A stretch of DNA of 64,000 nt from contig JAYWIR010000059.1 in NCBI GenBank assembly GCA_036172245.1, positions 372,001 to 436,000 of the forward strand. The letters are read 5' to 3'. Positions 1-64,000 of this stretch are shown piece by piece. Both the position numbers and the translations under genes were made by a program. Below the pieces are notes generated by a model, which was given only the letters and a program-made list of their open reading frames with translations, ran no database searches and was not told where the DNA came from. Source of the DNA: Raillietiella orientalis (lineage: Eukaryota). The first letter of the stretch is position 1, and the number at the start of each line of letters is the position of its first letter.

Positions 1-600
1 GGCAACCTCGCAAGGACCACCCTATGAATACAGGAAGACTCCGGAAGGAGTCTGTTCCACTTGAGCTTGATAGGGAGCGTCGAAGGGAACCTCTTCTTTC
101 TTCTCTCCGGAGGGATCCCTCGGAGGAGGGTCACTGCTCATTTCTTCTCCGAAGGGCACCCGCAAGGAACCGCTCCATGTTGGTGCTCTGAAGAAAACCC
201 CGAGGGGACCCAGTTTCTATAAAGGAATCTCCGCTCTCCGAAGGGAGCAGCTCGCTTCTGAAACCCTGGAGCTGGTTGATAACCTGGGCGTTTCAAAGGG
301 ATGGTAGCAACCATCTCCATGGTACGCGATGTATGGGTCCATCTTCACAACAGGAGGGGAATGCTGAAGCCTCCTCAATTCCTGGAAGGACCCCGGAGGA
401 TCAGATTCCAATCCCAGCTGGTCAGTGAGGGCATCCGATTTCCGGCTCCCACCTGTACCGCACCTGGAGGGCGTGGGCTAGTCAGAGTCATCCTGCGGAG
501 GGGACTCGAGACCCACCACGCGCCCATGTCTCGGGAGATTCGACACCCCGCGACGCGTGGTGCCACGCGCGGAGACCGCAGCCACGCCCGCTAACGCGAG
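1..600 (-). mobile_element. Structured non-coding retroposon, copy A (3' end runs off the window start)
   Basis: The reverse complement is colinear with 7445-8100, sharing blocks gtggctgcggt, agccggaaatcggatgcc, ttccaggaat, gttgtgaagatgga, catcgcgtac.atggagatggtt, agagcaccaaca.ggagcgg, agaaatgagcagt and attcata.ggtgg. GC-rich and hairpin-dense. The 5' boundary (about 595-615) is uncertain. Confidence 0.8.
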
Positions 601-619
601 CTATTCCTTTGCAACAGCG

Positions 620-975
620 CAGAGGATGAATCCAGTAATCTGGAGATGGACGAAAGTTCTAAAGGAATTTCGAGAGGTTGATGATGCTAACAAGTTTTGG
701 GCTCCCCGAAGAGGAACGGAACCACTTCGTTGCATGGACTGGGAACATGCTTGGAATTTCTTCTGGTAGAATTCACGAGATCATCACAAGTGAAGAAGCA
801 CTCGCCAAACAACGGCGAAATGGTTGTCGGAAAACAGATGCAGGAAAGCCATTCTTCCACGACATAGCGAAACCTGGGAAGAGTTGGCCTCTGTTGCAGC
901 AAGTGCACAACGCAAAGGCAGGATTCCTGCACTGGACCGGAGGACGTTTCCAAAAGTTTTTCAAAAATCGAATCA
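620..975 (+). mobile_element. Decayed, internally deleted mariner-type transposase fragment
   Basis: Broken frames give VIWRWTKVLKEFREVDDA (like mariner V.RW...FK.GR..V.D), MLGISSGRIHEII (like LGIS.G.VH.IL) and FFHDIAKP (like HDNARPH). Stops and frameshifts are present. Confidence 0.5.
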
Positions 976-1291
976 TTCCGGTTCTCTTGGATTTGCTCTC
1001 TTCTTCCCAAGTATTCTCCTCATGCATGATGTTTTCGAAGCTGCATTTTTCCTACATCTGCTTTCTGTTCATCCCTTTTTTGTGCTTCATGAAACACGAC
1101 TTTCTTCACAGCTAGAGATCCAATTGCCGTTTTTTTTTTTTTTGGAAATTCTTTTCAAGATTGCCATTTGCCCGATAGAATGGCATCACCCCCTTTTGTT
1201 CCTAAGAAATTCTCAGCCACCCAGTTTTCGGACCAATGATTTTTTTCCCTTCCCAGTTTCAAGATGAAAAATGAGTCAGTGTTTCTTGCAG

Positions 1292-1485
1292 AATCTCTGT
1301 CCTCTACATCGAGTCAGTCGAGTGAAGGAAGCGTCGCCACATCTTCAGGAACTTCACTTCAAAGGGATCATCAGAATCTAGATTTCAAGCTCCTGGTTGA
1401 CCTGAACAATGGGTCAATCCACTCCGTTCACTTGGTAGCCATCAATATGCAGGAGAAGCAAGCCTGGATCAGTGACATCATTCAG
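1292..1485 (+). CDS. RasGRF: RasGRF exon (end of second PH domain)
   Basis: ttgcag|aatc ... [11 protein letters not shown]...[19 protein letters not shown]|gtaact. Confidence 0.9.
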
Positions 1486-4400
1486 GTAACTCGATTGTCA
1501 GTCCTCGGAGTTGACCATTTCCTCTCCAGTGCGTGGATAACATACAGTTTTACTCTCTGCTACATCGCAACTCTGGTGAATTTTCAGCTGTGGCTCTTCC
1601 TCATTCGGTTCGCAATGATCCAAAGCTCTTCAAAGATGACGTTGACATTCGCTTCAGCAAAACACTCAATTCATGCAAGGTAGGAGTCTCCAACGCGTCC
1701 GCTTCCCGTTCCTGCTGCCGTTACTGGTGGCAGCTCCTTGTTTGCCTCGAAGTTTTCATCCCATCCATACAGCTTATTTAGCTAATCTTTGATTTAATTA
1801 TGGACTGCTTAGCAACGGTACATGACATGCTATCTTTATCGAAGAAACCCTTTATTTATGGTACATTATCATTGTTGATTATGTAGTTATTGGATAGTAT
1901 GAGTGAAAAATTGAGTTAATTTTTTATTTTCAAAATAAATAATTCAACCGAAAGCATCCATTCGCCCTAAAGCAAAATGAATAGGAGCATCGGAGCATCG
2001 ATGGGAATGATGTTTTCCTAAATTTCCAACACCCGCCACGCGAGAGAAAGCTTCGAGTATCCTTGTCCCAAATTCGAGCTTTTAAAAAACAACTCATCTT
2101 CAAGCGATCAGGTTTGAAATCATCAGAGACTTTAGAACCTGAGAATTTCCGAAAAACAACGATTGCTCATCCCTTTTTTCATGCTTCATACTTCTCACAC
2201 TACGGCTTTACACCCATCTCCTTAGAGGAATTGTCGATCCCCTCTACTAAACAAGCCTGACGCTCCTTTCAACTGCGTAAACTCTCCACATTCCTAGAGA
2301 GCTCACGTAGAATTTCACATTCTCACATAGTCATGAACCTTTTGTAGAACCAGCAACAATAAACTGATCCCCTGAAGCCACAGATCACAAGAACTTCGAT
2401 CTGGTCAAAGAGCTATCAAGATGTTCGATGGGTGGATGCTTAGAAGCAAGGTTGAAGCAAATATCTTGTACACGCTTGCATCCATTTTTGTTATTTGCGC
2501 GGTAATGTATCATGCTGGGGTTTCTTTTCGGTACGTGTGCGTTTGCATCGGAAAAAGTATAAAAAAGTAGAAATTCTGTATTCCTTACCAGTGATCATTG
2601 AGACCAACATTTGGAAAATGTGAAGTATATATCACAATTATCACAATTCTGGTAGTGAAAGCTTTGTTTCAGTTTTTCTGACTTAGCGCAATGTGATCTC
2701 GTTGATGCCACCTCGACAGATCAGATCTTCGCGTGAGAAACACGTGAATTTATTCTTGTTCTTCAATGCAGTCCTTCTCAGGAAAGAGGAGGGTATCCGA
2801 GTTTGCTTCCGCCGGAGGTCTGTAATCAGGCGTGGTCGGAAAAATGCCATCAAGATCGCCATCGCATCAGTACCATTTCAGCTGCCAGTGACTTCGAAAA
2901 CAGACCGTGTAGTTTATGATCTCCCAGTGCGATCACCATTTAAACACTAAAAGATTTTAGATCAGTTCTGTAACAGCCCTTAGTTTTTTATTCACCTCAG
3001 GGGATTACGAGGAGATTTCTCCACCAGTTTTTCAAGCAGTGCATGTAAATCCACCGTAAGGGGATATCTTCTTGGATTGCGTGCAGAACATTCAATTTAT
3101 CTAACGTAAATGGGATTTCTTTAAGCAAACATTATAAGAAGTTTCATCGATTTCAGGGTTTTTATATGAAAAATCAAAAAATAAACCTTTTCTTTGTGAA
3201 AAGCTAAAGTAAGTGTTTTGCTTACTCAGAAGTTTCGCCTTGCTATCTACAAAACCACTGATTTTGAAAAGAACTTTGTCTTGCAAAAATTTCGGGAAAT
3301 CATTAAGATCTCTGCAGATGTATTTTATTTTGCAGGTACCTCAGATACGATATGCAACTCCAGAGAAAATACTGGAAAGGTTGACGGATTTGAGATTCCT
3401 GTCTATAGACTTCCTGAATACATTTTTGCTGACTTATCGTGTTTTTACCGATGGTCTCACCGTTTTGCAAGCACTAAAGAAGGCTTATCAAAAAGCCGAG
3501 ATCCCTGAGTACATTTCTGCTTCCACTAGAAGTTCAGTCGTGTAAGTTGTACGGTTCTCAACCTTGTATCAAACTGTATTTCTAATACTTACTTTCGTGT
3601 TTTCCTATGTGAATTCCATGCAATGATTTCCCTGAATTGCTGAAAAGAGTTTGTGTGGTGTAATGATTACTAAATTTCGTGTAACTGTAAGTTCCCTGAA
3701 AAGACGGTAGTGGAAAACATTCTGTATACGAATGACCCCCAAAACGGAATTCAGTAGGCTTAATGACTTTTTTAAGAGCAAGGCAATGCAACACGTTGTC
3801 GTCTCGAAGACGAATGCTACTTCAACTACAATATGATACATGCAAAGGTGTCTTCAGAGACCGAAAAATATTCGCAAGATAATATTCTTTATGAGCATGA
3901 TCGTATCAATATATTCTTCCGACAGAACATAATATCGAGCACACAGGAGAATAATTCGAAGTATCCCATTTTTCACACGACAAAGAAAAAACGAGGTAAA
4001 GTGTTAACAGGAGACACTTAGGAAATTCGGTGCACACGGTTTTTTTGAATCAAATCATTGAGATGAACAGAGAGCTTCGGTGTCTTTGTGCGTCAACGAG
4101 AGTTTAGCATTTGAGGAGCCCTATTGTTTTTTCCCTTCTCTTATAAAAGATCGCTACTTAACATTGAGTATACAGCTGGAATCTCATCTGTATGCGGCTT
4201 GTAATTTCTTCAAAGCTCACTTCAGATTTATTCATTTGCATGCAGTCGCTCTGGTTCCTGAGACTCCAGCTGTTCGGATACAGTTTCTGGTTATACAATA
4301 AGTCAGTATTGCCTTCCGTGTATCGTTCTTGAAATACCAATTGGAGTAGTTCTTTGGAAAATTAGTTCTTGGAAAGTTTGGAATCAAAGATTCACTTATT

Positions 4401-7400
4401 TCAAGGCACCTTGGATTTAGAGATACAGGATATCATTCGATGGTATATTCACCAACAGTTTAAGAACACAGGATGTTATCAATCCGTTAATCGGGGAGCA
4501 TACTGTTCAGAACGCCTTTCAGAATAACATACACTAACCTGAAGGTTAAGAAATTATTCTATTCATTCCTGAATCTATGGAGGGAAACTTATTCATGGTT
4601 GCGCCTCCTCCTTTACATGTGTTTCATGAAGAATCCGATAATCTCGATGCCAAGCAGCCTACATCAGATATTTCCTGCCTGCCTGTTCAATGAGCTCTCA
4701 TCCATAGAAGCAGCTTGCTGCTGCCTGGAAGATGGGAAAACGCCATTCTTTAGCATTAGTGCCTGCAAAGCTGTTGTCTTTGTGTTATTCGAGACATGCA
4801 GAGCCAAATGAAACTTCTTCGGTTTCCCGTAATATAGTTTGCAGCTTTATGTATACGAAGAGGCTCACGAAGCAGCAGGGGAACAGGATTTCCGCAATCT
4901 CTCTCATATACAGCAATCAGATTTGGCAGTTGGAAAAGCTTCTATTATCCATTTCATCAGGAACTGAGAGGCGAGCCTTCCTGATCACAAAGACTTCAGC
5001 TGACCTCCTAGTTGTCATAACTCGTTCACACCAAGCTTTAATACTACCTCGATGGCTCCCTTCTTCCACGCTTAATGTACGATGCTTACTATGCGGTTAG
5101 CATGTGGAGTGATCTCTTGGCAACAAATGACAGCCCTGGTTCAACTGAATATGATGAGCTATATGATTTGCACTTTCGTTTTATTAATCGGCCTACATTC
5201 TGTGTTCCAACTTCCACTGATGCATTGGAAATCTGTAAGGAAATCTGTAAGCCTTCTTGTAAGCTTAAGACTGTTTTAATTTGGCCGCTTGTGCTAAGCC
5301 AGAAGTGTTGCATATTGTAACGCCCTTCCTCTCAGACCGGATAATTCTAAAGGTTTATCGCAGGAAATCGCACTTGTGTGCTTTGTGGTTCCGCCTTTCT
5401 TCCTTCTTCTTCACCTGCTCTTCTCTCTCCATTAACGGCAATCCCTTTTGATTCCATCCAAATCTTTGGGAACGCTACTGCGCACTCATCAGTCTTGCTT
5501 TCTTACTGTTCGAATGCTCGCTCGAGATGACTTCCTTCCCGAGAGTGGCGTGCGGCCATCCCAGATCGCATACTGATTTGCATCCACTTAAAGAGAGCCC
5601 ACATCCAGTTTCTTTGGGGGTTCCTCTCTTTTCTTGGAATAATTCAAGCTGTTTTCGGTTCTGGGTAGAGCTCGTTCTGGCCGTGTTGTGAGCGCATGCA
5701 GCCGATAATCATGCAATGCGGCTGCGACCTGCCTTTTTGCTAGGGAATGCTCGTCTTTGATGCGATTTGCTTCTCTCGGAGGTGAGAGCAAACTGATGTT
5801 GGATCGGAAGAGTCTCAAGTTCTTCTGTGCTGCCGACTTTGAGGATGGATGCAGCACGAAAGGTTCCGTTTCATTCCGTGTGATGATGATGATGCCCAGA
5901 TGGGATCTTTTTCAACTGGGAATGGGTTTCTAAAGCCTGTTCCATTTTATTCACCAGAAAGAACTAGTCTGACTCTCCTTGGTACGTGAATATGATTCTG
6001 GAATAATGGAACACTCTGAATGATTTGTTCGTGATTCTTTGAGATCGGACCATGGCTGCTGCTTTTTGCAAATCTCTGCTTCAGCCAAAAAGGTCCTTTT
6101 TTTTTTCCGGATTCATCGAACCCTTGCTCTTCGGATTTTTGAAAGAAATGCATCCATCAGAAGACAGAGACACACTGTGGCTCGTTTGCTCAATCTGCAG
6201 TTTGATTGTCAAGTTTTGCTTTCATCCCTCAGCTCAGGAAAGCCTTGAATCCTCGAATCTTCACAATCAGCTTTGAAAATTCCACCTCATACGAATCTAA
6301 GCGTTCTTGACGCTTTGCACAAAACTTCTGTCTTCCGGATACTCCCAGATGTTCACACCTGCTGCTGTGTTTCTTTGCATCCACGTGTTTTTCATCTCGT
6401 TTCTTTGCTTTCCGAATGCAACTTGAACTGATTCTGCTGTCTGGTTTCCACCTTCATCGATGGGTACGTTATTTGCGTTCGATGTGGCAGCAGCAGTGGA
6501 ATCGACGTTTTGTCTCCTTCGCACCCTGTATGACGTTGCTCACTGCCAACGCGAAATTCAAGTGAAACGCAATGTGAAGGAAAACAGGCAAAATGAAATT
6601 TCGATGATGGTGATTTATCGAAACATATGAAGAGAGTGCGTCAACGGATGGCAATTTTAAATTCTCCGAAATGGAAAATACCTTGCTTGGAGATCACAGA
6701 AGCCAGGATCATTTTTTTTTTTTTTCGTCCAGAAAAAAAGAAAAAAAAGAAAGCAGCACTGTAGTCGTAGCATCACGAAACGAATGAAGACGCCATGGAC
6801 GCAGGACACGATTAATACGGATGCACGACAACTCAGCAAATGAATAGAGAAAAAGGTAACCAATAAACAGGGCTCATTTTGCCTTCCGAACACGGCGCTC
6901 ATGATGAATTCCACTGTTCCATGTAGGCAAAAGATGCTTAAGAAGGAAGCAAACAAAATGCGGAAGTCGGTGGGAGGAACAGAAGCCACGGAGAAACGAT
7001 GGAAGATAACGCTTGATTCGCCTCTGTACGTGAAAACAACCCTTTCCGTCTTCTCATTGCGAGAAGTACACTTTTTCATCTATTGACCCAACGAACAGCT
7101 GCCAGGAGTTTGCGGAAAGTGGAAATTATTGATTCATAGTCCGAAAATTCGCTACCTGCCCAGTATGGCACGGCAACATCACTCTTTCTGAGCAAACAGA
7201 TCCCGGCAGGAAGTCGCTGCAAAAAGAGGGATGATACATCTCATCGGTTTCTTGCGAAATTCAGTTCATCTCATCCAGGGATTCCATGGTGTTTATGCGT
7301 GATCGGACAATGTCATACAGATGAGAGGCTGAACGTGGCTTCCCAGTTAAAAAAAGAAGTGATGGCTCACGGCAAACGAATGGGCACAGGAATAACGAAA

Positions 7401-10400
7401 AGTAAAGGATGAATATCGAAAAGCATCCACCGTGGCCCCACACCCGCGCTGGAAGCCTTGTGGCTGCGGTCCCAGCTCGTAGCACCAAGAGCCGCGGGGT
7501 TTCGAATCTCTACGTGGAGGATCGAAACCCCGAGACACGAGCACTTCTTGGGTTTTTGAGTCCCTCCCGCAAGATGACGCTAACTGGCCCACGCGCTCCG
7601 GGTGCAGCACTGGTGACAGCCGGAAATCGGATGCCTATCCGTTGACTGGCCGAGATCGGAAGTCAGCCCTCCGAGGTGCTTCCAGGAATCAAGGAGGTTT
7701 CGGTATTCCCCTCTGGTTGTGAAGATGGAGCCGTCCATCGCGTACTATGGAGATGGTTAATATCCCCCTCGAGGGGTCTCCTCTCCTGAGTGTAAGAAGC
7801 GCTCTGCTCCCTTCAGAGAAATCGAGGAGCTCTCTTCGGTGTTTCCTTTAGAAGAGCACCAACAAGGAGCGGGTTCCCCCAGTAGAAGGAATTCCGGGAG
7901 TCCGGAACCTTTTCGAATTCCGTTCGAAGGAGAAATGAGCAGTAACCTTACTTCGAGGACCCCTCTGGAAGAAGAAGGAGATTGCCTTTGTGGTTCCCAT
8001 AGGAGACAACCAGGACGAGGATTCCCAAGCGTCAGAGGAACTGAGTCCTCCTTACGGAGCCTTCTTGGATTCATAAGGTGGTCCCGTCCCGGATGACCCC
8101 TAACTTGAAGAGCTGACACGCACCCTCGGGTGACGTGAACGGTCTGGAGAGCTTCGTGAGCCCCTATGAGAACAGCTCTTGAGTACTTAGCAGACCAGAA
8201 AAAAAAAGTAGTATCCGTGAGCTCTAGGAATTCACAGGTTAAATGACTGGAAAACGATCATGGAAAAATAAAAAATGGAGTTGTGGAAGAGGCGAATCGA
8301 AACTCCACTCGATATCAAAAATCTACTCTTCGTAGCACTTTGGAAGCTTCTGGAGACTTTAAGAAACGGTGGCAAGTGCATAGCGCCATCATCACCGTTG
8401 AACTATGGAAACTCCGTATCAAAGACGAAAAGTCCAGAATACAATCCATGAGCAGATGCTTTGTTTCGAGATCAGGCATGGCAATCTGATTATTCCTTGC
8501 TTTCTTCTCGACACTCATTGCCTTTTCGGCGAAGGTGTCCTCAGGTAGCGGCTGTTGCCATTGAGATGAAAATCACGTTCCTGGATATCTGCGCTTGTTC
8601 GCTTTTTATTGTACGACTTCCACCTCCTGCTGCATGCAGGTGTTAAGCACTTCTTTGATGGAAACAAAACGGGGCATTACCGGAAACTCCCGGATGGAAC
8701 GAATGGAGTGAATGAAAAGAACTCTTAGAATCGAAGATCCCTGACTGAATGGACTCTGATCTTTGGGGTACCAACGATTCAAAAAAGTCTTTTTGAAGTG
8801 CAAAATTCACCACTGATCTTCTCAGATCACGAATGGTGCACCATGTTGCCGAAGCACTGCACCTATTCCTAGATGCCTTTGATACTTTTGCATCCTTTCT
8901 AATTCGTTCCTCCCTCCTTCCGCCTTCTTGAGACTTTTTCAATTGCTGTTATCGAAATTCCTCTTCCCGCTACTGCGAATTCTAGGCATGACCTAGAAGT
9001 ACATAAAATTTAACCGCTGGAAATACTTACAGTTATGGAAGGAAAGGAAATTGGAATGGAAAGCGGTGCACCCACCAAGTTTAAAGTCGACTTTCCTTTG
9101 ATATGACTACATCCGGCATTCGTCCTATGGACAGTTGCTTATCACCTAATGGAGTGGACAAGAACTAGACACCTTGGATTTTGCATGAGCGTGTGGAGGG
9201 AAAAGAGACTTTTTGACTAATTCACAAGATAAACAACTTACCCTTGATTTTTGATCCAGTAAGTTTCATTAGAAGGATACAGCTGGAAGCAAGAGCACGC
9301 AAAAAAGCGCTATCTAGACAGACGGGACAGCAAATTTGGAACTCTGACCATGAATTTAGAGGAGCTATCCACAATAAATGAAGGATCTATTTCTCGAACA
9401 GGGAACTCGATCCCAAGTTAGAAAGTTCTAATGGAATTGGGCAAAAGAAAGAAAAGCAAAAGTTCCTAATTGGATGGGGAATATTCAAGTAGAAACTGGA
9501 TGCATAAATATCAAAAAGGAACGTGGATTTAGAGTTTCATATCTTAACACTGAAATCTCGTGAAAAGAGTAGATAGAGCATTCTATATACAGTGAACAAA
9601 ATCATAAGAGAAAATCCAAGCGGAAGGAGCATTTCTTCGGATTTCCTTTGACCTTTTGCGGAAAAGTACAATGTGAACCACAAACGCTGGTAATTGTAGG
9701 CATCTGGTGATGGACTGAGCGGAGAGACAAGAACGCACCTCGCACAGCAAATGCAAAAGCAAATGCCTGAACTTTCTTGGAACTTGAAAGCGAAAATCTT
9801 TTCTTTTTGTCTTCCGTACAGATCTGATGCTTTCGAGATTTGGATGACCCGTGTTCGCGCTCACTCTAATTCGAGAGCATCAACGCCAAATTGCTATTTC
9901 TTCGAACACAACGAGATGAAACTATGAACGGACCTCTTATCCACTTGGAGGAACGTAATCGATTGGTCGATCCATCTACGCCATGGATCTATGGCCGATG
10001 GAGAAGCGCCTACCTAAATTTCGTTGCATGATCTCAACAGGTTTTTGTGCCTTCACGTTACCGTGGGAACCAATGCGTTTGCAGCCAAATTCCTCGAGTC
10101 GAAAAAATAATAACAAATTTTGGGAAGCACCTTCAGATCCGGTCGCGTTCTCTTTTGTTTAATTGGTTGCCACGACTGAGAAAATCGGAGCTCGTGATGT
10201 GTTTTCCTTCCGACGAAAGATTCTTCCAGAAATCCCCTTCCGCCTTACTGTAGGAGATGAACAGGTAGACGCGCACTCTTGTAGGAAGTTTAGGGAAAGG
10301 TCCTACTATCAGCGGAGAAAAGTCTCAATCAAGTGAGGTCGAGCGGTGTGCTAATTCGGCAGCCTTGAGATATCGTGACTTTTAGAAGAAAGCGCAGGAC

Positions 10401-13400
10401 TGCAAATGAGTGAGCTGTCTGTGACTCCACTAGTTGGCGAGCTTCCTTGGATAGCAGTCGAGCCTTCGCAGGATCACAGGTGATTGAGTGACAGCAAAGG
10501 AGCAGGACAGTCTCTCTCTCGGTAGACACATCGAATTCACGTCAGAAAATATCCAGTTGGACACTAAATCATGACAATTAGCATTCTTTTTTCCCCCCCT
10601 AAGAACATGGAGAAGAAAAAAGTGTTCATCATTCAGTGAACCATTTTCCTTAAGTATAGGTTATGAGAAGTCACCGAGTGGAGACTCATGTTGCTGAATG
10701 AATGGTCTCTAAAATACCAAACCACTGCAAACAAAGATCCTTCTTTGAGAATCATTGGTTCATTGTTATTTATGCCCTTTCAGAGGCGTCTTTTTCTCAG
10801 TGAGGTTTCGTTTTTCTGGTGAAATTGCATTCAAGACTTCGGTCCTTAAAACCACTGAAAAATTCCAGCCTGCACCATTCTTGTTTGCGGCCTCTCATAG
10901 TATTTTTGTTTTCTCTTTTTTGCACAATTATCCTGTAAGCATCCCAAACAGTGATGTCATTTCAGCTCCATTGAACTCGCTAGCAAAGATGAGAGCATGG
11001 ACTCCTCTGTGGAATCTCGCAGGAACAGCTCCAGTATAGCTCCCAGAAGGGTCAGTGGAACGAGTTCCACAGGTAATCCAATTTTGATTTTGGCTTGACA
11101 TTTTTTTTCCGGAGGGTAGTTCCCGGTTGTTATCAAAGGGCAAGGAAGGAAAAAATGGATTGTTCCGTGCAAAATCGTGCAAGTCGGTTCGTATAGGGAA
11201 TTCGCTTCCATCTTGGAGGCGCGCCTCCGTGCAGGCAGCTCTGAATTAGTAAGAAGGAAAAAGGGAACGTGCTAACTGAGGAGCGCGAGATGAAGTCCAG
11301 ATCCCCGTGCACTCCTCAGTCTGTCTCATGGATTGGGGTGAGCAGAGCCAAATGCCGTCTCTCGGAACACGGCGCAGGAAACGACGTCCTTCTGACGGGC
11401 GGAACCACATTTTCAAAACCTCAAGCAGCGACCCCTGAAAGCCGGAAATCATCAGAAGCACGGTTCGCAACAAGGGACAAGGGCCCTCAAATGGAAGCTC
11501 GGTAAAACCGTGCTGTGATGTGCACCCTATACGATGGAAAAACATCTCCGAAATTCTACCGGTCCTTTCCGAGGTGGCCATGGCAAAAAACTAACAGTGG
11601 GTGCCAGAGCAGAGGTTGATTTCAAGTCTTGGAGGATGAGACTCCAAGGCAGTTTTTTGTTGGCGGTGCACCGTTCGCATGACGTCAGTGCCGTGGCACA
11701 GGTATCCTTAGTAGATGACTCGGGGCGAGGCGCAACAGCTCCTTGAAGAAAAGCTCAATAGTGGAGGATGCGAGGTGCTGAGTAGTTTTTGAATTCACAG
11801 AGGGATCTACGTGGTGTGGAACGAGTAAGAAGCAGAAAGAATGAAGTGAGAGCGGAACAACCCTCATATCTCCTGTGGCGGCACGAAACATGCTTGATGG
11901 TAGGGGAGGGATACAACTTTCAAGAAGGATTGCTTCTCTTGTTTCTTTCTCTTGAAACAGCGTCATTCGGGATCGTTTCTAGCCCGGAAGGTAGGAAACA
12001 GGTACAGAGAGCGCTTTGGAAGTACAGAAATTTCATTTCCTATGTACTTCAGCGTGGACTGTACGAACACGGGATCCAATTCCGCGTATTGTATTTTCCT
12101 ATGAATGTGGAAAGAAGCCTTGAAAATTTTTTCCAAGCCCCATCTCTCCTCGTGTGGTCTTCCGAGGTCACGAGTACAGCTTCTTTTCATGAATGCTAAT
12201 AGAATGGCTGCAGCTTCCCTCATGTCTTCAGAGTCTGGTTGGATTCACCGAAATTTACGCAGTGCTTGATTTCGGTATGATTTACGGCCCACGCAGTCAT
12301 TTAGGAGCTTCGAGCAGAAGAAACTAGAAAATCTTGGTTCTGACCTCAGAGAACGCCTATCTCTTCTTTGTTCCCCTCGCTCTTCGCACATTTTTGTGAG
12401 GAATCTTCTGCAGCCCTGAATCGTTAACCAAAAAAATGAAAAAAAGAAAAATTTGTATTCCGTGTTTCCTCCGTTGCTGCTTTGCACGGTTTGCTGGCGA
12501 GTCCATCACCATGTTTTCCTCCTCTTCAAGCCCGTTTGCCAGCATCCGCTGCTTTCTCCTGGTACTAGAGCAAAGGGCACCGCCCAAGTCTCCAAATAAA
12601 AGTTTCGTTTTCCGGGTTCTGCAGCCAGCTCTTCCGTCATTCCCAGGCCGACTCTGTTCTTTTTGCATCCCTGGTTCTAGGAGTGGAATTCCCGCCCCCT
12701 CAACAGATCGGTAGTCTCTTTTACGCCATTTTCCAGGTTATTTGCTGAAGCACGTCAGGAATAAGTGGGGATCCCATTCAGAAATGAAAATAAAGGATCA
12801 TCTTGTTCAAAAAGACAGTTCTTCTCCAGAGCTGACAACAGGGAAATTGAATCCCCCCTTCCAGAGACTCGACGAGAAAATATTTATCACCAGAGTCCCC
12901 GTTGTTCCACGAGAACCGGCGAAGATGCGGCTAGACCGAACTTACAGCTTTGCGGAAGAAGATAAAGCACCGAGTACTGGCATCCTGGTTGCGGAAAATA
13001 GACGGGGGGAATTTCAAGAAAGTTCGAAAAAAAAAGAAGAATCCTCGAGGATCCCTCGAAACCAGCTGGAGAAATCTAAAATGTCTTCAGGAGAACGAAA
13101 ACACCCGAGCTTGTCATGGGAGAAAATAAGGCAGCGAGATTCGGAATTCCAGCTTGTTTCTTGCTGTCTACAGCCGACTGGCCTGGATGAAGCTCATCCG
13201 GTGGTTGCGGCCAATCGCAGGTCGCAGCCTGCGATTGGCTGTGAGGGAGTGGGAAGCGCCACCGTAAAAGGCATCCGATTTTGCTCCTGAAAGGAGCTTC
13301 ATTACGCCGAAGCATTCTAAAAAATGGACTCAATCGTAGAGATGATTTACGAGGATGCCCACCGTTTCTGATTGGATGCTATGGCGAAGCGAACCTTGAG

Positions 13401-16400
13401 GGAGGTTGAGGTGCTCGCGAGTGCTTTCAAAGTGAAATATGCAGCTAGGTCGCCCCGTGCATAGCTCTTTAAGTGTCCAGTAGGCGGATGCAAGGTACTT
13501 CAGGGAGATTTTTCGAGCTCAACGATGAGCAAGTGCCCGGGATCTCCACGGACGGAACGAGAATCACCCTCTGGACGAATCCGTCTTTTGGACGCCCTGT
13601 TCAAGAGACGGATTCATCTGGGTGAATCCAGAGTGATTTTGAACGCGGATGAGAGCGAGACAGTGATGGTACTCTGGAAAGTTCTTCTTGGTGACGGAAG
13701 ATCTTCCGTTCGAACGAGGGCCGGAGGTGATGCCGCACAGCCACACGCACTCACACTTAGCAGTTGGACCTCCAACCAAGCCCACGTTTCCTGGGCTCAG
13801 CAAGTTCTCGCGAGATTTCACATCTTTTGACATTCTGCCCGAATTTGCATGATGTAAGCATGCATCGCGTTGGCCTTTCAGGCCTACGCGATGCATTTTA
13901 ATTTTCATTTCAAGGAAATGAAAATTAAAATGCCGCGAAATTTTTTGCCTCCAGAAACACTTGGAGTATTTCTCTAAAAGCAGTTCCGATCTTAGCATGT
14001 TCTACGCGTGCAATGGTACGTATATGATGAAACATCTTGTCAATTTTTCGCGATAAAAGAAAATTTGATGCATCAGCTCCAGAGATTAGAAACACTTGGG
14101 TTATATTAGTTCAAGTCTTCCGATGCATTCATTTTTTAAATGAGGATTTCAAATCTTTGCGATTTTTTCAAAGTTGCTCCTGTTTGGTTTTCCGTGAATA
14201 GTGGTTGATGGCATTTCGCAGCGTTACCATGAAAGCTACCTTTCTGTTCAAACTTACGATGAATAGCCAGCAGTACCAGCATAAATAGATTATGATTTTT
14301 TTTAAAAAAAAAGAAGTATTTATATTATAGACACTTCCAGGGAGACGTGGCAGCAAATTTGGAACTCTGACCATGAATTTAGAGGAGCTATCCACAATAA
14401 ATGAAGGATCTATTTCTCGAACAGGGAACTCGATCCCAAGTTAGAAAGTTCTAATGGAATTGGGCAAAAGAAAGAAAAGCAAAAGTTCCTAATTGGATGG
14501 GGAATATTCAAGTAGAAACTGGATGCATAAATATCAAAAAGGAACGTGGATTTAGAGTTTCATATCTTAACACTGAAATCTCGTGAAAAGAGTAGATAGA
14601 GCATTCTATATACAGTGAACAAAATCATAAGAGAAAATCCAAGCGGAAGGAGCATTTCTTCGGATTTCCTTTGACCTTTTGCGGAAAAGTACAATGTGAA
14701 CCACAAACGCTGGTAATTGTAGGCATCTGGTGATGGACTGAGCGGAGAGACAAGAACGCACCTCGCACAGCAAATGCAAAAGCAAATGCCTGAACTTTCT
14801 TGGAACTTGAAAGCGAAAATCTTTTCTTTTTGTCTTCCGTACAGATCTTCCGCATCAGATTCTCACGTAATAGTGGGACTAGTATCAAAGTATCCATATT
14901 AACCCTATATTTTTTCGTCAAATTTAGATTTGAATTTAAGAAATCGATTTGTAGAGATCTTTGGAAATTTTGCGTCATTGGGAGATAATGAGTGAAACTA
15001 CTTCGTCACTTTTCCTTATGAAATAATCTGATGATGATCTTCCAGCATTCATTTGGAAACAAGAAAACTTACAATGGGGTCGTAAGAATTTTGAGCGATG
15101 TTCATGTCGAACCTCGCGGAGCCAAAGAAAAAGAAAGGAAAGAGGTTAAAAGGCAATATACTTATTAAGCTTCCACATCTTTCGGCAACTGCTTTGGGAG
15201 CACTGCATGACCCGCAAGGAGGCTGGACTACGCAACGATTGTGGCACACGGTGATCGCGGATGACTGTCGTATCTCCAGAATTCAACACTGCCGATAGCT
15301 AAAAATTCCTCCCATGATGCGTTTTTTGCGCACACGTTTTGATAGTTTTCCATCCAAAGATGAGCGTTAAAGCGATCTCAACTCTTAGATAATGGCGTTT
15401 CTTCCAGAAGTTGCTCACATTCCCAGATAATAGTAGTCTTTCTTGAAAGAATAGAATTCAAAGCCAAGTCAAATTCCGGCTTTGAATCCACAAAAACTGA
15501 TACTGGGTATCTTTTCTTTCACATGAAAGCTTTAATACCAGTGGGTTTCTGAGAAGTTGATTGCAACATACATTGCATCCTGATCTTTTGTGCATCTTGC
15601 GGAGAATTTCTCTGCCGTACAAAAAGTAATGCTCTTGCTGAGCTACAGGGAGAAAGTTGAATTATTTGAACTGCAAGGGAGGGGGGGGGGGGGAGTTGAG
15701 AACCTCCAGTGAATGCAGAGAGTTTTTTGTTTCTTCGCCGCGATCCCGCTGCTGCAGAATGCAGATGCATCCGTCTGCAGGTATTTTCATCGTAAGAGAA
15801 GTATGGCACAACGCAGTCCACGCTACCGAGCTATTGATGCAACTGATACCTGGTCATGCCCTACAGAGGGATGGAACCTGGGGCAGGTACGATGCAGTCC
15901 GTATGGATACGGATGACCAATGTTAGCATGACTCCAGAGTCACTTTGAGCGAAAGAGAGGATCCAAAATTCACTGCTCCTGAGCCTCCTCTATGGATCAA
16001 CTAAAGAGTTTTAGAGTGTCGACTGAAATTTACACTCACGATGCTCTAGGGCGCCTTGTCGGTTCCCTATTACCTACGAATGATTCTTCACCATCTGGCA
16101 ATCATGCCTCTAGTGACTCCCTTCTTCAGAACTGAACCGCCGAGTGGTGCAGAACCTGAAATCTAGATTTCACTCCCACTCACTTGTCGCGCACGGATTC
16201 CTTGCTCTTTGATCGATGTTCAAATAATCGCTTTTTTAACTACGCTGGCTGACGGAAGTTTTTTCAGGGTCGGAGATTTTGGATACGCAGATGTCTCGAA
16301 CCCAACATTGGAGATGGAGCTTCAGAAAATGTAAGCAGATTTTCTTTTTTTGTTATCATTATAATATTTCCGTGCGGAAAAATAAAACATCTCTTGTTTT

Positions 16401-19400
16401 TGTGGAAAAGTAAAAAATTTTCTAAGGACATCTTCGCGCTTGTATTTTCCTTCCCTTAACGGTTTGGCTCTCTCTTTCGGCTTCAGATGTGCTTCGTTTG
16501 CAGCCTGCGATCCTCTGAAACGTCTCACAGCATCATCTGGCAAATTATCAAACGATTTTTCGCAAACCTAAGACAACAGCTTTGGAGAAAACCCGTATTT
16601 TGAGTTTAACATGGTCTTATTTGTTGCTTTGGTCCACAGATGGAGCCTGGGGTATTCCCATGTTCAAAAAGAAACAACTTCATTCGATGTGCAAAAAATC
16701 CGCTTTCCTTTGGCAAAGTCCATTTCCATCAAGCATCTGATAGCACGTGACAAGAATGCTTTCTTATTCCACGCCATCCTTCAAGATCACTTTCCATGTC
16801 TTGCCCTGTTCAAGCTTCCGTCCCACTTCCCAAAAATTCAATGTCGCTCCTCGGATTTCTTTGGAATGCTCAACACCTCGGGATTTTTTGCGTGTTCATT
16901 TTTGGAGAACACGGCAGGCCCATCAATCATGGTGGCGTGACTCGGGGTTGACAAAGAAAGAAGCAGACCGAAGAGATGTCTTGGCAAACTTCACCCCCAC
17001 TCTCGTGTCGAAGCATCTTCACAGCTACGCTGCAGTCCTGCGCCACTCCGGAATCGCGGATACGAAGGTTCCAATGGTTCGCACAGGGAATCCTAGATCC
17101 CACCCCCATGATTTCGTGCGGTACTCTCTGCCAATGCCTGGAATTCTCCTTCAAGTTCCCTTGTTTTTCGGCATCATCTGGTGAGGACGATGTGCGGTGG
17201 CTCCCTGATCACCAACGTCTCACTCAGCCTCTAGGGGTGCTGCCGATTCGGAAACGTTCGCCAAGAGTTTCCACGAATTTCCGCGAATCGCAGTTTGCTC
17301 ATCCCGCGGACGGAAGAGTTCGAAGTATTCGATTCTTCCCACAGTTTGCGCCTAGCACCTTCAGCCTGCCTAGCCCGATTTAAGGACGGGCAAAGGGATG
17401 GACCACTTCCATGTTTCTTCTGTTTTCCCGAAATGACGAGACCAGAGCGCATGCTTATTTTCCCTATTTACGAGGCTTCCTTTCAGAAGAAGAAGAAGAA
17501 AAAAGGGCATACGTCCAGATTTCAAATTATCCCAGCTTTCAGAGATCTTTTCCACAACAACACGAGTTCTTTGACTTTTGCCTTTCCTGGTCCGAGGTCT
17601 AAATAGGGGAACCAGCAGGACCGTATTCTTGGCAGAGACGCTTTCGCAAAAAAGGATCAGGCTAATTAGCTACGAAGCAGCCGGTCCCTATCAGCTGGGA
17701 TTCGATTAACCCGGTCGTATATGATCGATTCGTTGCGCTCTAAGGCTGTTTCTCGAGAGCCACAGATAAATGTTGCAGAGTTTTTTTCTTTCTTTTTTTT
17801 TTTTTTGCATTTTCAGATGAGGAAGAAAAGAGAGACAATCGAACGGAGATCAGTCAGCTGAATTCCCATTCGTCGCAACTAAATGTGTCCTCCGCGGTGG
17901 GTGCCATTAAAGACGAGGCCTCCCTCCAGGAGAAAAAAAGAGGAGACTTCTTGCAGATACCTCCCATCATGACCGATTCGAGCAGCGCGGAGACACTAAC
18001 AGGTATGATGTTTGACGAAAGTCACTTGATGAAGCACTCTCGATACTCGGAGAGCACGGATTCCCCGGTTCGTGGTTTGTCTCTTTTCCCTCCTCCTCCC
18101 ACCTCCCTTGGGTATACATGCGACACAATCCCCACAGCTACCAACGTCCCGATGCTCTTCCATCTGGGAAACATCGGCGGGCGTTTCAGTTAAGCTGGAA
18201 TTTGGTGATACTCCCCAGCTTCCAGCGCGAGGACCCTGGGTTTCCGAACGAGTGTGTGAGACGCGCTGGGAAAGCATGGCTGCGTGATGGCTAACGGCAT
18301 TTCTGTGACCTGCGCCTCTTCGCCTCCTGCTTTACCGTATTTGAAAAGGGAAACCGAGAGGAAATTTAGCCTTGACAAAGTACGTCCATGAAAACGGGAT
18401 GACCTGGAATTAGTGGAGAGGAGAGCCTCTCATCCTGGTTGTGTTTTTGTTTCTACTACCCTCTCTCTCACTAGAGCCCGTTTCCCTTTTTTCGCAGAGG
18501 CCCTTATCCTTGGGGTACTCGTGCAGACGACTCCAACTAACCCTGCCTCCTATGCCTGCAAGTTCACCACGGATCAGACTTATCAGATTCTCGGGATTTC
18601 CATGGAACAACGGGAAGAAGACCTGATAGGGAGAAAGTACACGTCTTCGTGTCCAGGAAAGGGAGTGAGCGGTTAGTGACCCAGAGGAAGCAGCTTTTCC
18701 GGACCAACATTTAGAATATGCAACTTTCCAACAAAAGAAGAGTAAAATAACAAATACTGGGAAATGGAGGGAAGTCCACGTAATGGGGGCTAACAAAAAG
18801 ATCGACCAAGTCCACACAGCTCGCCCGTTCCTGATGACGAATTTCCAGCTTCCTTTGGAAACTGGTGCGGATTATGCAGTCGCGGGAACGAAATCACGAT
18901 CCTTTATCCTTGGAGTACGGTGAGGCAGAAAGGAACGCCTTCAAGGGAATAACAGGCAGTAGGAAGCACAGAGTTTCACTTCAGTTGAGGGGCTCGAAGA
19001 ATCAGGCGGTCTTGCTTTCCACAAAAGGGGCATCCATTGCGTGATTTTGCTCTCAGAACTGCTACTGGGAGTCATAGTGAAGGTATACGAGTGGGAGATA
19101 ATTCCTCTCCGAGAATGCCATGAGCAAAAAGGTAGCCGCAAGCTGAAAACGTCTTGATCCTTGAGACACCCTCACGAGATTCCCATCTTGCAAAGTCCCA
19201 GACTGTGTCCAATGGCAGGGGAAGCACGCTGAGTGCAAAGAGTTAGCCACAGCAACGAGTCTTTTGATTTTCTGCTTTGTTCCTGTCTCTTAACTAAGAC
19301 TAAGACTTAGACTCTCTTAACTACTTAAGAAATCTCTCCATTCTAGCTCATGTCTTTCTGAGGCTTCCAGAAGAAACTGAAAGTTCCTCAAGATGTCATC

Positions 19401-22400
19401 CCGGAAATAAGAAACTCACAGGAATGGGACTTCTCTTTATTGCAAATTTCTCGTTTTACCAATATCTGTCCTGTTCCTCTCAGGAGATGACCTCTTCATT
19501 GATCTTTTTAAAGGAAGCGATCCTAACCTACCTCCGAAAGGTGCGTCACGCAGGGCAATAGGCAGAGAGCATCTGAAACAAGAAGTCAAAGTATCTCATG
19601 GTTCAAAAAACTTCATATGTTATAAGATCCATGACTGCAGGATTGATAAAAGTGATATGGAAGGCACTGAAGGTGCCATAGAGAGCACGATTCCCAGCGT
19701 CTATAACAACAATCCCGGCTACAGGAAAGAAATTTAGTGGAGAGAGGAAGTGCTGCAGCTAAGAACAAATAGGAAAGTTCCATGTGGCGTTGAGTATAAA
19801 TGGCAAAAAATGTGTAGATGCTAAACTCCAGCTATGGTGTTGCCTACTCCGACGACTATGGAGCTTGAGGTTTGCTCGAAGAAGTTAACTTTCAGCACGC
19901 TACAAAAGCGCTAGATGCAGATGGGGCTTATAATAGACCCGAACTTTACAAATCGTGTAAAGGATATGATAGAGAGGCAAAAATTCTATCAAAGAACGGT
20001 GCTGCATAATATGAAAGAGTGGACAATATGTCTGACAGGAAAATCACCATTAGGGCGACAAGATCATGAGATAAAGAAGGAAATGCAAAAGAATGGGAAA
20101 AGGAAGCAAAGAGTTCTTGCATGGAAGAGATGGAATTCATCAGTGCGTGCAGTTTCTGAAGATTTTCAGTGGGATTGCTTCATCGGCCGCCCTACAACGA
20201 CCCTACTCCTGCCGTCCAGCATGCTTTCCGAAAGCACGACTTTTACTTCAATTCGCAATCACTTTCGTTCCAGATTAACTATGCCATAGAGCAATCCGCG
20301 AGCCCATTTACTCACCTTGATAAGCTGCGTTCAGTTTTTCTGATCTGACCGACGCGATGATCGGAGACCTTCCAAGGGAGGAGTCATCAGAGAGATCGGC
20401 TGCAAAGCATGCGTGCCCGACACAGCTAGGCTGAATCCTTCCCGACTCATTCCAGATTTATCTCTCGATTGATCTCAGAATTCATAATCCTGCCATTGAG
20501 TTTCCTCGGAATAGGCTGGAGTCACTCCAGACTCAATCTCTGCATGCAGTTTTCTCTTAGGGCTTTATACCTGGAGACAGAGATCATAAGAGAGCTTGTA
20601 AGGGTCGAGTCAGAGAATTACATTCTTTTCCTGTTTGAACGCTAAGGAGGCGCTCTGTTTACCAATGTATCACTTAGCTGCTAAGGGTGCTGCCGATTCG
20701 GAAACGTTCTCCAAGAATTTCCACGAGATGCATAGATGCTGTTCTTTTCCGATCAAGCACAGAATGGCTAGCGACTTGTCGATGTCTCTTCCTACAGGGC
20801 ATTTGACTAATCGTCAGCAGCGATGATGAACAAGTTTTCATGTCTTTCGAAACCTTCAAGAGAAACACGGGGTATCTGATCTTGAGGTCGGTTTTTCCAT
20901 TTTAAGGTCATTGATGAGAGATAAACGCTCCTTGGATTTTTTTTCCCTTTCTGCTCCTGACCTCTTGGAGCAATATGACAGCTGTGATTGTGAAGATCCT
21001 GCTAATGAACCAGAGAATTCCCGGATGGGTGAAAGCGAAACGAAGTGCTCTGGGCATGAGATGGAGTGGTCTGAACCTGCACATCTCCCAGATGCTTACA
21101 AATCTCATCCAAAGGAACTTTGGTTTTATTCAGAGGAGAGTGCATCAATTTTTCTAGTACTTCTCCGTTATGCGCCCTTTTAAATTTGCACATCTCATTC
21201 CACATTACTGGCTCCTACAGTTCTCGAGATCATACTGTTGCTGATTGTCAGTGATGCTGTTCTATCACACTGAAAGCTGCAATGATTTTTTTTCCTCCTT
21301 CCAGAAAGCACAACTTCGAACCAGGAAACCATTCGGAGCAACAGCACTCAGACTTTGACAGAATTCACGGCGAACACGGAGCTTGCTGCCAACGATTCCA
21401 GGAAGAATGCAACCCAAACCAAGCTTCCCCCTGATAAGGTTGGTATTGCCCTTGCACGGATTTTTATCCAGTCCAAGATCACTCTGGAACTCCAAACTAC
21501 ATGTTTCTCACGGTTGTGCACACGCAAACGTGTTTCCGGACTCACATGACCTTCTTCTATACATCCATCTGACTCCTTCTCTATGGACACCTTGTCGTTC
21601 CATGCACTTCCAAATAAGGACTTTGATGGGAGTCCATCACTCCTATTAAGCCAGACACGGAGGTCCTCTTCATTTTCCCTTAATTTGCTGACTGTGTCCC
21701 CTGAAGCTAAAAGTCATGTTTTTTACCAAATAGGGGAACCTCACGTGTTCTTCAGCCTCTTGTGCCTGCGCTCATGGGCTTGTTGTCTCCGTTCAAGTTC
21801 ATGGTAGCTCATTGTGTCTTTTCGGTTTCTTGATTGCCCCACTAACAGCTCCAGGAGAGCTTTTGGCTCACAGAGCACCGATTTTTTCAGACATGAACAC
21901 TGCGACTGTCTTCTGGGCGTGCGAAAGCATTTCTTCGGCTGTTTCGATTGCTGCAATGCACTGTCTTTACAGAATTTTTTTTTTCCCCGCTTTACTCTCG
22001 GCAAACCCGAACACGGAGCTCAGTCATGAAATCAGCTGACTGCAGAAGACCGATCCTTCGCAGTCTGATCCTGAACGAAAAATCCCTCTCTCCTGAAATC
22101 TGAGGATCGTTCACTAAGCCGAGTAGAATTCTCCTTCCTGCTTAAGAAATACTGGGATTTTTCCTTCTGTCTTTGCCTCCACTTTCATCCCTTTCTTTCT
22201 TTCTTCGGAATCTTAGCTGAGACACCTCTTAAACGGCAAAGTCTTGAACTTAATGATGCAAGTTGGTCTTGTTTTGATAATCACTCTAACAATAGAGATG
22301 GCAGTGCCATGTGGGAAGCACTTGCTGCCACAGTATGGGATCTCAGACCTCTGGCAGCAAAATTCACGTGAGGTCACTCGAACAGAGAGCACAGTAGGGC

Positions 22401-25400
22401 TCTGTATAGCGCGAGCCGCGTTATAAAAAAGCGATTTATACAAGCCCTATGGGTTACACACGAATTATATGATGATATTTTCTTGCCCTTCCGGCACCTT
22501 TTTTTGAAAATCCATGAAGAAGGTTGAGTAATTTTTAAAAGATAAAATTGTATTTTAAGCCCCGTGACAGTGGAATATTTATTATTCCACTTTAGACCGA
22601 AACCAAAAAAATATAAGCGTATTTATTTACTATTTAATTTAAAGTAAAAAGAAAGCCATTAGAGTTTTGCTGATGCTCAATGGATTTAAACAGTACTATA
22701 GTTTCAGTTTTATCGGTCTCATTCTTAAACAGTTCAATCTACCTACATGAACCAACCTACCTACATGTGTTCATGTTCTTTTTAAGCACAGATGACATGC
22801 CACAAGAATAAAAGTAACCCACAGTGTCTTAAGCGTAGATCTGCTGCCTTTTCTTCCTCCTCACGAGCCTTCTGATTGCAGTGGATAGATGCATGCTTTG
22901 CATCACTCCTCCTGTGTTGCTTTCTTGCCCTTTCGGCATATTTTTTTCGAAAATCCATGAAGAAGGTTAAGTAACTTTGCACTCGGAAATCAACCGTGGA
23001 TGTGCGTGGGCTCCTTCCGTAGCTCGCCAAGACCGGCAGCTCTGTTCATGGAACTCCCCGGGAATCCAGCTGTTACTCGCTCGTGGTGGAATCAGACATT
23101 CCTGCAGCCACGCAGGAAATTCCTGTTTCATTGAGTTGCATTTGCATTCTCAATCTGTATTTCGAGGGTACAACTCCTATAAGGTCGTCAAACTGACCTC
23201 GCAATCCGCTTGAAGGTTCTGAGGAAACATAGAAGAATCTTGAGCGCCACGGGGCATCCGGTGGAAATTGGATTAGGCTTCTGTCCTTTTCTTGCGAGTT
23301 TCCAATTTTGCCCGACGACCGCAGCCGTTTGAAACCGAGATTCGATTTTGCTCACTCTTTATGGGTGTTTTCAGCCGAGAGAAGCGACGAACTTCAGAAC
23401 GCTATTGCCGATGATGGAAAGTACGATGACTCTCGAGCGAACATGGAGAGAGATTCTCATCGTTCGCAGCAACTCTCCGCACACATCAATTCTACCACTT
23501 GTCATCTCTTCCTCTAAGCTCCTCCCTGACACCACCACTACCATGTTGGCTAGTCTTCTCTTCCTTTAAGCCTCCTCTTACTACCACATCACACCGAACG
23601 GTCCTCACTTTACATTGCCCGATTGATAGCTTCTCGAACCCACAGAGGGCAGTTGGGAAACCATTCCTCTTTGAGAATGCCTGAGGCAAGAAGCTGACTA
23701 AGCTGAGAACACCTTCATCCCTAAAACCTCCTTCCCCATCCTGCAAAGTCTCAAACTGCATCTAACGGTAGGAGAGGCTTTATGAGAGCAAAGAGGCAAC
23801 GAAGCGAAGCGCCCAGCAGAAACAATTCGTGAATTTTTCAAGCTCATTCCCTCAAGAGAGGCATAAGAAAGCAAACGAACGAGCAAACACTGCGTTTCCC
23901 GCCAGGCAACCTTCCTAAATCACTCTCCAGGACACGCTGACTACCCCTCTGATTTCCGCAGCCCAAAAACGAGAACAGGCTTCTCTACCTCGCTGTTCCA
24001 TAACATCGGAAGAGTCACTGCCTACGGTGCTTATCCGAGATGCCCTGCTTTCAGACCGAGATCAAGGTGTCTGTGATGCAACACAAGGAGGTGTTTTTTG
24101 GAAGGAAGACGGATTTGACGGATCTCGTGGAAAAGGCATTCAAGAGGTCCCGTTCCTTTTCCACCCCTGATGAGAGCCTCGAGAAGCTGCCCGATTGTAA
24201 ACTTCCATTGCTTTCATCTGAGAGACACAGCAAGAGCAGTACCACCCTGGCTTCTCGGTTGTTTGGCAGCGACGAAAAGTCCAGCCTGATGAACACGACT
24301 ATCTCGCCTCAGATATTCTCCAAGGGCTCCTCTCAGGTAGGTGCAGCTGAAAATTCCATTTTTTTTTTCTATAGATAGGTCACACGAGGAAAAACTACTA
24401 CATGAATGGAACGACTCCACGAGGCAGCTACCACCATCGGGATTCTCCCAAATCCAGTAAAGTGGGAGTGGTAGTCACTTCTTCCCGTCAGTCACAAAGA
24501 AGGCAAGCATTCTTCGAAACCACCTTGATCTCAGGGCGCAGACGCTGGATCCAGTTTTAGAGCGCAGATTCCTTTAACATTCCTCATCACTGCCAAAGCA
24601 TCCTCTACCTCTCATACCTTTGTTCTGTTCGTGTTTCACTTTCTTTCTCACTACAACTGATCCTCTGGAAGCAAATAACGTCCAGGGAAACTATGTCTGG
24701 TGGTTCTTCTCCAGTAGAATCTGAAGAATAAGGTCATCTTGAGGTGAGCTGCAAAGGCCAGCTGCTGGAGATGGTCACCTAATTTTGTGCTCTGAAACTG
24801 AAAAAACCTTATTCATCGAAGACGGCGAGTCTTGCAGAAAGTCTTTTTTCGGCACAATGCTCTTTGAGATGCAAGAATTCAGTGAGACCTCCAATGCATT
24901 TCGTTCGATGAGTAAGCACTCCTTTGTCCAACTAGGATTACCGAGTGGGAGACACACTCTGCAGCATCGAGATATTCAAGTCAAGTAATCATCGAATCAA
25001 TTAGTCCATGGAGAAGTACTTGGGTGAGATGTTGTAGCCAAGAAAAGACTCTTGTTGCTATGGATAGAAAACTGAAAAGACCTCTAAAGATCATCAGGAA
25101 GAAATTTTCATCAACAGCGAATCGCTTCAGTTTGTGGTTATCTTGACAGATATTTTCAGATGGGATAAGTCAGTAGGGATAAGAATTGGAGCACATGGAC
25201 GTTTAGAGGTATTTATGTGCTCCAATTGCTGAAGATCACGAAGCTTGCAAAGGACGCAGAATTTTTTCTCTATACATCAAGCTTGTAGACCATTCAAGAA
25301 ATATGATTGCCAAACCGGTTGAAGTGGACTGCGGCTCCCTGGAAGAACAGTAGAAATGAGGAATGCCAAGTGCCTCCCCCCAAATGACAAGTGCCTGTAG

Positions 25401-28400
25401 GCATGGTAACCCTTAATCACAATGCTTTCCGACGCTCAAGAAAGTAAATCTTTGCGTTTCAAGAGATCTTTTTAGATATCTAAGATCAAACAACCTTGTA
25501 TCCAGCATCAGTTACAAGGGATCGAGATTGAAAGAGGTAAATCATGCAAGGTAAGCAAGACAAGTGCAGGTGCAAAAACACGTCATGTTGGGAGTTCAGA
25601 GATTTAGAAGGAGTCGAATGCAGTTCAGCTTAACGAAAAGCAGTTACCATCATCAGGGGGAATGCATAAATGAATAAGTTTCATAATTAAAAGTTAGGGT
25701 CAAAATGCTTGAAGTTTCTCGTGAGATGTTCATTCTGAATGATTTTAATATTAATTGAGGCGTAAATAAATGTAGGAAATTATCTCAAACGAATGATGAG
25801 AATGGCTGAAAGTTACTTCTCATTACGAAATAATAAAGAAAAGAAACTTAGAAATACTTTTACGCTTCAGAGAGATTCTTTGCCAAACTCGTAAGAAATC
25901 AGAGTAATCAGATGTTCTTTGATTTCTAGAAAGATCTGATACTAATTCGGGACTCGAGATAAATAACTTGGATCGACTGACTGCTACTGATTTCCGCCGT
26001 AATGAGCAGATGTGGAATGTTTAGTGGAAACCACTATCTCTCGTTCCTCCCCAAGCCTCATCTGACAGGCAAATTCGTCTGCAAAAGTGTATAGAAATGC
26101 GTTCAAGAAAGCACGAAATTTAGAAATCCTCGGTGGGTTTCATCTGAGCTTCGACCACTCAAGAAAAAGAGACAAACAGAGCCCTGGATGCAGGATTTAT
26201 CTTGGCCTCTCCGATTTCGTCTCCATGTATCCAGTATGCTCAACTCGATGTGGGTTTTGCTGCGTTTCCCTCCGCAGAAGAATTGCCAATTTCCGCCTAT
26301 AGTTTTTCATGCTTGACTGTTGCTGATGATTATAAAATCATGGACGATGGAGCGATTTTCGATGTTTCATTGATTCCCTGATTTCTCCCCCCCCTCCCCC
26401 CTCTTCCGCACTTGCGTTGATCTGCATATCGAGCATACGGAGCTTCATGAAGGAGGATTTCAACTGTGTCTGCCAAAAAAGAGCATCCAGCTCTTCTCTT
26501 AAAGGTGCTTTGCACTATTCGGAGCTGAATAGAGACCAAGAGAAACCATTTTCCCTTGCAGCCACTTAGCAGATGGGAACAGAGGAAATGGAAAAGGTGG
26601 GGTCAAGTATACTGGAACACATGCTGAATGTGGAAACCATCGGAATCTTTGGCGATTTCATTTGGCAACGCAATCAAAAAAAAGGAAAGCCAGTTCAATC
26701 CTGTGTGTGTATGTGGGGGAATAAATTGGTGCCTATTCATGCTCCCACATAGAACCAGGTATCCGCACGGTAACCTAACATGAAAGTGCTGCCCCAGGAG
26801 GTTGGGATGGCTACCCACCATGGGAAAGTTATGGGGATGAAATTCGGATTACGAAGTTTCCGAATTTAGAAGCAGAAAGCGAGTCGTGCTGAGAAACGAA
26901 AACCGTGAAGACTTGGATGGTCTGCTGGAATTTCCGACTGCCGGGAAACTTTGGCATCTAAAGTGCTAAGTTCGTATTTCTAGGAGCAAAAAGAAAAGAA
27001 AGAAACACAATTTGAGTTTTCGGTTTTGATGCACTCAGAAAAATGCTTTATCAAACTTCGAAGCCGGAACACAAAGGTGCTAGTTAGTCACGCATAGTGT
27101 ACAGACAGATGGTCTCGCGAGTATTGTGGGAATAAATGGCTTCTCTGCTGAGTACGGCCATCCGCCTAGTGGAGAAGACATGCAGCAGCTTTGAAGCCCC
27201 TAAATCCAGAAAAAAAGAACGTTTAGGCAGCTTGAGGCGGAGTCTGGCAAAGGATTCGTTCAGAGATCAATCCAGGTTGTCACTATGTAAGCGTAGTGGG
27301 TAACTTCACCATTCACTATAATTAACCATTAAGCGCACTCACGCCTTTGGATCCTGGGTTTCAAATTGAAGGTAATTAAGTGAAATCGAGTGCCAATTTT
27401 TACTGTGCGAGGACCAAATAGTGAATTCATGCTTGTTTTTAAGACGTACAAGCCATGAAAGGTCTGTTTCAAAGGTGGTAAAAGTAATCAGGCAATCAAA
27501 ATGTTGAGTACATCATTTTTTCTCAAACTGGATTATAAGAGAATCTATCTTCATCAAGATGCAGTAGATTTGATTGTATCATATGAATCAGTCTCATAGG
27601 AGACTGATTCCAGTGTATAATGGTTGTCCTTATGGAACAGGGAGGAATACCATCATCCATCATTAAGAAAAACACAAATGGGATGCAGGACTTGAACAGA
27701 GATCGGATAGTAGAAATCTGTGAGTGCGCAGTCCAAAGTTGCAGATATCTCGATTCAACAGCACTAAAAGAGCTGTCCCCAAAGAAAGGATATTCACGAT
27801 GAGATATTGAGTAAAATGGTAAAAGGATAAAATTTCCAATTCTTAACGACATCTGTTGTTTTGAGGGGCAATGTGCAAAAGGAGGAACATTCGAAAGGAC
27901 ATTTTGTTGAAATTTCACTGGATGCAACTCAATTGATTTGACTCTCCATTAGAAATTCTGACTTCTATGATTCTCGATGCTAGGAATCCAATGATTTCGA
28001 CACCTTTTAATTACCGAAGTCGAAATCTTTGTTTTAGAGAATTTGGAAGATGCATGGAACACACAGTCATTTCTTCAAAAACACTACCAAGAACAACATT
28101 TCTCTTATTCAGAATGAAAACTGGCAGTGTGCTCAGATGGATTAGAAGACAATGAAAAACATTGGATTCGTGACTGGATATCTAAAGATTCATATCTTTG
28201 GATTCAAGATCAAATTTGTCTTTTTTTTTTACAATGGCAATAGTGATGATTTTATTAATAGCCAGAGAAAAAAAAAGAATTTTTACAAGATCAAATGCTT
28301 TAGTTTTCCATTTCATCTGTGGCATATCATACTTTTTCTATCGCACCAGTACCGATAGATCTAAACTCCTAAAGGATAGCGTAGTCTAGTAACATTTAAA

Positions 28401-30915
28401 AGAATCCATAATAGCAAGAAGTCATCAGTAACTGCTGAATCATATCTGCCCACATCGCAGGATACAAGATCATATCGAATTTGCGAGTGAACTATGAAAC
28501 CGGGCAGCATGATTGCGGCAGGAGTGGTTTGAGAAAGAGGAAGAGAGGGAAGCAGTATTCGTGGATTGTCCATTAGCATGGCGCTTTTTTTATTTATCAC
28601 GACGTAAGTTCTTTTGCATGATGAACTCCGGTTCCACGTGCTTCTGGATCTGTTACTTGCTTTCCTATGAAAATGGAAAGCATTTGTGAACTCTGATCTT
28701 TCTCGGTTCACAAAGGTTTTAAGGATGTAAAAACCTATTGTGCTTCTCGCTTATATAGTGGAGATGGAATGATGCTTTTCTTCTTTTCCTCTTAGGAGCA
28801 GCACATCTTCTGCGGCATCCGCATTCGCAGTAGCTACAGCGGCTTCAGGAAATCCAAAAGAGCCGTTTACCCCTCGCCTCAGCAGGAAGACTGGTTTGAC
28901 TTCTGCCTCTAAAGAAAAGACCAAATCCACAACTGAAATGTTTGTATCGACTGCTGTTTTGATGAGAGTGCTAAGCGTCCTGCGCCATTGGATCTCGAAA
29001 CATCCACAGGTAAGGGTTTCCAAAATCTTTCACAATGGTTTCCTTCTTTCTAGGACTTTGAACAGGACACTCCGTTCAGAAATTTCACCATTGAATTCCT
29101 TGAAGACATAATAGGAGCACCTAACATTCTTCCTTCTGAGTATAAAGCTGCGTCGCATCTATTAATGCTGATTACAAAAGAAGCCCCCGCCCATAGCAAA
29201 GTTGACCTGAACTTGCTTCTAGCTCCTCCTTTGGTGAGTTCTTTCTGCCCTTTCGATGAAGATGCCTAGCAATCTTCCGTTCCCATCCGAAGACCCCCAC
29301 GAAGGAATCAGTGGAAACCATCAACGCTATTCGCATAGCAGAGCAGATGGCTTATCTGGACCACAAGATTTTCCTGGCAATCAGGAGCGAGTAAGTTCAC
29401 ATCTATGCTGAAAATCGCTGTCTTGATGCGGTGACAGTCGTTCGGCTGCTAACATTCAAGATGAAAACTCACATTCAAGTGCTGAAGTGGGTTCCCGATA
29501 TAAATGAACAACAAACCAGTCCTAAACTTTCTCCATTTTAAAGCGATGTTTGGAAAGAAATTAGATGAAAATCATTATCTTGAGTGATGCATTCAAAGCG
29601 CAGATTCCGCCTGTCGAATGACGAAAAGTGAAGTGACGGATCGCTGAACTCTTTGTTTCGTTGGAACCAAAGAAACACTTTCCAGCAGCAACGTTTATTT
29701 ATAAGCCTGTTTATTGGATCAGAAACTGATTGAATAAATAGGTTTACATACGCTGTCGTAAATTTCTTGTCTCACTCAAAGTAAATCGGTACTTGGCTTG
29801 GCACGCCACATTTTTCAGGCAGCACCATGGATCGGTTTACATAGAAGCGGGCGAGAAATAGCCACGGGTCAAAAGTACGGTGCGTGAATGAAAGCAGGTT
29901 GCAGAACAGTGATGAATTAGAAAATATCAAAATAGCAGCGGATTAGAATCGTATTGAAAATCTATAAGATCGTTTATACGAAATAGTGCTTGTGTGTTTG
30001 GAAAGAAAATGAGCTCATCAAAGAACTCAGACAAGGATCGGTCTCCCTTTTGGAAACCAAAGGAGAATTCAGAGTCTTTTTCCAAAAGAGAAATCGTTTC
30101 TGGATGGAATGACTCATTTGTTTGATATTTCGTTCACTAAGAGTGCCATTTGTTTTGTGAAGCACTTAGAAATTTTTGTATATATATTTAGATACGTATG
30201 AAAGCTGACCATTTTTTTTTTGTTCGAAACAGAAGCATCTTGATAGTAGACTTGTTATATTAATTTGAATTTCTTTGCTACGGGAAGATAAAATAAAACA
30301 TACATCTAGATATTTCTTGATCCAAAGCAGTGCTGTGCATTCCAGGAATGCTGACCTTACAAAAATGCAAACATTGCCATCACTCATTCCTTTATCTAAG
30401 AGTAAAATCCCAATCGAAGAATCCAATTCTAGAGAAGTAAATTCTCAAAGCTGCTGGCCAGATTAGTAGAGCGTACAGGAAAAAGGAATCGCTAACGATA
30501 TGGAAACAGAAGGTTTCTTCGTGGAGTAGTCGTTGAAGGCTTTGATTTGATACCCATTGGTCCATTAATATTGGAAAGAAATTCATTCGCTCTGCTTATG
30601 GCATTAGACAACAGAGAATGGCAAGACTACTCTTCGGTGTAAGTTATCTCGAAAAGTATGAGACTTTCCGGACTGATATGCCGAGAAAGATAGCTCACTT
30701 AATAGCATTCAAAATAAAGGAGACAACCAGGGTGGGAGGTGCGATCCCCCCCGTCCGGGGGAATCCCTCCTCAAGCGTGAGAGGAACGGACTCCGAGCCC
30801 TTCCTGGATTCATAGGGCGGACCCCCATCCCGGGGTGCCCCCTATCCTGAAGAATTACACGTCCCCCTGCGGGTTGCCGCGGGCGGAGGGGCGTGGAAAC
30901 AAAATAGTGTTTAAT

Positions 30916-30962
<47 letters not shown>

Positions 30963-33900
30963 CCACGTGCGCCGCGAGGCACGCGACCGACTCTGAGGTA
31001 CTTAGCGAACCAAATAAAGGAGGCGTAACAGCCTTATCCGATCATGATAGATCATCAACAAAGTGCATGATATTTGATGTCAGCCGCCGGATAGGATTCT
31101 TGGAAAAGTGCGAACATCCAAGATCAGCAGCAAGTGCAGATTTGATGAATTTAGCAGCAGGACCTTACGGGCAAAACCATCCTTGTGGCCTTGATTCTTC
31201 CAAAGGAAAGCCAAACACACATTTTTGGAGGAAAGACGGACTAATGAGTCTGCGGATCCAACTTACCTTCAATTGAAATCATTTTCCTCAGATCTTAAAT
31301 CACCAGTTTCTTTCCAAGTGACGGAATTCTTTCCTTAGGATTACAATGTAAGTTAGGCAAAACGAGCTTCGTCTCATCCGGCTATAAAAATTAATTGGCA
31401 AAACAAGGCCTTGAAGCCACTTCCGATGATTCAGCTTCTCGTTTCAGAAGCTTGTGATCTCGATCTTGCTCCAGTTTAAAATCAGTGAGGCGGGCAGAAG
31501 CAAAGTATAAGAAAAAATGACGTCAGCAAGGTTTAGAAGAATTTACCGAACTCTAAGGAGAGATCTTATCTTCTGAAGTGCCACAAGACACAGATTTCTT
31601 GCTCTCCTGATCAACTTCGAAGCAATACGAAGGAAAGCGGTACGGGAACACAACCAAGAAATTACCGAACATTTCTCCAATGTTCTGAGTGCGGGTCCTT
31701 GCAGACATACGCAAGTCCGACTCGGTAACCCATGATTCGACAGCAATTTCCTCGGGAATCAAGAAACAGGTGAACCTAATTGCGCTAAGGTACTCTTCAC
31801 TTTCTTGTTGACTTTAATCTCCTGTGTTTCCTCCCTGCTCGTCTTTCGGATTGGGAGCGATGGAGTGTTTACCGTCTCTTCGTATTCTTCTTTCACTCCA
31901 AGCAGCATGTTCACTATCATTACTAGTTGTTCGTCACTGGAGATGTTCTGGTTGACGGCACCCATGAGCTCGCGGAGCATTTCCCTGTTCTTAGGCACGA
32001 CCCTTTATGCCGGTACCTCGCAGAGCTGTTGAGTCTCCCGTCTCATCTCCCTCTTTCTCTTCTTTCTTTTCACTTCCGTAAATGCTGCCGCCGTGATGGC
32101 GGTTTCTTCTGTTAGGATCTTACTTTCTTTCCCTTGGTCCCTTTTTCCTGCTGTGACCTTTCAGGAATGCGGGGTATCCCCAGCATTTCTCTACAGTTGA
32201 CGTATCTCTCGCATTTCCTCTTCTCATACCCCGATAGAAGTAGCACATTTGCGGTTGCGTACTGATAAAGTGGCTCTGTTGACCACATCTAAAACACCTG
32301 GATCTTGGTCATGAACCGACCCTGAGGCTGAAAATCTTGCACCCTATGCAGAAGACTGGCTGTTGCCTGTACATTTATGAGTACCTCTTGAGAGTGGGCG
32401 TTGATGTTTGTCACTTTCTGAATCTTGACATCTCCATCCAGCTTCATTCTGGCGATTCCTTGACCATGTGGTTTCAGATTCCATATGCTTCGCTTTCTCG
32501 TACTGGGAAAGGTAGTCCCAGACCTTCCACTTTGTGACGTGGATGCTGATTCCTGACAAAAGCACCGTGTTGGTTGAGGAATCTTCTATTCCTCGTAGCA
32601 CGCGCCCATTGAAGTTAATCCCCATTTCTCGAGCTTTCGAACATCGGAAAGCTCGAGAAAAACCTGCCACCATGGCTTTTGTTCCGGATCACTCTTGGAG
32701 CTTCAAAGATGTACTGGTGCGGTCTCAGCACTAGTTCTGATAATTCTGCGAAAGTCCAACTAAATTCTTTTTAGAATTATTTCCTCGAGCAAGATTTCTT
32801 AATCGTGACAGCGATGCTTTCAATACATACGAAAAAAAAAGTGTGAAAAGATTCGGCGTAAGAAAAAGACTTTCTAGAGAACAGCTTTTCAGAGGATCCC
32901 CCAATGCAGTGGCTGCAGGTTCCCTTTCCTTCCACTTTCCGGTGTTTGCTTAGAGCTCTGCTTATCCACTTTATCTTTTTATCACACTTTTTTATCACGG
33001 CAGATGCTTTTCAAAGCCCATGTCTTGAATATTTATCTCCTTTCCGTTCGGAACTGAATTTGAGATTTCGAATTCTCTTTGCGTAAAATGCGGTAATTAG
33101 AGATGAAAAAGTTTTTAGCATGTTGTGTAAGATGAAGATTTCTCTTGGTCCATTAAGCTCCAAGTCAGTTTTATGATAACTCATGTTTTTGGTTCCTTGA
33201 AGAACTCTTAATTCATCTGATTACTTTATCATTTTTAGGGAGTTTCTCGAACAAAACTGGATGAAAACTGACAAGGCGACAAAGGCTCCGAATATTTTGC
33301 TGATGACCAAACGGTTCAATGAGGTAATTAATAAAATGCATCAATTGTTGATAGCTGCCAAGAATTGTGCTCATAGAAGTCAAAGCTCAATTCTTGTCAT
33401 TCAGAGCAAGTCCATGACACCTTTTGATTCTCAGACTGTTCGCTCTCTCTGTTTTTTGAAAAGAAAGAAAAATAGCAGCTACTGAATGCTTCCTATGAGT
33501 TTTTCATTTCGAGGAATCTTTAAAGCTTCGTTAGTTGCGCTTCCCGCATGTTTCTCGAAAGATAAATCGTTTCTTACTTGAAATTTGGTCCTTGGAGACA
33601 TGTTCAGAACGTCATTTTCAGAGAGTCTTTACTTACCCCTTAGAAACTGTACTGAAGGCTTGAACATTATGTTTCCCAAATCTGTCATTCTTTCAAAAAT
33701 TCCGCTCTATGAATACCTTCCAATAAAGAAACCTTCAGGCTAATATTGATACCTCGTTGCTTCTTATCTCATTCTTTTGGATACAGGACTAGGATAACTA
33801 TACTATTGTCCTTTAACTTCTGTTTTCAATTAGTTTCTTTGTTCCAAGCCATCTGACACATTTCTTTTTTTTTTTTTTTAACTTGTCTGACTTCATTCCA

Positions 33901-35392
33901 GAAAGTATGAGGATTTTTTCCTTAGGCAATTTACAAATTTTTCGGTCTCTATTTGCTTCATTCTGTGATCTACACATTCCTTGTTTTGGATTTCAAAATC
34001 CCAATGTGGGGAAAATAGGAGTTTTCAGATAGGATCATTTTCTCTCTGCTGCTTCATCGGTACTCGACTGATGAAAATACTCGTGGCACTGAAGAAGAAA
34101 AATGAGTTTTTAATGTGTGTTTTGCTTTAATCTGTCACCGCTCTCAGCTGTAGGTGACTCTTTCCGCAGCTGTAAGCCATCACGTAGCGTCTACCACTTT
34201 GCAGCGCTTGAGCTTTTAGAGTTTTGTCCTCATACAATCTGGCATGCTTATTTAACGTAAACAGAATTGTTAACTTGGATTCTTAATTAATTAGTGTTGA
34301 TTCCTCTCGATACCAAACTACTATTTTGAAATAGTATGATTTCTGAGGGACTAATAGATTTTTCTTCCGGATCAAAGGTTTGATTTTCTCCTCGGTGTCA
34401 TAAATCACAGCATTCATATTCTTTGGTACTCATTAGTGTTGGCACTCAGTTTAGTCCCAAAAAATTCAGAGAGTCCGCTGTTATTTAAGATGATTGCCAA
34501 TCATATAAACCTTTGCAGATTATAGATTAATCTGCTTTAGTTAGTGTATTTCCAAGAAATTAATGAGCCCACTTGTTGCAAGAAATAATAGATTGCTGGA
34601 TTCCTGTTATCACAAATAAGTTCTGGAAGCAAATCCTTACTTACAACGTAAGATAATTACGTTTACCAGTGATTTCTGCTTCAAAATAAAGAAATTTAAA
34701 TAAGAACAAGTAATGAATTTTTCAAGGTGTCCAGACTGGTTGCTTCAGAGATCATCAAACGTAAGGACTTTACCTCAAGGATCGCTGTTATAGAGAAATG
34801 GATTTCCATTGCCGATATCTCCAAAATGTTCCATAACTACAACGGAGTGCTGGAGATTTGCTCCGCCCTGAATAACAGTAGCATTCATAGACTGAAAAAG
34901 ACTTGGGAGAAAATTTCCAAAACGGTTTGTGGCCAGCTAATTGTGTGACTAAGATTTGGAGCAGGCTCGCAACACATACGATAAGCTTCAGATGTTGGTG
35001 TCTTCAGATGGTCGGTTCAGGAATATGCGTCACGCTTTGCACAGGTGTGATCCACCCTGCATTCCATACTTAGGACTCTATCTGAGTGATCTGTCCTTCA
35101 TTGAAGAGGGAACGCCAAATTATACAAAAGATGGATTGCTCAATTTCTCCAAAATGAGAATGGTATGAAAACATCTGCTCATTATCTTTTTTCATGACTG
35201 TGATGTCTGTTTTAGATTGCACATGTTATTCGAGAGGTTCAACACTTCCAGCATGCTCCTTACAAAATAGAATATGATCCCGTAGTGGCTAATTATCTGC
35301 TCGACAGATTTCTACTCTTAGATGATGCCACTTTGTATAAACTATCATTGGTGATAGAGCCAAAACTTCCTCGTTTATCAAGCATCTCATGA
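1292..35392 (+). CDS. RasGRF: Ras-specific guanine nucleotide-releasing factor (RasGRF1/2-like), multi-exon, 5' exons upstream of the window
   Basis: The spliced peptide [13 protein letters not shown]...[46 protein letters not shown] matches the RasGRF PH2/REM region. The CDC25 domain includes [34 protein letters not shown] and [36 protein letters not shown]...NFSKMRM. Splice phases are consistent for 1292-3541 and for 24055-35392. Confidence 0.95.
1530..1679 (+). CDS. RasGRF: RasGRF exon (PH2-REM linker)
   Basis: Follows a 44-nt intron; CVDNIQ...[18 protein letters not shown]|gtagg; 150 nt, phase 0-0. Confidence 0.92.
3336..3541 (+). CDS. RasGRF: RasGRF exon (REM N-terminal part)
   Basis: tttgcag|[40 protein letters not shown]...|gtaagt. 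Confidence 0.92.
7361..8200 (+). mobile_element. Structured non-coding retroposon, copy B (longest copy, about 840 bp)
   Basis: Homologous to copies A and C. Flanked by aaaaaaagaagt (7349-7360) and aaaaaaagtagt (8201-8212), with tt before the left repeat. Many hairpins, e.g. ggggtttcga..tcgaaacccc at 7496-7531 and ggtctg..cagacc at 8141-8196. No shared long ORF. Confidence 0.82.
9328..9825 (+). repeat. 498-bp direct repeat, copy 1
   Basis: Apparently identical to 14351-14848 (cagcaaatttggaac...ccgtacagatct); constant offset of 5023. Confidence 0.95.
14351..14848 (+). repeat. 498-bp direct repeat, copy 2
   Basis: Apparently identical to 9328-9825. Confidence 0.95.
16990..17340 (-). mobile_element. 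Possible decayed LINE 3' remnant (RNase H to C-terminal region, R1/LOA-like)
   Basis: 17211-17276 is a diverged copy of 20661-20726. Minus-strand fragments loosely resemble HS.V.GNE.AD and L.GFLTGH..LR motifs. Heavily broken. Confidence 0.3.
17817..18002 (+). CDS. RasGRF: Probable RasGRF exon (low-complexity insert within REM)
   Basis: Strong polypyrimidine tract plus tttcag acceptor; open frame (D)EEEKRDN...[18 protein letters not shown]; donor ag|gtatga. Its start phase (1) does not join 3541 (phase 2) directly. Confidence 0.5.
20400..21700 (-). mobile_element. Possible decayed LINE ORF2 remnant
   Basis: Minus-strand [19 protein letters not shown] resembles the post-RT P.L.YGS.VW motif; shares a 66-bp segment with 17211-17276. 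Confidence 0.35.
22479..22974 (+). repeat. Pair of ~53-bp diverged direct repeats (22479-22531 and 22921-22974) flanking an AT-rich spacer
   Basis: tttcttgccctt.cggca..tttttt.gaaaatccatgaagaaggtt.agtaa occurs twice. Confidence 0.8.
24055..24336 (+). CDS. RasGRF: Probable RasGRF exon (Ser-rich insert); 5' boundary uncertain
   Basis: [15 protein letters not shown]...[12 protein letters not shown]|gtaggt, in phase with the next exon across a 38-nt intron. Confidence 0.55.
24375..24502 (+). CDS. RasGRF: RasGRF exon ending at a GC donor
   Basis: IGHTRK...[19 protein letters not shown](R) joins in phase to [20 protein letters not shown] at 28796 via AG|gcaagc. Confidence 0.8.
28796..29009 (+). 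CDS. RasGRF: RasGRF exon (REM C-terminal part)
   Basis: cttag|..[20 protein letters not shown]...[21 protein letters not shown]|gtaagg. Confidence 0.92.
29054..29233 (+). CDS. RasGRF: RasGRF exon
   Basis: ctag|[20 protein letters not shown]...[15 protein letters not shown]...LLAPPL|gtgagt; 180 nt. Confidence 0.9.
29293..29390 (+). CDS. RasGRF: RasGRF exon (start of CDC25 domain)
   Basis: [32 protein letters not shown](E)|gtaagt; AAG acceptor. Confidence 0.88.
30723..31011 (+). mobile_element. Structured non-coding retroposon, copy C (5'-truncated, internal poly-A)
   Basis: Matches 8001-8197 of copy B (ggagacaaccagg, caagcgt.agaggaac, cttc.tggattcata.gg.gg, cta.c.tgaaga, gtacttagc..acca). 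Flanked by aaataaaggag at 30712-30722 and 31012-31022. Confidence 0.82.
31760..32700 (-). mobile_element. Decayed non-LTR retrotransposon ORF1 (RRM-like region plus CCHC zinc knuckles)
   Basis: Minus strand gives [11 protein letters not shown]...[11 protein letters not shown]...WDYLSQY, then [13 protein letters not shown] (CX2CX4H, about 32270-32308) and a degenerate VNC knuckle; frameshifts and stops. Confidence 0.55.
33239..33323 (+). CDS. RasGRF: RasGRF exon (CDC25)
   Basis: ttttag|[28 protein letters not shown]|gtaatt. Confidence 0.92.
34727..34924 (+). CDS. RasGRF: RasGRF exon (CDC25)
   Basis: [10 protein letters not shown]...[10 protein letters not shown]...[30 protein letters not shown]|gtttgt. 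Confidence 0.93.
34965..35162 (+). CDS. RasGRF: RasGRF exon (CDC25)
   Basis: Follows a 40-nt intron; [22 protein letters not shown]...[36 protein letters not shown]|gtatga. Confidence 0.93.
35216..35392 (+). CDS. RasGRF: RasGRF terminal coding exon
   Basis: tttag|[19 protein letters not shown]...[19 protein letters not shown] (TGA 35390-35392). Confidence 0.93.
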   Translation: MAHVIREVQHFQHAPYKIEYDPVVANYLLDRFLLLDDATLYKLSLVIEPKLPRLSSIS

Positions 35393-37254
35393 TGAAATCC
35401 TTTTTCCATTTTTCGACTCCTTCATTCTTATCATACGCTTAATCTCATGCTAACATTTCAATGCTGCTCCTTCAAGGCTGGAATTTCAAATGAATTGCAA
35501 TTTGAAAAGAATGAGAGGATTTCGTGTCTCATGGGCACAGGGTCTTAAAATGACAAGAAACTGCTCATCCCACCCTTTTCTGGGACACTGCGGCCCCTTC
35601 GTTGAACTGGATGATTTTTGCAATTTTTAATGTTTAGATCTTCTTCTGACAATCTGAGTAGTCTTCAAATATGTAAACAAATAAGCAACATTCTTTATAG
35701 CTGATGAGTATGAGGAAAATAAAGCATCATTATTCCTCAATAAGCATGCAGTTGATCATTCATGTCATCTTGTAACAACTTAGCTCCAGTTTCATAGATA
35801 CAGAACACTTAGTATAAATAAAGATATCAAAGACAAAAGCAATCTTTCGTTTTTTTTTCCCCCCCATTGAATAGAGTCCAGCACAAATATTAGGGTTGGA
35901 AACAAGCAGTGGTTTTATGAATACATACATACATACATATATATGTTGCTCTTCTGGAAATTCATCCGATTTTCTTGATGGGGCCAATCGTAGCACTTCT
36001 CTGTTTGACAAATGTAAAATGAATAGGAGCATGAAAAGCTTTCGCAAAATTTACGTTTAATATGAATAAGAATCATTAATATGAATCAGAATAAATTTCA
36101 AACTGGAACTCTCAGCGATTATCATAAAATGAGACTTAGCGAGAGTCAATTAATATGCTATAGGAATTGAGATTTCCTGCTGATCATTTTTAATACACAG
36201 GCGACAATTCCTCTTTTAGAAGCCACTTTCTTGAAATTATGTCACGCAATTCCTAGTTTTCAATCCCGAAACTGTCTGAGGACTTTGAAAGATTTTTGTT
36301 AAAAGAACTATAAAAGCTTATAGCCTTAGACGAAAAAAAAAATAGCCTTAGACGAAAAAAAAAAGGATAATTCCCTTTCTTAGATTCACTTTTCATTGGT
36401 TTCCAGCTCTTCGACAGTCCCATATATCGTTACTCAAACAGAAGGACCTTCTTCCCTATTTCGTCATTCTTTACTTGGTCAGAATTCGTTTTTGCACTCG
36501 CAGTGCGAAAAATTAACAGATTCTCCAGGAGCAGGGAAAGGTGTCTGTTTTTGGTACTTGTTCTGCAGAGAGTTGCAGAGCAGGGGATGCTGGCAAAGTT
36601 CACGAAAAAGCTCAGAAGAGCTTGCATTTAATGCGGAATGCTGCGTTACACAGGAGCATCTTTTGTATCCTCTAAATCATATAAAAAACGACACAAGGAC
36701 TTGCCAGTATCCAAGTAGTGCTCTGGAGTTGCAGTCTCTTTGGTGCACTTCAGCGAAATCAATAGACGTGGTCACACTAAAGTTATGAGCGATTTCCTAC
36801 AAGGATGTTTATCCTCTTCAGTGCTGCACATTTGAAAAATGGGAAGGAATCTATTCTATGGGAGAAAATACTGGGAAGAGAGATGAAAAGAGAGATTCCG
36901 GGAAGCAATATAGCTTACTGTCACTGAGGAAAACACACAAAAGTGCTTAAGAAAGGAAGAATAAAGTTGTAAACTTCCATGCCGGATTTAAAAAAAACAA
37001 ACACTGAAACTGAATTCTGCTATAAAAAAGAACAACTCAGATGCCGGAAAAACTTGTGGTGATTTCGGGATTGAGGAAAGCATGGAACAGAATTTCACGA
37101 TATCAAGGTACTTCCATTTTCATGAGTCCACGTATACTCCTCAGGCATGTTTCACAAATGGGGGCTTTTTAATATCAAGAGTCGTAACGAAATTGCCATT
37201 TTTCTTACTGCACCTTCATATGCTTTTTGCAGCTTAGCTTATCCGTATCGAATG

Positions 37255-37421
37255 GATTGCTAGATTCCTGTTATCACAAATAAGTTCTGAAAGCAATTCC
37301 TTGCTTACAACGTAAGATAATTACGCTTACTAATTATTTCTGCTTCAAAATAAAGAAATTTAAATAAGAACTAGTAATGAATTCTTCAAGGTGTCCACAC
37401 TGGTTGCTTCAGAGATCATCA
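37255..37421 (+). pseudogene. Duplicated fragment of a RasGRF intron end plus the first ~31 nt of exon 34727
   Basis: Diverged copy of 34591-34757, including the acceptor ttcaag|gtgtcca.actggttgcttcagagatcatca. Confidence 0.9.
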
Positions 37422-40400
37422 GACTTTGCCTTTTCCCATGATACTCATGAGATGAATAGAATCAAATAGATAAATAGAATAGAATCATAGATACACCACA
37501 ACATTGAGGATTTCTGGAACTCAAAGCTTCGAGCTCATTCATACTCCCAAAGCTTGTGGTGGCATCGTCTCATAGCCCGAACCGGAGATTCCCTTGCAAA
37601 TTGTGATTTCCGACAAATGAGAATGCTGATTTTGCTTTAGCTGAAGAACGATTCAGTTCATCCAGCTTGATGACTATGGAACAAATGCTGAGTACAGGAA
37701 CTTTTTTTTTTTTCCTTTCTGTGGACTATTCTTTGAAGGAACCCAAATGACGGAATATTACCAGCAGTCTCGAGTAGCTTTGAAATCGTTAGCAGCCTCA
37801 TAACAAGAGACAGATCAGCTGAGAGTGTTCCAATTTCGAAGTCAGTTTCCATCCGTTATCTTCACTTCTGCCTGTTGGTTATTTTGTTAGTCAGTTTTAC
37901 ATCAACATTAAAGAGGTTTATGGAAAATAAGGTCTGTTGCAGGCGCACCGTGGGTACAAATTTTTCTGGATCCTCACTTACAGTGAGCTATTTGTGACCA
38001 CTACACAGAGTCACAAACCTATTGTGCTCTCCTGACAGATTTGTGATGATTCGTTGATTCTTATTTAAAGTTTAAACGCTCTTGCTGACATTGCCGCCTT
38101 CATTGTTTCTTACATTCATCATTTATATTTGTAATTTCAAGGAAAAAGCACTGAGCAGTTATTCGGTGACTCACTGAATAATTGCTGAGTTCTCTCGCCA
38201 TCTTCATCTTCCCACTAACAATAGCTGAATTTCCTGTGTTCATTAGAACATTTCAATGAATAATACACTCAAGATAGAAAATTCTAGACATCAATCTTCT
38301 TTTATACCTCTAAACCTTATAAAAAGGATAGTGATTAGCACTCTATTACTTCTCTACTTCTCTGGCACCCTATTACTTTATTTCGATTGCTATCTAATTG
38401 ATCTTTCCCAGAAAGAATTTGGAATTCAGCGACGTGAATTCTGGAACATCTTTTCTATTCTTGGTCTGGGTTCAGTTTTAATTGTTTCTCAGCATCTTCT
38501 GCTATTTGGCGATTGAGTCATCGAGTGCCCGACGGAAACGAGGCAGATGAGCTTCTAATCCAGGATTCACAGAAATTACATACGTATCCTGAGGTTGCAT
38601 TTTCGATTCACATGATTGTATCTAAGAATTCAAAGTGTACATGAGTGACAAATTCGGAGATTGATATGAGGGAAATATCACCCTTTTGATCATATCCACA
38701 CGCGTGATTTCCAGCTTTCCTCTGAACCCAGTCTCATTTAGGGAAACAACGTATCCTGGAAATAATTTCATATTTTAAGAGTTGGCATTCCATTGCGCAA
38801 CTTTTGCTCTGACATAAAAAAAGAAGGCACACTAATGCAATAGGCAGCTGGATCAGTTTCCTTTATTTTCTCTTCCCCCTCCCCCCTTCAGATCTGCCCC
38901 AGCCATCCAATGAGAAAGTTTAAAGCAGAACCAAATCTCCGAGAACTTTCAAGCTATTAGCAGTGTGAGTCATCTATTGAAACAGTTCGGAGCAAGCAGA
39001 GTAAAACAGAGCTCTACAAAAATAAGAAGCAGATACGAATGGATTTAGCTTGACCTGGGCACAATGCATTGAGGCGTAGGACCTTGGTAGCTGTAAATAT
39101 TGGATTTTCAAACAGTTGTTGTTCAAAACAGAAAGGAAAAAAGAAAGAGGAAAAAAGGAAAGAAAACTGCGACGCACAGCTTCCCTCTGACTTTTGAGAA
39201 TTCATTTGCAAGTTCACTGCTCCTGAAAGGTTTTAAACTTCACGTCGCGGCATGGTTCGCCTCAGACTCGACCGAGCGACCAAAGTTCAGGGCGCAGCTG
39301 AGTGCCTACGAATACAGGCTGTTATCGAGATTGAACGCAAGAGTTCCAGCACGCTCCTGTGACAAGGGAAAATGCAAACGAGCAGTTGGACTAATTACCC
39401 TTTGGAAAACAGGGTGAGAGAGATGCTTTGGAGGAATCTGAAACCCCAATTTATATTTGCATCGAACGTCGATTTCACGAGAACCAAAGCATACATGCCG
39501 CTCTCGTAGACTGGAGCGATGGCGTCTTCATCATTCGCGTGCACCCTCCCTTCACTCGAAGAGTGAACAAACTAGGCGTTGCCAAGATCCTTCCTCATGG
39601 CAAGAGTTTCGAATCACTTTTGTGAAAAGCAGAAGCATCATTGTGCTATGAAACAACGAATTGAAAAAACGAACGATTAATGGTTATTGATTTATGTATT
39701 TGGAGAACTTCCAAAACATCTACAAAAAATCTGTGAGAAGAAATCCTGCAACAAGCAAGTCATCTATCTGATTTATAAAACCCAAATGTCATGAGTGGTG
39801 CCTTTTTATTTTTATTTTTTTTTATATACAAGTATTTAAATGTATGGAATTCTTTTTTGGCTTGATCACTGCAGTAGCAATGGTTTTTAGATTGCAATTT
39901 TTGAGCGCATTGGTAACAGCTACCGACGTCTGTAAATCGAAAGAAAAATGATAACCTTTGGAGTCGAGCATAGAAACTCACTATGTGAGAATAATTATCT
40001 GATACTGCCACATCCATCACAGCGCCGAGTTCTTCCGAACTGTTCCATAAATCCTCCTATTTAAGCAAAGGAGATCCGGCAAAGAAAGATGCAATCTTAT
40101 CCCTTCGAGATATATGCGAACTACCTTAAGGGAATTGTAGGAACGAACTTGATTCTCGAGCAATGCCTGGACGCTGTCCTCGGCGGATGCCACGTCCAGC
40201 TTCTCCGCTAAGTCCCAAACTTCTTTTGAATGGGTTAAAAGGAACCTGGGAATGAGTAGAGGCGTCCCATCAATACACAAAACATCGGCATGGACGAACA
40301 CATGAAACACTTTCAAGTTCATTTTCCACTACCCTTCAATCTTACTAGTAGCAAAGGGATCGTATATGAATTCCTTCAGATAAACACTAGAATACTCTCT

Positions 40401-43400
40401 TCTGATTCGAAATCGACAGGGGGTCCAAACACAGACAAAGGAATCCAAAAGGCAGCTTGTCTCTTGGATTCCTTCCGAATTTTCCTCCTCTTAGGACTCT
40501 GTTTCAAGTTCCCTCACACCTTCTCATCGTGGCTTCCAGACAGGAGTTTCCAGCTGGTTGCATGGAAAGCAGATGCTTCTGCGACCAGTTGTGCTTTTTT
40601 GGAGTCTGCTCCTCAAGGTTCCACGTACCCATGCTTGGAAAGCATCCGAGTTGCAAGGGAAAAAAACCATGGGAGACGATCATCTTCCCATCCTAAATTT
40701 TCCCTCTCAGGCTCAACTTGGAATTTTTCTGCTTCTGATTTGTCCATGCAGCAGTGTATGATAGCAGATTCCTTTCCAGCAGCTCCCGGGAGAGTTTCCG
40801 TTCTTCTTCTTCCTCTTCCATCCCGCGTTCGGCTTCCGGATCGCTTCTCTCACCTCCTCGACTCTCAGGAGCACTCACTCCACGTGTTGAATGTCGCAAA
40901 AACTTCCCGCCCTTACACCCTCCAAGCTCGTGCCTCTTTTTCCTGTCATGCTGCTTTCAAGTTCGCGCAACAGGATATAAATCGTTCTTTTGTTTTACTT
41001 GCACTTCATAAGCGGTGAAATATTCCAAAATTCTAAATCATCTCCCGGGAATATGAGTTTTTGACAGGATACTCTTCTTATTGTTCCGTCTGCACCCACT
41101 TGTGAGTTTTACGATCCCTTGAGGAAGTGAATTTCACTCTTGAGTTGCAGAGGCAAAAAAGGAAAGAACCGAGAGCAGAACCGATGCCAAAGGTTTCCTC
41201 CATAATTCTAGCGCGCCCGTGTGGCAACTGGACGCCTCAGGTGACAATGTTCAGAGATCAGACAGTTTTCGAGGGGTCCTATGGAAACGCTTGAAGGAGC
41301 ACCTGCGCGCGCGCAATGGTGCTCATCGTGCTCCCAGAAGGCAAGTGATCGATGCAGTTCAGAAGATATAACAGCATCTGTCGACAGGTTTTTGCATTAT
41401 CCACTTTCGATGCATACACGGATACACACACATATACATGCATGCATGCATACGTACGTACATCGCTTAGTCTACCCATGAATTTGGACAATATCGATAT
41501 TTTGGGTGATCCCGATAACGATAAATTACGTACGGAACAGACTGCGGCTCGTAAAAAAGATGGCATTTGCATCCCACGGCCACTACGTTTAATTTATTCA
41601 GCTAAAATGACTTTAATGGCATGAAGTGTCATGGAAAGAACTTCGCTCTCCCAAGTTAAATATGAGTGCTGCCAGCAGTAGTCGTACTGCAGTGAATTAG
41701 ATGGCGACATAAATTTTTTTCGATATTTGTGAAAGGTCATCGTTTCCTCTAATGATGGAGGAGAGTATCCAGTGTTGTGCAATTCTTGTCATGTTACCTT
41801 CTCCATGTTGTGACAATAACCTTGTTGTTCCCAATCCCAATCCGATTCCCAATCAGCATCTCAAAACATCGGTGGAGACTTTCACAGCAGAACATCCGAA
41901 TACAAGGCAGAAAACAAGTCTTATGAGATGAATATTCCTCCAGGTATGCTTTCACCATATTGGGAGCTTTTCGCAAGTTGGAACTTGCTGTGATGTTCTT
42001 GCTGCTCTGCTTTAATCGATGCCCTCGGCAATTTGCGTTGGACTGTTTATGCATGCTATCAAAATAAAATACGGAAAGTTCATTTTGGAACTTTCGCTGT
42101 CTTTGTCCTTGTGTGGATGCCATGGTAGCTGCCGTGGAGGCTTGCCAAACCCATCATCTGTTTCACAAAGAGAAATCCTTCTGATACCATTCGAGTTGAT
42201 GAGTTGGTTAGAGCCGTTCTTTAGAGTCATGTGTCCTGAGGGGTAGTCAGAAAGCAGGCAAGGAACGTAAGTAATTGATGAATTATGAGGTTCCGGGAAG
42301 GCAATGGTTCGAGTGATCTTTAAAAGACGAAAAATGATACGACGAGGAAGTTGCCTAACAGATCTGATAATTTCCAAAGTGATAGACCCTCGAAAACAGA
42401 AACTCAGGAGCAGATTTCTGGATTAACATTGAAGGTTATGAACCAAAAAATTTTTAAGATGAGCTGAACTGTTGACTGATTTACTTGAATCTGGTTGCAC
42501 TGCAAAGTTTATTTAAATGCTCATCGTACATTTCTAAAAATCAGAATGCACGATTCAAAGCCCATGCTTTTGATGCGCGGCTACTACCTAAACGAAGACA
42601 ACATCTGAAATAAAGAAACCATAAAGTTTGCAACAGCCATAAAAATCAGACTGAATATGTGTTTGAGAAAGTTTTTGGGAGCATCTTATTTGACTTGTAT
42701 GGTCATCCAAGCAAGATGTATGTTTACTTGATGTTTATGGCATTGGAAGAAAGCGTTTCAGCCATTACCTCTGTAGGCTTCGAAGGGAAAAACTTTTTTT
42801 TGACCTTCCTGAGCGAAGCAGCTAGTTTAGAATCCTGAAGCACAATTTCTGAGATTCTCACAATGGGAAAAAAGAAAAAAAAGAGACAAAAAAGGAATTC
42901 TAAAATTGCATTTCTAATGCTGGTCTTGTACGAAGCATCGTGGAATCTGTGCAGCAGCAGAACAAGTAGCAAATAAGCTTGAGACATGCAGGAGCATGCT
43001 TTATTCACTTCTAGATGACTCAGAAAGGCAGAATTCCCCTTGAGAATCGGTAGGTCCCCGAGACTTTTAAGATATTATTGGTGTTTTCTCTCAAGATACT
43101 CAAACTCATAAGCATGAAGTCCAAGTAAACGTCATATGGAAGTTTTAGAAGTGTTCACGTCGATATCCTTTGTTCAACAGTTCTCTTGCTATTGCTGTTT
43201 CTTCTTCAGAAGATTTCTTCGGCTACCTGTGCCTAGTTAGGTGGAGGAATTCAAGGCTGAAATGAGTCAGATCTCCTGTCGTGTGTGACTGCGGACTTTA
43301 CTTCCAGACACTGTGTTTCTAGACTATGGAATCCCTAGAGACCAGCTTTCCAGGAAACTGAAAGTTGTTCAAGAATAAAAATATCGATGCTACTTGAGCG

Positions 43401-44524
43401 GCTTTTTTGATAGGAAAGCTCAACAGCAGGAACTGATAGGAGCTACCATTGATAGAAGTGTAACGAAAGGGAACCCGAAATCCGAAATCCGAGAAGGCTC
43501 TTCACTTCTTTAAACGAGAATGTTTACATGCATGTTTACATCCGAATGAGAGATACATACTTATACGAGAGCTGTGAAGATTGACCTATTTGTTATTTTG
43601 ATTCTGAGATACAACTCTTATAGTTCAAATCGAAAAATGGTGAAGAGTGCAAATACGAATTTAACATGATTCAGAGCATATAGTAGACTTCTTGCTCCTT
43701 ACAAGAAACAACGGGATGATCAAAGAATAAGTTCCTTGGTATGCTTAAGATGCATAATGGTTTTGTCTCTGTTGTTTTGAACATGGTGAACAGCAGGCCC
43801 ACCGGAAATCATAACTAAGATCTAAACTCAATCAATAGTACAAAAGCAGTATCGCATGAGCACTTGCGACTAAGAAGGCCGTAAGTAACTCTTACGAAGA
43901 AACTGCAGCGTGATCTGCACAAATAATTTAGAGCCCACGATTTAGAACTAAAGGTATAGCAAAAACAACAGACCCTCGGAATTTTTTGCTTAATTCCGGT
44001 GAAAGAAAAGTGAGAAAGAGAATTCAGGCTTCGGTCTTAAGATGGCTGGACAATTCTTAGATCACATCACCGAAAGCTAGAGTTGTGCATGCAATTACGA
44101 ATTCAAGGAGAGCCATAGAGGCAAAAGAAAGGTGGGCACTTTGAAAGGTGGGGACCAAGATGCATTCATGGAAGGAATTGAGATTACTTCTTTTCCCCAG
44201 AATATGAATCATAAAAAAAGCACCTTGGTTAGATATTATTCGAAAGTGGATGAGTTTTCTCGTCAAGAGATAGAAAAATGAGAAATTAAGGCTTTCATAT
44301 GTCGTAGAGGGATCCGTTCATTAGCAAAGGAAGTCAGATCGAAGTTGTCAGCTTTATTTTTGACAGGAGAGGAATGTAAATGAGCACCTGTTGCCGGAAC
44401 TTCCATGTTGTATCTGAAGAACTCTCTGAGTTAAGAAGAGATAACGTTTCATTGAGGTAACAGTGACCTTTTGAATCAGCACCAGCTGAGATCATCGGAT
44501 TACGAACACGCAAACCGACGCAAC

Positions 44525-44805
44525 CTGACTTTCTTCAGGGCATGCTCTTCCACAAACATTCCATTTGGGTTCGGTTTCCTCGCGAGCATGAAAGCGTTCT
44601 GATTTCGAGGTTGCTGGCAGGGAGTTCTCGCGTCTTTGCTCAGTTTTCTTAATCAGATTTTCGATGTAATTTAAACAAGCTCTTTCCTCAGGAGGCATCT
44701 GCAAACCGTCCAGGTAAATATTGTTATCATGTCGGACTGCGAGATGTAGCAGGTCGCTGCTTTGGTCGTCAACCAGAAAGATGTATGGCAACCCATTAGA
44801 ATCAC
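44525..44805 (-). CDS. Possible exon of unknown gene
   Basis: Open frame DSNGLPYIFLVDD...CLNYIENLIKKTEQ...EPKWNVCGRACPEESQ bounded by tag| and |gttgcg; no recognised domain. Confidence 0.3.
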
Positions 44806-47800
44806 CTAGTGTTATCGAGGTGGAGAATCGATAGTTGGGGAGGGAAAGCCAGCAATTTTCTTTGGAGTGCTGGATCACCAAGAGGTTGTTTTCATCTTTT
44901 TTTCCCGTAAATCTATCCGGCTAAAAGATCCAGAGATTGCAGTGAAATGTTCCACCATGAAGAATGCTTGATGGTAATTTGAAGTTGACGGCCATTAATC
45001 AGTTTGTAGGCGAAGATATCTTGCTATTTGTTTTGTCATTTGAAAAGTAGAGACTCAGCATGCCAGATAAGTTGTTGCTTTGCAAATTTTCATGCTAGTC
45101 TCCTGGAGTTTCCTGAGACATTTAAGAAGAAAATTGAATGAAAAAATGGGAGTGACACGACCCCCTCCGTTCGACTCTAGGTGTTTTTCGTGAACCAGAT
45201 AAAATTCACGATCCAAGCATCTTCTCTTGGTTTCGGAGAGCCAAGGTAATCACGTTCTTTGGGGTGCAATGAAGAATGGCAAACGGCAGGCGGTTCAAAC
45301 ACTCGCATTCTTGCAGTCCAGGAACTCCTCGCTATCTCCCGGAACGTTGGATTCCTTCGCCGGTGGAAAGCATGATTTAAATCCGCAGCAAAAGAATGAG
45401 TTTTTCTCAGGATAAACATAAACATTGTTAATTTTCCATAGAAGATGTCTTTGTACTCTTCAGCTCCCTTTGTGATTACCGACTGGCGAGTGCAGATCGA
45501 GCAGGGTGCAAGTCTGTGGTCTGCAGGTGGGATCCGCGTGAGAAATGCAGTTGTAGAACTCCCTCGTCCTGTCTGACTGCTGCTGATGTTATTTTCTTCC
45601 GACTTTCGAATGCGCACGTTCTCCTGGAAGCTGATTCCCTCAACTGCTGCAAAAAACAGGGCGACGGTACGGGAGTGGGCTTAGGCCGGGAGGAAAACTG
45701 ACTCTTTTTAACGTTCGGTGCACTCATGCTCACGACCTCGCCATGTTTTTATTCGGACGCAGAACACGCAGACACTTCCGAGACGCAGAACGGACCCTAG
45801 CATGGTGCGCCAATTCGAATGAAGGAATCCAGAGGATCTGGGTTCGAGAATGAGTTTATTCAAAGTCGTACTCGTGGGGGCTCATATGTTCACTCTTGAG
45901 CTTATAAAATAAACGTTCTCATTCGAGAGTGAGTCCTCTCCGTGGAGTTTTCCTTCAGGAAATCCTCATCATCAGTTTGAACAATCTGCAATCTACAAGA
46001 GAAGGATTCATTGCAAACTTGTGGTCAGATTCTACAACTGCAGAAGCGGCAGGGTGGCTGAATGGCGTTTTTGTTATTTCCTTTTGTCTCTAAGGGAGTG
46101 TGTAGTGCGTTTGCTCTGGTAGAACTTCCACCTGTTCCATTGGTTCTCCAATCTCAATCATATCTCACCATACTGAGATTAAATCAGCATCCTCTTGGCA
46201 TTATCCCGTTCCATGAAATTCGGGTCTTTATTTCCGAGAAGATTCATTTTTACTAATGGCGTGAAAATACGTCCGAGGTTAGATTACGAAGCAGAATGTC
46301 TTCCTACTAATGAATCGCGCTGTTTATCATTTGTTCGGAAGCTTCCAGAAACCCTCTTCAATCATGGCTTCATGAAAAAAAAAAAAAAAAACGCTGAGTT
46401 TTGTTTACGCAAGGAGCCCCCACATCCACAAACTTTTGACTGCCGAGCACTGGAAGGCACACAGGTTTCTGACACACTTCACTTCTCATTACACAGACTC
46501 AACAGTTTTGAGATCGAAATGCGAAACACTTTACAAATAAAACGGACCTTTTCCTTCTTTCCTCATAGAGGAGGCAAAAATAAAAAAATAAATGCACTCC
46601 AAGTGGGAATCTCTTCGGCATTACGCGGTAAATCTCATGCTGAGAATTGGTCCTTTAATTTATTTGATAGAATTGCTGAACATAATGTTTCTTTTCTCTC
46701 TCTTCAGTTGATTTATGAGTCTGCAAAATGAGAATTTAACAGTGGATTCTTTTGCAGAGGAAAAAAAAAACAATGAGGAGATCTATGGCAACAGGAAAAA
46801 AGAAAGAAAGAAAGAAAAGGGAATTGGCTAGGGATAATTTAATCTCACCGTGCAGATTCTTACAGGCTTATTAGAAATTGCAATTTCTTTGCAGATCTGT
46901 TCTCACTACTAGTTTTTGTGTACTATAAGAAGTTTATTACAGAACGATGGTTGGCATAGTGCCTTTACAGTATGAACTGAGCTTCGACGCTGGACAAAAA
47001 AGCTTCATCATCGGTGTCCCCAAAATCTCCAAGGAAATTTATTTTATTCAAAACAGACAGCGTAGAGTTTTTCTTAGAGGATATTCTCAAATCAGAAAAG
47101 ATCTCAGATTGAGAAAAGTTTTTTTTCTTTTCCGATCTCCAAAGATTGAGTAGGATGTCACCTTCGTGGAGCAGCGATCGTTCTGCATGTCATCATTGCT
47201 TTCTTCGAGCACATCTACTCGTGGAGAAGCTGCGAGTTTTATGAAGAGGCACTTTCCATCTAGAAAACACCAAGCACCTAGTGGCCATGATAGAAAATGG
47301 AGGCGGACAGTTGTAGCTTCTGACGTGGAAAGCTTTGTATCCGAAAAAAACACGACACTCTTCCTGGCACGGGGTCTTCACTAATGGAATCGCTGTTTCT
47401 AACCGCTGTGAAAAGTATCTCTGCAGACTCAGCAGTAGTATCAGGTAACAGTGCACCGCTCGAGATCCAGTAGTGCACTCTGTGATATACGAAGATGCAA
47501 ACAAAAATAGAATGGCAGAATTCCTTTGGTGAAGCAAGAAGGTTTTTCCTGGATATTATCTTCAAAAAAGTGCTTTCGAACCAGTAAACTTGTTAGTTCA
47601 AGTTATCTCTGACCCACTTCGTGATATCTTTGTATTTCTTTTGCAATTTTCCCTAAATTACTGCTTCTTAAGCGAGATCAAGTAGTGATCTTGAAAAATG
47701 GCAACCATGAAAACAGAAGTCTGCTATTCTCTTTGCATATGTTTGCTTGAACTCCACGAGAAGGAACAGATTCTGAAAGCATGCTCCAGTGCTCTGCCAT

Positions 47801-48982
47801 GCCCAGATCACGGATTCTCCTCGATGTCTTTAATCGTGCAAAAAAATGCTGACTAGCAAAGAGCGCCAATAGGTTATTCATGTGCATCGAAGTGTACTTT
47901 TGTACAATCTACTTTTGTATCTATCCAGACAACCCGGCTCGTGAAACGTGGTGTTCCGCTTAAAGAGTCGCGAGCCCTAGCTGACGAAAGTTTCCCCACG
48001 AATTCAACAAGAGAAAGAAGTGCATGAGTATGAGGCCAAGGAGAATGGTCATCCACATCTCCGCTACGTTTGTATTTTTTGTTCTGCTGAATAGTTATCG
48101 CTATCCCTCTGCCACAAGTCATAATAACTTGGATTACCGAGTTGCGTTGTCCGCTTGCAGTAGGGATGATTTGTCGTGATTAGCTAACTAGTAGTAGTTC
48201 AGTTAACACAGGCGAGCACAAAGCTGCCTGGAGCAACTGCATGAAAGTGTCGTTAGTCAAATTAGTCACTTTTTGAACACTCATTCATGTATGATGGATT
48301 GCATTTCCGTACTCTTGACAAGTGTGTGTGTAATACAGAAGTGAAGACAGATATCGAATCTTGTTTGGAAGGATGAACGGGAATTTTATGAAGTCCTCTT
48401 AAGACAAGTGTCTGGGGGCTACTGCTTACTTTGAGTCCTTTCCTTGATCTTCCATTAGATTCAGTAGTCTGGTAATTTCTTCAATTTATCTCTGGGTTCT
48501 TTGCACATTGGAGCATAATTTCAGGGAGCACTTGTTCACCTCCAGGAAAAGGGGACTCTTGGAAGAAAAACTTTAACCATTCTCTCGTTTTGGCTCGCTT
48601 ATGCTTGAACGAATGTCTCCAAATAGCAAGGATGAAATCTTCTCAGTCTTTAGAAGCATTCTCAAGATGCAATTTGCAAAAATCTGGCATTAGATAATAT
48701 GTTAATATGAGTACTATCTTTTCATGGAAAACAAAATCAGCCATAGTTTCGATTAGGTTTGGCTTGTGTGCTAAATGAAGACATTGGAACTGATGTGCGT
48801 CTTCCCTTTGGTCCCTTGCTTTGAACTTTTTCTCTTTGCCTTTCCAAGGGTAAGGTCAACAAGTATGACAAAGCTTTTGGGAGTTAGGATGACGTTTGCA
48901 GAATGATTCCGATTTTTTCCTTTAAATGACAGTTTGCAATTATTAAAATCAGAGTGCGTCCCCAGTCTTCCATTGTCTGCAA

Positions 48983-49088
48983 GACATTTTGTGAAGATTT
49001 GAATCCGGACAAAATGCCGGTTTCTGAGGGAAACTGGCGTGTGCGAATGTAAATCTGTCTCTGGGTCGGCGCTTCGAAACGAAAAGCA
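48983..49088 (+). repeat. ~105-bp dispersed repeat, copy 1
   Basis: Diverged copy of 51212-51317 (tttgtgaagatttgaatc...ctgagggaaactggcg.gtgcgaatgtaaatctgtctctgggtcgg). Confidence 0.88.
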
Positions 49089-50890
49089 TTCCCCTACTAC
49101 AAAAGCCTTCGTGAGGTGCCGTGGAAAAAGTTTTCAGGTTACTTCTGCTTCAAAAAATGCACTTCGTGAATCAGAGACAATCGAAGAGCTGATACTCACA
49201 GATAAAACTTTTGTATCCAGCAGAGATGTATTCTGAATCGCAGATAGCTACCTCGTCTTCTTTCGGATGTAAAAAAAAAATAATTGCTTCCTCCCACTTA
49301 CTCGTTTGTCATATCTCTTTCACAGATCCGATGAATGCCCGTTTTCCTTCTTCCCTTTCATAATATTTCTGGCATACGATCGTTTTCACCTTGATGATGA
49401 ATGTGCTGTGAGTGTGTTCTGCACTCGCAGTAAACACCCACACACTCAGTGTATCCGAACGATTTCAAGCCTTGCGTAGAACGGGTGCGAAAACAAACGT
49501 TTCTTCAAAAACGAAAAATGCTCCTTTCTATTTTTGCACGTGGCAATCCATTTTTTTTTTTTTGATGTTTTTATCCCTGAATTTAGCTGTACCATTTTTT
49601 CAAAGAATTTTTTCCTCACGCGTGTTTTTTTTTCCTTTTAAATTAATACATTGTGTACTTCAGGCAGTTGTCATGGTTGTGAAGTTTAGTCCCGTTAGGT
49701 CTACTTGCCATTTCACCACCGAATGCAGCTTTTGCTGCCCCGGAAGAGAATCCTTTGTATCTAAAATTCAGATCCATCTAGAAATGTCCCATTCACAACT
49801 CTTGCAAAAACAAATGAACTGTTAATCGTAAGATTATATGTTCTTCCTTTCCGTTCACATGGAAGCACATGTTGATCATCTTGATGATCCCTACCTCTCC
49901 ATCTTCTGAAAACTGTCTTCCAGACTTTTTTTCCTCTTTTTTTTACAAGGATTTTTATTACAATATTTATTGAGCTCGGGTTCATGTCGTACTGAGAATA
50001 CTTCTGAATGAGAGTCCGAGGAAAATCTCGAATTTGATGATTTTATGTTGGAGTGCTCTAAACGCTTTCATGGAATCGACAAGCCGAAGCGTTATTAGAA
50101 ACACTTAATGCGAGCCTCCGGATGACTGAGCTTTATGGTTGGCTTCTAGCAGCATATCGACGATGCCGACGTCGCATATACGGGGTTTCACAGTTCCGTG
50201 TACAATTCTAGAGCGAAGGCGAAAAAATTCGAAAAACAACGAACAATTCTCAGTGTTTCAGACTTCTACCCGAGCGGCCAAGACTCGACCTTAATTTTCT
50301 CGTGTCTTTTTTGCCAACAGCCAGGGAATTAATTGTTCTTTTCCTAACTCATCTGAGAACGAGGATCACCAACAGCAATGCTGAAGTCAATGTTTCCTTT
50401 CAGGGGATAAAGTATTCGAGAGAAGAATGTCAAGGTAAACTGACGAAGGACCTCATCTCTTGAAATTAATGTGTTCTCCAGACATGTTACTTTGTTATGA
50501 GCGTGAGAGTTGAAAAAGTTTCATGCAAAGCAGGCATATTTTTTGTGAAGATCTGGGAGAACCGGTGAGGCGAAGTGTGATATATCCTGTGTTCCACCTG
50601 CTCCTCGTTTTACCGGGACGCCTAGCAGGTAGACGTCATCGTCAAGGACCACGTGTTCCGCTTTTCATTTCTCTACTTGAGAGGCTCTATTTGCGAATGA
50701 TTCCAAGGAAGAGGGGAAAAGGGGAAAATGATTTTTAAAATCGAATTATGGGGTATATGCGCCGTGAGTAGTTTACTTCAAGAACGATTCATTTTCATTA
50801 AACTAAAGAGGAGTAGAAAATCACCACCCGTGTATCGTAAATAATAGAAGGGTCCGATTAGAGGAAAGTGTCCTGCACTTTTTTTTTTTT

Positions 50891-51721
50891 TCAGGATGCT
50901 GGGGTTGATATTTCGGAAGTGTCTGAGACAACCAGCAAGCTTATTGTGGCGGTGTATCTGCGTACTGAAACAAAAAAAGAAAAACAGCTGTGTTCTTCAG
51001 CAGGTGACAGTTCCTAGACAAACCTTTGCACAAGTAGAGTCCGCTGTCCTTAGAAGAAGCCTTGTGGACAACCAGTTGTTTTTTCCTGTCGATGTTAATA
51101 CGACCACGTTTGCGGAGCAATACGCCGTTCTTCTTCCACTGAATCAGCTTCCTGCAAACACAGACGCGAATCCAGAATGTGTCAGAGTGTGCTCAGTAGG
51201 ACGTGTTTGGGGACTTTTTGTGAAGATTTGAATCTGAACAAAATGCCAGTTTCTGAGGGAAACTGGCGCGTGCGAATGTAAATCTGTCTCTGGGTCGGTG
51301 CTTTGAAACAGAAAGCAAATTCCGTCTATCCCATGAAAGCAGATGCGCCGCGGCAGACCACACCCCCGCGTTTCATTCCCCGCAAGCATTCATGTGTCAA
51401 AAAAGGGGTGTCTCTTCCCGGTTACACTGGCTACACTGCAAGCTGTTGTTACCTTAAGTATTTAGGTACCGGGCACTTAATTCTTATGGAAGTTCCTTTG
51501 AGAATCGTGGCGTTTCCACCGATTTTCAAAGATATGCGGGATGCTTTCTTGCTTTGCAAGAAGTTCTGCTGCCTGTCCGCCTTGATGACTTCATGTAAAC
51601 GGGAAGCACACTTCCGCCTCCCCACGCATAGGTGATAAGGATCTCTCTTCATGCCGTGCTCCTTGGTTCTGAGGCACCGTCCCTTCCGGAAGCAGTTCTC
51701 CGACTGGCATGGAACGGAACA
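50891..51721 (-). CDS. ADAMTSL degenerate TSR plus Ig-domain exons (51721-51453, 51151-51024, 50964-50891)
   Basis: CSVPC...QQNFLQSKKASRISLKIGGNATILKGTSIRIKCPVPKYLR|KLIQWKKNG...DSGLYLCK|VRRYTATISLLVVSDTSEISTPAS*. Confidence 0.82.
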
Positions 51722-54700
51722 CTGCAAGTACCAGACAATGCACTGAGAATTCATTTTCAACTGATTGTTTCACTATTGACATTGCCTAAGCCTCGAGGGG
51801 GGAATTTCCACCACGGAGGGCTATTGATCTGCTGCAGACACTGACGCGTTCGCGGAGGTCAAGCATTGCGCGACATCTTATTCGAGAACGATCCCCACAG
51901 ACAACGATGATTCTGCGTGTGAGTAAGAATCTTCCCTTAGTCGGAGATAATGATGAGGGAACAAGAGAAAGGTTAGTAAGTACCTCATCCTGAGATAAAA
52001 GGGATTTGCTGTACGCAAAGAAAGGTAAGCTGTCTTCAAAAATGACTCTTCGTTGTGTGCGTTAAAAAAAAAGAAAAAAAGTATGACTACATGAAGAGAA
52101 ATACAGACTGATGCAGAAGTTTTTTTTGTTACTTCGGATTTGAGAAACATGCGTACGAAAGCTTGGGATGTATCTGGAGATTTCAAAGCAACGAATTTTC
52201 GAAAATTCTCGTTTTTCTCTTTTGATCTGCTACGTCCCATTTGATTTCATCAACAGATGCAAATTCTCCTTGAGAAAATGTGTCGATGCTGAATCTTCTT
52301 ACTTGCTCGAACGGCGTCATCACTTTTGCAGTCCTCGTCTTTACACTTTCATGACATTTGAAGATTGTCTTCCAATCGCATTTGTATTTTGGATTTCTTA
52401 TAAAAAATTTGTTCTCAACGCTATGCTCAGGTTGCAGATGCAACCGGATTTTTAGATGGTACAAGAAAATGAGTACTCTGCCTGCGCTTTCAGGAACAGA
52501 GAATGAATCTGACCAAAAGCAAGCTTGATAAAGAAACAAAAGATTTAAAAAAGACAAACAAGAATGAACCAACCAAGTCCATTTGCTTAAAGAAAATGAA
52601 ACAACTCTTGAGATTTTGTCTTGGGAGTTTTCCATCATAAAACTTGATCACACCTAAGACTCAGTGAAAGGTGTCAACTTCCCTTGTCCAACGCCAGAAT
52701 TGTTTATCCTGGTTGTCGAATCGAGCAGCAAGAACTTCTCCAAGCTCGGAGAGAAATGAAGCTTATGGGGAAGTTTTTATCAGATGAAACGTGCATCCCT
52801 AATCCGTTATTCCTCTAAAACTCAAATCCCCTAATTAACCGGGATTTGTAAAAGACTAGACAGATCGGAAAGGAGAGATTCACTCATTTCTACGATAGGA
52901 AATTCACTGTGAGCACGCGTGCTGCTACTTCTAAGCGATTGATTTTCTGCCCTCCCAACCGTTCCCAAATAAATACATTGAGCATGCAAAAACCTTCAAG
53001 AAATGAAAAGATTCCCTTCCTTGCAGGGTTCGATTTAATTTCTTGAAGTTTATGATTTTCCTAACCAGCCTAAAAAGAATTTCCCGAGTCGTTTCGGAAC
53101 ACGAAAGTATCACTGTCATGGCATTTGAATAGTCCTCAAGTTTATAACTTCCATAATGGTGTAGTTCGCCTTGCTTTCTAAACTGATCTTTATTTGAACG
53201 CTCGTGCTTATCTAATCTCAGATTTCAATTTGGATATCAGAATAACAGGAAGTGTGAGTATAAAATTGTAATTATCATCTAATAGATGATAATTCATTCG
53301 GAAACATTGGGATGGATGACCCCAAAAACTCTTCTCATCCGTCTGATGTCTGATGCCTTCAAAAGTATCTTCCGAATCTAATGAATCAGCAATGATCTGA
53401 CGGTGCTATCAGAGCAAAAATTTGCATCCGAATTTCTTTGGGACATTCCGGCTCTCTGGCAAAATTGTTTCAAGCATGCCAACACATGAAACATTAACTT
53501 TTTCTTGCAAAACTTATCAAGAATTTTTTGCTGAGGGAACATTTTTCTAATTCATCTCCACATTACGATCTAAAACAGTAAATTAGCGAGAGTTATGATA
53601 AATGTTGCAAGAAATTGTATAAACAGAGCTAAGCAAATTTCGTCTATGGAAAGCACTTTTGATTTTCCCCAGGAGGCAAAAATAATATGCGTATATCTTA
53701 CTGCATCATTCAAATCTTCATTGGTGTAATCTTTCTCTCTTAGACAATCTTGTATGTTGCACAGACGAACGCTCCTTGGCTGTGGATAGGGACAGCTAGC
53801 TTTGGGTACTCGGGATGGTTCGATATTCCCATGAAATAACCTTTGGATGCACATCACAATTCTTCTTTGAATTCCTCCACCACAGGACTGAGGTGGGATA
53901 AGACTTTTCCCTCTGTTTCAGAATTTGCAAACCTGACTGCAGTCCGAATACTTTCCAATTTCCCAGTATGGAGTACAAGGATGTTCATTGCATGTACGGG
54001 TCAATGATTCGGGTTTTGTCTTGAGGTCACAGAAAGTCTGGCTTACGACTGTCCCATTCGGGTCAGCGCATGTTACATATTGTTCCTGTATCCCTCCCAA
54101 GCAAGGCATACTGCAGTTGCTGAATCCACTTGCTTTCCATTGATAGATGGAAGATTCTTCAGTTGCAGCTTCCACGTGTTCCATGGAATCACTCAAAATA
54201 CCGTGTTCAAGTTCCTTATCGACAACATTAATAGCTCTACGCAGAGCGGATGCTTCCGGAAGTACTAAAGTTAGAGACAAATTCGAAGTTTTCATCCTAA
54301 AAGACAAAGAAAAGGCTCTTAAGTCTGAACCAAAAAATGATGAGTCCCATCTTATGCATTTGTTGGTTCATTTTTCCTTCATGTCAAATGTAAAAGAGAA
54401 CAACCAGAACTTTTAATGATGGAAAATAGAAGTCACTAATTTTAGTATCTATCGGAACTTGGACAATTCAGTCGTGCTCAACTTTTTGTTAAAAAATTCT
54501 ATTTACTTTCTCCCGGAAACTCATATGGAAAAAGAAGAAAAAAGGTGCTCGAATGTATCGATGTTTTAAAAAACAAGAACAAATATCACTGATTATATTA
54601 AAAAAAAAAAAAAAAAAGTGCTCAGACCTTGTGCCACAGGGTTGCAACGCACACGGTTCTTCGGAATGAGGTTTTTCTCCCAAACATTTGGAATCTTTCA

Positions 54701-57368
54701 AAGTAGCCAACGTATGCGAAAATTCAAGGAAAATCTCGCAGTGTACATCTCTTGTCCTCATGCCAGCACCGCAAGTGGCACTACAGGAACTCCATGGACC
54801 AGATACAAATCTGAAATGGTTTGTTTGAATCTTAGAGATAAATTCACTTAACCACTTCCTGCTACAGGAAGAGATTTCTTCGGAATTGGGATAAAATGAT
54901 AACACAACGCACACAACTGGACAGCACGGGCAGCCATGCAATAATTTATTGTTTATTACTTTTGCAAAATAATGTCCCATCAGACGTTAAGGGAGATTCT
55001 TTATTTAATAATAGCTAAAAGAAAGCTGGGTGAAATGCTGCTTAATGCTGAATACACTTTATGATTTATGAAAATGGTTTATAAATCATTCTCATAAATC
55101 ATCCTAATATTCTCATTCTCACAAGTCTCATAATTCTCATAATCCTGGAAGAACCGGTATTAACTTGCACTTGGGTTCTTGTCTCCCTGGAAACAAATTC
55201 TATCTAACAACTTCACCGAGATAAAGGTTCTCCAATTATTTTTGGCAGTGGAGTGAAGTTTGTTTAAAACCGTGAAACTTCTACCGCGTAAGCAGCTGAA
55301 AACATCAAGTGTATTTCCTTCAAAGCTATCTACAAAGTCGTTTGGCACCATGCAAACGAGAGGGAGGTGCACAGTTTCTTTAAGAAACAGGCAAGTCAGA
55401 AAATCTGATTTTTTATTTACCGAAGAGCAATTTCTTTGTTAATTTGGAAAGGTATTCGTTTGTTTCGGTTCTTTTAATAATAAATTCGACACATTCTATC
55501 CAAATCTGACATTTTGACGAGAAGTATCTTCCCTTGACACCTGACAGTCATTGAGATCAGTATCCTAGCACCTGTTTTAATTTTAGGATCATCGATGTTT
55601 CTACCTGGGTTCGTACGATGTTGACAAAGAGGTCGAAGCCGCCCTTTCCCGAACAAGGATGCTACTGGAAGACACTTCCACGACACTGTTTTCTAAAACA
55701 TATGTTAATTTCTTTACATGAAAAAAATTGCTTGCCATAACATCTTAGTACCTGCACAGTCTCCCTGGCATTCAGAAATGCTAGCTGGTCTGACTAAAGG
55801 ATCACAATCCAGATCGGAGTTGTCGATTTTTTGACAGGTTACATCTCTTTTTTTCACACCTTTCCCACAATCGGCAGAACACTAATTGTGCTTTCAACAC
55901 TTGCGAATTGAATAAGTTACAGAACTGACGTTGGTCCAGACTCCAGTTTGCCAGAAGGGACAAGGATGACGATTACAACTTTCTTGACGGTGGGGTGGAA
56001 GATATTGGCAGAAACTGTCGTTGGTGACAACTTGAACGTCCCCGATTTCTAAAGTGCAACGAACAGTCCGTTTCCTTATTCCTCCTCCGCAGCTAAGTGA
56101 ACATTCGCTCCATGCGCTTGCTATCCAACTATGTCATGGTCTAGTGTCATTTGAGACAGGTCATGGAGTCTGAAGATCAAACTACCTTCCGGTACAAGAT
56201 CGCATTTTGCAAGGACGTATCTGTGCTTTGGGTCTCTCCTTCTGATCACATTTTTCCGGAGCTACAGATTCTCTGCTAATGACGTCTTGACAAGCAGCAC
56301 GGGAAACTTCGAAACCTGGTCAAAAGTGAACTAGTTCTTCCTAGAAAATTCATGGGAACGGGAAAGTGCTGAACGAGAGACAACGAAATTCAACTCGCTG
56401 AGACTGCAACCGCGCGATCAATACAGAAAAACACGAAACTGATGGAAGCGTTGACCATTTTCAAATTACCTGTGATTGAAATTACGATCTTCAACATTTA
56501 CTTCCTTCGAGGAAAATTCGTCTGAAATCTTTGAGAAAAGTACGGATAGCTAGTAAATATTGCTGGCACGCACGAGGTACGGATATATTCCATCCAGAAT
56601 TGCATAATAATTATTACTTCTGGCTTTCTGTTGATTGCGCGTCTGTTTTACAGCTAGCGGAATTTCTTGAATTTTCAAGGAACACCCCGACTAGCAAATA
56701 GCTTGGCAAGTTATTGGGGACTTTCGCGACTTTTTACGGGTGAATATAGAGCTCGACAGCAAAACTCAACCTGGTTGCAACCAAGGAGAACTCTAAATTT
56801 ATTCAGTTAATAGTAAAAATACTTTAAGAACACATTCCCCCCAACTGATTAAATTTTAATATTTTTAATTAAAAGGTAATATATTATATACTAATAATAA
56901 GTAATTGATATAAAGAACATTTGGGATTTAGTATAAATCAAAGAATACTTTAATTCACTTTCAAGATTTTTTATAAATAGTATATTCGAAATGAGGTATA
57001 AAATTAATATTATTATATAATGAATAAATTATGTATGTAAATATTTTTATGTTCCATAATAATATTAAAATTATGTAAATTTATGCTGAAATATTAAAAT
57101 TTATGCTAAAATTAATTGATATTTAAAATTATAAAGTACATATTTTAACTCCAAATTATTTTAGAATAAATGAAAACGAATAAGTATGCAGTATACCATT
57201 TAGGCAACCCACTAGATTGGAAAACTCGGTGTCTCATGGTTGGAATCATGGACAAGTAGGCACGGAGCAGGGGACCAACAAATTTGATAACTTACCTTTC
57301 CCGCAAGTAGCACTGCATGAGGTTGTCTGGAGACGCCACTGATGTCTTCCTGAGGCCGCTGATATGAA
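50891..57368 (-). CDS. ADAMTS-like protein (ADAMTSL1/3, punctin / MADD-4 / nolo-like): TSR repeats plus Ig domain; 5' exons not resolved
   Basis: Eleven phase-consistent exons: 57368-57296, 56315-56186, 56128-55930, 55881-55752, 55692-55605, 54810-54628, 54296-53933, 53887-53702, 51721-51453, 51151-51024, 50964-50891. Diagnostic peptides: EPRFVSGPWSSCSATCGAGMRTRDVHCEIFLEFS, YQWKASGFSNCSMPCLGG, ISLKIGGNATILKGTSIRIKCPV, LIQWKKNG...DSGLYLC. Confidence 0.9.
51212..51317 (+). repeat. ~105-bp dispersed repeat, copy 2 (in an ADAMTSL intron)
   Basis: Diverged copy of 48983-49088. Confidence 0.88.
53702..54296 (-). CDS. ADAMTSL two TSR exons (54296-53933, 53887-53702)
   Basis: YQWKASGFSNCSMPCLGG...CNEHPCTPYWEIGKYSDCSQ|SCGGGIQRRIVMC...CNIQDC; 45-nt intron. 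Confidence 0.9.
54628..54810 (-). CDS. ADAMTSL TSR exon
   Basis: FVSGPWSSCSATCGAGMRTRDVHC...CLGEKPHSEEPCALQPC. Confidence 0.92.
55752..56315 (-). CDS. ADAMTSL three TSR exons (56315-56186, 56128-55930, 55881-55752)
   Basis: WIASAWSECSLSCGGGIRKRTVRC...CNRHPCPFWQTGVWTN|CSADCGKGVKKRDVTC; 57- and 48-nt GT-AG introns. Confidence 0.9.
56790..57200. other. Sharply bounded, extremely AT-rich island in an ADAMTSL intron
   Basis: Composition visibly far more AT-rich than the flanks; no ORF of 60 aa or more. Confidence 0.6.
57296..57368 (-). CDS. ADAMTSL exon (TSR start)
   Basis: ttgcag|FISAASGRHQWRLQTTSCSATCGK(G)|gtaagt. Confidence 0.75.
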
Positions 57369-60300
57369 CTGCAAATGGAGAACAAAGTTCTAAAAGCAGT
57401 ACATAATATAAAAATTAGCAATAAAGGACGCGGCATTACTATTATAACCATCATCATGACTTGAAAAAGCTCATTGCGCTTGCTGGCAAATGATTCCAAG
57501 TATGTCTTGTGCAATTGGAACGTTCCGGAATACTGAACATTGGATAATCCGAAATATGGAAAGAAATTAATGGATTTCCGATATAAATTGTAACGGACAA
57601 TAGGAAATTATGACTTCAGCACTTTGGTTAATGACACCGAAAGAACCGCTATTTTTTTTTGGCATTCCTATGCAAATGAAGGAATTTTCTCGCAATGAAT
57701 CCGGAATTTATCAGATCCGATGGTTCCTGATGAAACCTGAACTTTGGGATCGAGAGATCTCTTGAAGAGTCTTCAGACGAAACATTTGTCAAATGAAAAG
57801 CATTGAGTAAGCATCGTTGATGAATTTGCATCATCAGAGGCAGTAAGAAAAAAAATATACTTTTGGAATCGAGAACAGCTTTTCAAAAAAAACTGGAAAG
57901 TTTATAAGAGTACACGAGAAGCAGAGTGAAAAGATAAGATAAGAAGACGATGCAAAAAGTTACTCTGCATCATGGAAACCAATTTTATTCCAATCTTGAA
58001 AACTCCATTTACATCATCGAGATGATGAAAGGGGTAAAACATGGCTGTAAGCTCTCGTGGAAATTTTTTTTCCACTTTTTTCGTGTCCTGTCTTCGATCT
58101 AGAAGGCAAACGAAGACAAAGCTGTATTGGAAATCGGTCACAATTCATCCGTCATCTTAAAATTTCGATGATCACGTAACTGGATCTTAACCCGATGTCT
58201 ATGTGACCGTACTCGATGCATTTTGTCAAAGGAAAAACGAGCATTCAGAATTCCATTAGCCTGATTCTCATACCCATTTAGCTCCTGACTGCTCCTAAAT
58301 GCTTAAAGAGATTAAGTGGAAGAAACAGTAAAATTACAAAGTAGTTTCAGTGGGATTGCATTCTTTTCAACTTCATGTAGCGATAAGTCCAAATAGAGGT
58401 ATGAAAATACGTTTATTTAAACCTGCCATTACATGAAATTCTTTAATAATATGAAAATACGATTAAAGAATTTAACGTTTGGTTAACTTTGACAAAAGTG
58501 GTACACACTCGCCTAAGATTACCGGTAACTAAATGGAAAGGACACTTGAATGAGGCAAATTTCTTTGTATCATCAGTTCCAAGATCATGAATAGTGGGGT
58601 AACAGCCACATGAATCCTGGGGCTCATGATCATGGAATTATCGCACCCCATCAATCGTCAATTTAATCTGCAAAGTTAGGTGGGTTGTGCAAAAAAATAA
58701 TTGGCAAACCTGGGAAAGACAAATGCAGAAACGCAACCTGAGAACATTTGTCCTTTGTGAACGAAGGTCCGACATTTTGAACAGAGACGAAATTATCAAA
58801 TGACAAAGTGGTGAGTCATTCAAAACATTCTGAAGCACCTACTGTTGTATAAGATGCATAGAGAGACTAGAAACGGCGTGAATTTCCTTTACAAGAGCAC
58901 AAATACGAATCACATTACGAAATTTGACATCATCATTTCCATAGGAAGAAATGATGCTGACTGCAGGGAAGAACTACTTTTGACAGCACTGAAGTTATTT
59001 GTGGATTCTAGTTGTGTTTACGGCAAGTGGAAAAAAATTCCAAGAGTGGCACCTTGACCTCTTGGTCTTGTCCATGAAATAAGAGGCTTCAGTAAGTCAT
59101 CTCTTAACTTCATTATTACTTGGTGATACCTATGAAAATTCGAATGGATCATCAGATGATCCTGCTTGAAAATAAGAGAACTACGTATACTTAGGAACAG
59201 CATAGGTTTTGTTAGGAGATTTCTGCAACATATTTCGATTTAGGCACACAGATCTTCGGATGTCGGCACTATCAACTATTGAGAACATTCCTTACGTCCA
59301 TTTCCAAAATACATCTCTTAACATTAGCATTAGAAACTGTTGCATTTCATAAATGCCTCAAAGAAGACTCAAAGAATGTCTTAAAGAACGCCTTAAAGAA
59401 GTATTCCGACAATTTTCATTCATTTTCTCAAATTTGGGTTTGTGCTGGATTTTCATCATCAGAAAGGAGCTGTAGAAATGGGCGAAATAAATGTTTGGTC
59501 CACTGACGGACTCGAAATTCAATTTATCATTCGAGCACTTTGAGACACACATAAGAGCTAGGAAGCGGTTGAAATCTGCTCATTTGCTTAAAGTTCGTGA
59601 GAACTTATAGCACTGCTGCTTATAACGTGGTTCATTTCCCGTGTGAATGTAGGTCGTAGGCATCCCCACTTAATTTGGAATTCTTCACCGATTCCCATTC
59701 CTGTCAAACGGTGGAGCTTTTCTCACTCAAATCACTATTGCAGGGTAATAACTTGAGAGATATTGCTTCACAAATCTTAGGCGACCAGTGAAGTAACCGA
59801 TAGCCTATCGAGCATTTCGAGTTGTTTTTCCTAGATGCCTCTTGACTCTTTGAAAATAATCTTTCAGAGACAAATGTGCCTCCCCTTACTATCCTACTCT
59901 GGGAAATATTCATCTGCTTCCTTCCTGAACCCTTTCAAAAAGCATCTATGTTTCTCATATTCACCGTTCATTAGCTTTACTTCCATCTGGTTTGCTCTGT
60001 ATCTTGAAACTCTGCATGGCACTCACCGAGAAATTCGTTCTCCATTTCGATTCGTTCCGTTTTCAGCACTTTCATTTCCGTTTTGAAGACAGTCTCAGAG
60101 ACGCGACTTTTCTGAGAAAGATGCAAAATTCCGGAAATCGTTTTCATTCGCTAGTAAATAACCTTCATAATTTTCTACAGCGGAAAGAGGGCTTGAAAAA
60201 TTTTCTCTAACATGTTCAAAATAGCTACTAGGATTTCTCCATGAGCAACCAAGGATTACTTTGCATACACACATGTACGCACTATTCTCATTGGTGTCGA

Positions 60301-63300
60301 TCAAGGCACCACTGATTTTCCAACTTGAGTTTTTCATATAATATTCGGCTAAATCAATCCATATTTTACCTAATATAAAAAATCCTTAATGCGTGCTTCA
60401 TTAGAAACTCCACACTCGAAAATTAACTTATGCCGCTCTTGTAGAGTCTACATTGAAAGATACTTTATTTTACATTTACACTCTTATTCCTTATACATGC
60501 AGAAGATCCTCGGCGATTTCAACCACTTGATGTGGACTTCCAAGAGATCCTGCTCTCAAGGATGTATAATTTTTATTTGCGTAGATTAGGTGAAAACACC
60601 TTGAATCATCGGTATCATCGATTTTGGTATGAAACAGCAAGTTTCACTTTAGAAGAAACTGTCTCTCCATTGCATAATTAACGATTCGTATTCAGCGAAT
60701 AGTCTGCAAGAATAATAATTCAATTACCGTCATAGAGAAAGGGAAAAGCAAACCCCAAGTAAACAAACATAAAGCAAGTTGAATTTGGAACTCCCTTTCA
60801 CAAATATGTGAAATCACCCAAAAATGAATGAAGATAAGATCAAATGCTGCTCATAGCCATCCTAAATTAACCAAGAAAACCTATTTCTCAACTTGCTTTC
60901 ATGAGGAGGAACTTTTCCAAAAGTGTCTCCAGTTCATCTGCAGATGACATTCGACTTTTGGTACACTCGCAATCTGCGGATGGCTAATCCTTTTTGGTAC
61001 TTATTATTTTTTGCAATCTGTTTCGTTTCACATCTCTTGATACCAGCACATAAACCTTGCTGTTCGTTCTGTCTTTTTCAAGTTTCCTCTCTGTCCTGTT
61101 GCTAGTGTACGAGAATGGTAAGTAATGAGAAACTTCTAATGCCACATAAAGTCCACAGCATTTCATTTGTTTCGTTCTAGCAATGATTTTCACGCAAACT
61201 TGAAAACCTGGAAAGCATTTCTGCGTCGCTAGTTCGCTGTTTCAACCTTCTCTCTTTGAATTTCACCTTAAAGAAAAGAAGCCACGGAATCATGAAAGGA
61301 GCTTGAAAGGATAAAGAAAAAGTTAGGAGGTATTCAACTTTCCGGAAACTCAGGAATGTCAAGGATGTTCCTTTCCAATACTCGCAAACGAAGCCAAACT
61401 CTGCTGTGCTTCACAAAAACAATTCAATGGCACTTAGAAGAGCCCACTATAGAGAATCAAGTACCGAAGAACCATGACTGGCTACATCTCTCTTTCCCAC
61501 CTACACATAGGAAAGCCCGCTTATTAAAAAATGCTGCAATTCCTCTCTCAGGAATTCAGGACACTTTTCACCGTTTCATACCTTTGATCCTCCATCAGCA
61601 AAGTACTCCAAATGAAGCACCATCTGAAAAAGAGCGTTTGATTAATTCGAACACACTTAGATGCTTGTCAAAAGTGCAGGATGTGCAAGAATAAAGAAAA
61701 AAAAAACAGATCATAAAGGTTACACGGAGTACGCGGTTCATCATTAGTCTAATGGGCATGGAGGGTGCTCTATAGTTTCTCAGAGATTTGGTTAGTCTTT
61801 TAAGTGGTATCTTATATTCCGCAGACTATTCCAATGAAATTCAAAATATTCTTGATGTCTCTCTAAGGAAAAATTCCTGTCATTGGTCCATGAATCTTTA
61901 TAAGGCTTGAGAAGCTCGGAAATGGAACAAATAAGCCACTCCGCTACTGCTACCTCCAAATGATGAGCTGAGATTTTCAGCAGGAAGTCTGTGTGAGCCA
62001 AACGGAAGCGAATAACTCAAAATTCGCCTTCATTTATCCCACCCTAACCTAAAGTTACCGTTCCTAGAATTATTAGTAACAACTCTTTTCCATAAATCTA
62101 AATCGTTTGCGATCACTTGAATAAATGCTCCCTATATGCTGGTTCAAATGCCTTAAGGGCTTGAATCGCCACATCACTGTGGACATAACGCTCAGTAATT
62201 GTAGAACGAAAATGCAGGTTGATAAGAATACTGAATGGAAAGTAAAACTAGAAAGACGGAAGACAAAAAGTCATAATAACATGGAGAATAGTGATTCAAG
62301 AATGAGTGGAAAATTCGTTTTCTTCCAGGAAGCTATCAATCGTAGACATAATGAAACACTTAGATTAAGATCTTTTGGAAAGTAAAAAGTTCATTTTCGA
62401 TTTCTTTGTGCGTGTGTATGTGTACGATGCTTCTCTTGAAAACTAGTGTGTGAGTGTACGAGTATATTTTTGCGTCCTTCATCAAATGAAGACTTTCCAT
62501 GAGTTCCAAAGTTACACAGGGTAGCTCCTTTTGACTCTCCCATGTGTCAACATCCAAAACAGAATGAATGCCGAAGTTTGGCACAGGAATACATTACAAA
62601 CACAGAACTGGCTCCAAAAGCACACAATGACTTCGAAGTTTAACGGATGGAGTTAGATAATGTTTTGAAAATCGAAAGCAGTTCCTCCTCAAAGTGGGAA
62701 GATCTTTTTCACCTTTTATTCTCATCTACGAAGATGAGTTGCGATCATCTTTCAAAGCACCAATACAGAACTCCTATCAAACGTTCGATTGATAGCGTAC
62801 AAAGGGTTCCTGTTCACAAAGGAAGGCCTTGTCACCCCTTTGTGAGTTCTTATTTAATTGGTTTTTATGCACAATCGGGCACGTGTTCCCTTATTGTGAC
62901 TTTTAGCACAGTAGATCTTTTCTCATTCTTTGATCGAAAAACACTATGTGTGAGTTTCTTAGATCTGGAAGCCAGAAATTGTCTCATGCTCCAACACCAA
63001 AGGAAGCATGTAAATTACGCAGCACAATGTGACCATTAGAAATATTAGAACTCTATTGTAAACCTTCTTTCTCATCCTTGAAGCACGCAGAGGCATTAAC
63101 GGAGATCACAAGCGAGCCGAGAGCAGTGCTGTGCATATATTTCCCGATGGCATCCGACGACGAATTTTACCTTCCTATCTGAATTTCACAGCGAAAGCAC
63201 ATGCAAGCTGAAGGAGGCGCTCAGCAAGTAGGGCGCAAGGCTAAAATGATAACCTTACTCCTTACTAGTGGATGACTAAGTCTTCAGCAGGGAAGCTTTC

Positions 63301-64000
63301 TGGTTGACGCTGCGTAATAGTAAGCTTGAATTTATTATTACTTGCACAGAATGCTCTGGATAATTTTTGCTGTTGTCGTTTTTCACCGCTAATCCCTCTG
63401 GAGAGGTTCAAATCATTTCTCAGTTTTCGAGTAATCTCTGATCGGTGAGGACATACCTCGCGGAGATGGTTTACATCTCATGTCGTGTGCGAGGACATCC
63501 TCGGGTCCTCATAGGCTTTTTCAGAGCTTTTCCGAATTGAAAACACGTGTTCTCAAGTCACCACCTTTCAGCACTTCTGATTGGCATTTATGAAATCGGA
63601 CAGTAATCTTAGTTAACTCTGTTCCGTGAAAGAATCTAAACGGTTTCCCACAAAATGGTGGCCCTGCTAATCTCGATAAATGATTTTCAAGACCCTTCCC
63701 CTTCTGGCTTGTCCTCTTTCAAATCATTTCATTCGTGGAGAGTCGCAGATCGGTGGTGGGTGAAGGAACGAGGCGACGAAAAAACTTTGCACGAAATGTA
63801 AAACGCGTATAAATTTTAGGTCTACAGAAAAAGGTTCACAGGTATTTCACTTCCTGCTTCCTCTGTTCTCTTTGGACGGAACCTTTGGTTGCCTCTCTGC
63901 GTTGCTCCAAGGTTCTAAACTGAGGCATCCAGATCTCGAAATTCAGCACTCATGCGAAGCAAAGCTGGCACAACGATTTAAGTGGTTACATGCAGTCCGC

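Follow-up and report, generated by a model that had tools for sequence, protein, structure and literature searches.

The 64,000-nt stretch of Raillietiella orientalis DNA analysed here (the window) raises the question of what kind of element has left diverged, GC-rich copies of itself in the introns of a RasGRF-like gene. A sequence-only reading had proposed a large, highly structured non-coding RNA spreading as a retroposon family, its copies shaped by selection on their fold. BLASTN and nhmmer profiles recover exactly three homologous segments in the 64-kb window (A, B and C), lying where that reading had placed them and, as it had said, colinear but diverged (Table 1). At 55-58%, their GC content exceeds the 42% of the whole window. 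A and B are 72% identical (433/598), with BLASTN matches of 74% over 300 nt at 309-585 and of 81% at 95-153, while in the part common to A, B and C the identities are 73/100 for A and B, 60/99 for A and C and 66/95 for B and C. The indels between A and B measure 9, 2, 19, 1, 2, 13, 15, 3, 34, 5, 24 and 3 nt and do not run in multiples of three, bearing out the earlier remark that the copies share no reading frame.

The three segments differ in how much of the element they contain. Copy B begins GATGG and finishes CCAG, its terminus reading ...GTACTTAGCAGACCAG before a short A run, and copy A reaches its 3' end beyond the window start. The length of about 840 nt given for the whole family holds for B alone (838 nt) and not for A and C. 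The homology of A ends about 60-100 nt before the 5' end of B, the first ~100 nt of B (7361-7459) have no counterpart upstream of the point where A's homology starts (P=0.6), and no two of the three copies have a common 5' end. Because a common 5' end is lacking, the copies may be 5'-truncated 3' regions of a LINE rather than an 840-nt SINE-like unit.

Table 1. Positions of the repeat copies, their hallmarks and the surrounding exons in the window
Feature	Position	Strand	Details
Copy A	1-~625	-	Clear homology to B at 1-585, weak to ~640; BLASTN, MAFFT, nhmmer
RasGRF exon	1342-1682	+	
RasGRF exon	3333-3509	+	
Target-site duplication of B, 5' copy	7349-7360	+	AAAAAAAGAAGT; 11/12 match to 8201-8212
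Copy B	7361-8198	+	838 nt, longest of the three; limits set from the target-site duplication
Long hairpin	7496-7531	+	Specific to copy B; self-inverted BLASTN match at 7495-7532
3'-terminal motif in B	8183-8191	+	GTACTTAGC
Target-site duplication of B, 3' copy	8201-8212	+	AAAAAAAGTAGT
RasGRF exon	24405-24509	+	
RasGRF exon	28935-29391	+	
Target-site duplication of C, 5' copy	30712-30722	+	AAATAAAGGAG; 11/11 match
Copy C	30723-31011	+	289 nt, counting the A run inside it; 5'-truncated
42-A run	30920-30961	+	Within copy C; absent from copy B
3'-terminal motif in C	30998-31006		GTACTTAGC
Target-site duplication of C, 3' copy	31012-31022	+	AAATAAAGGAG
RasGRF exon	33240-33326	+	
RasGRF exon	34718-35389	+	

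The exon positions place all three copies in introns of the host gene, a RasGRF gene of arthropod-like character. Among the matches listed for the RasGEF_N exon, 119 of 120 are arthropod RasGRF proteins; the best RasGEF_N score belongs to a fish protein, only through a duplicated domain, and no taxon stands out. Against PDB, mouse RasGRF1 was the sole match to the RasGEF exon, over one 50-residue stretch (E=3e-5), and the exon at 1240-1680 had no match, while a comparison of the TSP1 exon with longer proteins yielded 242 candidates, none of them scoring. Copies A and B lie in opposite orientations on either side of two of the RasGRF exons, and inverted pairs placed in this way can promote the formation of double-stranded RNA or the circularisation of exons.

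Copies B and C carry the hallmarks of retroposition. Target-site duplications, which were scored in these two copies as the 3' end of A falls outside the window, sit exactly at the limits of homology in B (12 bp) and in C (11 bp), and together they are near-intact, with one difference in 23 positions. Both duplications open with A runs and their targets are A-rich, and the duplication around B could in part reflect chance. The two copies end in a common 3' terminus, GTACTTAGC..ACC, of which the motif GTACTTAGC has two matches in the window, in B and C only, where 0.10 would be expected; GGAGACAACCAGG is also present in both. No long poly(A) or microsatellite tail is found on the copies, B ending with about two additional A at most and C with none, and the A runs that follow are duplicated target. 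At its opposite end, C starts 549 nt into the B sequence, at a GGAG common to target and element that makes up the last four bases of its 5' duplication, a microhomology at the truncation junction. B and C thus combine a constant 3' end with variable 5' truncation, with the homology of A stopping short of the start of B. The retroposon family that had been proposed for this locus fits all of these features: the target-site duplications, the common 3' end, the 5'-truncated copy and the lack of an ORF.

The copies look like ordinary, old LINE-type retroposon insertions, and we consider it likely that A, B and C represent one family of non-LTR retroposons (LINE-type, target-primed) inserted in the introns of this RasGRF-like gene. 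An RNA whose 3' end is defined (...GTACTTAGC-RR-ACC, followed by at most a few A) would have been copied by the endonuclease and reverse transcriptase of a LINE, the enzyme nicking an A/T-rich target whose T-rich bottom strand would then prime cDNA synthesis at the 3' end of the RNA. Synthesis would often halt early, as presumably happened with the 289 nt of C, joined via the GGAG microhomology, and a staggered second nick 11-12 bp away would produce the target-site duplication. The visible part would be the GC-rich 3' portion of the element, which holds no ORF. The long hairpin of B contains a 19-nt insertion relative to A that is an inverted copy of the adjoining sequence, and the hairpin-forming indels may generally be inverted duplications of the template-switching type. 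We infer the LINE partner, the details of priming and the argument from age in this scheme: because the duplications are near-intact while the copies diverge by 26-28%, the copies would derive from different source lineages, and their divergence would be largely older than their insertion. Structural selection on several source RNAs, as claimed by the earlier reading, is not upheld by the tests described below.

Searches for coding capacity and for known RNA families had negative outcomes. Pfam gave no matches for the ORFs overlapping the copies (144 window ORFs of at least 85 aa were searched), and none of these 144 matches a reverse transcriptase or endonuclease family, so no partner LINE is seen in the window. 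For the sense ORF of the element there were five protein candidates, none scoring, and an antisense ORF of 166 aa had no matches among 1.84 billion protein representatives. At the Rfam gathering score no family was found over the window, and at E<=10 each copy returned chance-level matches only (for example to CRISPR repeats and to miRNA and lncRNA fragments). Strings of the conserved motifs behaved similarly. The 18-mer AGCCGGAAATCGGATGCC had no matches in viral contigs, and its occurrence in 34 metagenome contigs was dismissed as chance, since BLASTN homology there spans at most 27 nt, the motif itself only; the 23-mer CATCGCGTACYATGGAGATGGTT had no matches in viral contigs or prokaryote genomes. 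Across 8.4 million papers and preprints the motif strings turned up in 13 papers, each time through chance agreement between a single 13-mer and osteopontin primers. The family may take either of two forms, which we judge about equally probable: a 5'-truncated autonomous LINE with a long 3' UTR, or a non-autonomous SINE-like or deletion derivative.

A conventional SINE was considered in this connection and set aside. ARAGORN predicts no tRNAs, and tRNA, 5S and 7SL have no Rfam match at E<=10 in A or B, which agrees with the sequence-only reading, where none of these RNAs could be matched, and speaks against a SINE head of the RNA polymerase III type. The motifs GGTTTCGAATC and GGTGTCGAATC are at most loosely B-box-like, and a tRNA-derived head, suggested by this resemblance and by a possible likeness to a tRNA D-arm, was rejected, as it receives no support from covariance models. 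Runs of T occur inside the element: in B a T5 stands at element position 193 and a T4 at 550, in A a T4 at 444, and a T5 run would stop RNA polymerase III. SINEs seldom exceed about 600 nt and lack internal runs of four or more T, a class from which B was rejected at 838 nt with its T5.

The further idea that the family is maintained as a folded RNA depends on whether structure is conserved between copies. The copies had been described as highly structured; their MFE lies only about 2 SD below shuffles, and it does so on both strands (z-scores of -2.08 for B sense, -1.95 for B antisense and -1.86 for A), just as the alignment folds alike on the two strands (-126.5 on +, -126.7 on -). Perfect small hairpins are not enriched (5 in A against 4.0 expected, 7 in B against 4.9), and most of those in one copy have decayed in the other. 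Nor is it confirmed that the differences between copies preserve pairing, as had been thought: pairs predicted from one copy are disrupted in the other at the rate seen in permutations, with 29 changed pairs kept and 44 broken in A when B is folded at a span of 40, and 16 permutation tests of cross-mapped folds gave P values of 0.009-0.77, one of them below 0.01. Linker motifs listed as invariant are indeed present in A and B, but they carry no sign of selection, the longest A-B identity run of 18 having P=0.48 under random mismatches at 74% identity and the summed length of the top five runs P=0.27.

These results weigh on the main rival, an ORF-less non-autonomous retroelement of ~0.8 kb whose several source RNAs are selected for a large RNA fold, which might for instance let a stringent-type LINE reverse transcriptase recognise the RNA, or keep the RNA stable. 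We regard it as unlikely. Near-intact duplications beside copies that differ by 26-40% speak for it, as the divergence would then have arisen in active lineages, and some of the large indels are self-contained hairpins, such as that at 7496-7531. Local pairs common to A and B number 130, against 111±8.6 in column-shuffled alignments (P about 0.007), and compensatory pairs counted globally come to 17, only marginally more than the 11.6±2.7 of shuffled alignments (2 of 100 shuffles attain this value), whereas local compensatory pairs are not above shuffles (11 against 8.1±2.8, P=0.21). Of 15 windows of 160 columns, P=0.015 was obtained in one for energy and in another for compensatory pairs, and none survives multiple-testing correction. 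A central domain folds at -44.8 kcal/mol, with 2 changes that are compensatory, 11 of GU type that alter one side of a pair, and every pair intact, but its structure was taken from the same alignment that scored these changes, and its z is about 0. Where all three copies overlap, the consensus fold has an energy of -8.0 kcal/mol, and its covariation term, +0.89, is unfavourable. All covariation tests here rest on two or three sequences and have little power either way, and one shuffle control of structure-pair counting, at 134/500, is uninformative for a two-row alignment. A few weak signals, namely the excess of shared local pairs, that of global compensatory pairs and the two windows, lean towards conserved hairpins; A, B and C do not suffice to demonstrate selection on RNA structure, the tests being null or marginal, which is the expectation for an ordinary GC-rich repeat. 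The more specific proposal of a tail-less, ORF-less retroposon of ~0.8 kb, in which source lineages at 60-74% identity keep their hairpins and 3' motif and a partner reverse transcriptase selects fold and not sequence, is improbable to the same degree. Were the covariation true genome-wide, the family would be a natural example of a LINE reverse transcriptase reading an RNA fold; as it stands, the result is routine repeat annotation, that of a non-LTR retroposon family in gene introns.

Two other origins fare worse. That a LINE reverse transcriptase repeatedly captured a cellular structured ncRNA, or else an RNA replicon of viroid, satellite or retrozyme type, and left the copies as its retropseudogenes is very unlikely in our view: the copies are GC-rich, non-coding and retroposed, and the lack of matches to any known RNA family would leave room for an undescribed RNA, but no Rfam ribozyme (hammerhead, HDV-like, twister or others) or small RNA is matched at E<=10 in any of the three copies, and the copies are colinear with one common 3' end and not circularly permuted. 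The motif searches in viral and metagenome contigs likewise stand against it, and near-intact duplications around copies that differ by 26-40% ill fit an origin as pseudogenes from a single conserved gene. A viroid- or satellite-like replicon, once suggested for this locus, is further opposed by the similar scores of the two strands. It is scarcely credible that the copies are not retroposons at all and represent a solo LTR, a DNA transposon or a segmental duplication. B is LTR-sized, and two 506-nt repeats close by, at 9320-9825 and 14343-14848, look like an LTR pair; BLASTN finds no similarity between the copies and this pair, the duplications measure 11-12 bp and not 4-6 bp, terminal inverted repeats are absent, the 5'-truncated copy C has a duplication of its own, and the flanks of the copies are unrelated. 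A solo LTR for B was rejected both on the length of these duplications and on its GATGG..CCAG ends, in place of TG...CA.

The preferred reading, a family of LINE-type retroposon insertions, can be set beside three known systems. The fold of the R2 3' UTR is conserved with little sequence conservation. The R2 protein binds this 3' untranslated region, which is a structured RNA (PMC11194090). The idea of a LINE 3' region keeping its fold while its sequence drifts is common to R2 and to the rival considered above; unlike R2, which is specific for a site in 28S rDNA, the copies described here lie in gene introns at A-rich sites, and no conserved fold can be demonstrated in A, B and C. SINEs and further non-autonomous parasites of LINEs that carry the 3' tail of a LINE are described in PMC3747384 and PMC5135761. 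Like them, the copies are non-coding, dispersed in introns and bounded by target-site duplications, and maybe stem from several source lineages; they differ in having no tRNA, 5S or 7SL head, in the 838 nt of B, in the T5 at 193 and in the absence of a common 5' end. Stringent-type LINEs belong to the CR1, L2, RTE and similar clades. In stringent-type LINEs, as PMC4176376 describes, the LINE protein recognises structure in the element's own 3' tail. The copies depart from this type in that the window holds no LINE ORF, that there is no terminal microsatellite repeat, that the A-rich targets resemble those of L1-like endonucleases, and that 838 nt or more would make a long 3' region. They resemble it in their variable 5' ends, in a constant 3' end without long poly(A), in duplications of ~10 bp and in a 3' region that holds no ORF and forms hairpins close to its end.

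The three GC-rich non-coding segments (copies A, B and C) are retroposed insertions. BLASTN and nhmmer confirmed all three where the sequence-only reading had placed them: with B as query, BLASTN within the window recovered A (309-585, 74% over 300 nt; 95-153, 81%) and C (30772-30874, 73% over 112 nt), the remaining match being an internal palindrome of B, and neither this search nor nhmmer profiles built from the copies found further copies in the window. As that reading had described, the copies are colinear and diverged. A and B are identical at 433 of 598 positions (72%) and are separated by indels of 9, 2, 19, 1, 2, 13, 15, 3, 34, 5, 24 and 3 nt, while in the stretch common to all three copies identity is 73/100 for A-B, 60/99 for A-C and 66/95 for B-C. 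Their GC content is 55-58%, compared with 42% for the window.

The retroposon part of the earlier interpretation holds, based on target-site duplications at B and C, a common 3' motif and the 5' truncation of C. C is bounded by a perfect 11-bp duplication, AAATAAAGGAG, and B by AAAAAAAGAAGT and AAAAAAAGTAGT, which match at 11 of 12 positions; the duplication evidence rests on these two copies, as the 3' end of A falls outside the window. B and C end alike, in GTACTTAGC followed by RRACC, and GTACTTAGC has two matches in the window, those in B and C, with 0.10 expected. The 5' junction of C lies at GGAG, found in both the target and the element sequence of B, and such junction microhomology is typical of target-primed reverse transcription. 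Neither B nor C ends in a long poly(A), and the A runs that follow their 3' ends are part of the duplicated A-rich target.

Positions of the copies, their flanking duplications and other features of the window
Feature	Coordinates	Strand	Remark
Copy A	1-~625	-	Runs off window start
Copy B	7361-8198	+	
Copy C	30723-31011	+	
Target-site duplication of B	7349-7360 / 8201-8212		
Target-site duplication of C	30712-30722 / 31012-31022		
AT-rich stretch, then 42-A run	30900-30961		Inside C; both absent from B
Direct repeats, 506 nt	9320-9825 / 14343-14848		99.6% identical, 5023 nt apart
Two-copy direct repeat	34587-34760 / 37251-37424		93% identical
Two-copy direct repeat	48983-49088 / 51212-51317		92% identical
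Two-copy direct repeat	17196-17276 / 20646-20726		84% identical
RasGRF exons	1342-1682, 3333-3509, 24405-24509, 28935-29391, 33240-33326, 34718-35389	+	tblastn of 120 RasGRF proteins
Very short RasGRF introns (examples)	29009-29054, 34927-34965		About 38-45 nt
Long RasGRF intron	3509-24405		21 kb
ADAMTS-like TSP1 exons	53.5-55 kb	-	Pfam

A unit of about 840 nt had been proposed, which describes B (838 nt) and no other copy. The first ~100 nt of B (7361-7459) have no counterpart upstream of the start of homology in A (best local score 17, null mean 17.3, P=0.6), so the three copies have three different 5' ends: C is 289 nt long, B 838 nt, and A begins at the equivalent of ~740-780 nt before the 3' end of B. 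In this they look like 5'-truncated LINE copies, and a separate non-autonomous element of 0.8 kb may not exist. No reading frame is shared, as first noted, every frame being broken by the A/B indels. Among the 144 window ORFs of at least 85 aa, Pfam matches at or above the curated cut-off fell only in host exons (RasGEF_N, RasGEF, TSP1), with three further matches below their cut-offs; no reverse transcriptase or endonuclease was found in this set, and ORFs overlapping the copies had no Pfam match. A search of 5.8 billion clustered proteins with the sense ORF of B gave 5 candidates, of which none scored, leaving it without a relative there; an antisense ORF of 166 aa had no match in 1.84 billion representatives.

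ARAGORN detected no tRNA, and Rfam 15 gave nothing at gathering score and chance-level matches only for each copy at E up to 10, bearing out the initial failure to match tRNA, 5S, 7SL, snRNA or RNase P/MRP; no self-cleaving ribozyme was seen in any copy in the same search. Viral, metagenome and prokaryote collections and papers likewise yielded nothing for these sequences. The sole hint of a polymerase III SINE is a loose B-box-like GGTTTCGAATC; the 838-nt length of B, its internal T runs (T5 at element position 193, T4 at 550) and the lack of a tRNA, 5S or 7SL head all speak against it.

The sequence-only reading had gone further, proposing a highly structured RNA under selection, possibly a captured replicon, in which differences between copies preserve pairing; these three copies support neither the selection nor the capture. 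Minimum free energies lay below those of dinucleotide shuffles (20 each) by about two standard deviations, alike on both strands (z = -2.08 for B sense, -1.95 for B antisense, -1.86 for A). Perfect hairpins (stem at least 5, loop 3-8) showed no enrichment in either A (5 vs 4.0±2.1) or B (7 vs 4.9±2.2) and sit at different places in the two; in C the count was 8 vs 1.8, but it includes several redundant hairpins of C-run/G-run and A/T-run type. When a single copy was folded and its predicted pairs were checked in the other, changed pairs were mostly broken, as in permutations with the substitution spectrum preserved: for B folded with span 40, A kept 29 changed pairs and broke 44, and P ranged from 0.009 to 0.77 over 16 tests, one of them below 0.01.

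Joint folding of A and B with RNAalifold gave -126.5 kcal/mol globally vs -115.0±6.9 for column shuffles (6/100 as low), with 17 compensatory pairs vs 11.6±2.7 (2/100 with as many), and the reverse strand gave -126.7 and also 17. Local pairs common to A and B numbered 130 vs 111±8.6 in shuffles (P about 0.007), with no enrichment of compensatory ones (11 vs 8.1±2.8, P=0.21). Across 15 windows of 160 columns, the best energy P was 0.015 and the compensatory count reached P 0.015 in one window, none passing multiple testing. The central domain, the best by eye (-44.8 kcal/mol and 52 pairs, of which 2 are compensatory and 11 have a change in one partner), had z of about 0 in this test, and the region common to all three copies reached just -8.0 kcal/mol, its covariation term being unfavourable (+0.89). 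Some hairpins were probably present in the ancestral sequence; in our reading, selection for them cannot be demonstrated from two or three copies, though it may exist, the power of such tests being low.

The invariant linkers, also cited as a sign of constraint, are real as motifs but give no evidence of it; their run lengths are at chance level. Over the 552 aligned positions that start at GTGGCTGCGG, A and B share 74% identity, and the longest identical run, 18, is unexceptional with mismatches placed at random (P=0.48; five longest together, P=0.27). Variance among 20-nt windows is raised (P=0.002), the low windows adjoining indels where alignment is uncertain. A number of the large indels consist of inverted duplications by which hairpins arise or grow longer, such as the 19-nt insertion that makes 7496-7531 in B a 15-bp imperfect hairpin, and template switching accounts for these equally as well as selection. 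The AT-rich stretch and A run within C may stem from a nested insertion or a template switch, or be an A-rich loop that has expanded.

The copies all lie within introns of a RasGRF-like gene, B and C sense and A antisense to it; the gene has very short introns beside very long ones. Among the matches listed, its closest relatives are all arthropod (70-87% identity over the RasGEF_N exon), with no single taxon standing out; in the PDB the RasGEF exon matched mouse RasGRF1 only, over one 50-residue stretch (E=3e-5). One fish protein among the RasGEF_N exon matches (P0001, 'unnamed protein product') has two copies of the PH-end/RasGEF_N segment, identical in the alignments (residues 32-171 and 294-433); this is probably an assembly or annotation duplication, and it inflated the score. 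A and B form an inverted pair flanking the first two RasGRF exons of the table, with complementary arms of 48-116 nt that are 77-84% matched; inverted repeats within introns can pair into double-stranded RNA or promote the circularisation of exons. Elsewhere in the window, the 506-nt direct repeats look like LTRs of a young ~5.5 kb element, and ORFs of at least 85 aa between them have no gag or pol match in Pfam, so this may be a non-autonomous LTR element. The two-copy direct repeats are probably other interspersed repeat families.

Finally, the duplications at B and C together differ at 1 of 23 positions and the copies by 26-40%. Neutral decay from one master predicts duplication halves as different as A and B, or ~6 of 23; the binomial probability of at most one difference is about 0.01, a value biased by the recognition of duplications through their similarity. 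We therefore infer that most divergence probably arose among active source lineages, a pattern that alone is not evidence of selection on structure. The family is new only in being unmatched to a described one in Rfam 15, the collections searched and papers. Divergence among active source lineages is usual in LINE and SINE subfamilies, and A, B and C look like an ordinary non-LTR retroposon family.
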